A program made the translations under genes and the position numbers. The notes beneath the pieces are model-generated. The model saw only the letters and a program-made list of their open reading frames with translations. It did no database searches and was not told the origin of the DNA. Positions 1 to 64,000 of a DNA stretch of 64,000 bases are shown here, piece by piece. The number at the start of each line of letters is the position of its first letter. The first letter of the stretch is position 1. This DNA is from Anthoceros angustus (lineage: Eukaryota; Plantae; Anthocerotophyta). Location: positions 744,001-808,000 of the forward strand of contig MU008179.1 in assembly GCA_010909165.1 (NCBI GenBank). Reading direction: 5' to 3'.

Positions 1-902
1 CCATTTGAATTCTCTCTAATTTTTCTCGCTATTGATTCAAATAGTTTTAATTAAATACAATATATACTAAAATTTAAGAGGTCAAGTGTACAAAAGCTAA
101 AGATGTGAACCTCGTTATTAATTAAAACTAATTATTATGTTTTTCTCCCTTACACAGGGTATTTTAAGAAAATGATACAAAATGATAATAATATTATATC
201 TTAAATGAAGGGCACTTTCGTGAATATTCTGGGTTAGGAAGCTCCAGGTATAGAAAATTAAAACTTTGATAGGTCCTTTCTGGAAGAGTGACACGGTATC
301 CAAGAGTTAATTGGACCTCTAAGGACTTCTTGCAACTCCTAGGTTAAGCGAGCTTCCCACCTACCTCGTGGCCCTTGGTAGCCTGCTTGTTGTGAAGCGC
401 TTCAAGACCGCATGATATGCGATCTCTATTGATTCGCCCCTAAAAAGAGCTTATGTTTTGAAGTTATTCCTAGTTGATATACAAGAGGTTGTAAGTCCGT
501 GAGGGAGTGCCTAATATATGATCCCTGCATGCAACGTGCTGCTCTATTATAAGGATCTTTGGGCCCTACCAATCAGTTATCTTCATTGTTATAAGGCTCT
601 TTAGGGTACTTTAAATTGAGTGGTATGTAAATCCTTGATTTGGTCACTAAAAAACTTTGAAGGCAGATATGAACTACCTTCTTACTCGAAACTCAAGCTA
701 GAACTTTCAGGTGATGAAGTGATTACATATTGACTTCTTTTTCGAGTACATACGCAGAAGAAAAAATGTTTGACTATTATTTATTCAAAATATGGTGGTA
801 AACAATAAAACATTACAAGGAATATTAAATAAATAAAATAGATTATATGGATACAATCTAAGAACAGTTTGATACGTGTTTCACACTTTCGTTACTTACT
901 CA

Positions 903-1373
903 CTAAATAGGAGGTACTATCCAGCATTCAAATGGAAGAACAAAGGAATAACGAAGAAAGCAATCCGCTGCATGATATTGGGCGGAAATACTAGCCGGAC
1001 AAAGCAAGTCAAGCAGTCTATCCTTTATAGTTTCTAGACACATGTAACATTGCCAATGTGATAGCATTGAGGGAGTTTTTTCATAACAATTGATCAAACC
1101 CCAAAAATACGTTGCACCCTTATAACTAGGAGTGAAGAAGAAAGGAAGACGACTATTGTAATCCAATAATCCTTCCTCAATCATTCGTAGTAGAGTGATT
1201 CTCAATATGCCTCTTGAAGGATCATTGGCAAGCATTTTGGACCCGCATTGATAAGATATCTCTGTCATATTGGGAGGTATTGCAAAATTTTCAGCACAGA
1301 CATTTTTGTGATGTACTGCACATATATAATATATTATAAGCCCTATATAGCCTAATCTAGAAAACATCAACAT
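903..1373 (-). CDS. Secreted single-DUF26 (Gnk2/stress-antifungal) cysteine-rich protein
   Basis: Intronless 156-aa ORF with a hydrophobic N-terminus (LGYIGLIIYYICAV). GLINC-x12-CYMCL...LCPASISAQYHAADCFLRYS matches the Gnk2/DUF26 C-terminal pattern (G-x-x-x-C...C-x-x-C-L...C...DCF-x-x-Y). Confidence 0.7.
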   Translation of the reverse strand: MLMFSRLGYIGLIIYYICAVHHKNVCAENFAIPPNMTEISYQCGSKMLANDPSRGILRITLLRMIEEGLLDYNSRLPFFFTPSYKGATYFWGLINCYEKTPSMLSHWQCYMCLETIKDRLLDLLCPASISAQYHAADCFLRYSFVLPFECWIVPPI

Positions 1374-1483
1374 TATTACACATAAAGTGTAGTGCTAATG
1401 TGCAAGCATATAATAAGCCCTAGATAGCCTGATCTAGAAAATATCAACATTATTATACATAAAGTGTAGTGCTAATGTGCAAG
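1336..1483. repeat. Two ~71-bp direct repeats (1336-1406, 1413-1483) covering the DUF26 start region
   Basis: ataagcccta...gtgtagtgctaatgtgcaag occurs twice with a 77-bp period. Confidence 0.85.
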
Positions 1484-1770
1484 TAAATTGATCAACAATA
1501 TTGGAAGATCATTTAATTAAGATTAACTTGCAAAACTTTTTAATAGGATTTTTACGAGGAATGAGTATCTATAGCCAAAATATTTTGCTGTCACCTTTTC
1601 ATCACCGAACATATTATTCTTAAATAGATCATATTATTCTTAAATATTATTTCACAATAAATATTCTTTCGATATTCGTACTTTTTAAAGTGAAGACCAT
1701 CATCAAAAAGAAGAAGAAGAAGAAGAAAATTTTATTTAAGTCCACTAAGGACGGATTTCCGTCATGGGAC

Positions 1771-2108
1771 TTGGTACTTAACAACTTGTACCATGGTATG
1801 CCTAAGCTAGTCTTGGTACTTAACAACTTGTACCATGGTATGCCTAAGCTAGTTGCACCAAGGGCATCCATTCCCTTTAGGCACTCCATCCAAGTACCGA
1901 TCCAAGCGCAGGATGCTTAATAACAACTTGTACCATGGTATGCCTAAGCTAGTTGCACCAAGGGCATCCATTCCCTTTAGGCACTCCATCTAAGTATTGA
2001 TCCAAGCGCAGGATGCTTAATAACAACTTGTACTATGGTATGCCTAAGCTAGTTGCACCAAGGGCATCCATTCCCTTTAGGCACTCCATCTAAGTACCGA
2101 TCCAAGCA
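1771..2108. repeat. Tandem repeat: 42-bp doublet followed by ~3 copies of a 100-bp unit
   Basis: taacaacttgtaccatggtatgcctaagctagttgcacc...ggatgcttaa starts at 1821, 1921 and 2021. Confidence 0.9.
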
Positions 2109-2115
2109 TGCTCGT

Positions 2116-2204
2116 CGTTATTAAGCATCCACAGGATGCTTAATAACGATGTTATTATAAATGTGTGTCCATTTGGCCTAAGCCATTTGGACACACATTT
2201 ATAA
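2116..2204. repeat. Two adjacent perfect inverted repeats (hairpins)
   Basis: cgttattaagcatcc/aca/ggatgcttaataacg (2116-2148) and ttataaatgtgtgtcca...tggacacacatttataa (2155-2204). Confidence 0.9.
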
Positions 2205-2329
2205 AAGCAATGCCCATATTGCATTTTGACATATGTAATATCTTGATATATTAGAATAATTACTCATACAGCTGAATACTTTAAAAGATTGATTAAGATC
2301 CACGCTTAATAGCCTTTCTTGGTGAGGAA

Positions 2330-3425
2330 GATCAAACAGTCATTCCCTCTCACTAGGCGAACATGAACTCTTTATCCTCCGAGGCGAGGGCTGTCATGCT
2401 GTCTTTTTCCTCGCTTCCCGATGTTGGGCTCCGGGGGCTTCAGGTGTCCCTCCTGGAGAAACAATACGGGCAGGCGCAATTGGCCCTCCTCCGGGATTCC
2501 TCCATTCCTAAGCCCACTCGGGCTCGTCTCCACTCTTGCTTAGGGAAGGGGGCGGGTTCTTGGCTTCTGGCTCAACCCAGTATTCAGGCGTTCCGGATCG
2601 CACCAGCAACTTTTCCACCGCGATGCGTTTTCGCCTTGGCTTGGTCCAACCTCTAGCTTGCTCTCTTTCAACTTGCAGCTGCGGGGCCCCTCTCGATGAC
2701 TTTGGGACGCACTTGGCTCACTGTCCCGCGAGTGGGCAGCGTATCACTACGCATGACGCTGTCCGGGACGTCATGTTCTCTATTGCTAGGGAAGGCGAGT
2801 TCCTTCCATTTAGGGAGCGCCCTTACACCCTGCTCAACGGGGTTTCGCTTAGGGTAGATCTATTTTTGACCTGGGGGGATCAGGTTTCGGTTGCTGATGT
2901 GGTTGTAACCGATCCTACCCGGGATAGTGTCTGCGAACATGTTATTCTTAACCCTTCAGGTTGGGCGGCGGAGGGATGCACCATGCCAGGGGGACCAGCC
3001 CCCACGATCACGCATTTCAAAACTACCAACCGCCCGAAGAACTTCGTGGTCAGGGATGTGAAAAGGCCTACTTACCACCGGTGTCAAAGAAGCTGCATCC
3101 CCCGCGCTCGCTGTCATTCTGTACCTGCATTGGCCCACGCCCTCTGCAGAGCGATGGAAACCCTCTGCCGGAAGAAAGCAGCAATACAAGAAAGGGGGAG
3201 GCCAACACCATTCTTGCGGCTATGATAAGCCTTGGCGCAGGCCTTGACGAACCTAGAGAAATCCTTGCCTATGGCTCTGTCAGTCTCAATGGCAAGGGGG
3301 ACGAAGGTGTGGCCGTTTTGCATAGGAGAGTACTTGTGGACCTTAGCTGTTGCGTTGGGTTTTTCCCCCTGTCTTTAGGGTGCATGAGTTTTTCCCATCT
3401 CTTTTTTATAATAAAGTCTTCTTTT
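2330..3425 (+). mobile_element. 5'-truncated CRE-like (RLE-type) non-LTR retrotransposon, 3' portion with an internal inversion
   Basis: GAGSWLLAQP, CSCG...HLAHC zinc motif, HDAVRD and RVDLFLT...VADVVVTDP (restriction-like endonuclease). The C-terminal FVPLAIET...FFRQRVSIALQRA segment is on the opposite strand (3114-3323). A 3' UTR with aataaa lies near 3410. Confidence 0.85.
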
Positions 3426-3681
3426 CCCGTCTCACTAGGATCTTTTATGGGGACAAATGTTTCTAAGTTGTTGAAACAAGTTCATGAAGCTTATCCATAA
3501 AAATCAAATTCCCAGTGTTGATATATACTTCGAAATATCTGTAAAGTCTCTAAATTTCACTAAAAAAATTTATCCATAAAAAATAAAATAAAATTCCATT
3601 AAAAGTAACTTGTACCAATGTATTGCACAATCTATTGAATCCCAAGATAGAAGGCATAGTTCTCCTAGAGGAGTGACATGG

Positions 3682-3764
3682 TAGCCATAAGTTCATTGCA
3701 AGTATCCATAAGTTCATTGCAATTAGCCATAAGTTCATTAGATGTAGCCATGAGTTCATTGGAT
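3682..3764. repeat. 21-bp minisatellite, 4 copies
   Basis: tagccataagttcattgcaag-like unit at 3682, 3703, 3724 and 3745. Confidence 0.85.
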
Positions 3765-4302
3765 TTCCTGGTAAAGTGATATGGTTATTACATGGATGGG
3801 TACCCATCTCGATTACTCTTACCCATTGATAAAGTGATCATCTGGCCTAATTACTACCTTGGTGGCCTGCCTATTGTCAATTCCGTTGTCAAGTTCTTTG
3901 AGGTTGCCTGATATATGCCCTTGCCTGCAAATAATATATGACCTCTGTAGTATCGCTTGCAAGTGGACCATTGTGGTAAGGCCCTCATTAGAGACTCTCT
4001 AGTGATATATAATCTATGTTAGCTGCTAATAGCAGCCCATTGCAAGCAGAAATTATATAAAGCCGTGCCCCTTGTTGAAGGGAAAACTAAACTTAACTAG
4101 CCCTTATGGAAGAGGCAACTCGTCAAATAGACCAGCATGTATCCAGTTTTGACATGTCGACCAGACCGGCCCCGTATGGAGTGGCACCTTTCAATTTGAA
4201 ATCACACCATCGTTCCGTGTCTATTGGCCAAGAATGCGATTTAGACGCTAAATACGGGAGACTATAGCCTAGTCCGGTTTCCTAGTGACGAATCCCAGGA
4301 AC

Positions 4303-4915
4303 GACCAGACCGCGCCCGTATGGACGAAGCAGCTTTGTCGACCACGGCCCTAGATGGACGAAGCAGCTTTGTCGACAAGACCGGCCCCGTATGGACGAAG
4401 CAACTTTGTCGACCAGACCGGGCCCGTATGGACGAAGCAACTTTGTCGACTGCATCGCCCCGTATGGACGAAGCAGCTTTGTGGACCAAACCGGCCCCGT
4501 ATGGACGAAGCAGCTTTGTCGACCAGACCGGCCCTGTATGGACCAAGCAGCTTTGTCGACCAGACCGGCCCTGTATGGACAAAGCAGCTTTGTCAACACC
4601 CCGTGTGGATGAAGCAGCTTTGCCGACCAGACCGGCCCTGTATGGATGAAGCCGCTTTGTCAACACCAGCTTTGTCAACACCCCGTATGGATGAACCAGC
4701 TTTGTCAATAGACTATACCTTTGTCGACAGACTAGTGTATTGTCTCGTCTTGTCCTCCTCTAGTCACTCTATGTAATCAGACTACAGCTTTGTTGATAGA
4801 CAAGTGTATTGTCTCGTTCTCCTCTAGTCACTCTATGTGATCAGACTACAGCTTTGATGATCGATTAGTGTATTATCTCGTCTTGCCCTTTTCTAGTTAC
4901 TCGATGTGATCACAC
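4303..4915. repeat. 37-bp minisatellite (~11 copies) grading into a ~65-bp unit (3 copies)
   Basis: gaccagaccggccccgtatggacgaagcagctttgtc repeated over ~4303-4710, then gactacagctttg...tagtgtattgtctcg...ctagtcactctatgt units. Confidence 0.9.
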
Positions 4916-5289
4916 ATGTTGGATTTTGGCAACTTTTGAAACAAAATATACGGTTTAAGCAGGTCTCCAAGGAACTCTTTACGCGGGCCTGAGTTCGAAA
5001 ATATACAAACCCTCGCTAGACGATGCTGTCTAGGTAAGGAGTTCACTTAAGGCACTTGAGGTAGAACATGATTCAGAGGCACAAATAGTTTATACTTTCG
5101 TTGTATGATTTGAGGGGTCATAGAGTAGCATACTACGTCTACGTACATCGTTTCCATTGTGTCGGATCTAGGACTTCAGCGCCGGTTATTTGTGAAATAA
5201 GCATGAAATACCGGCTCAGGATGATCCCCACCTTTAGCCCTTGAGACTCACGTTGCACCTGAATGGGCCAATAGCAGAACACAAGGATC

Positions 5290-8200
5290 CTACTTTCTTC
5301 GTTTGTACCTGTAGGATATTTAGCACATTACTACACACGAAGGGTGTTGTGGACGAGCGCGAATTGTGAGACGGAATAGCTGGCTTACCTAGCATTGCTT
5401 TTAAATGCTTTTCTTGGAACACCTGGTTTCTTGCGCTTTGCACCATCAAAACCGCGTTTGGGCACACTCATTTCTCCTGCAGTCGATTCATCCTCGCGTT
5501 TCCGCTTTCGCTCAGGAAGAGATTTCTTCTGAAATTTCATTTTTGGGACAACTTTACCAGCTTCCCGGGCCTTCTCAGCGGCTTTCGCGGCCTTGGCTCT
5601 CCGGTATGCTACATCTACAAGCGTTCTCTTACTTTTCTGATCCGCTACCTTCTCGGAGGCCGTCTGTTCACGCAGAGAACACGTCACGAAAATCCAAAGG
5701 CTGATTACAAGCGAGAGCGAGTACAGCAGGGCAATAGCTTTTCCCACCTCTTCAGGCGCCATACTATCCTCAGCATCCTCACGGGCAGCTTCGAGTCGTC
5801 GTCGTTTCTTACGTGTCATGTTTTTCTGTTCAATGAGAGTGACCCGCAAAGTGTGAGAAGCAACAGCATACAAATCACAGCACCGATAATTGCATAGAAC
5901 GTGAGGCAAACGTTGCTGCGAGACTCGCCTCACGCTCACGTTGTCTCTTTTCTTTCTTCTTGAGTTCATCAGCTTCCTCAACACTGATGACCTTCTTGAT
6001 CTTCTTCTTCCCTTCTCTTGCAGCCTTCATGATGGAAACATATTTACAACTTTCACCGCACAAATTCCAAGTGAATGCACGCTCATAATCGAGTTGCTGC
6101 TACAGAACAATACCTTAGCTGCCTCAGCAACTGCAGTTTTATCCCTGGTAGACTGGAACCAGACTCGTTTAGGTCGGGCATAAATTTCAGCTTCATGGTC
6201 CATTATATTTTGGGCCTGATTAAGGAAATCAGCAACAGCAAATTACAGCAGTTTCACGAAAAAACTACAGTACTGGACTTTGTGACAACGGGCCACTGTA
6301 TCGTACCTTATTGACCTCCATTTCAGCCTTCCTGAGGGCTCTCTCCTCCCTAACAGCCACTTAATTTTGATAAGTACTCCCCACTGGCAGTTTCATACAA
6401 TTTGAAACGAACTCAGACCTGCTTGCTTTGAAACTGATCAACATGCTTACCGCTCTTCTCGGATAATACTACGCACATCATCCTCCATTTCCTCTATTTG
6501 TTTACTGCACTTTTCAACAATTGGAGTTGCTACAACTCTACTCTGCAACTTTGACCCCACTCGCTTGGCCTGCAACCCAATACATCCAGGTCAAAGATGA
6601 CATTCACAGCACTGATCTCTATTTCCCACATATCACAGGAGTTCCTACCATTGCCTTCAAGATTGAGCGCTCCTTCTCAAGAACAAAAGTAACTGCACAT
6701 CCCTTTTGCCCAGCTCTTGCTGTTCTTCCGACTCTATGGACGTAGCTGGACTCAGGAATCCCAAACCCTGTCAATATTAGAAGATGAGCCAAGAACCCTG
6801 TGACTAGGGTCTTCAAGGCACCAAGAGATGCCAGTAACTCTAAAAAAGTGATTCCCCTCGGCAAATACCAGAACTTACGTGGTAATATCACGTGGACAGT
6901 GAAAATTGATCACAGTTTCCACACCCATTATGTCCAGACCCTGTGTCCAAGAAAGCCACGTTAGTAGAAGATCCACAAAAAAATCAAACGCAGGGAGGGC
7001 AGGGCAGTCAAGGAGCTTGTCAATCACAAACCAAGAATGTTATGCCGAGTCAAACTTACTCGAGCTGCTACATCTGTTGCTATCAAAAAGTCGACACCCC
7101 CATTCCGGAATGACTCCAAAGCCTGAAGATAAGCAAGTTCACATGGCTTCCATGAGGATCACAAGTGACTGCACATACATGCTAACTAGAGTTTGAGATG
7201 CAACCATCAAAACGCTGAAGTAAGGAAACATTACTTCCAGACGCTGTGATTGTGTAAGGTTGCCATGTAGTTCAGCTGCTTTCAAACCAGACAACCCAAA
7301 AAGGATCTTCAGGCGGTGTGCTTCTAGCTTAGTGCCACTGCATGGACAAGTTTCATAGAGTTGTAAGATGATCCATAATCCAGTCACCAGGATATCCAAA
7401 GGCTGACAGTGGACTTCACACTTGAATGTTACCTGAAAACAATGACTCTATTTTTGAAACTGCGTAGGCATAGGGCCAACAACACAGCTTCTTTGTTTCC
7501 TTCTTGAGCAGGTTTGAACCTGACAACCCTGCAAGAACACCAAAGACAGTCAAGATTTTCAAAACAATAAGAACTTTGTTGATTAAACTCTAGCAAGGTA
7601 TACTACTTACTCTTCAAGGAGAGTAGAGGGCCGCTTGGTTGATGGGTCGGCTGAAAGACGAACTGGTTTATCCAGTGACAGCTTGACTAGCTCTGCAACC
7701 TCATCACTCATTGTTGCGGAAAAAAGCATAGTTTGCCTCCTCTTGGGACAGAGTCGAATCTTGTCAGAACAAACAACCCCATGTTAATTTTATCTCCGGC
7801 ATTTCCCTGAAGGATTTGCCAGTGATGTATGGCACACCTATTTGTACTGTAGAAACACGATCATCAACCAGATCCCATATCACCACCAGGATCCATACCA
7901 GTTCCTCCACTTCTTTGCTAAAACCCATCTCTAATAGCCGGTCCGCTTCATCAAGAACCAAGATAGCAAGATCCTCCAGACCCACTGAGTGGGTATTGTG
8001 CAAGTGATCAATCATACGCCCTGGTGTTGCCACAACAATATCAGGGTTTGATCGGAGTCCAGATTCTTGAATCTGGAAATAAAAGGACAAGGTCTCAGAC
8101 AATAGACCAACAATACTACTACAGTGTAGCCAGGCATTACACCCCAAATAACACTGCAAGCAAATGACAAGACCTTCATTGATAGTCCACCAACAATAAG

Positions 8201-9383
8201 GCAAGCTCGAATGTCTGTGAACTGTGCCAGTTTTTCCACCATACTATGCACTCTGAGAGCCAGCAGTAAACAAGATGAGTCAGACTGCAATGCTGTAATT
8301 TGCGAACTCCGAGGGTGGTGGTAACAGACACCTACTGGACTGCAAGTTCTCGTGTTGGAGTCAAAATCATAACTCTAATAGCAGGCACTCTTCGAGGCCG
8401 GTAGAGCAACCTTTCAAGCAGAGGCAGAGCAAATGCGGCAGTCTGCAGAGGATGCCAGTCACAAACAAGAGAGCATTAGCAGTTGTGATGTTTGACCCCC
8501 ATGGGCATCCTACAACGGTCAAACACGTCAAGAACGTGCGGCTCTGACCTTGCCAGACCCAGTAATAGCACTTCCGCAAATGTCACGGCCTGTTAACCCC
8601 AAAGGAATGCAAGCTGCCTGCGCATTACAAGTTTGTCATATAAAGTCCAGCTGAAGATTGTCAGGAATGCAAGGACCTCAAGCCTGAACGCACTTCACCA
8701 ATTGACCCAGCCGGCCTTCGTCTCAAATTAGGTCAGCAACAGTTTCACACCTGAATCGGAGTAGGCCTCACGTAGCCTAGAGCTTCACAAGCCCGAGTTA
8801 GAGGCCGAGAGAGGTTAAGCTCCGCGAACGACTTGGCACTGAAGGAAGCCCCTTCAGACGATGCAAAAAACCCGCCAGCTGCTTTCTTCCCACCCTGAGC
8901 CCCATTCGCATCTTGGACAACCACCTTCAGCCACATTCATCACCGCGTCAGCTCCTGCAATCCCAAACAGGTCTGCGCACGAAATTTGCCGCCAAGTACC
9001 TTCGCTCCCTGCCCGCTCTTCTCTCTCGCTCCCTGCTTGTGCCCCGTCCCACCACGGCCCTCCTCCTCCGCAGCGTCATCCTCACTGTCGGACCCCCCTC
9101 CCCCTTCCTCATCCTCGCCGTCCCCGCCACCGCCCACGTCCTCCTCGTCCTCGCTCTCTTCATCCTCTGTTCCCGACTCCCCTCCCTCCCCCTGCACCCC
9201 GTTCTCCCTCACCGAATCCTTCCTGAGCTGCAGCCGGGAAATTTTGTCATCAACCGATGTGGTTTTACGTTTGGCATGCTCCTCCTTGGCACCCCCTGCG
9301 TACTTGGAGAACTCCCAAGGAGCCTGCGGCTTGGCAGGCTGCTCGTCATCGCCATCATCGAACACGAAATCATCGGTGCCCAT
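5290..9383 (-). CDS. RH28: DEAD-box ATP-dependent RNA helicase 28 (DRS1/DDX27 family), multi-exon
   Basis: MGTDDFVF start at 9383. Q-motif [73 protein letters not shown]. Basic C-terminus ...AFKSNAR/YKRRK* with a GT-AG spliced last exon. Confidence 0.9.
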
Positions 9384-9440
9384 ACTGAATCTGCATCCAC
9401 CTCGACATCTGGACATGGGCGTCTATATATGGACGGAGAG

Positions 9441-9450
9441 TTTAGGGTTT
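9441..9450 (-). promoter_or_regulatory. Telo-box (AAACCCTAAA) just upstream of the RH28 start, within a ~300-bp divergent promoter shared with SNF4
   Basis: tttagggttt at 9441-9450. Telo-boxes are typical of plant ribosome-biogenesis and translation genes. Confidence 0.5.
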
Positions 9451-9689
9451 ATCCATTGAGACCTAAAAGGGCAAGCAAATCCAACGGGGAAGGCACAGCC
9501 TGACCAGGAAACGAAGCTAGGCGAATCCGGCGCTACTGTTGCTGCTGCGGCTTGCGCTGCTGCCGATCGTAGCTGGCGCGCATTATCGTGTTCGAATGAG
9601 AGTGCGATCGAGCGCTAAGGATTGCGCAAGGCAACGCAAGGGGAAGGCGAAGGTGAAGGCTAAGATTTGAGGAAGCGATCGAAGAGCAG

Positions 9690-11183
9690 ATGTTCAGAGG
9701 AGAGACGGGAGCCATCCCCCCGTTGGTGCCGACCAGATTCGTGTGGCCCCATGGAGGTCGCCTGGTCTACCTGTGCGGCTCCTTCACAGGATGGCAGGAC
9801 ACGCAGCGGATGTCCCCGGTGGACGGATCCGGGCCAGTCTTCCAGGTTGTTCTTGAACTTCCCCCGGGATACCACCAGTACAAGTTCATCGTGGACGGCG
9901 AGTGGCGCCACGACGAGGGGCAGACTTGCATGCCGGATCCCCACGGCAACGTCAACAATTGGCTTCTGGTCCGAGAGCAGGATGCGGCGGAGAGAGCAGG
10001 AGCAGGTGCGGGGACAGGGTCGGGAAGCATGGAGGTGGACCACCCGGGGACGGCGCGGCCGCAGCCCCCGGTGGCCTGCACGGCGGTGAGCGCAGCCGAG
10101 GCGGAGGCCTCCAGGCAGCGGATCTCCGACTTCCTGCTCCGCCACTCCTCCGCCTACGACTTGCTGCCGCAGTCCGGGAAGGTGGTGACCCTGGACGTGA
10201 CGCTGCCGGTGCGGCAGGCCTTCCACGCGCTGTACGAGCAGGGGGTGTCCACGGCCCCGCTCTGGGACTCGGCGACGCAGCAGTTCGTCGGCATGCTCAC
10301 CGCGTCCGACTTCATCCTCATCCTGCGCCAGCTGTGGCGCACGGGCGCTGTGCTCGCGGACGAGCAAGAGGCGGATCTGGACGCGCACAGCATCGCGGGG
10401 TGGAAGCAGGAGAAGATCGGCGTGGCGCGGGAGCTGGACGAGCTGGACGAGCGGGGGGACGCGGACGGTGGTGATGCGCAGGGGCAGCAGATCCAGGTCC
10501 AGGGCCCGGCCAGGTGTCGGCCCGCCCTGCTGTACGTCGACCCCGACTGTTCCCTGCGCGGGGTGGCGGACATCTTGCTGCAGCACCAGGTGGCCACTGT
10601 GCCGGTGCTGGACTGCACCGGGCCCGTCCCGGAGCTGCTGCACCTGGCGTGCCTGAGCGGGATCCTGAAATGCATCTGCCGACACTTCCGGCATGTGGCC
10701 GGGACGCTGCCCCTGCTGTCGGAGTCCATCGGCGCGCTGCAGAGGTTCCAGCGGCTGGGCACCTGGGTGACCCCGGGGCAGGGGCCCGGGAAGCCTCTGG
10801 CCATGCTCCGGCCCAGCGCGCCCCTCGTCACCGCGCTCTCCCTGCTCCTGGAAGTGCGCATCAGTGCCGTGCCCATCGTGGACGACAACGGCTGCCTCCT
10901 GGACGTGTACACCAGGAGCGACATCACCGGCCTGGCCAAGGACCAGGCCTACGCGCACCGGCCGGTGCACGACCTCACCGTCGCACAGGCCCTGCAGCTC
11001 CGCTCCGACCCGGCCGCGGCCGCCGGGGCGTGTCAGGTTTGCCGCCGCTCTGACTCCCTCCGCTCCGTCATCGAGCGCCTCGCTCTGCCCGGCGTGCGCC
11101 GCCTCATCTGCGTGGAGGAAGGCACCCGCAGAGTCCTGGGCATCGTTTCCTTGCGAGACGTCTTCCACTTCTTGCTCGCCTGA
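9690..11183 (+). CDS. SNF4: SnRK1 beta-gamma subunit (SNF4/KINbeta-gamma): AMPK carbohydrate-binding module plus CBS domains, intronless
   Basis: VPTRFVWPHGGRLVYLCGSF...GYHQYKFIVDGEWRHDE (CBM48), then AYDLLPQSGKVVTLDVTLPVRQAFHALYEQG, APLWDS, ISAVPIVDDNG and VRRLICVEEGTRRVLGIVSLRDVFHFLL. One uninterrupted 497-aa ORF. Confidence 0.93.
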   Translation: MFRGETGAIPPLVPTRFVWPHGGRLVYLCGSFTGWQDTQRMSPVDGSGPVFQVVLELPPGYHQYKFIVDGEWRHDEGQTCMPDPHGNVNNWLLVREQDAAERAGAGAGTGSGSMEVDHPGTARPQPPVACTAVSAAEAEASRQRISDFLLRHSSAYDLLPQSGKVVTLDVTLPVRQAFHALYEQGVSTAPLWDSATQQFVGMLTASDFILILRQLWRTGAVLADEQEADLDAHSIAGWKQEKIGVARELDELDERGDADGGDAQGQQIQVQGPARCRPALLYVDPDCSLRGVADILLQHQVATVPVLDCTGPVPELLHLACLSGILKCICRHFRHVAGTLPLLSESIGALQRFQRLGTWVTPGQGPGKPLAMLRPSAPLVTALSLLLEVRISAVPIVDDNGCLLDVYTRSDITGLAKDQAYAHRPVHDLTVAQALQLRSDPAAAAGACQVCRRSDSLRSVIERLALPGVRRLICVEEGTRRVLGIVSLRDVFHFLLA

Positions 11184-12318
11184 TTCGCGGATTCTTGTGT
11201 GGTTCCGAGCATCGCCTAGCGCTTGCCGTGTCTGGCAGCACGCCTACCCGTTCCATCCGTGGACCACGGTCGTGTGACCCCAAACTTGCCTCTACGGAAA
11301 TGTACATTATTTTGCGCTATGCTAGCAGCCCAGGCTCCAGCAGCGATTTATAAACCAACTGGACAGCACTTCGTCGATTACGCAAGTCACGCCACCAGAG
11401 TTAGCACACAAGCCGGTCTCAAGCTCTCGAGCGGTCTTGCGGCACATGGCTTGTAAGCTCTTCGGCATATGGTTCGTAGGCCCTCCGCATATATCGCCGC
11501 CTCTTTGAATAGAGAGCTGCTGCTTTGTAACGTATCTGGTAGCATGGCCCGAATTTTCACGCCAGTCTAGAATAATTATTGAATTTATAAATAAGATATA
11601 TCGCCAACCTTAGGCACCATCTTAGTAATCAAAGTATTTTATTCTGGACGCGCACAAATTCACCTCTCACCTTCAACTCCGAACACATAGAAACTGCAAG
11701 CAAAAACGTTGAAAGTCCTTTTCACCTTGACAAACATTTTTGAAGCACACAATAACCTTCTTCACTATAGTACAAGTGACAGAAAAGTGAGGTTTCAAAG
11801 GAACATGTAGTTACATATGCTGGACCGTGCAAAATGCACCCTAAAATTTACATTACAATTTCCTAACATGAGTTATTGAAATGTATGAGCTACATAACTA
11901 GTAAAGTTGTTGAGAAGGTGTGTGAGATAATTACTAAAGTTGTTCCACTCCAATAGCGGATGATGAAGTGTCTCAGCATGTGGAGAGAAGAAGATACTTC
12001 AACATGTGCAGAATATGTTGCTGGAAAATCGAGAAGATGATCCTTCAACATATGCAGAATATGTTGATGGAAAATCGCAAAAGCAAACCCTTCAAACGGA
12101 TGTTGTGTAAACGACCTTCCTCACCGATGCAAGCTGCTAGGTCCTGTGCAAATCCAGTGCTCCACCTCTTGGTATCCAATTGATGCAAGAATCTTTGAAG
12201 ACCATTAGTGACTCTTGATGAAGCAGGAAAGTCGTGCTCCATGCGTCATATGTATGGATCCTTGCCTCCATAGATAGAAAACCAATCGAACCACAAAAGG
12301 GAGTATAAACGTAGTTCC

Positions 12319-12503
<185 letters not shown>

Positions 12504-13141
12504 GTTTTCACTTAGGGATCGGGCTCCTTCGCGCTTCCGGAATTGGCATTCTCGGAATCCATCCTTCCGGGGAAGTCCATCCGTTCCAAAATCAAGCCCC
12601 TCTATTCCACTTCCGGAACGGGCCACTTGCCACTTCCGGAATCGGGACCCGGCAGTGTTATGTTCGAAGGACATCCAGGCTACCGCCAGTGAGCAGCCAC
12701 CGGCTCCACCGGTCAAGATCGAAGCCACAGCGGTATAGAGAGTATACGTAGGTTATAGAAGGCGCGCTACCAACTGGTGTTGGAGCGAAGGTGAGTGAGG
12801 TGGTGTCCCGAAAATTCGGGCAAAGGAAAGCGACCTCAATCGCTTCGATCGATCGGGTTGCCGAGGAAACTCGTTCGCCTCCTGCTGCGTACAATCAAAG
12901 CGGGAGGAGACGCATCCACGCAGCCGCAGGCGTCGCCTGCGGAATGCGGGTGCAGAACGCTGCGTCGCTGCTTTCTTGATGTGAAGCCGTCTTGCTCCTG
13001 CTGCCGGCGTTGTTCTCCAGGCACATGCAACAATTTGGCAGCTGAGCGGACGGACTGCAGGGATCAGACTGCGCGCAGCTCCCTCCTCTCCGGTGTGGTG
13101 CAGGTGCAGATGCAATTCCCGTCACAGCAGACCGACTGACC

Positions 13142-16100
13142 ATGGACAGCTCCAAGCCCTACGCTCCGGTTCCCATGCAGCCCGGGCTGCACTCGGTGCA
13201 GGCGGGAGCAGCTGTTGCGCAGCAGTCACTCGTCATAGCCAGCGCCAACGCCACTGTCGCAGGTGTGGCGTTCCCGGCCGCCACGGCCGCCGCTGCCTCG
13301 TCCTTGGCGTCGGTGTCGGCATTTCAAACTGCCCGAGACGCGTCCGAACTTCGTGAGAGTTACCTGAAAAACGAGAGGAAACAAAAGTGCCTTACTTGTG
13401 GCAACACTGCCCGAGCCCGGTCAGTTTTTCAGCTTAATTCGCTTTCTTTATTCACGCCTGCCTTCCTGTACAATTACGGATGCTGATGTCTTGGACGTTC
13501 GCTTCCGTTTCTAGCTAGTGGCCGGAATTGCGCTTCGGAGCTGGTGGGATAGAAGCTCTTTTGCCACAATTGGCCATCGCGCTGCGGATGCCATCTGACC
13601 GAGCCATCTTGATGCAGGTGCCCTTTTCGTCAGTGCAGGACTTGCTGTATGAAGTCCAACAAGTCGTGCTACATCCATGGTAAATGTCCAGGAGGCCGCC
13701 CGCTATCTCTGCTCTGACTTCAGGTGTCATCGCCTCTTCTCTTGAGTTTGCATACCATGACGTGGGACGCGATTGCTGTTCCAGTGGTGAAGCAAGGGAG
13801 GCCTGAGCTAACTCCGAATGGTTCGATCATGATGGGGACGTCCTTCGATCCGCGATACCAATCGCCGGGGAGCATGTATGTTCTTGCCCTAATTGCTTGT
13901 CTGAGTTTCACACGATCCTTACTGGTACTCTTGTGTTCTTGTTTTCTGGAACTTTTCTATCAAGTCATCTGCTCATCCGTAGGTTTGAATACCGTGCCTG
14001 CAGGACGATAGGGCATGTGTCGCCTCAGTTCAGACAGCCGGCCCCTCCAACTTATGTGCCCCCCGGAGCTGGTGTTCCCATGAGATACCCTACTCCAACC
14101 CCAGGGATGACATATGGCTCTCAGTTCTACAGACCTGCCGCCCCTGGAGCACAGGTCCCGACCAACTGGTCGAAGGTTACCCCTGGTCCACAAGTGACCC
14201 CTCAGACAAGGGAGCAGATGGAATACATGCGACTCAAGAGTTACCGTGCTGCTACACAAGCCATGCAGAAGGTGATTGCCACTCAGTTCAGCCAGCTGTC
14301 CCTGTTTGGTGATTTTACCTTGATGCTCTGCCTGTGTATCCTCATACTTCACAACTGGGGTCACAGACCATTTCTGATCCACTGAGCTCCTGTTTCTCTG
14401 GTCCTCCAGGAGGCCAATATGCTTAATGCTTGGAGGCTTCGCAAGTTAAAGGAATATGATGAAACTGAGGCTGCCCTGGAGGACGAAGCATTTGACCGTT
14501 ATGCAAAGAGCATGTCTTGGCTGGAGGAAGTGTTCTCTTTTGATGGACCAGCAGTGGATGGACTCTCAGATGAAGGACATCTACTGGTGGAAGATGTCCA
14601 GGTTCAAAACAGTAGTGGAACTGAGCGAACTCTAGTAGATGGCTCAACGTTGGCAGATGGCTTGCGAGTGAGGTCAGCTCTGAACTCCAAAAAGAAGGAG
14701 GGGGGCAGACAAAGATTGAAAAGAGCAATAGAAAGGAACTTACAAAAGCTGAAGGCAAGGGACGAAAGTGTGGAGCACTGGAATGAAGATGATGACTACA
14801 ACTTGCCTGTGTTACCAGGTGGTTCCCATGCAAAAAAATTGAAAACCACCAGCAAGGAAGGCAGAGATTGCATCAAAAGAATGGATGCCTTTGACTTTGT
14901 GGTTCAGAAAGTAAATGACATCAAAAGTCGAGATGACATCTGGAGGTCTTTTAGTCTCTACAAGGATAGCTTTGGTCCAGGAATAGGCCGTATTCTACCT
15001 CATCGGACCCAAACAGCGGAGGATTTCTTAGGCTGTGAAGCTGTTATACGCAACAACGTGGAGAGCGCGAAGGAGCCAGAATGGATGGGTAGTGCAGAAG
15101 GTGATTGCCACTCAGTTCAGCCAGCTGTCCTGTTTGGTGATTTTACCTTGATGCTCTGCCTGTGTATCCTCATACTTCACAACTGGGGTCACAGACCATT
15201 TCTGATCCACTGAGCTCCTGTTTCTCTGGTCCTCCAGGAGGCCAATATGCTTAATGCTTGAGGCTTCGCAAGTTAAAGAATATGATGAAACTGAGGCTGC
15301 CCTGGAGGACGAAGCATTTGACCGTTATGCAAAGAGCATGTCTTGGCTGGAGGAAGTGTTCTCTTTTGATGGACCAGCAGTGGATGGACTCTCAGATGAA
15401 GGACATCTACTGGTGGAAGATGTCCAGGTTCAAAACAGTAGTGGAACTGAGCGAACTCTAGTAGATGGCTCAACGTTGGCAGATGGCTTGAGTGAGGTCA
15501 GCTCTGAACTCCAAAAAGAAGGAGGGGGGCAGACAAAGATTGAAAAGAGCAATAGAAAGGAACTTACAAAAGCTGAAGGCAAGGGACGAAAGTGTGGAGC
15601 ACTGGAATGAAGATGATGACTACAACTTGCCTGTGTTACCAGGTGGTTCCCATGCAAAAAAATTGAAAACCACCAGCAAGGAAGGCAGAGATTGCATCAA
15701 AAGAATGGATGCCTTTGACTTTGTGGTTCAGAAAGTAAATGACATCAAAAGTCGAGATGACATCTGGAGGTCTTTTAGTCTCTACAAGGATAGCTTTGGT
15801 CCAGGAATAGGCCGTATTCTACCTCATCGGACCCAAACAGCGGAGGATTTCTTAGGCTGTGAAGCTGTTATACGCAACAACGTGGAGAGCGCGAAGGAGC
15901 CAGAATGGATGGGTAGTGCAGAAGGCTTAACGGAAGATTCTGGCCAGGGATGTAGCAATGGTGAGTGTGCGGCCGAAAATGGACAGCAGTCAACGGTTGT
16001 TCTTGCTGATGAAAGAGGTGGCTCATTGACGATAGATATTGCAGAAGGCATAACTGAGGCTTCTGTGAAGCCAGGTACCACTACAGGTCAATGGACAGTT

Positions 16101-16889
16101 GAGAACGTGACTTTCGAGTCAAAGAAGCAAGGAGATGCTAGTTTCAGGGTACAGGAGGGATGTGAGGAGGTGGACATTCAAATGACAGATGCTGCTCCAC
16201 TTGCAAGAGACGACTGTGGAACTGCTGATGCCCTTCAGGGAGGAGGAGTTAGCATTGAGGAAGGAGCACCTAATCCAGGCCCTGCTAATGAGGCTGCAGT
16301 TCCGATGGATGTGTCTCAAGAAGCAATAGAGGTGGGAGGTGAGCTTAGTACTCATGGTCAATTGGCTATTGAACCTGAGACAGTGCAAGCGAATCAGCAA
16401 GGAGATGGTGGTTCCAGCCTACCCGAGAGATCTGTGCAGGTTGAAGTCCAAAATTTGGACGCTGCTGAGCTTGCAAGAGACGACAGTAGAATTGCTGATG
16501 CTCACCAAGGAGAAACAGCCAGCATTGTGCAAGCAGCACCTGTTGTCGGCCCTGCTGGTGCTCCTGCAGTTCCAAAGGGCGTATTGCAAGATGGGGTAGA
16601 GGCTGGTCAAGATCAGGCACCAAGCAAGAACGTCAGCGTACTTGGTCCTCAAAATCTCCAAACCCAGGTTGCCTCGAAAGTGAAACCCATGGAGAGCATT
16701 GAGGGGTTTAAAGGCCCTGAATTAGCGAAACCCAGGTACAATCCATCCGCTGACAGTAGCTTTGTACAACCTCAAAATGTCTTCCCTGCCATCTGTGTTT
16801 GTGCCTGGAGGAGAGTGGATATGAACGTGCCAACTGCCGATAAAGTTTTGCAATATTTAAGCCAAATTGAAGGTTTAGAGGAGTTGTAA
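13142..16889 (+). CDS. Uncharacterised conserved plant protein with an SHI/STY-like Cys/His zinc finger (resembles Arabidopsis AT1G32730), multi-exon, containing a local duplication
   Basis: Spliced KCLTCGNTARAR/CPFRQCRTCCMKSNKSCYIH, then LNAWRLRKLKEY...EDEAFDRYAKSMSWLEEVFSF, and C-terminal ...ADKVLQYLSQIEGLEEL*. Similarity recalled, not searched. Confidence 0.65.
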
Positions 16890-17101
16890 CCTATGCTCCA
16901 ATAGGAAATAAAATTGTACCTATAAATTAGAATTTAAATTTCTCGGTGTCCACCCCCTATCGTCCATATATGTGTGTACCTGTGAACTGCCCTAATTGTC
17001 TCACGCAAGCCCTACCTAGCTAGCTAGTACACGTTTGTGTCGGCCTGCGAAAGCTTTCTCTGCGCCCCGCGCTCGTCACATCATCCCGGCCGGCGAGAAA
17101 G

Positions 17102-17797
17102 ATGGTAAACGTCCGTTTGTTCCCGGTCTGGTTCCATACGTCTGGGAAATTTGTGGGAGAGTGCTTCTGATTGATGTGCGTCCGCTTGTGTGCAGGCTCC
17201 CAAGAAGGAGAAGGCACCTGCAGCTGCTACCAAGCCTGCCAAGAGCGGCGGAGGTGGCAAGCAGAAGAAGAAGGTAGAGCTGAGTTGAGTCCTAGAGTCT
17301 GGCCACTGACTTGCTCAATTTTGATTGGAGCCTGCGTGGCTGGTTTGGCTTTGCCGTTTGAGCTGAGTCATTCGTGGGCTGGCGGCAGAAATGGAGCAAA
17401 GGTAAGCAGAAGGAGAAAGTGAACAACATGGTTCTTTTCGATCAGGCCACTTACGACAAGCTTTTGTCTGAGGTGCCCAAGTACAAGCTGATTACTCCAT
17501 CCGTCCTGTCCGATCGTCTCCGGGTATGTTTTCCGTGCTCGCTATGATGGTCGTTAACAAACTAGGTCTGAGCTGCATTCGGGAACGACCTGTTTCTTGT
17601 TCTTACTGGCTTTGGTGCTTGTGGAATCGATTGATTGGAATGGCTATCTTCTCTTTTGACGTAGTGAAATATGACTTTCGCAGATAACCGGTTCTCTTGC
17701 ACGAAAGGCTATCTTGCATTTGAGGGAGCGTGGTACAATCAGGCTGGTAGCTGCTCATGCTAACCAGCAGATTTATACCAGGGCGACCAACACCTAG
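17102..17797 (+). CDS. RPS25: 40S ribosomal protein S25
   Basis: ATG-only first exon, then APKKEKAP...[60 protein letters not shown]...[10 protein letters not shown], with GT-AG introns. Confidence 0.95.
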
Positions 17798-19545
17798 GTG
17801 TAGACGCTATCCCTTCGTGACATCGTCGAATTCTTTATCATGCGTGGGTGATTCTGTTTTGGGAAAAACTTCTGTGAGAACTCTTCACACAATTTTGGTG
17901 AAGCCTGGGTTTTGTTTTCCCCAGCAACCCACATAAGCGGTGTTTGAATTTTGGAAGGCATCTCGTGTGGCTCGTAAGAGAGCAACATTGTGACATAAAG
18001 GTTGGAGGCCACTGCTTCCCCGTGACGGATACAGGCAATATCGCCTTGTGCTTGCAAGACTGAGTATCAAGTGATACTGGGAAAGGGCCTTCGTTCTGTA
18101 TTCTGCTCGTTTCGGCCGTGTCTTTCGCGCTTCTGTCTTCTGCTTGCTCCGTCCTTGTCTTGCAGTTGGGTATTCGACCAAGTCTTGTCCCTGTCCTGCG
18201 TGGGTAGTCCTGTCCCTCGTCAGTATGAATTTTATTCAGTGTTCCCGAACATCCTCCTCGGCCTTGGCGGGACCACATGGAAGCTTAGGGCAGACTAGGC
18301 TGTGACACGGAGCGGAATGAGCTGTGTTGAGGGTTGTCCGACCTCATAGCCCTGTTGTCTGCTGATGGGACCATCCCATGCGGGTGCATGTACATATTAT
18401 ACAAGACCTAATGTTTTCTTTCATGTGTCCAACGATCGTTTGCCCTGGCATTGCCACCACATTATTGACTCGGTTGTATTATTGAGACACAGAAGTAGGT
18501 ATATTTAACCCCCAAAAGACGAACCTAGTCGAATTGATTGGTTGTCGGTGAATTTGGGAATTTCTGTTGGTTGATTCGGAAGGGGCGTTTAGATTTGTCT
18601 TTCTTAGAAACGGATGAGCGGATGCAACTCTGTATGATGGTCATTGTGGGAGTGAAAACAGGGTCACGTATGTATAAATCACTGAAATTCAGCCCAAAAC
18701 CTAGAAAACAGGCTTCGTGCTTTAGGGGGCAAGCCAAGAGCACAAGACCCGTCCGTCTCATTTCGCTTCCGAGCATCAGTCCTTCTGCCGAAATGCTGTA
18801 TCGAACTTGTGCAGCCTTGCACAAATTTCATGACCCGTTAGTGCCGGGACTCTATATAAGTCTCCGTACCGTGCGGGAAGAAAGAATCGGCATATGAATC
18901 GCGAAGATGGGCTGTCCCCATTACGATTCGAGGAGCAGGAGAGTTGAAAAGGCTTGTGTGAACCGAAAACTGGGCACGACGCATGGTTGTGCCCTTGGAA
19001 GCAAGACAGGAGCATGTCATGTTTGAAGAGATGGCACACCCGTCTTTCCAGCTTGCAGAACACGGGAAGGTTTTGGCCAGGTGATTGCTCCAGCTGATTG
19101 GCATTGCTCCAGCTAGTTCATGGTAGCTGGGAATTTTGTTCTCATGTCTTCAACTGTGGCTTGCAGTTGCATGTGCACAACGAGAGGGATGCTGGAAGGC
19201 GTATGTGACATGTGTGACATGTGTGAGATATCTCCGGTGCCACGCTTCGCAGTGGTCAGACAAATCGTTGAACCAGGTGAAGCTTGTTTCTGAGCCTGGC
19301 ACTGTCAGTTCTTTCGCAATTATGGATTTCGCATCTCATCATGTGATGAACGCAGAGCAATTCGAATTCTCTGGACCTTGAACGCGTTACATCAAGCGGG
19401 TGCCTGCGCCTTGAGCATGGAGTGAACCCCCAGGGCATGAAAGTGAAGGCTTTGAACTCCCCTGAGGCACATCTCGGGCCCTGCAGAACATCTTATCGAG
19501 TACAAGACCCTTCACGGTATTGGCCTCTCAGTACTTGATAGCTGA

Positions 19546-21075
19546 ATGTGCACGTGGCATGCATTTATGCTCTTCTTAATTCTAGTTATCTTGGTTTTGA
19601 TGCTACCAACATGTACTAGGGTGACAAGGAATGGCTCTGTCTTCGAAACTGGAGGCTGGAGGAAACTTTGTGAGGATGGGAAGCTTGAAGAGGCATTCGA
19701 GGCTGTGCATCTCCTGGCACAACAGGGCACTTTTATTCCGAATGGTATGTTGTACTCTCTTATTAAGAGTTGCATCGCCAGAAGGGACCTGGCCGTCGGC
19801 AGACGATTACATTCGCTTCTTACAAAGAGAAATGGGAATGCGCTCGACTCATTCTTTGGAAACCACATAATACGCCTGTATGCTTCTCAAGGAAGTCTTC
19901 TAGATGCGAACCACGTCTTTGGGGAATTGCGTGAGAGAGACACACATGTGTGGGCTTCAATCATTTCAGCGAACAGTGAACATGGGCGAGCTGAGCAGGC
20001 CATCGAACTGTACAATCAGATGAAGCAATCAACTGTGAAGCCGAACGACTATGTGTTTGTAGCAGTTCTGAAGGCATGTGCAAATGCTGGGGACTTGGCC
20101 TCGGGCAGGATGGTCCATGCCGATGTTGTCCGCAATGGGTTTGAGTCCAATGTGTTCGTGGGAAGCACCCTTGTAGACATGTATGCCAAATGTCGGAGCT
20201 TAGAAGATGCCCGCAATGTGTTTGACGGATTAGCAACTAGGAATGTGGTGACGTGGAGTGCGATGATCGCAGGGTATGCTAAGCAAGGTCTTGGTCAGGA
20301 CGCCCTAGATCTGTATGCAGCTATGCAGGAGGATGGCATGATGCCAGCGAATGTTATCACCTTTGTGAGTATCTTGAAAGCTTGTGGGACTGTGGGAGCC
20401 ATACAGGAAGGCAAGATGGTGCATACTCAGATCATGGAGAGGGCCTTAGAGTCTAATCCTTTGTTGCAAGCACACTTGTAGACATGTACGGTAAGTGTGG
20501 AAGGCTGGAAGATGCCCACAGACTGTTTGCAAGATTGCCAGCCAAGGATGTGGTAACATGGACTGCGCTGATTGATGGGTATGGCAAGCACAATGATGGT
20601 AGAATGGCAGTGCAGTGTTTCCAGGAGATGCAACAGGGAGGAGTCCAGCCCACCGCTGCAACATTTGCTTGTCTTCTAGTTGCCTGCAGTCACGTAGGGA
20701 TGCTGAATGAAGGTCACCAATATTTCAGGTTGATGAAGGAAAAGTATAGTATAGAACCCACTCTGGAACACTACAATATCATGGTTGATCTTCTTGGCAG
20801 GTCAGGGTGCTTGGATGATGCAGAAGATATGCTGAACACCATGCCATTTGGCGGTGATAATATCGGGTGGATGTCTCTGTTGAGTGCCTGTAGAAAGTAT
20901 GGCGATGTGAGCCGGGGGAGACTCTGTTTCGATCGTCTCCTCCAGTTGGACTCTGAGCATCCTTCGTCGTACGTGCTCATGTCCAGTATCTATGCAGATG
21001 CAGGCAGGTGGGATGATGTAGACAACATAGAAAAGCTTGAGAAGGTGTGCAGGAATTCATAGAAAAGCTGCAAAA
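19546..21075 (+). CDS. PLS-class PPR gene, first (3'-truncated) copy of a local duplication
   Basis: PPR motifs (WASIISANSEHG, FVGSTLVDMYAKC, VVTWSAMIAGYAKQG, HYNIMVDLLGRSG) and an E domain. It breaks at ...GIHRKAAK and jumps back to the sequence at 18947. The true start codon was not resolved. Confidence 0.75.
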
Positions 21076-21666
21076 GGCTTGTGTGAACCGAAACTGGGCA
21101 CGACGCATGGTTGTGCCCTTGGAAGCAAGACAGGAGCATGTCATGTTTGAAGAGATGGCACACCGTCTTTCCAGCTTGCAGAACACGGGAAGGTTTTGGC
21201 CAGGTGATTGCTCCAGCTGATTGGCATTGCTCCAGCTAGTTCATGGTAGCTGGGAATTTTGTTCTCATGTCTTCAACTGTGGCTTGCAGTTGCATGTGCA
21301 CAACGAGAGGGATGCTGGAAGGCGTATGTGACATGTGTGACATGTGTGAGATATCTCCGGTGCCACGCTTCGCAGTGGTCAGACAAATCGTTGAACCAGG
21401 TGAAGCTTGTTTCTGAGCCTGGCACTGTCAGTTCTTTCGCAATTATGGATTTCGCATCTCATCATGTGATGAACGCAGAGCAATTCTGAATTCTCTGGAC
21501 CTTGAACGCGTTACATCAAGCGGGTGCCTGCGCCTTGAGCATGGAGTGAACCCCAGGGCATGAAAGTGAAGGCTTTGAACTCCCTGAGGCACATCTCGGC
21601 CCTGCAGAACATCTTATCGAGTACAAGACCCTTCACGGTATTGGCCTCTCAGTACTTGATAGCTGA

Positions 21667-23578
21667 ATGTGCACGTGGCATGCATTTATGCTCTTCTTAA
21701 TTCTAGTTATCTTGGTTTTGATGCTACCAACATGTACTAGGGTGACAAGGAATGGCTCTGTCTTCGAAACTGGAGGCTGGAGGAAACTTTGTGAGGATGG
21801 GAAGCTTGAAGAGGCATTCGAGGCTGTGCATCTCCTGGCACAACAGGGCACTTTTATTCCGAATGGTATGTTGTACTCTCTTATTAAGAGTTGCATCGCC
21901 AGAAGGGACCTGGCCGTCGGCAGACGATTACATTCGCTTCTTACAAAGAGAAATGGAATGCGCTCGACTCATTCTTTGAAACCACATAATACGCCTGTAT
22001 GCTTCTCAAGGAAGTCTTCTAGATGCGAACCACGTCTTTGGGGAATTGCGTGAGAGACACACATGTGTGGGCTTCAATCATTTCAGCGAACAGTGAACAT
22101 GGGCGAGCTGAGCAGGCCATCGAACTGTACAATCAGATGAAGCAATCAACTGTGAAGCCGAACGACTATGTGTTTGTAGCAGTTCTGAAGGCATGTGCAA
22201 ATGCTGGGGACTTGGCCTCAGGCAGGATGGTCCATGCCGATGTTGTCCGCAATGGGTTTGAGTCCAATGTGTTCGTGGAAGCACCCTTGTAGACATGTAT
22301 GCCAAATGTCGGAGCTTAGAAGATGCCCGCAATGTGTTTGACGGATTAGCAACTAGGAATGTGGTGACGTGGAGTGCGATGATCGCAGGGTATGCTAAGC
22401 AAGGTCTTGGTCAGGACGCCCTAGATCTGTATGCAGCTATGCAGGAGGATGGCATGATGCCAGCGAATGTTATCACCTTTGTGAGTATCTTGAAAGCTTG
22501 TGGGACTGTGGGAGCCATACAGGAAGGCAAGATGGTGCATACTCAGATCATGGAGAGGGCCTTAGAGTCTAATCCTTTTGTTGCAAGCACACTTGTAGAC
22601 ATGTACGGTAAGTGTGGAAGGCTGGAAGATGCCCACAGACTGTTTGCAAGATTGCCAGCCAAGGATGTGGTAACATGGACTGCGCTGATTGATGGGTATG
22701 GCAAGCACAATGATGGTAGAATGGCAGTGCAGTGTTTCCAGGAGATGCAACAGGGAGGAGTCCAGCCCACCGCTGCAACATTTGCTTGTCTTCTAGTTGC
22801 CTGCAGTCACGTAGGGATGCTGAATGAAGGTCACCAATATTTCAGGTTGATGAAGGAAAAGTATAGTATAGAACCCACTCTGGAACACTACAATATCATG
22901 GTTGATCTTCTTGGCAGGTCAGGGTGCTTGGATGATGCAGAAGATATGCTGAACACCATGCCATTTGGCGGTGATAATATCGGGTGGATGTCTCTGTTGA
23001 GTGCCTGTAGAAAGTATGGCGATGTGAGCCGGGGGAGACTCTGTTTCGATCGTCTCCTCCAGTTGGACTCTGAGCATCCTTCGTCGTACGTGCTCATGTC
23101 CAGTATCTATGCAGATGCAGGCAGGTGGGATGATGTAGACAACATAGAAAGCTTGAGAAGGTGTGCAGGAATTCATAGAAAAGCTGCAAAAGCGCTTATT
23201 GAAGTAAACCAGAGGGTTTACGAGTTCACTGTCGGTGAGAAGAGGGATGATGTGGCATTGAAGCTAAGAAGTCTGAACGCCCGGATGAAGGAAGGAGGCT
23301 ATGTCCCACAAACTGACAAAGTTATGAGGCTACAGTCTGACCAGGAGAAAGAGGATGCCCTTTGCGGACATGCAGAGAAACTAGCTCTGGCTTATGGTCT
23401 CCTCAACACTTCCGAAGGTACAACACTGCTTATCACCAAGAATCTTCGGATGTGTGGTGACTGCCATAGTGGTACCAAGATCATCTCCAATATTGAGAGG
23501 CGGGAGATCATTGTCAGAGATGCCCACCACGTTCATCATTTTAAGAACGGGTCATGCTCATGTGGGGATCACAGCTGA
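21667..23578 (+). CDS. PLS-class PPR RNA-editing factor with E and DYW:KP-type deaminase domain (5' part frameshifted in this copy)
   Basis: PLS repeats, E domain (SSYVLMSSIYADAGRWDDV), RKAAKALIEV in place of the PG box, LCGHAEKLA, KNLRMCGDCH, and the ending HHFKNGSCSCGDHS*. Confidence 0.9.
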
Positions 23579-23957
23579 GCTTCACCTAAAATCCGAGCCG
23601 GAGTGTACGTCGACGTCAATTGTGTAGGAAGCCTGTCAGTAGATGGACCTTCCCTCTCACTATCTGAAAGCGAGTTCACTTCTGACAGCCCTAGACGGAA
23701 TTAAGTCTGCCACTGGCCAGGGCTCTCAGGATGATTCGGGTGAACCACTCCAACGTGTTCAGGAGAGTGGTTTCATAGACAAGAAGCTGGAAAAGCTGCA
23801 CCTGATTTGGCGCCTGACGGAATCACTCCAAATGGATGGTCCCTGCAGTGATAAGTGGATGATGTGGTACCCGAACCTTTTCACAACGGACCCTATGGTT
23901 ACAACACGCAGTGGCACAAGTATTTAGTGCTTTACAAAGTGAATTAAAATAGTATTT

Positions 23958-26644
23958 TTATATAATTATGTTTATGATACAGTATGAAATAGCGTTATTA
24001 AAAACCGGCAAAATTCTTGTAGTGTACCCTCCTTCCCAGCAGTGATTTATCTTCCAAGCATCGTCCAAATCCTTCTCCCTAGCCACTCCTCCTCCTTGCT
24101 CCAATCGTAGTGAAAACCTTGAGCCTTGCCCAAAGATTGAACTAACAAGCGAATGTCCATGTACATAGGCCTTATGCCTGTTATTCCGCTCCTCATCGCT
24201 GGACAGCCACACCATGTGCTCCTCCCTCCACGCTCTGGCCTCCGCTTCGCTCATCTCCTCGATCACCACTTGGGGGGGGTAGGCCCCAACTCCGTTCAAG
24301 GAACCACGTAGCGTGGCGATCAAGATGTCGCCATTAGTTTCGCCTCCTGTCCCAACAACCACATACACATTTAGAGTGAGCACCCGCTCACCATGCAGGC
24401 AGAAGCCAGGGACATAAGCATCCTCATCCAGGCGCCATCATCTCCACCGCTCTTGGACTCATGAGACCTCCCCACCTCGGTTCCTCCTCCTCCTCCCATG
24501 GACAATCCGAACCGGCCTTAGGAATCCGAGTCGTATCCCCACCTGCAGCGCTCCTGTTGGTGGCTTCCCCCACCTCGGTTCCTCCCTCCGCGACGGTGGC
24601 CGTGGTGGTTGCTTCCCCCACGGTGGTTGCTTCGGCTACTGCGGTGGCTGTTGCTCTGCCCTTCTTGGGTTTGTCTGCCTCTCTCTTGACTCTGGCCCTA
24701 GCTTCATCCCTCTCCCGCTTATATCTCTCCGCCAGCTTCTTGAATTTCTCCAGGGGCGCCATCATCTCCACCTGCTCTTGGACTCGCGAGACCTCATTCT
24801 GGAGCTCCTCAATCGTAGCGTGCGCTCCTTTTACTTGATTTACTAGGGCCTCCTGTTGGGTGGTCATGGCCTTCAACTGTTCCTGTGCCTTGCACAATGC
24901 CTCCTCACACTCCCGTCTGCGACCCTCTGCCACCTTGTTCTTGCCCTCCAGGCCCTCCACCTTCTCCTTGAGCAACTTCTCTTGTTGCCCCTGCACACTC
25001 AGCCAAGTGAGAGCCACGGCTGCCTGATCGAGAAGGTCCGCCTGAGTCTGAGCCATGGCCGAGGTCAGGGCATGCAAATTTCCGAATTGGGCAGTTCCTG
25101 TGCCCATCCCCCTCCACAACAATTCCATGCCTTGGTGTCACTTATCTCCACTTGTGGTGGTCAATGAGATGTCGCCAAAAATGTCTTTGAGCTCCGTCGC
25201 GGCTGCCAAAATTAGGCCTTCCTCTCCTAGGGGTTGATCTGCAACTACCCCTTTATCCGTTTCAACCTCCCCTAGTGGCAGCGACTCATCCCCTGCACCT
25301 GAAAGGGGGACAACCTGCCGTCTCCCTTTTATTTTCTCCTCCTTCACCCGCGTCCCTGCTGCTGATTTCGACCTCGTGACCCTAGGTGTAGCTGTGGGTT
25401 CCTCCTCCGCTGCGGCTGTTTTCCCCTTTTTGGCCGACCCCCGTTCAGTCGTCGCTACCCTCTTCCTCTTGCCCTTGGAGACCTCCCCACCCTCATCCGA
25501 ATCTTCCAGAGAGGCGCATTCCCAACTGCTGGAATCCTTCCCTGAATCCTCCTTATACTCCTCCTCCTCCACCTTGAGTTCTCTGACCGGTTTCCAGCTA
25601 TGAAGGGCAGACACGGCTTCCAACTCCGTTAGGCATCCGGAATGCTCAAACACATGAATCAAAAAGGGTGAAATCAAGGAAGGCCGAGGGGAGGGGGAGA
25701 GCAAATTCGCCTTCTCTTCACAAGCTCTTTCAAAAATCATCCTTCCCCAATCGATCTGCGTGCCCTTGACCACTTCATGAAGGAAGACCAGGAAGTGGTC
25801 CGCCATGTGATCTAACTTTCGATTCTAAAGGAAACACAAAATCCACTTGGCCAACCCAACCAGCTGCACAGACACGAGCTGGCGAGTCACCCATCCATTG
25901 TTAACTCTCACTTCCCCAGGCTTCATGAGCGCGGCTGCTGCAGCCTTCAGAGTTTTCTTCCTCTGCGGGTCGATCACCAAGCTCCCATCTTCCGATTCTT
26001 CCCGCCCATACACGGCTCGGAAGAGCCCCAAATCCCAATTTTGCGGCCTCTTCCTCGCGTCGCCCTCTTGCGTTTTGGTTCTCAGTTGGCGGGCACACTC
26101 CTGCACTAATGCTGGGCTGTCGTAGCACCATTTCTTCTCCATGAAATCTAGGCCCAGTTCCTACACAAGATCGCCAGCTCTAACCTTCCAGTGGTTCATG
26201 TTGGGCCACTGTATGGTGGGAATTTCTGCCGCGGCTCGGGGCGCCATCTCCTTTCCTCCTTCGTCTTCAAAAAAAGCCTCGGCTCTCCTGCAGACGCTGG
26301 TCAGAGAGGGAAAAGCACCACCCTCGCGCGCCCCTGTCGCTCCTCTTCGCACTGGTCCCATTGCCTCAGCGCCTCTTTTTCCTCCTTCGCGGCTCGCCCG
26401 GCGCGTGGTTTCCTCCTCGATCGCCGCCGTTCTGATCGGCGCGCCACCGCCACTGCAAAGCGGTGATTTGGCGCGAGCGATTGCATCGTCGCCCTGCGCT
26501 CGCCCGGGCTCGCTCACGGAAATTGGCGACCTCGCGATGTCGGTGTTCTTCTTCGATTGCGCTCCGGTGGCGGCCGCTCGCCACTAGGGTTGTGAACTCC
26601 CACAGTGCATGCGCCCGTCTTGCCACCGTGGTGGAACTAGCCAC
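23958..26644 (-). mobile_element. Probable transposon-associated degenerate ORF cluster (globular domain, charged linker, coiled coil)
   Basis: Collinear intronless minus-strand ORFs 25825-26142, 25138-25806, 24424-25128 and 23958-24383. FLHEVVKGTQIDWGRMIFE resembles accessory ORFs of plant transposons, and there is a long heptad-rich segment. No RT or transposase motif was found and boundaries are not defined. Confidence 0.35.
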
Positions 26645-27059
26645 CTCCCCACTTGACTGCGCAACTGTGGCAAAATGTAGGCACCCCTAGCATATATAGA
26701 CACTTTCTTATTTCTAAAAATTACCAAAACCCAAGGACCTATATCTAACCTTCCTAACCAGGGTCAAAACCCAAGGACAAGAAAATATTATTGTTACCAT
26801 GGGCCAAGGACTCTTTTCGTATAAAAGGCCTTACCCGGACGATTCCAAAGCATTCCGCTATACTAAGACACCAAAACAAAAAAAAATTCATTCATCCCGA
26901 CAGTTCAGAGAAGGGTTAGGACACATGCGATACTCCACACCGGGCCGGGCCGCACATAGGGCCCTTCACGCCCTCCATTCGTCAGACATCAGGGACTACT
27001 TTGTCGAGGAGCTTTTTTCTTGGATAGGGCCGTCTTCGGTCGGGCCCTTATCTCTGCCC

Positions 27060-27585
27060 CGCGCCTTTCCCCGTAGGGTCTGTCGGGGATGGTTGATGAC
27101 CATCTCCGAGATTACTTTAATTTAGCCCCCGAGGATCCCTCTAGCGGGTTCTCGGAGTTGTTTCTTTCAGCGGTTGTGGTGGCAAGAGGGGAGATCCCCT
27201 TCCAAATTGCTGAAGTATTGGGGGACAGTCACTTGTTGGCTATGGAAAAGCCCACCCCCAAGGTCCGCGTCATAGTAGTGGGGGAGGCGTTTTTGAGTTT
27301 AGTTAGTCGCAGCATTGCTATCCAACTTCGGGAGCAATTTCAGGGTGTATAGGACAACGCGGTGTATAGGACAACGGCAAGCGCAGGGTTGGCGGCTTCT
27401 TCGGCATTAGTGGTGGGTATGCCCTTTCGCATCTCTGATTTTGATATCCTTGGTGCAGTAGGCAGTTACAAGATTGGCGACAACGGGGGTTAGTCCCCAT
27501 GATCTGGTGCCCTCCTAAGGGTCATTCCCCCTTCTCTTGAGGTAGTTGGATTTTCCCATCTCTTTTTCATAATAAAGTCTCCTCT
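27060..27585 (+). mobile_element. Internally deleted CRE-like non-LTR fragment
   Basis: LLAMEKPTPKVRVIVVGEAFL...AIQLREQFQ (RT N-terminal region) joined to a 3' end and UTR (ttttcccatc...aataaagtct) homologous to 3380-3420. Confidence 0.75.
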
Positions 27586-27988
27586 TCTAGCTTTGTGCAC
27601 ATTGGGCATATGGTCATATGGCAGCGCCAGAAATGATTTCTACTCTTAAAGAGTGGCGAGAAATGACGCATTACTTTAATGAGTGGCCTGGACAAAAGTT
27701 CGGTTGAGTAGAGGCCAACAAGTTTACTTAATGTTTCCAAGTCGAAAGCTCTAGAGGGCGAAGGAAGGCTGCCGAGTTTGCGGCTCTAGCTCTTTCCGAT
27801 GGAGACTACGAACTCAAGGCTTGGAGGTGGCCAGCAGAACTGAGGTAATTAGAGATACTGGAGGAGCAGAGCAATGCGACAGCCCGATTATCCAAGAAGA
27901 GGAAGAGGGATTTGAGAGTCAGAATCTTCGGGAGTGAGCAGGAAGCCATTCAAATTGGATCACAAAGTGAAGTTGAATATGGCCAAGT

Positions 27989-29258
27989 GTGAGACAAATT
28001 CACATTCAAAAGCCGAGGACACCCCGCAAGAATCTCTCCTACAAACTGTGGGCAGCCTTATCGACGACTGGGGGACGGGGCTCACGGCTAATAGTAGAGA
28101 AGGAGGAGGAGTTGAAGAAAGAGGGGAACGAGCAGAAGGAGTTAAAGGAGGAAGAGTTCAATGGCCTTGCCTGCGACGATTGTAGCCACGACTTGCCCCC
28201 GGGGATGACAGCCGAGCGTGCCATATCCGACTACTTGGCGATGTTCTCCCTCTTTGTGCTGCAGCATGTGAAGAGCAAGTACGGCATCAGTGTGCAAGAC
28301 ATCCAGTGGTGCATGACAGTGCCTCCGACATGGGGCGGTATCCAGAAACAGCACATGCAACGGTGTACGGAGCGCGCTGGCATGGTTTGGGGCCCTGATT
28401 CCCAGCTTCCAGTCGCCACGGGCGGCGGGCAGACTCTAATATCAGCCCACACCCGCTGGTGATGGTGCTGCAGTCGGAGGCGGCGGCAACTGCAGCGGCA
28501 GCGGCCGTCTACTCCGGATCCCAGGCCTTCCAGAAGGAGCTGATGGCAAGGGATGATCGGTTTCTCGTGGTGCACATAGACGACGCGTTGGTTGATGTTG
28601 TGAAGCATAGGAAAACCAATTCGTCCTATCCCAGCTGATGCTGTTCAGAAACTTCAAGTCGCGACATTGCCTCACGGGGCTGTGCGAAGGATTGAGTGAA
28701 CGAGATTACTCAACGTCGCCCAAAATGCGAGGTCGGTGGTTCTCAGCAGGAGGCTTTGAGATAAACCCGGAGAAACCTTGCTACAGACATGGCTTTCGTG
28801 GGCTTTGCGGCGAGAGGGAATGAGAGGGACTTGGATGGGATATTGATGACGGAGTTCTTGGCCGGCAAGATCCCTTGCTTCCGGAAATATTTGCAGGAAA
28901 ACCCGACCGCCATCATACCCATTCTACGGCAGTGGGAGGATATCAAGATAGGCTACGACGACGTCCTCATGACGCCTTCGGCCTTGAAGCTTTCGCCCGG
29001 GTTGTATGGAGCCTGGGCAGCTTGCGAGAAAGGTGCCCATGTCCAAGGAGGTGGAGGTGACGGCCATGGACATGCAGCGCATGTTGGAGCCCACGGTGAG
29101 GAGGATTACCGACATGATCCACGCCGCTGTACAGGAGCAAGAGGGGCAGTGGGCACCGGTACGCAAGATTAAGGCCCTGATGTTGGCAGGGGGCTTGTCG
29201 TCGCACCCATACTTGGTGCGCCGAGTGCGAGAAGCCTTAAACTTGATGGTGAATTCGA
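27989..29258 (+). pseudogene. Degenerate HSPA12-like (atypical Hsp70/actin-fold ATPase) gene, cut off at a CRE fragment
   Basis: ISDYLAMF...IQWCMTVPPTWGG...ERAGM, LQSEAAA, FLVVHIDDALVDVV (degenerate phosphate-2 motif), MLEPTVRRITDMI and ALMLAGGLSSHPYL (adenosine motif), spread over several frames. Confidence 0.6.
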
Positions 29259-29260
29259 AG

Positions 29261-29381
29261 CCCTCCGCCGCCCAACCTGGAGGGTTAAGAATAACATGTT
29301 CACAGACACTCTCCCGGGTGGGATCGGTTACAACCACATCAGCAAACGAAACGTGATCCCCCTGGGTCAAAAATAGGTCTG
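29261..29381 (-). mobile_element. CRE-like fragment: continuation of the element interrupted by the Gypsy insertion
   Basis: DLFLTQGDHVSFADVVVTDPTRESVCEHVILNPPGWAAEG follows directly, in CRE coordinates, from GVSLRA at 40922 onward. Confidence 0.85.
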
Positions 29382-30577
29382 TGTTGCGCTACTGGCTGCA
29401 TAGCGTTCAGGACACACGGGAAAACAGTGTGGATGGTGTTCACAGTAGCCCGCACCCAGGTCAAACCCACACGCGCAATGTTCACGTTAAGACTATTCAA
29501 AACTGCAAATGGCAAAAATTCATTTCACTTGGATGTAGGGCCCAAATCCGCTCATCCACACTTCCCAAGAGCTACATATCAAAACTCCGTCCTCTATGTT
29601 GGGATCCGTATGGCTGCTCCCAAGAACAAACATCAGCAATCCGCCTGCTACTGCGGATTGCTTACTATCTTATACTGCCTAAGTGCTTGGCGCGCCTTCT
29701 CTCGCCAAATCACAGGCGCCCGCGTAGCGCGCCTTGACACCCTCCTGAAAAGACGTGCGACGCCGCCCGTAAATGCGGCCCACAATAACTCCGCCGCAAC
29801 TACCGATTCGTGACCACCCTCAGAACTTACACACACACATGTTCAGCATCGCATGCATATCCATCATAAATCCCCACCATACATGCATGCCCATAAGCGG
29901 ACATACATACCATACTCTCGCACATCCATCCACCCACATACCCATTCACCGAACACAACACGGTGTCATGACATCCGTCAGCCATCGGGTCGCATAGCGT
30001 GACACACGGAAAAGCAGTGTGGATGGTGTTCCGCGATGCGCACCGGTCAAACCCACACGCGCAATGTTCACGTTAAGACTGTTCAAAACTGCAAATGGCA
30101 AAAATTCATTTCAGCTTGGATGTAGGGCCCAAATCCGCTCATCCACACTTCCCAAGAGCTACAGCTGTCAAAGGAAACTCCGTCCTCTATGTTGGGATCC
30201 GTATGGCTGCTCCCAAGAACAAACATCAGCAATCCGCCTGCTACTGCGGATTGCTTACTATCTTATACTGCCTAAGTGCTTGGCGCGCCTTCTCTCGCCA
30301 AATCACGCCGGTGCAGCGCCGCCGACACCCTCACGAAAAGGCGTGCGGCGCCGCCGACACCCTCACGAAAAGGCGTGCGGCCCACAATAACTCCGCCCGC
30401 AACTACGATCGTGACCACCCTCAGAACTTACACACACACATGTTCAGCATCGCATGCATATCCATCATAAATCCCCACCATACATGCATGCCCATAAGCG
30501 GACATACATACCATACTCTCGCACATCCATCCACCCACATACCCATTCACCGAACACAACACCAGGGTGTCATGACA
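29382..30577 (-). repeat. Two tandem ~590-bp terminal (LTR-like) units
   Basis: Units run from tgt(t/c)gcgctactggc to gggtgtcatgaca (29382-~29973 and ~29975-30577). The right-hand ~430 bp recur at 40490-40921 and ~42280-42743, and in part at ~45300-45672; the right-hand ~250 bp recur at ~31740-31990. Confidence 0.75.
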
Positions 30578-30820
30578 TCTGTCGCGCTACTGGCTGCATA
30601 GCGTTCAGGACACACGGGAAAACAGTGTGGATGGTGTTCACAGTAGCCTGCACCCAAGTCAAACCCACACGCAATGTTCACGTTAAGACTGTTCAAAACT
30701 GCAAATGGCCCCCCTGCCAAAGTAGCGGCTGCCATTGCCTGCTGAAGCAGCACTTTGGGCATTCATATCCCATAAAACCTTCTATAAAACCGCCGAAACA
30801 TATTGTCCTGAAGTTGGGGC

Positions 30821-31663
30821 TCAGAAGGTCGCTCGTGCTCTGTGCGTCCGTGGCCAATAAAGCTGCCACTCGCCGCTCTTGAGGTCGAAGTACTCATCCA
30901 CTTGTGCTTTTCCCAGCCGCTGCCGTTCTCTGGCTCGGTGGCGAGCCATCAGTTCTTCTTCCTCATCACTGTCAAGCTCTGTCTTGACTCTGGCCATCTG
31001 TGGTCCATTCAATCCATTCACGTAGTACTGCTTCTTGATACATTGGGTGCGTAAATAATCATCTACGTTGTTGTTGAGCAAGTACCAGCACTCGGTTGTG
31101 GGCTCATCCCATTCCAGAATTCCTGTCCGCAAGCAAGCGAATAGGCGATAGAAAGCTCTTGGGTAGCCTATGGCGTATCGTCCCGCTTTTTCCCGATGCA
31201 AATGACTAAGCCACACCTTCAAGCTGTGCAAGTCTGCAGGTTTCTCCTGTTGCTTATACACCAGAAACCCTTCCTTGGGACAGTGATCAAAACCCTGATG
31301 CATGAAGAGGTGATGTTCCAATTTGCGAAACGCCCCTTCACAGTAGCTAGTCCACACAAACGTTTGCCTATTCATCCCCCTTCCTGCAAGTTCAAACAAG
31401 TCCCTGTGGTCATATGGAAAATTTTCAACATTGCAAGTCTCATGATGAGACTCCACATACAACAAAAACGCCTGTAATTCCAGGAACATCTCCGGCCGTT
31501 CTGGTTTCCCAGGCTGATATTTGCGAACCAGAGGAGTGCGCCACTTATCTTCCCATGGCCGCTCAGGGAATTGGGGCACACTATGATGCATCCTGCGGAA
31601 ACAAGTCTTACATGTATGATCTGCTTCCAAGTCCATTTTCAAAGTACTACTACACCACACCAC
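30821..31663 (-). CDS. Extra 280-aa ORF of unknown function, downstream of pol and co-oriented with it
   Basis: Uninterrupted ORF with N-terminal HTCKTC...HH and an acidic/basic C-terminus. A second, indel-rich copy lies at ~32200-33020, contiguous with the region 3' of pol. Confidence 0.6.
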   Translation of the reverse strand: MVWCSSTLKMDLEADHTCKTCFRRMHHSVPQFPERPWEDKWRTPLVRKYQPGKPERPEMFLELQAFLLYVESHHETCNVENFPYDHRDLFELAGRGMNRQTFVWTSYCEGAFRKLEHHLFMHQGFDHCPKEGFLVYKQQEKPADLHSLKVWLSHLHREKAGRYAIGYPRAFYRLFACLRTGILEWDEPTTECWYLLNNNVDDYLRTQCIKKQYYVNGLNGPQMARVKTELDSDEEEELMARHRARERQRLGKAQVDEYFDLKSGEWQLYWPRTHRARATF

Positions 31664-32199
31664 GGTCTCCCGTTAGTCACGGTGTCACAATTCCCACCCG
31701 CCCTGCCAGCATGCAGGTGAAAACTTTGTCGATGGCTCATTTCTCGCCAAATCACGGCCCGCGTGGCGCCGCCGACACCCTCACGAAAAGGCGTGCGGCC
31801 GCCGTCGGCCCACAATAACTCCGCCCGCAACCTCTGGGTCGTGACCACCCTCGAACTTACACACACACATGTTCGATCGCATGCATATCCATCATAAATC
31901 CCACCATACATGCATGCCCATAGCGGACATACATACCATACTCGCATCCATCCACCACATACCCATTCACCGAACACAACACGGTGTCATGACATCACAG
32001 CCGCTTCATCGGGTGCATAGCGTTCGGACACACGGAAAAGCAGTGTGGATGGTGTTCCACGATGACCCAGGTCAAACCCACACACGCAATGTTCACGTTA
32101 AGGCATTCAAAGCGCAAATGGCCCCACTTGAAGTAGCGGCGCCATTGCTGCTGAGCGACACTTTGGGCATTCATATCCCATAAAACCTTCTATAAAACC

Positions 32200-33020
32200 G
32201 CGAAACATATTGTCCACGAAGTTGGGGCTCGAAGGTCGCTCGTGCTCTGCGTCCGTGGTCATAGCCACTCGCCGCTCTTGATTGTACTCATCCACTTGTG
32301 CTTTTCCCGGCGCTTCTCGATGGCGAGCCATCGTTCTTCTTCCTCATCATCAAGCTCTGTCTTGACTCGCCATCTGGTCCATTCAATCCATTCACGTAGT
32401 CGCTTCTTGATACATTGGGTGCGTAAATAATCATCTCGTTGTTGTTGAGCAAGTACCGGCCTTTCGGTTGTGGGCTCATCCCATTCCAGAATTCCTATCC
32501 GCAAGCAAGCGAATAGGCGATAGAAAGCTCTTGGGTAGCCTATGGCGTATCGTCGCTTTCCGATGTAAATGACTAAGCCACACTTTCAAGCTGCACAAGT
32601 TTGCAGGTTTCTCCTGTTGCTTATACACCAGAAACCCTTCCTTGGGCCAGTGATCAAAAACCTGATGCATAAAGAGGTGATGCTCCAATTTACGAAACGC
32701 CCCTTCACAGTAGCTAGTCCACACAAACGTTTGCCTATTCATCCCCCTTCCTGCAAGTTCAAACAAATCCCTGTGGTCATATGGAAAATTTTCGACATTG
32801 CAAGTCTCATGATGAGACTCCACATACAACAAAAATGCCTGCAATTCCAGGAACATCTCGGCCGTTGGTTTCGGTGATATTTGCGAACAGTCGCCACTTA
32901 TCTTCCCATGGCCGCTCAGGGAATTGGGGCACACTATGATGCATCCTGCGGAAACAAGTCTTACATGTATGATCTGCTTCCAAGTCCATTTTCAAAGTAC
33001 TACCTTCGCACACCACACCA
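32200..33020 (-). pseudogene. Frameshifted second copy of the extra ORF
   Basis: EMFLELQAFLLYVESHHETCNVENFPYDHRDLFELAGRG and GILEWDEPTTE are shared with 30821-31663. Confidence 0.7.
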
Positions 33021-33690
33021 CGGTCTCCTACCGTTAGTCACGGTGTCACAATTCCCACCCGCCCTGCTAGCATGCAGGTGAAAACTTTGTCAGTCGCTCA
33101 TTTACGGTGCCGCCAACCCGTCGGTGCTGACCAACCTCCAGTCACCCACAAGGACAACCGTCCTTACAATGTCGTGAGGTGGTGAGATCGTCATACGATG
33201 ATGACTCTCAGCTCTACCACGGTTAGAAGTTTGTCTTCACATCAGAATCGGAAGCGCGACCTCAATCCACGGATTTCCAGGTGAGCAGCAAATCACCTTG
33301 ATGCATGGATGCCATGCTTGCGATCAGTCGCTCACGATGGCAGATGCGCCAGTCGCGTGCTGTTGTTGTGTCCACGGGTGTCTGGTGATCACCTATCGCC
33401 AGCGTCGCCCACCTTGTGATGTCGGCCTGACCTCGCCGCGATGCACAATTTACATCTCCTGCCTATTATGTTTGCCTCACAAGTACCTTGGTGCGGAACC
33501 TCCTGTTCACGTTATCACTTCTACTCTGATAACCTAGTTCCTCGCCTGAACAATCATGACCCCGTTTCTGTGGTAGGGCTTCAAACACCCATACCCGCCA
33601 TATTGCCATCATCCTAAAAAAACCTTTTTACTTCTACACTCATGCGCCTGCACTGCCCGTGCGACTTGCCAACGGGCTTCTTGCACAGGT

Positions 33691-35150
33691 TTACCCTATT
33701 GGGTCGTGGTTGATGAACTTGCGACACTCATGGGCCACTCGCTTGGCCCCCCAGCCACTTGATTCGCTTGTGGCGTTAGCACACCGGTGACAAAACCATT
33801 CGCCTTCTGGAACTGTTTTGAGTGGCGGTCGTAAGCAAAAGATATGATACCCTCCGTTGCATTTGTCGCAAAGTAACATCAATTCAGGATCAGTAACGTG
33901 ACCGCAGAACCCACAAGGCAGATCAATCGGTGGTTTCCATGCTTGCGGTTGTGTCCTTGTGTCAAGATTGGGCAAATGGCACGGTGCCAAATGCCGCATG
34001 TGCTCTTTGCACCGACGCCCATCTTGTCCTTCCAACTCAATCACCCCTTGCTCACCGACATGTACTACTCGCAAGATCAAACGTCCAGTGCTCACATCTA
34101 AAGTAGTTGAGGGTCGATGTTGCAGGTAGACAAAGTCACCCACCTCAAACTTCCTTGCTTTGGGTTTCCATGAGCCTCCCCTGGTGAATGCATACCAAAG
34201 TTGGTCCCGATGTTGGGCTATAGCAAGATTATCCATGGCCATCGGCATCACACGTTGAAACAGCCTTGCTCTTGCTTGCAATTCCGAAAAACATCCCGTA
34301 GGATCCTGTGCCCAGTCCACAGGCCTGGAATAAGTGTCTGCACTATGTTCGGCATGACTGCATTTCTGCCAAACATGATATAGTAGGGACTGAAGTTACC
34401 AAGTGCGGCTTGCACACTGATTCGGTATCCTAGAGCCACATAGGGCAATAGCTCGTCCCAGCAACTGGGTTCAATCTCCATACAATATTTACGCAGAGAG
34501 TCCTTGAAAGTCTGGACTAGACGCTCCGCCAACCCATCAGCTTGAGGGTGATCCCGGGAGGTTTGCCTGTGATCTATCAGGCTTCGATCCAACAGTGATT
34601 GAAACTCTCCTCGAAATTCATTGCCTTGGTCTTAACACTCAAAGACAACTACCGATCACGAGAACACATTGCAAACGCCTGCGGTATATTGCGAACTTCG
34701 ATCGGAAGGCCAACTCCACCCACTTGAAATGTTCGATCATCAACATACAATGTCTGTTGCCTGCACGGTGGTAGTTCGGGCATTAGATCGGCACTATCTC
34801 AAGAAAAGTCCTCGATGGGTACGAATGCAACACCACGTCTTGGCTGGTGAATCTGGCCTTTACTGCATCACACGCGGCACATTTGGCTACCACCTTTTCA
34901 ACGTCTGCATACATACCCGACCAAAAGTATGCGTTCTTCAACATATGATGCGTTCGTTTCACTCCAAAGTGGCCAAGCGTGACATGTACCTTGGTCACCA
35001 ATTGCTTCCTCTCCCCTATGGGTGGTACTTCCTTGAGTACCCCACGATCCGTTACCCACACTTTACCGTTTTCATAGGTATAATGAATGATTTTTCGTTG
35101 TAATCTTTGTAGCGCTGAGGCATCCATACCAGTGACCTGTCCATCCCGTA
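33691..35150 (-). CDS. Gypsy integrase with a C-terminal PHD finger (frameshifted)
   Basis: HVTLGHFGVKRT...YFWSGMYADVEKVVAKCAAC (HHCC), HPQADGLAERLVQT, KFEVGDFVYL, then CGFC...LLCDKC...YHIFCLRPPL...GEWFCHRC at 33781-33915. Confidence 0.9.
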
Positions 35151-35329
35151 GCAGCTGTATAGCTTGCTCATTTTTCCATATGTCTCTTCCTCCCTCAGCC
35201 AGTTGCCTTCCATCTTCCTGCTCTGTGGACATCAGGGCCATATAATAACTGGGCATGATTTGAGTGAGTCCAAAGTCCTGCCTTCCTCCAGTCACATCTC
35301 CTTTGTCCGTTTTCGGCATTGAGATGTAC

Positions 35330-36640
35330 TTTACCCGCTCGATGCACAATCTGCATATCATACTCTGAAAGTAAAAGCACCCATCTGGCAAGTTTCCCAC
35401 TCAATTTCATGTTTGTCATCAGCGGTGAAGGGCTGATGATCCGTGATCAACAAAGCTCACCAAACAAATACACTCAAATGTAAAACCGCCCAAATCAGCT
35501 GCATTCCCTTCATACGATGAGTAGTTTGCCTCCGCAACATTGTTGGACCTGCTCGCATATGCGACAACGCTCTTTCCTTCTTCATCCGTCCAAGACAGCC
35601 TCAAGCCTCCATCTGGTATAAGACAAAAGGCTTATCAAAATGAGTCCTTTTGAGCATTGGCCTTTCCGCTAGCTGGTTCTTCAACTCCTGCCAAGCCTGT
35701 TCCTGTTCTTGTCCCCATCGCCAGGGCACTCCCTTCTTGAGCAATTCATACAGCACCTTGCATATGCTGCTCATGTTTCGGACAAAACGGCGATAGTAAT
35801 TGACAAGCCCCAGGAATGCCCTTAAGGCAGCAATGTCTCTAGGTCGGGGCATGAGATCAATTGCCCGTACCTTGGCCAGCTGAGGCAACATCCCACCTGG
35901 AACTATCTTATGCCCCAAGTACTCTATCTCCTTGTATGCAAACTTGCATTTCTTTGGGTGTGCCTTTAACCATGATTTGGCCAATCTTTGCAACAGAATC
36001 TCCAGGTGTTGGAGATGCTCTTCCAGGCTGTTACTGAACACCAGGATGTCATCGATGTAACATCTTACAAACGATGTCCTTCAAATCACCCACACCGAAA
36101 ATAAATGGATGCGTTTTTCAAACCAAATGGCATTGTTTCCCACTCCCAAAGCTGGTCCTTACCCCAGAACGCTGTCTTGCACTTGTCTCTTTCTTCGATG
36201 ACGATTTGATTGAAACCTGACCGGAAATCCAATGTAGTGAAATACTTGGCCGCCCAATGGCATCAAAAATTTCATCCGGTGTCGGCATGGGATATCGTTC
36301 CATAGGTGTCACCTCATTCAGAGCACGATAGTCTCCACACATCCTCCTGTCTTTCCATTCGCCATTCTCGTCCTTCTTTAATGGCAACACAGTGGCCGCA
36401 GCATACTGCGAAGTGGACTTTCTAATTAGTCCGGCTGCTGCCAGTTCCTTGCATCTCCTATCCACAATGTCCCACTCCATGGGACTCAGCCTGTGCCTTC
36501 GTCTGAACACTGGTTCGTTGGTGGTAGTGGTGATCTTGAATTTGATACGATCATACCGCCCTAGCTCAGCCCAACTAAATGCGAAGGTGTGTCGGTTTTG
36601 CTGTAGCATATCCCGAATCTTTCGTTGATCGGCCTCCTCT
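35330..36640 (-). CDS. Gypsy reverse transcriptase and RNase H (frameshifted)
   Basis: RRMCGDYRALN...YPMPTPDEIFD, YIDDILVFS at 36059, KKCKFAYKEIEYLGH, LRAFLGLVNYYRRFV, VAYASRSNNVAEANYSSYEG, KLARWVLLLSEYDMQIVHRAGKVH. Confidence 0.92.
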
Positions 36641-36839
36641 AACTCTTTGCATATCTGCCATCCATGTGTTGAGCTCACGCTGTCTCTGTTCTCTTGTGTT
36701 GTCGCAGTCCCTGCGGTGTTCGCCGTACAACCTCCTTTGTGACACTGCATTGGAAACTCGCCTTCCTCAAGCAATAATAGGTGCGCCCCACCTTCCGCCT
36801 TGCACATACCCATTTGTGTGGCCAGGCCCACATTCAGCA

Positions 36840-37740
36840 ACCATTGCAAGGTGTCGATCAAACGCTTGACCCGACACAGCGATATGTTTGAAATGCCCGC
36901 GTGATGGTCCGTCATCAAATCCCATGGCCCGTTCGCACTCCATCACTGTGGGCTCACCCACCTCATTTCCAGCGAGATCCACCACGGTGCCGTCCCCGCC
37001 TCTCCGAAAGGCATAAGACTGAGCAGTCCTTACGACTGTGGGCCAGGCCCTTCTTGGCTTCCCAACCTTGTTTACTGGAAAGCGCGGTGGTTTATCCATC
37101 TTCTGCACCGGCTGTGAGCGTCTGCCCTTTTCTAAGATTTCATCCACATATCGTTTCTCTGGCTTGGTCAATTCACGATGTTGCCTAAGAACCTCTACAC
37201 TGGTCACGTTTGTCCAGAAACTTCGCACATGGTGGGCGTATGAGCCCGTCTGTACAGCATCAATGATGAATTCCTCTCCTATCCAACTTCTGAGCTGTTC
37301 ATAGCTCTTCTTGACATGCTCACGTTTGTCGAATGCTCCGCAAACGTTCTCTAGCATGTACCAGCAAGTGGGGTTGATCAACTGTACTTCCCTCAGAATC
37401 CTGATCACTTCTGCAGCCACTTCCACACCGTCACCCTTTCCACAACCGCTCGAAAATGTCGCATTCCCATCCCGAATCGATATGGACCGGGCACGATTGC
37501 TTCACGTCTCCCCACCAATCGGCGTCGGGGCAGCTGCTCGACATCCCTTCACCGCCTCCATGCTTAGTAACTCGGGATACGCCCTTTGCATCCTGATAAT
37601 CCTGGACTTGGCTACCGCATGTGCCTTCTCGTCTACTTCAACACACGTGTATTTCCTCACCCGCATTCCACTCTTCAATATTGCTTCAAGCCCGCTGCTG
37701 ATCCCTGAACACAGCTCCATGAGATGTATGCCTCGCTCGT
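36840..37740 (-). CDS. C5 cytosine DNA methyltransferase domain embedded in the Gypsy pol region (frameshifted)
   Basis: Motif I IHLMELCSGISSG (~37730-37690); II KYTCVEVDEKA; IV GWEC (37472-37461); VI YMLENV (ENV at 37351-37343); VIII IDAVQTGSYAHHVRSFWTN; IX EPTVMECERAMGF; X GQAFD (~36870). Canonical order. Confidence 0.82.
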
Positions 37741-38204
37741 CACGTTGCCACCGAATCACATCCGTATTGATCCTCAAGGCGGTACTGTCTAGAGCTCTCA
37801 ACCTGGGCAAATAGTTTTCCGGACACACATCAGTGGCCTGCCACACCTTAGACTGGCTTCGTCGGGTGAGCTCTCGGGCCAAAGCTTTTGATAGCATGGG
37901 GGTTTTCCTTACATACATGCACTCACTGCTTTGACGCACCTCTTGCACCTCTTCCCGCATGAGGTCCTGAGTTTCTTCCCACACCAATTGCCTGTGCACA
38001 ATGTCAGCCGAACAAGCCGTGAATGCAATCATGCTATCTGATTTTTCAGCATGTCGCCTCATATCAAGTGGTATCCTGGCCACTTGTGTGAAATCCCCAT
38101 CTCGCCACCGTGGCCTATAAAACGCTTCTGAGTGCAGCGGATCTACCCCCATTGCTGGGCCGTGCGTGGCATCAGCCCCAAGTAGCACATCATAGTTTCT
38201 TGCG

Positions 38205-38996
38205 TTAGACACCAAGCAGTGAACTTCGATAACAGAGGCATCCTTTGTGCTCTATGCGTACTGGCTCACGAGTCATTCCCATCACTCGTTCCTTGGTTCC
38301 TGCAGATGTGGTGATGTGCACTTCACATGGCTTAAGCTTATCCCCATATAGCTGGAGAGCCTTCTGTACCCGTGCCCCGAGCAATACCGGGTCCGCACCT
38401 GTATCTACCAACACATATTCTGGAGCAAAACCGTTGACCGTTACCTCCCGACCTTGATTCTTGACCATGGCAATGCCTCCTTTGCCCCGTGCCGCTGGCT
38501 TCAAGTGGTCCCCGCGTAGGCTGACGCATCCAGACACCTGGTCGCGTCCTGCAGATTCCTTTTGTATCCAGGCCTTCATGGCCTGCTTAAATGGTTGCGT
38601 CTTGACTCCCAGATCACGCAAGCTCATCACGGGCACATCCATCACCTTCTCGAGCATAAGTTCAGCACTGGGTGATTTCTCTTCAGACGTCCGTTCCTCC
38701 TGGTCTTCTTCATACTGCCTAAAAGATTTGGGCATCTTGAGCTGATTCCTTTCCTCACCCTTCTTTCTTCGCACCGCTCCACCCAAGTCGATACTAGCCC
38801 GTTCATCCACAGGCGACCTCGTGGCCATTAGCGCATACACCTCTGGATCCGAATCATAATCCTCAGTGGTAGCAACCGAACTTCCCCCTGTGCTCACACT
38901 CATGGCTAACTTTTCTTGCAGCCTGTGCACCTCACTGAGAAGCGCTTTCCGGGTGTACCCCCTTGTTGATTTTGCCTTGTCAGACATCCGTTCCAC
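38205..38996 (-). CDS. Gypsy gag-pol linker and aspartic protease
   Basis: YVLVDTGADPVLLG (DTG at 38405-38397), continued in the next frame by NYDVLLGAD. Confidence 0.8.
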   Translation of the reverse strand: MERMSDKAKSTRGYTRKALLSEVHRLQEKLAMSVSTGGSSVATTEDYDSDPEVYALMATRSPVDERASIDLGGAVRRKKGEERNQLKMPKSFRQYEEDQEERTSEEKSPSAELMLEKVMDVPVMSLRDLGVKTQPFKQAMKAWIQKESAGRDQVSGCVSLRGDHLKPAARGKGGIAMVKNQGREVTVNGFAPEYVLVDTGADPVLLGARVQKALQLYGDKLKPCEVHITTSAGTKERVMGMTREPVRIEHKGCLCYRSSLLGV

Positions 38997-39074
38997 AGCC
39001 CCCTTTGGCTTGAATTCAGGATGAGCCTGCCAGCATGCTGCCTCCGTATGTCCGGTTTTGGCACACGTTCGACA

Positions 39075-40425
39075 CTACTCCTTCTCCTTCGCCCCCCCAA
39101 TTCGATACTCACACTCGAAGGCCTTGTGCGGCCCCCTGCAGCGAAGACATTTCACCGTTGCTTTGTTGGTGGCCGCACTATTGGCCGCGTGTTCTTTGGC
39201 TGGGGAATTCCGCAGCGTGTTCACCTGAGCATGCTCGCGCTGCATAGTTCTTCCTTGAAACCTTGGGTTGTTCATGGCATGCTGCTGTCCTCTGACCAGA
39301 TTATGCTCCTCCCAGTAAGCACTGGTCACCGCGTCGCCCTTCATGACCCTTTCAGCCATCTCATAGGCTTGTTCTAACTCGTAGTCGGCACCGTGCATCA
39401 TGTGCAGGAAATTAGCAATCACCCTTCTTTGTCTTCCTGGAAGGGTAGCTATGTAGATCTGGGCGGCTTCCCGCATCGTCTTCACATGCGTGTCTTTCAC
39501 CAGTTGTCTTAACCTCAAATAGGCGGATTTGAGAGGTTCGTTGGGCTTGATGGTAAATTTTGACAGCTCCTGAATCTTCTCTATGGAAGATACCGGAAAC
39601 GTTTCTGCGAATTTGGAGAACATTTCATCCACCAAGTACGTAATGGCATCAGTTTGTGTGGAACTGGACGCCTCCTCCACTTCATCTACTTTCAACATCT
39701 TCTTGGCCATTCTTGCCCTGGCCAGAGTCCGCGCATCCTGCAAGATCTGATCCTTGCAGTCACGGTAGCAAGTCAGTGCCTCTCCTGCAAGAAACGTGCT
39801 CATCTTTCTCAACGCCATTTCGGGTGTGAACTCGGACTTGTATTTGAGCACCATCTCATCGATTGCCCACCTGAACTTTTCCTCAAAGTCAGCCAGCGAC
39901 ATGCCGCCATGTCTGCCGGTGAACACATCATTTTTACTAGGTGCTATCTCGTATTCCATTCGGACTCCACCACCACTCTCTTCAAATGCTATGGATCGGA
40001 TAGGACTATACTCCCTCTCAAACTGACCACTTGGCCTATGGATTGAAGGATATTGGGTGACGGGACTGCGAGCTTCCTGAATAGGAGTAATCTCGTTTGT
40101 CCACCCAGACCACAGAAACACCATTACCTTATCAATCCCTTCCTCTGCGAGAAACTATGTATGGCATTTCATCTAACTTAGTGTTGGCTCCCCCTTCCGT
40201 CCAGTCCGCCAACCATGACAGTTTGTCGATCACTTCATCCCACAACTTCTGCCACAAATATGCGGGTTCTAGTTCTGCTAAGGTAGCTAAGTGCAGAATG
40301 GACCGACTCGCATAAAACAACACAAAGTAGTCTACAGCACTCTCATCACAGTTCACCATTGACTTATCTGTATGTTCCACCGTCCTTCTGTGACGTCCTT
40401 GAGTTCCCTTCACAAAGATCTTCAC
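39075..40425 (-). CDS. Gag
   Basis: 349-aa ORF (39075-40124) with LSKFTIKPNEPLKSAYLRLRQL and a zinc knuckle CLRCRGPHKAFEC. An upstream co-oriented ORF (40132-40425) is probably the frameshifted N-terminus. Confidence 0.75.
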
Positions 40426-40921
40426 CGCTTACCAAGCCCTTTTGTTGCACGCCGCGGATCCAGCTCAAGGATTGATGTGCAAAATTCATTTCAGCTTGGA
40501 TGTAGGGCCCAAATCCACTCATCCACACTTTCCAAGAGCTACAGCTATCAAAGGAAACTCCGTCCTCTATGTTGGGATCCGTATGGTCGCCTAAGAACAA
40601 ACATCGCAATCCGCCATCATGGATTGCTTACTATCTTATCTTGCCTAAGTGCTTGGCGCCTTCTCTCGCCGAATCACAGCGCGCCGACACCCTCCTCGAA
40701 AAGACGGCGACGCGCAGAATGCGGCCCACAATAACTCCGCCGCAACTACCGATTCATGACCACCCTCAGAACTTACACACACACATGTTCAGCATCGCAT
40801 GCATATCCATCATAAATCCCCACCATACATGCATGCCCATAAGCGGACATACATACCATACTCACGCACATCCATCCACCCACATACCCATTCACCGAAC
40901 ACAACACCGGGTGACATGACA

Positions 40922-43900
40922 TTTGCCCTAAGCGAAACCCCATTGAGCAAGGTGTAAGGGCGCTCCCTAAATGGAAGGAACCCCACAGCTACAAGTTGAA
41001 AGAGAGCAAGCCAGAGGATGGACCAAGCCAAGGCGAAAACGCATCGCGGTGGAAAAAGTTGCTGGTGCGATGCGGAACGCCTGAATACTAGGTCGAGCCG
41101 GCCGGAACCCCCTTTCCCGAGCAAGAGCGGAGACGAGCCCGAGTGGGCCTAGGAATGAAGGAATCCCGGAGGAGGGCCAATTGCACCGCCTGTCGCTTCT
41201 CCGTGAGGGACGCCTGAAGCCCCTAGAGCCCAACCTCGGAAAGCGAGGAAAAAGATGGCATGGCACCCTCGCCTTGACGATAAAGAGTCCTGGCTAATCT
41301 TAGTGAGGCTGCATGGGAAAAGTCCCTCTTCAACGCGATAGGAGAAATAAGTGAGGGAGGAGTAAGTGAAGATAGGCGTTCGGACGAATGGGTCCTTAAA
41401 CGCGTTTGGCCATCCCGGCCCATACGGTGAGAAGTAGGGTGACATGGATGAAGGGTAGAATAACCGTAATCCGGGCGGATGGACGCGCAGAGGCGGGTGA
41501 CCTCGGGTAAGCAATCATCCCTCGGACGGCGGAAGGTGTTGGAGTGCAAGAACCAGTGGCACAAACAAGTCATTCCCTTGGGAACGGACCCCATATTGCA
41601 ACAACACGGGACTGGTGCACGCCCGGCTGGCCATCAGCGAAAGTAGCGCCACAGACTGACGGCTGCAAATTTCACAAGACAGATTGAGCGTAAACCTTTC
41701 AATTATCGTACAAGGTGTTCTGCTTTTGCAGTTCTTTCTTCAGCAGATCGCGCAGCTGCGATTGCTGCCGATATTGTGCTTTTCCTACATAAAAGCAAAA
41801 ACCATCACATACAATAGATGGGTCGGATGGACTATACCCTCTCAAACCGACCACTTGGCCTATGGATTGAAGGATATTGGGTGACGGATCGAGCTTCAAT
41901 AGGAGTAATCGCTTTGTCCACCCGCACAAAACACCATTACCTTATCAATCCTTCCTGAGAAACTATGTATGGCATTTCATCTAACTTAGTGTTGGCTCCC
42001 CTTCCGTCCAATCACCAACCATGACAGCTTTTTTGATCACTTCATCCCACAACTCTCCACAAATATGGGTTCTAGTTACGCTAAATGCGTAATGGACCGA
42101 CTCATAAACAACACAAAGTAGTCTACAAGACTCTCATCAGCCCACCATGGACTTATCTCAGATGTTCCACCGTCCTTCTGTGACGTCCTTGAGTTCCCTT
42201 CACAGCATCTCGCCTGGCTTACCAGCAGCCCCTTTTGTTGTACGCCGCCGCCAGATCCAGCTCAAGGGATTGCTGATGTGCAAAAATTCATTTCAGCTTG
42301 GATGTAGGGCCCAAATCCACTCATCCACACTTTCCAAGAGCTACAGCTATCAAAGGAAACTCCGTCCTCTATGTTGGGATCCGTATGGCTGCTCCCAAGA
42401 ACAAACATCAGCAATCCGCCTGCTACTGCGGATTGCTTACTATCTTATACTGCCTAAGTGCTTGGCGCGCCTTCTCTCGCCGAATCACAAGCGCCCGCGC
42501 GGCGCGCCTTGACACCCTCCTGAAAAGACGTGCGACGCCGCCCGTAAATGCGGCCCACAATAACTCCGCCGAATTCACCGATTCATGACCACCTCGAACT
42601 TACACACACATGTTCAAAGATCGCATGCATATCCATCATAAATCCCACCATACATGCATGCCCATAAGCGGACATACACCATACTCACGCACATCCATCC
42701 ACCCACATACCCATTCACCGAACACAACACCGGGTGACATGACATTTGCCCTAAGCGAAACCCCATTGAGCAAGGTGTAAGGGCGCCCTAAATGGAAGCC
42801 ATCGGGTTCGAGGTAGTGTCCGACGGTTGCACAGCTGCGCAAAAACATCGGAGCCCAAGAGTCCTCTCGGGAAGCAATTTGCGTTGATGGGAATAGGGTA
42901 ACGAGATGATGGGGGACCTATATTTCACTCATCCATGCACTTTAGGCACATATGACTCATCGCATCATGTTCGCAGCAAGAACTACCATGGTGAAATATT
43001 CATTTCATCCATCGTCCAACTCCACCTCAAACACGATCCCCTGAATTTAGGTTACCATGGTCGACAAGAGGGTGTACACGTCAAGAGGGACAGGTTTTGC
43101 AATACACTCCAGGTTAAAATAGATTCATCACTCACTTAAAGCAACACATCACAGGAAAGCATGGAAGGAACCCTACAGTTAAGTTGAAAGAGCAAGCGGA
43201 GGATGGACCAAGCCAAACGCATCGCGGTGGAAAAAGTTCGTGCGATGCGGAACGCCTGAATACTAGGTCGAGCCAGAAGCCAGGAACCTGCCCCCTTTCC
43301 TGAGCAAGAGCGGAGACGAGCCCGAGTGGGCCTAGGAATGAAGGAATCCCGGAGGAGGGCCAATTGCACCTGCCCGTACTGTTTCTCCAGGAGGGACGCC
43401 TGAAGCCCCTAGAGCCCAACCTCGGAAAGCGAGGAAAAAGATGGCATGGCACCCCTCGCCTTGGACGATAAAGAGTCCCTGGCTAATCTTAGTGAGGCCT
43501 GCATGGGAAAAGTCCCCTCTTCAACGCCCGCGATAGGAGAAATAAGTGAGGGAGGGAGTAAGTGAAGATAGGGCGATTTCGGACGAGAATGGGTCCTTAA
43601 ACGTTTGGCCATCCCGGGCCTGTACGGTGAGAAGTAGGGTGACATGGATGAAGGGTAGAATAACCGTAATCCGGGCGGATGGACGCGTAGAGGCGGGTGA
43701 CCTCGGGTAAGCAATCATCCCTCGACGACGGAAGGTGTTGGGTACGAAACGGGCACAAACGGAACAAGTCATTCCCTTGGGAACGGACCCCATATTGCAA
43801 CAACACGGATCGGTGCACGCTGGCCATCGAAGTAGCGCCACGATCGACTGCAAATTTCACAAGACAGATTGAGCGTAAACCTTTCAATTATCGTACAAGG

Positions 43901-46900
43901 TGTTCTGCTTTTGCAGTTCTTTCTTCAGCAGATCGCGCAGCTGCGATTGCTGCCGATATTGTGCTTTTCCTACATAAAAGCAAAAACCATCACATACAAT
44001 AGATGGGTCATGCTTACGACAAACATAGACAAACCTTACGACGAACCTTTGTTTGTGTTTGAGCGCGTGGAGCGACCTGTAAAGTTCTTTGTCAGCATGA
44101 TCCTTAAGTGTTGTTGGTGAAAGGTACCCTGGTCGGCGCGCAAAACAAAAGGAGAGGATCCCAAACGCCACTTGCGGGTCTCCTTGTTGAGGAAGGTCGT
44201 CGATGTGCGCCAAATCCTCAGCCAAAGCCGCGTCCTGATAAATCGGGACACCGAGAACCTGAAGCCCCGGTGGAGAAGCAATATCCCCTTCCCGATACCG
44301 GAGAAAAGGCATAATGCCAGAGGGAGACCAAACCTTGCACTTGATGATTTTGACCTTCAAACCGAGGTGGGGGAGCTCTGAAGCGAAGAAATCAAATGCC
44401 ACTTTAACCTTGTCTCCAGGCCCGAGGATATGGGTATCGTCGACCACAGACGGATACAAGCATTCCCACACCGAAGAGGCAGTAGAAGACAAAGCCCTGA
44501 AATGCGCCATGGCAAAGAGAGCACCTCCCAAAGGGTCACCTTGCCTAGTGCCCGTCGCCGAGCTCAGCACAGAGACCCCTTCCACCGAGGGGCCATGCTG
44601 ATAATAGAGGTTGGAAGGAGACCCATAAAAGGAGCGGACAAAGGGAATAAGGCTGGCCAACTGCCCACCTGCGTTCTTGAGCTCGTCGAAGATGGCCGAC
44701 TGTGAGACAGAGTTGAAGGCATTCTCCACGTCGACCTGAAGAGTAATCGAATCAGGGTGGGTCTTGAGAACCGCCTCCACCCCAAAAGCCACAGACTCGC
44801 AGCCCCTCGGCATAGCAATCCCAAACTGATGAGGACTAAGATGGGCCTGGAACTGCTCCCGGAGCTGGATGGCAGTACTATGGCCAATAAGCCGCAGGAA
44901 CGCCTCCCCGACAACGATAGGACGCACCCCTGGGGTGGGCTTCTCCATCGCCAAGAACCTGCTCGCACCCAACACTTGAGAGATCCGAGGGGAAGTCTCC
45001 CCCATGCAGCCAGCATCGGAAGAAAGAGCTCGGAAAACCGAATTTGAGAAGAAGTTAACGTTATCGACTCCTTTCGCTCCTGGCGTAGCAAAACATGGGG
45101 ACGAGGCCGGTTTGAACCTCGGTATCCAGAGAAGTTTTCCTCTGCTTTTCCAAGTGAGAAAATGGAAGCCATCGGGTTCGGTAGTGTCCGTGGCGTTGCA
45201 CAGTACCAGCAAAACATCGCCAGCCCAAGAGTCCTCTCGGGAAGCAATTTGCGTTGATGGGAATAGGGTAACGAGATGATGGTGGACCTATATTTCACTC
45301 ATCCACACTTTCCAAGAGCTCACTATCAAAGGAAACTCCGTCCTCTATGTTGGGATCCGTATGGGCTCCAAGAACAAACATCGGCAATCCGCCATCTGCG
45401 GATTGCTTACTATCTTATCTTCTGTGCGCGCCTTCTCTCGCCGAATCACACACGCGCCTTGACCCTCCAAAAAGGCGTGCGGCGCCCGTAATGCGGCCCA
45501 CAATAACTCCGCCGCGCCTTCGATTCATGACCACCCCGAACTTACACACACATGTTCGATCGCCATCCATCATAAATCCCACCATACATGCATGCCCATA
45601 GCGGACATACATACCATACTCACGCATCCATCCACCCACATACCCATTCACCGAACACGGGTGACATGACATTTGCCCTAAGCGAAACCCCATTGAGCAA
45701 GGTGTAAGGCGCTCTAAATGGAAGGAACCCCACTACAAGTTGAAAGAGCAAGCGGAGGATGGACCAAGCCAAACGCATCGCGGTGGAAAAAGTTCTTGAT
45801 GCGATGCGGAGCTGAATACTAGGTGAGTCGAGCCGGGGAACCCGCCCCCGAGCAAGCGGACGAGCCCGAGTGGGCCTAGGAATGAAGGAATCCCGGAGGA
45901 GGGCCAATTACTGCCTGTCTGTTTCTCCGGAGGGACGCCTGAAGCCCCTAGAGCCCAACCTCGGCGAAAGATGGCATGGCACCCTCGCCTTGGGCGATAA
46001 AGAGTCCTGGCTAATCTTAGTGAGGCCTGCATGGGAAAAAGTCCTCTTCAACGCGATAGGAGAAATAAGTGAGGGAGGGTAAGTGAAGATAGGGCGATTT
46101 CGACGAATGGGTCCTTAAAGCGTTTGGCCATCCAGGGCGCGGTGAGAAGTAGGGTGACATGGATGAAGGGTAGAATAACCGTAATCCCGGATGGACGCCA
46201 GCGTAGGCGGGTGACCTCGGGTAAGCAATCATCCCTCGGCGGCCGGAAGGTGTTGGAGTGCAAGCGAACAAAGTCATTCCCTTGAACGGACCCCATATTG
46301 CAACAACACGGAGTGCACGCCTGGCCATCAAATGGCGCCCGGTACGGCTGCAAATTTCACAAAAGCAGTTGGCGTAAACCTTTCAACAAGGTGTTACGCT
46401 TTTGTTCTTTCTTCAGCGGTCCGCGACTGCGATATTGTGCTTTTCCTACATAAAAGCAAAACCATCACATACAATAGATGGGTCATGCGACAAACATAGA
46501 CAAACCTTACGACCTTTGTTTGTGTTTGAGCGTGGAGCGACTGTAAAGTTCTTTGTCAAGATGATCCTTAAGTGTTGTTGGTGAAAGGTACCTGTCACAA
46601 AAACAAAAGGAGAGGATCCCAAGCCACTTGCGGGTCTCCTTGTTGAGGAAGGTCGTCGATGTGCGCCAAATCCTCAAAAGCCGCGTCGATAAATCGGGAC
46701 AACTGAAGCCCCGGTGGAGAAGCAATATCCCTTCCGACCGAAAAGGCATAATGCCGGAGGAGACCAAACCTTGCACTTGATGATTTTGACCTTCAAACCG
46801 AGGTGGGGAGCTGCAGGCGAAGAAATCAAATGCCACTTTAACCTTGTCTCCGGGCCCGAGGATATGGGTATCGACCACAGACGGATACAAGCATTCCCAC

Positions 46901-47700
46901 ACCAAGAGGTGAGAAGACAAAGCCACAAATGCGCCATGGCAAGAGAGCACCTCCCAAAGGGTCACCTTGCCTAGTGCCCGTGCCGAGCTCAAGAGAGACC
47001 CCTTCCACCGAGGCCATGCGATAATAGAGGTTGGAAGGAGACCCATAAAAGGAGCGGACAAAGGAATAAGGCTGGCTGCCCACTGCGTTCTTGAGCTCGT
47101 CGAAGATGGCCGATGTGAGAGAGTTGAAGGCATTCTCACGTCGACTGAAGAGTAATCGAATCGTGGTGGGTCTTGAGAACCGCCTCCACCCCAAAAGCCC
47201 AGACTGCGATAGCAGCAATCCCAAACTGATGAGGACTAAGATGGGCCTGGAACTGCTCCCGGAGCTGGATGGCAGTACTATGGCCAATAAGCCGCAGGAA
47301 CGCCTCCCCGACAACGATAGGACGCACCCCTGGGGTGGGCTTCTCCATCGCCAAGAACCTGCTCGCACCCAACACTTGAGAGATCCGAGGGGAAGTCTCC
47401 CCCCTCGCCACAGCGGCATCCAGAAGAAAGAGCTCGGAAAAACCGAATTTGAGAAGAAGTTAACGTTATCGACTCCTTTCGCTCACAAGCGTGGCAAACA
47501 TGGGGACAGGGAACGTCGGTTTGAACCTACGGTATCCAGCAAGAAGTTTTCCTCTGCTTTTCCAAGTGAGAAAATGGAAGCCATCGGGTTCGAGGTAGTG
47601 TCCGGCCGGCGTTGCCTGGTACACTGCAGCAAAAACATCTGCCTGGAGCCCAAGAGTCCTCTCAGGGAAGCAATTTGCGTTGATGGGAATAGGGTAACAG
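40922..47700 (-). mobile_element. Several partial, interleaved copies of a 5'-truncated CRE-like non-LTR element, Gypsy terminal/gag pieces and host flank
   Basis: CRE segments at ~40922-41830, 42744-42900, 43160-45275 and 45673-47700. Gypsy pieces at ~41830-42743 and 45300-45672. Flank copy at ~42905-43160 matches 47700-47960. Confidence 0.8.
43884..45212 (-). CDS. CRE-like reverse transcriptase (best-preserved copy, probably inactive)
   Basis: LAMEKPTPGVRPIVVGEAFLRL, HQFGIA, DVENAFNS and GTRQGDPLG. The catalytic motif reads SVVDD instead of Y-x-DD. Confidence 0.85.
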   Translation of the reverse strand: MLVLCNATDTTEPDGFHFLTWKSRGKLLWIPRFKPASSPCFATPGAKGVDNVNFFSNSVFRALSSDAGCMGETSPRISQVLGASRFLAMEKPTPGVRPIVVGEAFLRLIGHSTAIQLREQFQAHLSPHQFGIAMPRGCESVAFGVEAVLKTHPDSITLQVDVENAFNSVSQSAIFDELKNAGGQLASLIPFVRSFYGSPSNLYYQHGPSVEGVSVLSSATGTRQGDPLGGALFAMAHFRALSSTASSVWECLYPSVVDDTHILGPGDKVKVAFDFFASELPHLGLKVKIIKCKVWSPSGIMPFLRYREGDIASPPGLQVLGVPIYQDAALAEDLAHIDDLPQQGDPQVAFGILSFCFARRPGYLSPTTLKDHADKELYRSLHALKHKQRFVVRFVYVCRKHDPSIVCDGFCFYVGKAQYRQQSQLRDLLKKELQKQNTLYDN

Positions 47701-48316
47701 ATGATGGACTGGACCTATATTTCACTCATCCATGCACTTTAGGCACATATGACTCGCACTGCATCATGTTCGCAGCAAGAACTACCATGGTGAAATATTC
47801 ATTTCATCCATCGTCCAACTCCACCTCAAACACGATCCCCCTGAATTTAGGTTACCATGGTCGACAAGAGGGTGTACACGTCAAGAGGGACAGGTTTTGC
47901 AATACACTCCGGGTTAAAATAGATTCATCACTCACTTAAAGCAACACATCACAGGAAAGCATGGAAGGAGGCAGTAGTTGCGAGGCAGCAATTGTAGGAG
48001 GTTGCCAGGAATACTTGTGTACACGGTTCTCCATAGCCCACTTTTTGTTGGAAGATGCTTCGTGATTGCAAGCATTACCGCTGGCAATCCAGCTTGTGAT
48101 AAGCTAGTTCTTAGGAGAGAACGATTTCCTACCCTGCGTCTGTATTTTTGCCCCTTTAGAAAGGGCGGTCTTATGGGAACATGATTGTGGTAACTAGGCC
48201 ATAGATAAGCCTCTGCTTCCACGGGTCAGGGCGACATTTTCTGACGAACTAGCCTGGAGCTGATCGAATGGACAGTAAAACGTCATGAAGAACTTGAAAG
48301 GTGCTGCGTTTTGTAT

Positions 48317-49805
48317 CTAGCTAGCTTCAACCATGTCTTGCTCGACGACAACCTCAGGTACTGGATAGTAATTATAGTGCAGTTCGCCCACATCGTCCCC
48401 GGACATCTTCTTCCAGCCTTGGGGCCCCACGTAGTAGACTGCAAGACAGAGACGAACGAGCATGGTAAGAATTGGAAACGGTTGGACCTGGTGACTTCAC
48501 CTCAGTAGCATACTCTCTACAAGATGCTCACCACTAGCAACACCCCCACTTGCACCATCACGGAAAGTGGCATGATATATTGCTCGCCGTCCAAGTTCTA
48601 CAGCTTCCTCAATGGACATATCATAGCGGAATCTGAATCCGTGCAAGCCAGTTAGTTGCGCCAATTCGGAACTTATTGTTATGCAGACGAATAGCATCTG
48701 TTCCAAAAAGACTCTGTGAAATCAGCACGTTACCCTGTGTCGAGAACACCGTAGGCATAAGTTGAACCAGATCCTACAGAAAAACGCTTGCCCTTGATGC
48801 GACCTCCTTCACTGTCGACGTAGTAGAGACCAGGACCCTGATCGAAGACAGAAAGTCAGCAGCGTAACCAACGATTTGATGCTCAGCTGCAACGAGACCG
48901 AACCTCCGAAGTTAACTAACTACATACGGTAAGCCTGGCCATGCAAGAGTCAAATCGCTTACAGTTTCGTCCCAGCCAGCAATCATGGTACCCATAGAAA
49001 GACCCATCCCCCGATAAGAATACAGCGTGTTTGCCAGCAGCTTTGAAGCTCCCGTCACGGATATTCTCCTCTTGTTGGCTAGCTCATGTAGACGGCACTG
49101 CAAAAAAGACATAACCTTGTCAGCTGAAGTTATCACTTTAGCAACGAACATTATATCGACAAAGGTGTTCTACCCGTGTGCCAAGATTTCTTTGCCAGAA
49201 TTGACAGTCTGCAGCGCCCCCAGCCATGGTGCCAAGCAAGTAGGGGTTGATTTCCAGTATTTTCTTGACCGACTGCGAAGCTGGCACAAGAAACAGTCAG
49301 TCCCACCAGCTCGAAAATCTGAACGGCACAGCTACTTGACCTAACACCTGATGCAAAAACGGCCACAGATTTTGATGCACTCACAGATATAGGTTCCCAT
49401 GCTGGCACGGGAGTCGGCTGCCACAATAATGCCGTGCTCAAACTCAAAAGCCAAGGTTGTTGTCCCTCTGGCCGGCTTCACCATTTGCACTGCTGCTTTC
49501 TCAAATCCATCCAACTATAGCGATCCCGGTCAGTAATTCTCCTCATACCTCCTCCAACATGAACCCTAGACAATTGTCCATCACACTTGCAACACAGGCA
49601 GCAGCAGCGCGACAACTCCCCGCCCCGACAAATCCCTTGTCAACCTACACAATTCAGACCATAATTTGAACCTGTCACTCACATCGCGGACGGCAGGCAG
49701 CTCGAAGGAGGGAACAGAAAACGCGCTTGGCAGCCCGTTCATGCTCCCACCATACCCCCTGCGCACGGTGCGCGGCTCCAGCCCTGTGAGATCCAAGGCC
49801 ACCAT
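48317..49805 (-). CDS. PBE1: 20S proteasome subunit beta type-5, multi-exon
   Basis: [10 protein letters not shown] propeptide, [92 protein letters not shown]. The PBE1/PBE2 assignment is nominal. Confidence 0.93.
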
Positions 49806-50247
49806 CCTGGGTGTCGAGTTCCCGCACACTTCTTCAGGTTCGGGTGCAGACGGGGTTTTCGCTTCTTCGGCAAGCAAACAAAACTAAATCTTCGGTGTGG
49901 ACGTTAGTACGCCACGGTTACGAGGTCACCTAGGGTTCGGGGTTTAGGAACAGGGAACAATAGTAGCAGGAAACAATAGGAACAGGAAACAAGTGTATGC
50001 CCGACATTCCACTGGATTCGAATGGATTCTTTCACTCCTGACTTCTGAAGGTGTGGAATGCTCGAGCAAATGTGAGCTTTTGCTTGGAACGGTGAGACCG
50101 GGATTAACAATGCCATTCAGCTGAGAGGTTCAGTCTCGAGGCGGTATGGTGTGATTTTTGTGAACATTGGCTGCAAGCTGACTTCGGTTGTTGGGCTGTT
50201 GTGTCTCAGCAAGTGACGGATTCCAGGTCCAGGCATTCGGAAGTCCA

Positions 50248-53200
50248 ATGGCAGCGATAGCCAGCTGTGGCTGTTTCACTCCCCGCTGCTTGCACAATAC
50301 ATTGCAGCGTTCAGCTGGCTCTCATCAAGGCAACGCAAGTTCATCCTCTTGCCAATTTCTGCCTCGTCCCTGGGGCGTGCGAGAAGGCGGTTTGACTCGG
50401 AAGAATGGGGCCTGGAAGATTCTGGTGTCCGGAGGACGGAATGAGGGTGGTAGACGGGAGATTAAGCTGAATGAGGACGACATGATGACTCTGGAGTTCG
50501 GTCGATTGCTGGGGGAGTCTCGTGAGACCACATTGTCGAAGGTGAGGGGACGAAGAATCCCAGGTGGGGTTGTGCTGAGATTCCTCTGACTGGATGGGCA
50601 TTTGGCACAAAATGTGGCTTTGCTCACCTTGTTGCTGAGGAATCCGTTGGTTGCAACAGATTCTCCGGTCGAAGGCTGATCCAGATGCTACATTTTTGGA
50701 TGTTGAAGAGGCTTTGCTGAAGGGGAAGCCCGCTAGGCCCGTCAAGGCTGTTAAGGCTCAGGAGACGCAGGAGATTATACCTCCTCCCGGTATACCGAAA
50801 CGTCCCCAGGGTGGTGCTGGGTCCGATGGGAGTGTGCCTGAGCTGTTGTCGCGACCACCGAGGCCTAGAGCTGCCCAAGAGGCTGAGGGGAAGGGACAGG
50901 GGCAGGGGCAGGGCATTCAGATAGTGCGGCCGGTGGGAAAGAAGCTGAAGGCTGAGAAGCCTAAGGTTGAGGATGCTGATTACGGGCAGTTGATACGGAA
51001 GCCGATTGTTGTAGGTCCCAAAGTAGCACCTGTAGAGGTGATAGCTCCTATGACGTTGCGGAGAGCAAAGGAAACTTCTGCTGCAGCCCAATCCCTTACA
51101 GCTTCTAGTATGTTACGGAAACCAGTTCCCAAGCCCACAACTGCAGAGTCTGGGAACGAGGTATCAACTTCTGATGGGAAGGATCCAGCTAAGGCTGCAA
51201 CTGTAGCGGAATCACTTGAAGCCTCGGGTGTCTTACGGAAGCCCTCTGTTGCTAAGTTGGCTCCCGGACCAAGTGTGACACAAAATGTAGTCTCTGATAA
51301 GGATGGTCTAGCTGAATCCAGTGCTTCCACCATTCAAGCTAAGGCTCCAACTGTAGCTGAATCACTTGAAGCCTCAGGTGTCTTACGGAAGCGCTCTGTC
51401 GCTAAGTTGGCTCCCGGACCAAGTGTGAGACAAGATGTAGTCTCTGATAAGGATGGTCTAGTTGAATCCCGTGCTTCCACCATTCAAGCTGCAACTGTAG
51501 CGGAATCACTTGAAGCCTCAGGTGTCTTACGGAAGCCCTCTGTTGCTGAGTTGGCTCCCGGACCAAGTGTGAGACAAGATGTAGTCTCTGATGAGGGTGG
51601 TCCAGCTGAATCACTTGAAGCCTCAGGTGTCTTACGGAAGCCCTTTGTTGCTGAGTTGGCTCCCGGACCAAGTGTGACACAAAATGTGGCTTTGCTCACC
51701 TTGTTGCTGAGGAATCCGTTGGTTGCAACAGATTCTCCGGTCGAAGGCTGATCCAGATGCTACATTTTGGATGTTGAAGAGGCTTTGCTGAAGGGAAGCC
51801 CGCTAGGCCCGTCAAGGCTGTTAAGGCTCAGGAGACGCAGGAGATTATACCTCCTCCCGGTATACTGAAACGTCCCCAGGGTGGTGCTGGGTCCGATGGG
51901 GAGTGTGCCTGAGCTGTTGTCGCGACCACTGAGGCCTAGAGCTGCCCAAGAGGCTGAGGGAAGGGACAGGGGCAGGGGCAGGGCATTCAGATAGTGCGGC
52001 CGGTGGGAAAGAAGCTGAAGGCTGAGAAGCCTAAGGTTGAGGATGCTGATTACGGGCAGTTGATACGGAAGCCGATTGTTGTAGGTCCCAAAGTAGCACC
52101 TGTAGAGGTGATAGCTCCTATGACGTTGCGGAGAGCAAAGGAAACTTCTGCTGCAGCCCAATCCCTTACAGCTTCTAGTATGTTACGGAAACCAGTTCCC
52201 AAGCCCACAACTGCAGAGTCTGGGAACGAGGTATCAACTTCTGATGGGAAGGATCCAGCTAAGGCTGCAACTGTAGCGGAATCACTTGAAGCCTCGGGTG
52301 TCTTACGGAAGCCCTCTGTTGCTAAGTTGGCTCCCGGACCAAGTGTGACACAAAATGTAGTCTCTGATAAGGATGGTCTAGCTGAATCCAGTGCTTCCAC
52401 CATTCAAGCTAAGGCTCCAACTGTAGCTGAATCACTTGAAGCCTCGGGTGTCTTACGGAAGCGCTCTGTCGCTAAGTTGGCTCCCGGACCAAGTGTGAGA
52501 CAAGATGTAGTCTCTGATAAGGATGGTCTAGTTGAATCCCGTGCTTCCACCATTCAAGCTGCAACTGTAGCGGAATCACTTGAAGCCTCAGGTGTCTTAC
52601 GGAAGCCCTTTGTTGCTGAGTTGGCTTCCGGACCAACTGTTAGACAAGATAAGGATAGTCCACTTGAATCCAGTGCTTCCACCATTCAAACCAAGGCTGC
52701 AACTGTAGCGGAGTCACTTGAAGCCTCTGGTGTCTTACGGAAGCCCTCTGTTGCTGAGTTGGCTCCCGGACCAACTGTCAGACAAGTAGTCTCTGATGAG
52801 GGTGGTCCAGCTGAATCCAGTGATTCTACCATTCAAACTTCTGGTTTGTTAGAAAAGCCCTCAAGTGCTCCAACAGCTGCAGAAAGGACGGACCAGCAAG
52901 TCTTTGCTTCTGGTGAGGAGAAATCAGCTTCTGTGTTTTCCTTGCCAGGTGATCCACCTCCAAAACCTTCTTCGCCATTAGATCCGAGGTCTTCTTTACA
53001 ACTTAGACCGAAGTCTTTTGTGTCCACTCTGAAGCCCCAGATTCGTGCGGCTAATGTTCTGGTGGAGTCCAGTAGTGGTTCTATTTTGTCTGGAGAGGTT
53101 GAAGGGATTGGTAACGAGCCTGTCACGGATAGGCTTTTATCCAGCTCAGTCGGTGAAACTGCTCCAGAACTAGATCAGAGGGAGGCAAGTACTGTGGAGG

Positions 53201-55960
53201 CTGTGGGCACAGACAGGTTTGGTAATTGGTCAGATGTAGTTAAACGAGCAGTGCTGAAGAGTGAAGCAAGGTTGCAAACAGAGACAGAACAACCGCAAGA
53301 CGCAGATGACCTTGCCAGTGGAAAGCCTACTGTCGAGTATGGTTCTTTTTTCAGCCCTGCATAGTACTTGGAGGTGGTGAATGTGAATGAGTTGTTCTAC
53401 GGATGAGGTACAGAGCATATGCTAACTGTCTTGTTTGTGTCTAGACAGATGGAAATCAGGAATGCTCAGGCGGCCTGCAACTGCTTCATATACAACTCGA
53501 TCATCAAGGCAGCAGCTCCAGGATACTCGTCCCTACGTCCCAAAACCTCCTACTCCCCTGAGGCCAGTTTTCAAAGAAGCAGATCAAAGCAGGTCTACAC
53601 TTGAAACAATTTCGAAGAAGGTGATGAACAGCCCAGATAATAATCCAACAGAAGTGGATGAGGTATGTTAATGCGCCTGACATGTCAACCATGCTTGCAG
53701 AGTATGTTGTTGGTGCACCTGTAACGATGTTGACCATAGCTGCTTTCTCTGGGGCAGACTGACGACAGTAGCTGGGCGCAAGCTGAAGCATTGCGAGAGT
53801 CATCAGCTGCCTTTGAAGTGGAGATTGTCAAAGTTGTAGGAGATGGCGTGGTTGTAAGTGCTCTCCCCCACAGTGCACCTTCGCTCAAGCCACTCCATCC
53901 ATGTGCGACCAGTTAGACATGGTTGGCAGCCAACCTCTATGGATGCTAGCAAGAGCTCGTTTTGTGTTAGTTCAGGGAAAACTTATGTTTTGTTTCTTGC
54001 AGGCCTCCTTTGGTAATATCTCTGGTTACATCCCTGCATGGGAACTGAGTCCAAGCAGAAATGTTACCACTTTCAGTAGGTGGGCACGAGCTAGGGGGGT
54101 AGATGTGACCCAGAAGCGGGCAACTGTGGGTGTTCAGCCACAGTCACAGGAAAATGGTGAAAGGACAATCACAATGAAGCCTCGAGCAGACGATGGGGAG
54201 CTGGTTGTCCCAACCCATGAACAACGTCAGGATCTGCTGGATGTGTTTAAAGAAGAGAGGTCAATCATGCTTTCGGCGTTTGTTGGACAGGTAGATGTAC
54301 TGGGGTGTTTTCTTCTACGATGGCAAGGATATGGCTTATTCATGGTGCCCTCTGCTAGAATGGCTGGCTGGGTGTGGGCTTGTTGTTTGCAAGAGATTTC
54401 GAAAGAAGGCACTGGCAATTCACACGTTGTGGGCAATGTTTCTAATTGCAGAAAGCAACTGTTGTGATCACATCTGTTGATAAGATCCGGAAAAGGATGA
54501 CTTGGTCTGAAAGGCGAAGTGAGGGTGAAGCATTTGTCCTTGCTCAGAAGAAGGCGGCCTTTATAGTAAGTCTCCACGGTGGTCTGGCCACAGTGCATGC
54601 CGTGGTGACTTCTGGATTCGTTTCTCTTTTCCCCTGCTGTATAATTATAATTGGTGGAATATGCAAACAGGCTACTTTAAAAATTGGTGATGTTGTCGAT
54701 TGCGTGGTGACAAAAGTAACCACAATTGGGGCATTTGTTGAGGTTTGTACTCGCCATGCATATTGTTGCACCTCGTTTCACGATGATCGCTCCTATCCTT
54801 AGCAGCAAAAGACAGACTTGATGGACGACTTGTTTGATCAAGCTACCCTTTGTTTTTGAAGGATCCATTCTGGTTTGTTGTTTTCAGATGCATGGGCTCT
54901 GACAAAGTTGTATTGGTGTTACCAGTTGGAAGGGGTGACTGCACTGATTCATGCGTCTGAGCTATCCTGGAACCGTGTTGTAGATCCAAGCGCGCACATT
55001 AGTGTCGGGCAGGTCTGGACGTCTCCTCCCTCCTGCTGCTGTTGTGATGTGCTGCACTGAAAGGACGGTGGATCAGAAGCTTTTAGCTGAGGTTCACTTC
55101 CTTCCTTCTGTGGTAACCAATTGCACTTGGTTCCACAGGAAGTCCAAGCGAAGGTCAGTAGATTGGATCGTCACTTCCAACGAATCAGCCTATCCCTGAG
55201 GCAAATGCAGGTACCTATTCTCTTTCGATGGCTCTGTCAGATATCACTTCAATGTTACGATGTTTGTTGCCTTTCATCTCTTCACATGGGTTCGTCTCGT
55301 GCTGCTAAAACAGCCGGATCCACTGCAAGAGACGTTGGAATCTTTAGTATCCAGCCAGGCCAGTGCTACCCCCGAATCTGGCCTGTCGGAGAGCCTAGAG
55401 AGCGACTCTGAGGTTTGTATCTTTGGGTGTGTCTGAGGTGACGGAAAAAAATCCAGCACAGGAAGTTTTGCCTTTCCACGAATTTTCTAGTCACCTCTTG
55501 TGATGTGCTTCAGCTCCCGGAAATGACTGGACTGGAGCCGGTGCTGAAGAGACTCATGGACACGGAGGGCATTTCTGGTGTTCGCAAAGGCCGCAGATTC
55601 CGGGGAGCAGCCTTGGCCACCAGTTTCCAGGTTCGGCACCCACTGGGATGAAGGACACCCTGAAAGATACCCTCCAGAGGCCATAATCTCACTGCTACGC
55701 ATGGTGCCTTTGAACAGATATATCTGTCGGAGCCTGTGGACGACGGGTTCAAGCTGCTAGCTCGGTCAGGCAACGAAGTCCAGGAGGTGAGGTGCCGCCA
55801 AGCTGAGTCATGATTGCACTCTGTCACTTGGCTTGGTGCAGGATGTGTAGTCAGCAGCGGGGGTGTTCCTTGTGTGTTGCAGATACTGGTGCAGACATCG
55901 CTGGGCAAGGAGGACATGAGGAGGGTGATTTTGGACACCGTGGTGGATGAAGAGCAGTAG
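50248..55960 (+). CDS. Chloroplast S1-domain RNA-binding protein (SDP/AT1G12800-like), multi-exon, with internal peptide repeats and a local duplication
   Basis: Transit-peptide-like start, KLNEDDMMTLEFGRLLGE...ADPDATFLDVEEAL, S1 motifs (IGDVVDCVVTKVTTIGAFVE; ALIHASELSWNRVVDP; VQAKVSRLDRHFQRISLSLRQ), KLLARSGNEVQE/ILVQTSLGKEDM...*. Ortholog recalled, not searched. Confidence 0.8.
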
Positions 55961-56204
55961 TGATGAAAGTAGTGGTGCAGTGTAGATGCCGCCAATGGGG
56001 CCATTAGATGTGATCCCCACCCCACCGCACCTCCAGCGCATCCCATAGGATGAGCCACTGCGCTGAACGAAGGCCGTAGGGCAGACGACGATGTCTTTAT
56101 GTGATGCCTTGTGCAAGAATGATTCTGGTGCTGGTGTCCTCGTTTTGCGGATCTTGTGGTTTGTTTGTGAGTCCATGTGCGGTAGCCATAACCATGAATA
56201 CGTG

Positions 56205-56268
56205 TGTGTGTATATGTGTGCGAATGTGTGTGTGTGTGTGTGTGTGTGGAGAGAGGGGTTGGTAACGC
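56205..56268. repeat. (TG)n microsatellite
   Basis: Read directly from the sequence. Confidence 0.9.
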
Positions 56269-57581
56269 TGGGCCCGAGCTGTGATGGGGCAAGGATGGGC
56301 CCGAGCCCCAGTGGATCCTCCCGGTCGGTGCCGCAGATAACATATAAAATCTGGCCTGGTTGGTGGTGGGTCTTGGAGCCATCTTCTCTTGTTCCTTTCG
56401 CTTTCCCCTGGGCTTCCCTTTCCTCCCATCCACTGTCTGGAGTGAGCAGCAGGTTCTCCATGAGAGGTACCTGGCCCTGATGCTGTGACATGAGTGTGGA
56501 ATCCTGGCACGATATGCTTTCTTGGCCGGCAAGGACATCTGGTCCCAAGGTTCCAACCCAGAGACGAGGCTCGTTCCTTCTCCCTTCCCCTCGCAGCACA
56601 AGGGCTGTACTTGGGGGCAGTTGAGGGGCCGGGGGCCTGCCCGGTCGCTGCAATGCTGCCGCTGCCGTTGGGGCCTGTGGGATTGCAACTAGAGGACAGA
56701 ACGGAATCGTTGGTGGATGAGCGCGAGATGGACACGGCCCGGCGGACAGGCTGGTAGGTGACGTTAGGGATGGGGGCCATTAAATGAAAGTGAGGCGCGG
56801 GGTTCGAGGCAGACACCGCATTTTAGGGACATAATCTGTAACCCGGAGTTCAAGAAAGATCATTTGCTGGATCCCAGGTTACAGTGGAGCGGGATTGGTG
56901 CGCAACCCAGTTGGCACCAGGTGCGAGGCTTCTGAACTCAGTCTGATGTCTTTCCTCCAGCTGCTGCTGCTTTTTGAGTTGGAGGTCCGACCAGGACCAC
57001 AGCCACTTCAGGCGTGATGATACTGTCATGGCATGTTCGCGGCTTGCTCAGGCACCACGCAACGCACATCTCTCAGGGCTTAGGGCTCAGGAGTCAGGGC
57101 TCGGGGGCGTCGGGGCTCAGGGCTCAGGGCTCAGGGCCCAGGGCTGGGCCACGATGATGGTGCCTCCAGGTTCCGTCATCCATGCCCTTGGCTTTTTCTG
57201 CTTCCTTTATAATTTGCGTGCTTCCTTGGTTGCTTCCTTCCTTCCTGCAATCACTCGTGGTCAGTGGCAGGCCGCCGCAAGTGACCCGGACCAGACCAGA
57301 CTCCATGACTGTGGCACGCGAGTTTAGCGAGCAGGAAGCGGCGTGTGTCCTGTACTTGGAGCGTGATAATGGGCCATCAAGGGCGCCGTATGCGTGGCTG
57401 GTGGGGGCATGGGCATGATGCCAGACATTAAAAGAAACCCCAGCTCCGAGCTCCGAGTTCGACCTGGCTCTGCCTGCGTCTGTCTGCCTCTGCCTCTTCC
57501 TCTGCATCTTCCTCTGCCTCTGCCTCTTCCTCTGCATCTTCCTCTGCCTCGGGGGCCGCTGCATCCATCATCGAACCACAG

Positions 57582-57642
<61 letters not shown>

Positions 57643-57659
57643 ACACACACACACACACA
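57582..57659. repeat. (CT)n-(CA)n microsatellite, preceded by (CCTCTG)-type repeats
   Basis: Read directly from the sequence. Confidence 0.92.
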
Positions 57660-59872
57660 TCGATCATCCAACCGGAGACGAGTCCGGACTACCCTGCTCC
57701 GCTGCAAGTCAAGTGGCAAAACGGTTAGGGATCTGGATACTTACCAATGGGGACGCCCTTTCGCACGCTTGCCACTCACTCCCTCCAGCAGCCAGCTCCT
57801 GCTCGCCTGACACCTTTCTGCATTGTGCTTCGCTTCCACGGAACGGATCCATACGTTCCAAACGGAACGGGTCAGTGCAGCCAGCAGCCAGCAGCCAGCA
57901 GCCAGCAGCCCACCCACGAGTCACGACGTCACGACGTCACGACGGACCTGCCTCCTGCCTCCACGGAACGGGCCACATGGCCCCGGTGCCATTGATGTTC
58001 GAACCGTCTTTCTTTTTACCTGCAGGTACGTATATACCTACATATTTGCATTTCCTCTCCCGCCGCCCGCGTCCCGCGTGCGTGCATGCACGCATTTTGG
58101 CTTTGCCTTTGCCTTTGGCCTCTAAGCTATATGCGCCTTTCCTCCACACTCCATGCGTTTCTCTCCACTACGGATCGCTTCTTCCCCCTTCATGTCCGCT
58201 CGTTTACAGCGGTGCAATGCATCTCATGCTTCTTGGGGATTGGAGCTCAAAGACTGAAGTACGGACTTGTTGTCGCTATGCATATGGGCCTTTGGCCTCG
58301 GCTTGGCCGCAGAATGGCCTGGGCTTGGCTTCGGAACACCCTATGTTAAAAACACTTCCTTCAAGATGAGGAGTTTAATGTGCCTCCTCACACTTCTTCT
58401 TTGGTTAGATAAGGATTTCTATCCCGCAGATTTTCAAAGAAGATTGTGACCTTCTGAGACCAAGGTATGATTTAAGGAGGAAATCATCTACATACTTCAC
58501 TTCCATAGAACTTGCTCAATATGAATGTGGATAAGAAAAAGTTCACAAAGTAAAAGTGTGAGACTCTCCTAAAACACTTGGATGAAACTCAACTTTAAAA
58601 ATAGGAGAGGTGTGGAACGTGAAAATTGGGTGGCATGTCATAAGTACGATATCTGTTTCATACATTTAATGCTATTCCTGGACTTGTCCTTTCCAGGTAG
58701 TTGTCCATCGTGCATATATGCGGTTCTAGTTCTAGTCCTGACGATAAGAACACTTGGGAATCACAGAATCTTAAAAGCATTTGGCCGTAGTCGAACCAGG
58801 TTACTAGTAACCGGTACACAAGATGGAACGACTGATTGCAAGCTTGGCACGATATTCATTGACAACATAATCTTGCACGGTGGAACGATGCGAGGACGAT
58901 GGAAGCAACCGGATATTGGAACTAAAATAAATTATATGATTATTATCTAGATAAGATAGAAATAATGATATCCAACAATGCAGTACGATATACATGTATC
59001 CATATTAATACACATATGTACATAGATAGATAGATGTAAGACAGCCGCCAAGAGGTGGAGGGTGGGGAACGCGGTTGGTGTATGTACCGCGGTTGGATGG
59101 TTGGGTGGTTGGGTGCGACGCGTCCAAGGGATATGGGAATCTAGCGCGTATCCAAGGAATAAGGGCCGGCGGCCCGAATCGGGCCGCAGAGCCTACGTCT
59201 GTGATGAATCTGGCTATATTTACCCCGGCCTGTACTTGCACGCCCCAGTTCATGATTGACAGCAGTTTAATCTGCAAACCAGCATGACGCTGACGCCATG
59301 GCCCTGGTACCAGCCCTGTGGGCGCTCGGGTCGGCCCGGGTCAAAGGGCTGTGTGGCACTCGGGGCCTCAGGCTCATCAGTCGCCCGGTGTCCGGCGCCC
59401 GGTGAGGGAGAGCCTGTGCTTTCCTTTTCCTCTCACACGCTTCTTTCCTTCCTGCGTAATGTAATAAGCGGTGGAGTGCAGTGCAGAGCGAAGAGCGCAG
59501 AGCGCAGAGCGCAAAGCAGGGCTAGTTTCGCCCATAATCTTGGCGCAACTGGCGAATTGTTGTTCTCCTCCTCGGCCTCGGCCTCGACCTCGACCTCGAC
59601 CTCGACCTCGAGAGAGAAGGGGCCGGGCCAGCGCGCACACACCGGATGAAGGCTTGGCTGGAAGGCCGCTGGAGCAAGGCAGCGGCAGCGGCAGCGGCTG
59701 GGCAGTCGTGATGGTGCTCCCGGCAGCGGCAGGACGGCAGAGCAGAAGGCCGAGGGTGCTGCTGCCATTGCCGCGCTCCTGTACCATCACTACCAGCCGC
59801 AGCCGCAGCTGGAGACGGTGCAGCAGCAGCAGGGGAGAGGCGACTGTGTCTCTGACTCGGCGGTAATGAGCT

Positions 59873-59873
<1 letters not shown>

Positions 59874-59912
<39 letters not shown>

Positions 59913-60040
59913 CGGACGGGACGGGACGGGACGAGCTCCGGCCGCGGCCGCTTCTTGATCCGCCCGGACTGCACGGCACCTTGCTCCTGCTCCTGCTGTT
60001 GCTCCTGCTCCTCCTGCTGCTGCTGCTGCTGCTGCTGCTC
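59874..60040. repeat. (GCCA)n, (GGGAC)n and (TGC)n simple repeats in a GC-rich low-complexity tract
   Basis: Read directly from the sequence. Confidence 0.85.
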
Positions 60041-60894
60041 CTTGGCCCTTGGCCGGGGAGAGAGCGAGAGGACCCCGGCAGCTGCAGCTGCAGCGGCAGC
60101 GGCATCGGAATCGGCACCGGCACCGACACCGGCAGGCGCGGGAGAGCTACTGCGGCAGTGAAGGAGCCAGCGAGGATCCAGGGAGCCTCACACTCAGGCA
60201 TGCATGCCGACACCGCCTTGCCTTGGATCCTTCTTTCATCTCCCGTCGTTCCGCAAACCGCTTTCACCTCCTCCGCCATCTGCTAGACCTTACCCCGCTG
60301 CATTGCCCCCGTCTCATCTCCCCTTTCTGCCCTCGCTGCCCGTGCTACTCCTCGAATAAAGCTCTGCTCGGCCTCCGAGCATCGCTTGTGCTTCTCGATA
60401 CGAGACACAAGGTTGCGAGCTTGAAGGACGCTGGCAAGCCGGCTCGGCCAAGTGGCAGTGAGCCGAGCTGCGCCGTTCTTGGTAGGCTTTCTCCGGATTC
60501 TTGCTGGCTTGGTGGTCTGTGGACAAAAGCTCTTCAATTCTGCTCTTGTGAGGCTTTTGGTAGACTGTCGTGGCTCTGTCACGCCTGCCTCTGAGAGTTG
60601 AACGAGGGAGTGGCCTTAGGCTGCTCGTGAATTCTGTCACGTCTTCACTCTGGTTTTCATTGCTTTTCCGCTGCCTGACCTCACCAGTCTTCGCTCGTCA
60701 AGCATGTATTGCTCCTCACTGCTTGCTCATGCTGGCGCGTGACACGCGTGTACAGGGACAATTGGCTCTCCGCGGGCTGGACGGGGACGAGTCTGGACGG
60801 AGCTTGCGCTGGTTATGTATGGCAGTGACGGAGCTAGGCAACCACATCAACTCCTCCGACTCCCGCTAGCAAGGACCTGTTAAGCATCTTGCGC

Positions 60895-62746
60895 ATGGCG
60901 TCCATCCATTTGGCTTCCGAGCCGCCACTCCTACAGCAGCACTTTGCGTTTGGCGCCTCTGTCGCAGACAACAGCAATACTGCTCCCGACAGCGCTGAAT
61001 GTGCTCGCAAGTGCACCATCCGCGGGTGTATAAAGTCCACCTCCGGCCCATGGATTGTGCGCCGTCCCCCTGGCAGGAATCAGGCGGCCGGGAGCGCCAC
61101 CTCCGTGCTCCGGATGCCTTCAGCCCGCGAGCGGGAGAACAACAAGAGGCGAGAGCGGCGACGTAGAGCGGTTGCGGCCAAGATTTTCGCAGGCCTCCGC
61201 GCTCATGGCAATTACTGTCTTCCTAAGCATGCGGATCACAACGAGGTGCTCAAGGCTCTGTGTGCAGAAGCTGGCTGGCACGTCGAAGAGGACGGCTCCA
61301 TTTATCGGAAGGTGTGTTGTGTGCGGATCAGTATTATCAGCCGTTCGAAACTGTCCCACTCACGTCTGCCTGGCTTTCCTTTTGTCGTAACCTTGTCGTG
61401 ACTCACACTCACTCCTCTTCTGGGTGAACCTGTAGCAGCTGGATATGCCCAGGAAGGATTTGCGATCGGAAGCTCACATAGATGGCGAAGGCGAAGGCGA
61501 AGGCGATGGCGATGGCGATGGCGGACAGGACTTGATGCACACCCCCCTAGGCCTCCACTCTGAGAGCCCCTCCTCTTCCTGCAGCCAAGGAGGCGACCAA
61601 AGTGATGAAACCACCTGCTCAGGCCGACTGTCGCGGAGCGCCAGCGGCGGCCGCCTCAGTAGCGCCAGCGCCTTTCAAATGCGAGGCCCGCCACCCGATT
61701 GCAGTTTTGCGGAGCCATTGATGTCAGTGCCGCCCAGTCGTGCCGGGAATGGTTCAAGGCAGGGATCTCCTCACAGAGCCGATTCTGAAATCTCGGCCAG
61801 GAGTAAATCCGAGTACCAGTTTCTTGCAAGTGCCCCACATGCAGACGCGTCTGTTGAATTTCGACCGCATCATCATCTCAAGGCACAATCTATGGGCGAC
61901 TTTCAGTCTGCTATTGATGAGGGTGGTTGTGGCACGCCTACCACTGTGCTCAGGATGCCGCCTGGCCATGGGATGTCAGCGGTCAAGAGGGAGTGGAGTA
62001 ACGGAATACCATACTACGACATGAGCCCTCAAGGTTGCGAGGCCATGACATGTATTCCGTCAGCCTTACAGCACCAGCTTCCTGGAAGCTCTCTTTCCTC
62101 AGGTTCTACAAGGGCTTACTGGAGTTTTGTCACTGATTTTTTTCTGCTGCTGCTTGTTTCGACGATTGCTACTAGTCCAGTAGCGGCGTGGAATCAATCC
62201 ACCAGCCTCCTGCTAATAGCTGCCCTGTGGACTGCAGAGATAATGCTACGAAGGAATGCTATGCGACAAGCAGTTTACAGACAAGAGCGGAGACTCACAG
62301 TAAGTGTTGCTCAGCTGGGTGCCGGCCACAGCTACGACATCAACGAGTCTGATGACATTGAGGCCTCCACGTTCAGTACTCGTCTCTTGGATATGAACAT
62401 GCTCCCTGCTCCTGAGTTTCAATATGAGAACACAATCTTGCCAAGTCTGGGGGGGAGCACCCCCACAGCGCTGTCTGCATCTGTGTCCGAGAATTACGAG
62501 GACTATGCAGGTGATGATGTCCCGATTGTCAACGACCTGTGCCTGGGAACCGGCTTCAACAGCAGCAGGTCCACTACAGCCAAGATGACTGGTTTCTCGC
62601 AGCTCCCTTCCGTCCATGTGTATTATAACCAACAAGGGTCGGCGGCAGCTCTCAAGGATGAAAGCTGTGCCCTTCCTGCCAGGCGTGACGCGTTGTCTCT
62701 CACCTTGTGCACTTCAGTTGAAAGGCGTGAACTGGAGGCTGGTTGA
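60895..62746 (+). CDS. BES1/BZR1-family transcription factor (3' exon structure uncertain)
   Basis: [67 protein letters not shown] (BES1_N), an intron donor at ~61311, then a Ser/Pro-rich region. Confidence 0.85.
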
Positions 62747-63577
62747 TGCGTGCAGGTCGAATCAAGTTTCGGATGACAAACCCCGCCGCTACATGCTAAT
62801 TGTACTTCATTTTGCTATGCTTCAAGTACGAGATTTTGTTGTGTCCTCTCAGGCACCATGTGAAGCGACAAGGCTGGTACAGAATTTTGCTTCTGTTCCG
62901 ATCAGCTTGGTGGATGAGTTGCATCAGGGGCATGCACAGAAGCGCTTGTGCGTCGTTTGCTCGCTGAGCTCAGCACATAGAAATGCGAGGTCCAAGCTTA
63001 AGAACTTTCTTAGACTTTTCTCCAGGTAGCCACTAACTTATGCTTTACGCATGCCGCATGTTTTTTCCACGCACTGTTGTATCCCGTAAGGTTGTGAGCG
63101 GGCATGTAAAACTCGGAACGGTCGATGATTTAATCACTCATGTCTCTTCCCCTCGGTACCGGCTCGCTCTGATGTTCGATCTGATCTGAAAGAACCTTTT
63201 TTTTGTTTTTCTTAGATGGCACTTTCCCCAGTATCTTGCGAACTATGTTGTCCACCTCTTCGTTCATGGCATATTTGCTTGCGGAGGTGAGCACTAGTTG
63301 TTTCCCTCCTCTGGCCATCATGTCTGGGTGAACTCGTTGAGGTGTGTTCAGTATCCTTTTCGATTCCTAACATACGTAACTTCGAGAGCTTAGTTCAATG
63401 CCTAAATTTCTCTGGCCACAGTACCTGCCTCACTTGCCACGGCCTGGCCTGTGAGAGCTGTGTATATGAACTGGCCTGTCCGAGCTGTGTATATGAAAAA
63501 AGTCTCACTGTCTTTTCTCTTCATTCCAGACAGTTGGGATAGACTGGGGGCCAACCTTCCTTGCTGGCGAGATCCCA

Positions 63578-64000
63578 TCAACTTTTCAGCTCCAGCTGTC
63601 CAATGAAGTCCGCATTGAGACCCCCAATGTACAGGTGGTCTCCAACCTGCTGACCTACAGTTACAAAATTGAAGAATTCGCCAGTGGAGTCGCCATACAT
63701 CTTCACAGGTTTTCCATCCTCGCTGATTTCAAGGATATATGCCCCTGAGTATCCAGCATCCACCTTCCTCAACAAGGACGGTGGCAGCAGCGCGACTAAA
63801 TGTTTCAAAAACGGTGATCTCAGTAGTAGAACAACTGTGCTTGAGGCCTGCTCAGAAACATGAAGCCGTCATTTATCAGGGCCTCGTTACCTCTGCGGAT
63901 CTCAATAAAAACACAGAAGTTTCCTACCGGAACGATGGCAACATGGTAAGTTCCATGTCCACTAGCATGCACGTTGTCAGGAAAACCTGGAAGACCGTCC
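63578..64000 (-). CDS. Strictosidine synthase-like (SSL/APMAP) beta-propeller, 3' exons only; the gene continues beyond the window
   Basis: DGLPGFPDNVH at the window edge. Last exon ...ILEISEDGKPVKMYGDSTGEFFNFVTVGQQVGDHLYIGGLNADFIGQLELKS*. Confidence 0.8.

Follow-up and report, generated by a model that had tools for sequence, protein, structure and literature searches.

A probable decayed DNMT3-type cytosine methyltransferase domain in the pol region of a land-plant Ty3/Gypsy-type retrotransposon

The window, by which we mean the whole 64-kb stretch of DNA analysed, holds a gene for a PPR-E-DYW editing factor and a KIN-beta-gamma-like gene with AMPK1_CBM and CBS domains, and the presence of these two genes indicates a land-plant-type host. 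On its minus strand, at approximately 39926-33754, lies a Gypsy-type element with the order gag, protease (PR), C5 DNA methyltransferase (DNMT), reverse transcriptase (RT), RNase H (RH), integrase (IN) and PHD finger. Its assignment to the Ty3/Gypsy type follows from the Pol order PR, RT, RNase H, IN and from RT_RNaseH and Integrase_H2C2 domains of the Gypsy type. The homologue P0240, an intact polyprotein of 2358 amino acids in which Pfam finds protease, DNMT, RT, RNase H, integrase and PHD in that order within a single open frame, aligns to 39926-33754 in eleven collinear pieces with at least eight frame switches. The match crosses both the PR-DNMT and the DNMT-RT junctions without losing collinearity.

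The gag region occupies 39009-40124 (ORF 39075-40124) and is weakly recognised by Pfam Retrotrans_gag (E 0.038); residues 61-417 of P0240 align collinearly to 39926-39009 by tblastn. It is followed by an aspartic protease with the sequence VDTGA at 38253-38996 (ORF 38205-38996), for which Pfam returns Asp_protease_2 (E 3.6e-4, residues 184-241) and in which 38474-38253 is matched by residues 652-725 of P0240. Downstream of the methyltransferase, RT and RNase H extend over 35300-36681 in four alternating frames (-2, -1, -3 and -1) that correspond to P0240 residues 1335-1809. Their pieces span ORFs 36918-35419, and a single ORF at 35601-36041 contains both RVT_1 (5.8e-8) and RT_RNaseH_2 (5.3e-6). 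The integrase, with its zinc-binding H2C2 domain (Integrase_H2C2, 9.5e-17) and catalytic core, lies at 34335-35184 in ORFs 35400-34248 and matches P0240 residues 1866-2160. A C-terminal extension of the integrase at 33754-34329, 49% identical to P0240 residues 2163-2353, completes the element and has a PHD finger as its last feature (~33781-33915; Pfam PHD, 1e-11).

The C5 cytosine methyltransferase domain is located between the protease and the RT at 37750-36835 on the minus strand. A sequence-only reading of this DNA had named seven methyltransferase motifs here, and all seven are present, in the canonical, non-permuted order I, II, IV, VI, VIII, IX, X. The N-terminal piece (37523-37750, family profile positions 5-80) contains motif I (LMELCSGISSG, 37723-37691) and motif II (CVEVD, 37645-37631), and its frame is closed by a stop at 37502-37504, after GGET. 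Motif IV, with the catalytic Cys, is found between the two larger pieces in a frame unlike theirs, as PVHIDSGWEC at 37461-37490 (profile positions 100-109; SGWEC at 37475-37461), a match that is too short to be significant by itself. The C-terminal piece (36857-37429, profile positions 125-304) carries motif VI (MLENV, 37357-37343), motif VIII (DAVQTGSYAHHVRSFWTN, 37261-37208), an insert specific to the family, motif IX (ECERAMGF, 36940-36917) and motif X (SGQAFD, 36874-36857). The end of the domain, IDTLQWLL at 36835-36858, is read in yet another, third frame, which leads on into the RT; the homologous metagenome scaffold L001, described below, has an uninterrupted counterpart after motif X.

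Motifs I, II, VI, VIII, IX and X are read in one frame (from 37759 down) and motif IV in a second, with frame breaks inside the domain at ~37505-37530, at 37456-37461 and at ~36858. The earlier impression that the region between motifs IV and VI is shortened was partly right: profile positions 81-124 are spanned by just 31 codons, so that ~13 codons are missing near motif IV, but the deficit falls mostly immediately upstream of that motif. In motif VIII the family pattern AHRxR has become AHHVR, with His in place of the first Arg; motif I has a Cys in the position of the family's Phe; and the catalytic loop has Glu-Cys and not Pro-Cys. The reading frame changes at least eight times across pol, and the DNMT itself is split over three frames, so that no such protein can be made from this copy. 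It is dead, a fossil without function.

The flanks of the element are repetitive. Self-BLAST detected two tandem blocks of ~1.8-2.2 kb upstream of gag (39991-41824 and 41818-44009, together 39991-44009; 87-90% identity), which may be LTR material, and further blocks of tandem repeats on the downstream side of the PHD (29382-33103). The two flanks have in common only a ~470-bp module, present at 29509-29974 and 30095-30578 on one side and at 40475-40922 and 42276-42745 on the other (88-93%). No clean LTR pair around the element could be defined when both flanks were searched by self-BLAST, and none was found when one was looked for at the related locus of the liverwort Calypogeia described below. 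The terminal repeats of the Klebsormidium nitens element have been reported as DIRS-like. At 0.71, the CpG observed/expected ratio of the element is the same as the average over the window and thus reveals no methylation footprint particular to the element.

The pieces of the window do not identify themselves readily as a methyltransferase. Pfam PF00145 had no match on the window's own ORFs at E<=0.1, and in single-sequence PDB searches of the pieces sulfotransferases came top at E ~0.05, with DNMT3B reaching only E 1.4. Both results lend something to the view that the motifs resemble those of a DNMT by chance or come from another Rossmann-fold methyltransferase. Because PF00145 misses the window pieces, the link to the family was built through homologues that pass the Pfam threshold. 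Two-sequence profiles brought DNMT3 into the PDB results at 0.0024 for the N-terminal piece, aligned to the beginning of the catalytic domains of DNMT3A/B/C, and at ~0.1 for the C-terminal piece. A word-indexed protein search with the C-terminal piece, limited by a length filter, returned one fragment, on the 9.2-kb metagenome scaffold L001, which carries the same DNMT motifs upstream of an RT. A C-terminal profile made from the window and L001 then matched 796 cluster representatives at E<=1e-3, 425 of them at E<=1e-10, among 1.84 billion proteins, and many of the 796 are polyproteins of 1000-3200 amino acids. Homologues score 30-58 bits overall against PF00145, for which the cut-off is 22 (P0015, 45.5; P0035, 46.1; P0073, 58.4; P0240, 32.5), and several of those that pass also bear RVT_1, RT_RNaseH, integrase and PHD domains. 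The Pfam test suggested by the sequence-only reading gave no hit on the window pieces themselves, whereas the intact homologues examined exceed its threshold.

A family profile (A3) was made from 46 full-length domains of ~40% identity. Applied to the window, it matched the N-terminal piece (37750-37523) with 60.8 bits and the C-terminal piece (37429-36905) with 186.2 bits, in collinear order. When seven homologous domains were compared by tblastn with the whole 64-kb window, this locus alone was found, at E 1e-30 to 2e-44. Judged by these sequence comparisons, the match of the window domain is far beyond chance.

Searched against the PDB, A3 returned DNMT3A first (2.4e-23, 85.8 bits), in three collinear segments that together cover the catalytic domain, followed by DNMT3C and DNMT3B at ~1e-22. 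Plant DRM came second among the families (4.5e-13, 52 bits), ahead of M.HhaI (2.4e-9, 39.7 bits) and DNMT2 (~6e-5, 25 bits), and DNMT1 was absent from the A3 matches at E<=0.01. An AlphaFold2 model of residues 182-509 of the homologue P0011, which is 35% identical to the window, has a mean pLDDT of 95.3 and a pTM of 0.93. The best 50 Foldseek matches of this model in the PDB are all DNMT3A, DNMT3B or DNMT3C, with E values as low as 5e-20 and TM scores of 0.71 by query and 0.79-0.83 by target. On the PDB profile ranking and on the predicted fold of this homologue, the family is closer to DNMT3 than to DRM, DNMT1, DNMT2 or the bacterial enzymes. A chance resemblance, or a different Rossmann-fold enzyme, can hardly be credited in view of family profile matches of 186 and 61 bits, homologues that pass PF00145, and the return of DNMT3 by profile (2e-23) and fold (5e-20) searches alike.

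The mammalian enzymes DNMT3A, DNMT3B and DNMT3C (for example PDB 2qrv, 6u8p and 8tci) are thus the best matches in both profile and fold, collinear over the entire catalytic domain. They have in common with the element family a motif IV of the 'C-x-D-L-S' flavour and the motif VIII pattern 'AHR-x-R-x-F/W-x-N'. They differ in that identity is ~20%, that the element family adds an insert of ~45 residues between motifs VIII and IX and often has Glu before the Cys, and that it is without PWWP and ADD domains and forms part of a retroelement polyprotein in which the PHD is a module of its own. Plant DRM1/2 (PDB 4onj and 7l4c) are DNMT3-related, but their motifs are permuted, and the A3 match to them covers only positions 6-144, which align near the C-terminus of the DRM chain. 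The canonical motif order of the window agrees with the earlier judgement that no DRM was captured here.

The frame breaks of this copy, and the absence of a second copy from the 64-kb window, would also suit a one-off event, the insertion of part of a host DNMT3 gene or pseudogene into a single Gypsy copy or its capture by that copy. Such an event is very improbable. The PR-DNMT-RT-RH-IN-PHD arrangement of P0240 and the PR-DNMT-RT-RH-IN arrangement of P0035 (2188 amino acids) are each encoded in one open frame. The architecture recurs in K. nitens, Closterium, Calypogeia and L001, and the window is collinear with P0240 through both junctions of the domain. The expectation that the segment would not prove a one-off is borne out by the intact polyproteins and by the liverwort assemblies.

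Domain mapping of 281 collected proteins revealed two architectures, RT-RH-DNMT-IN-PHD and PR-DNMT-RT-RH-IN(-PHD). Trees of the DNMT domain, which are rooted at the midpoint only and hold no host DNMT3 or DRM sequences, split into two clades according to architecture (FastTree; IQ-TREE SH-aLRT 97). The RT-RH-DNMT-IN-PHD clade holds chlorophytes (Haematococcus, Monoraphidium, Scenedesmus, Chromochloris and Cymbomonas). The PR-DNMT-RT clade (45 rows) includes the window, L001, Closterium, K. nitens GAQ93235.1 and GAQ80425.1, Marchantia and Calypogeia. The branch of the window is long (1.16 in IQ-TREE), and its membership of the clade is supported whereas its placement within the clade is not; its best identity to any collected sequence is ~42%. 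The liverwort members, Marchantia polymorpha OAE24016.1 and Calypogeia fissa CAM6104272.1, are unannotated in the public assemblies. The assembly of C. fissa has a near-complete element of the same order with few frame changes, and that of Marchantia a truncated one.

The phylogeny that had been proposed as a check on the domain groups it with the Klebsormidium retrotransposon DNMTs, and for its relation to host DNMT3 and DRM the PDB ranking was used in place of a tree. The same grouping tells against the earlier suggestion of a separate, new land-plant lineage, since the window falls in one clade with the K. nitens retrotransposon DNMT3s. By its sequence the element is placed in the streptophyte Gypsy-DNMT3 lineage, which was made known from K. 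nitens and which later papers label 'streptophytes (Gypsy-DNMT3)'.

The K. nitens element KnitGypsy-Dnmt3 (Nat Commun 9:1341, PMC5890265) likewise has a non-permuted DNMT3-type domain in a Gypsy-type Pol. Its protein GAQ93235.1 shows the Pfam order zf-CCHC, protease, DNA_methylase, which is the order of the window, and its DNMT belongs to the same clade. It differs in having an alga and not a land plant as host, and in its motif IV, which is GFPC as against GWEC here. The window integrase ends in a PHD, and the K. nitens protein available for comparison is partial; the window copy, moreover, is dead.

The K. nitens case has been called an independent acquisition in that lineage (PMC5890265). 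The occurrence of the family in liverworts and Closterium, together with its chlorophyte sister clade, points to a family that is much older and wider than published, and older and wider than an independent acquisition by K. nitens. In the literature we found Gypsy-DNMT3 described for K. nitens only, with no description in land plants or chlorophytes. The element is of a known kind; what goes beyond the published accounts we found are the land-plant copies, the constant PHD partner, the frequency of the EC loop, and the existence of sister clades that carry the DNMT at two different places in pol.

The replacement of Pro-Cys by Glu-Cys had been taken as one mark of a dead copy. The verdict on this copy stands, on the evidence of its frames, but the EC form contributes nothing to it. 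EC is normal for the family and the commoner state among its intact members; it is present in uninterrupted polyproteins of more than 2000 residues, and the Cys is invariant. All 46 sequences of the profile keep the catalytic Cys, the ENV Glu and the second motif VIII Arg, and at least 90% keep the ENV Asn and the first motif VIII Arg. Because the catalytic Cys, the ENV Glu and the motif VIII Arg are conserved in this way, residue conservation argues that intact members of the family would be enzymes.

The Glu-Cys form could nevertheless leave room for a non-canonical activity, with altered DNA methylase activity or none. It occurs in 106 of 166 domains of the clade labelled A and in 13 of 30 of that labelled B, among those with a readable motif. 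The intact domain might accordingly be something other than a writer of 5mC on DNA: an RNA methyltransferase, a protein that binds DNA covalently or tightly without turnover, or a structural part of the preintegration complex. The insert of ~45 residues that the family conserves between motifs VIII and IX, and that DNMT3 is without, fits such a role, and so does the precedent of the SymbioLINE DNMT, which was inactive on DNA in yeast and for which an RNA substrate was suggested (de Mendoza 2018, PMC5890265). We nevertheless regard a non-writer as distinctly unlikely, given the conservation pattern of the catalytic residues, the intermixing of PC and EC forms inside both clades, and the fold of the homologue model, which is that of a full DNMT3 catalytic domain.

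The explanation that fits the evidence best, and in which we have high confidence, is that a Ty3/Gypsy-type retrotransposon of the streptophyte Gypsy-DNMT3 lineage carries this segment as its DNMT3-type C5 cytosine methyltransferase domain, now decayed. The central proposal of the sequence-only reading, a Gypsy-type element with a DNMT3-like methyltransferase between protease and RT, is upheld by the collinearity with P0240, the PDB profile search and the Foldseek comparison.

The PHD finger linked to the integrase recurs across both DNMT clades. Its closest solved chain is the PHD domain of ATXR5 (E 6e-16), and further matches are to CHD4, KDM5A/B (PHD1), UHRF1, BAZ2A/B, DPF, BHC80 and AIRE. 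Most PHD proteins of this list read the H3 tail with unmethylated Lys4, and we infer from the matches that the PHD of the element resembles readers of unmethylated H3K4. Chromatin readers associated with the integrase are found in other Gypsy elements, among them Gypsy-7a_cRei of Chlamydomonas (Plant Cell 2022, PMC9940879) and the chromoviruses. In Gypsy-7a_cRei, however, the PHD is drawn before the integrase and there is no DNMT, whereas the window element has a DNMT and carries its PHD on the C-terminal side of the integrase; the chromoviruses have a chromodomain where the window element has a PHD.

In intact relatives, the DNMT would be translated within the Pol polyprotein and may methylate cytosines of the element's cDNA or of the new insertion. 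The PHD linked to the integrase might steer the integration complex to chromatin that is unmethylated at H3K4 and lies outside promoters. PHD and DNMT together would then form a reader plus a writer, an echo of the logic by which host DNMT3 combines an ADD with a catalytic domain. The DNMT copies of K. nitens are under purifying selection (de Mendoza et al. 2018, PMC5890265). The dinoflagellate element SymbioDIRS-Dnmt3 of Symbiodinium also has a DNMT3-type domain in a retrotransposon Pol, and this retrotransposon DNMT3 carried out de novo CG methylation when expressed in yeast (PMC5890265). Its carrier differs, being a DIRS element with a tyrosine recombinase, and its authors regard it as an independent acquisition. 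The roles discussed for such domains are the masking of cDNA as self, protection from deamination, and self-limitation (PMC5890265).

A wider reading is possible though doubtful. It holds that this land plant harbours a large, perhaps recently active Gypsy family equipped with a writer of the DNMT3 type and a PHD reader of the H3K4me0 type, that this family is a branch of a lineage of all green plants, with a PR-DNMT-RT form among streptophytes and an RT-RH-DNMT-IN form among chlorophytes, that the lineage derives from a single ancient capture before the chlorophyte-streptophyte split and not from the isolated event known in Klebsormidium, and that intact copies of the family write 5mC on their own cDNA or at insertion sites. 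If this were true, the elements would add to the methylation of the host, or imitate it, in a lineage in which host DNMT3 is variably retained. Usually it is the host that methylates the transposon, a picture that retrotransposons with a DNMT of their own turn around; few cases have been described, and in green plants that of Klebsormidium only. The Gypsy-DNMT3 family offers natural material for asking what a transposon gains by writing 5mC.

The Pro-Cys of motif IV is normally invariant, and in the Gypsy-DNMT3 protein family, represented by an alignment of 46 full-length DNMT domains, about half to two thirds of the members carry Glu-Cys at this position. The Glu-Cys form is also present in long uninterrupted polyproteins of the family, and the two forms are intermixed in both the streptophyte clade, which holds the window copy, and the chlorophyte clade. 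The clades differ in where the DNMT3-like domain lies, which is at the junction of protease and reverse transcriptase (RT) in the streptophyte clade whereas in the chlorophyte clade it is found at the junction of RNase H and integrase. The domain has therefore either moved within pol or been captured twice.

The intact homologous polyprotein P0240 is encoded on L002:1-18357 (ENA ERZ25067493, contig ctg159469_5x_c), in which a unit of 8261-8262 nt is repeated perfectly head-to-tail at 100% identity. Each unit encodes a single polyprotein and also has a 123-aa ORF; about 1.2 kb of the unit is non-coding, and it has no internal LTR pair. The repeat could represent a circular, one-LTR-circle-like molecule read round several times, or it could be a tandem array.

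Immediately upstream of gag, the window element (~40095-40115, minus strand) and the element on the metagenome scaffold L001 (~1985-2006, plus strand) share a short string, TGG..GG.TGGACAAA, which is translated in the ORF listing as W-S/A-G-W-T-N. This string is possibly the primer-binding site. A second RT ORF (43884-45212, minus strand; Pfam RVT_1, 5.8e-12) has no similarity to the Gypsy-DNMT3 polyprotein and lies within a block duplicated at 43161-45311 and 45718-47740 (88%). It probably belongs to a different retroelement adjoining the 5' side of the Gypsy-DNMT3 element.

Elsewhere in the window, an intronless PPR-E-DYW protein is encoded at 22295-23578 on the plus strand (Pfam DYW_deaminase, 1.4e-36), with the deaminase signature HAE rather than HSE and a C-terminal end of GDHS rather than DYW. 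The region of this gene is spanned by a repeat of ~1.7 kb at 100% identity (19040-20759 and 21163-22876, offset 2117-2123 nt). Either the stretch was duplicated in tandem very recently, or the repeat is an artefact of the assembly. Further 100% repeats occur at 14449-14965/15275-15789, 50888-51187/51958-52257 and 44814-45003/47214-47403, and tandem arrays of a ~150-nt unit, with eight copies in two blocks, occupy 51184-51739 and 52254-52842. A plus-strand ORF at 9690-11183 (69% GC) has an AMPK1_CBM domain together with CBS domains, a combination shared with the beta-gamma regulatory subunit of plant SnRK1, and its opposite strand carries an overlapping 502-aa ORF.

The integrase of the Gypsy-DNMT3 element terminates (33754-34329, minus strand) in a PHD finger (~33781-33915) that most closely resembles the PHD domain of plant ATXR5, along with other readers of the H3K4me0 type. 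As a PHD finger accompanies the DNMT recurrently, in both clades, the element would carry a predicted reader alongside a predicted writer.
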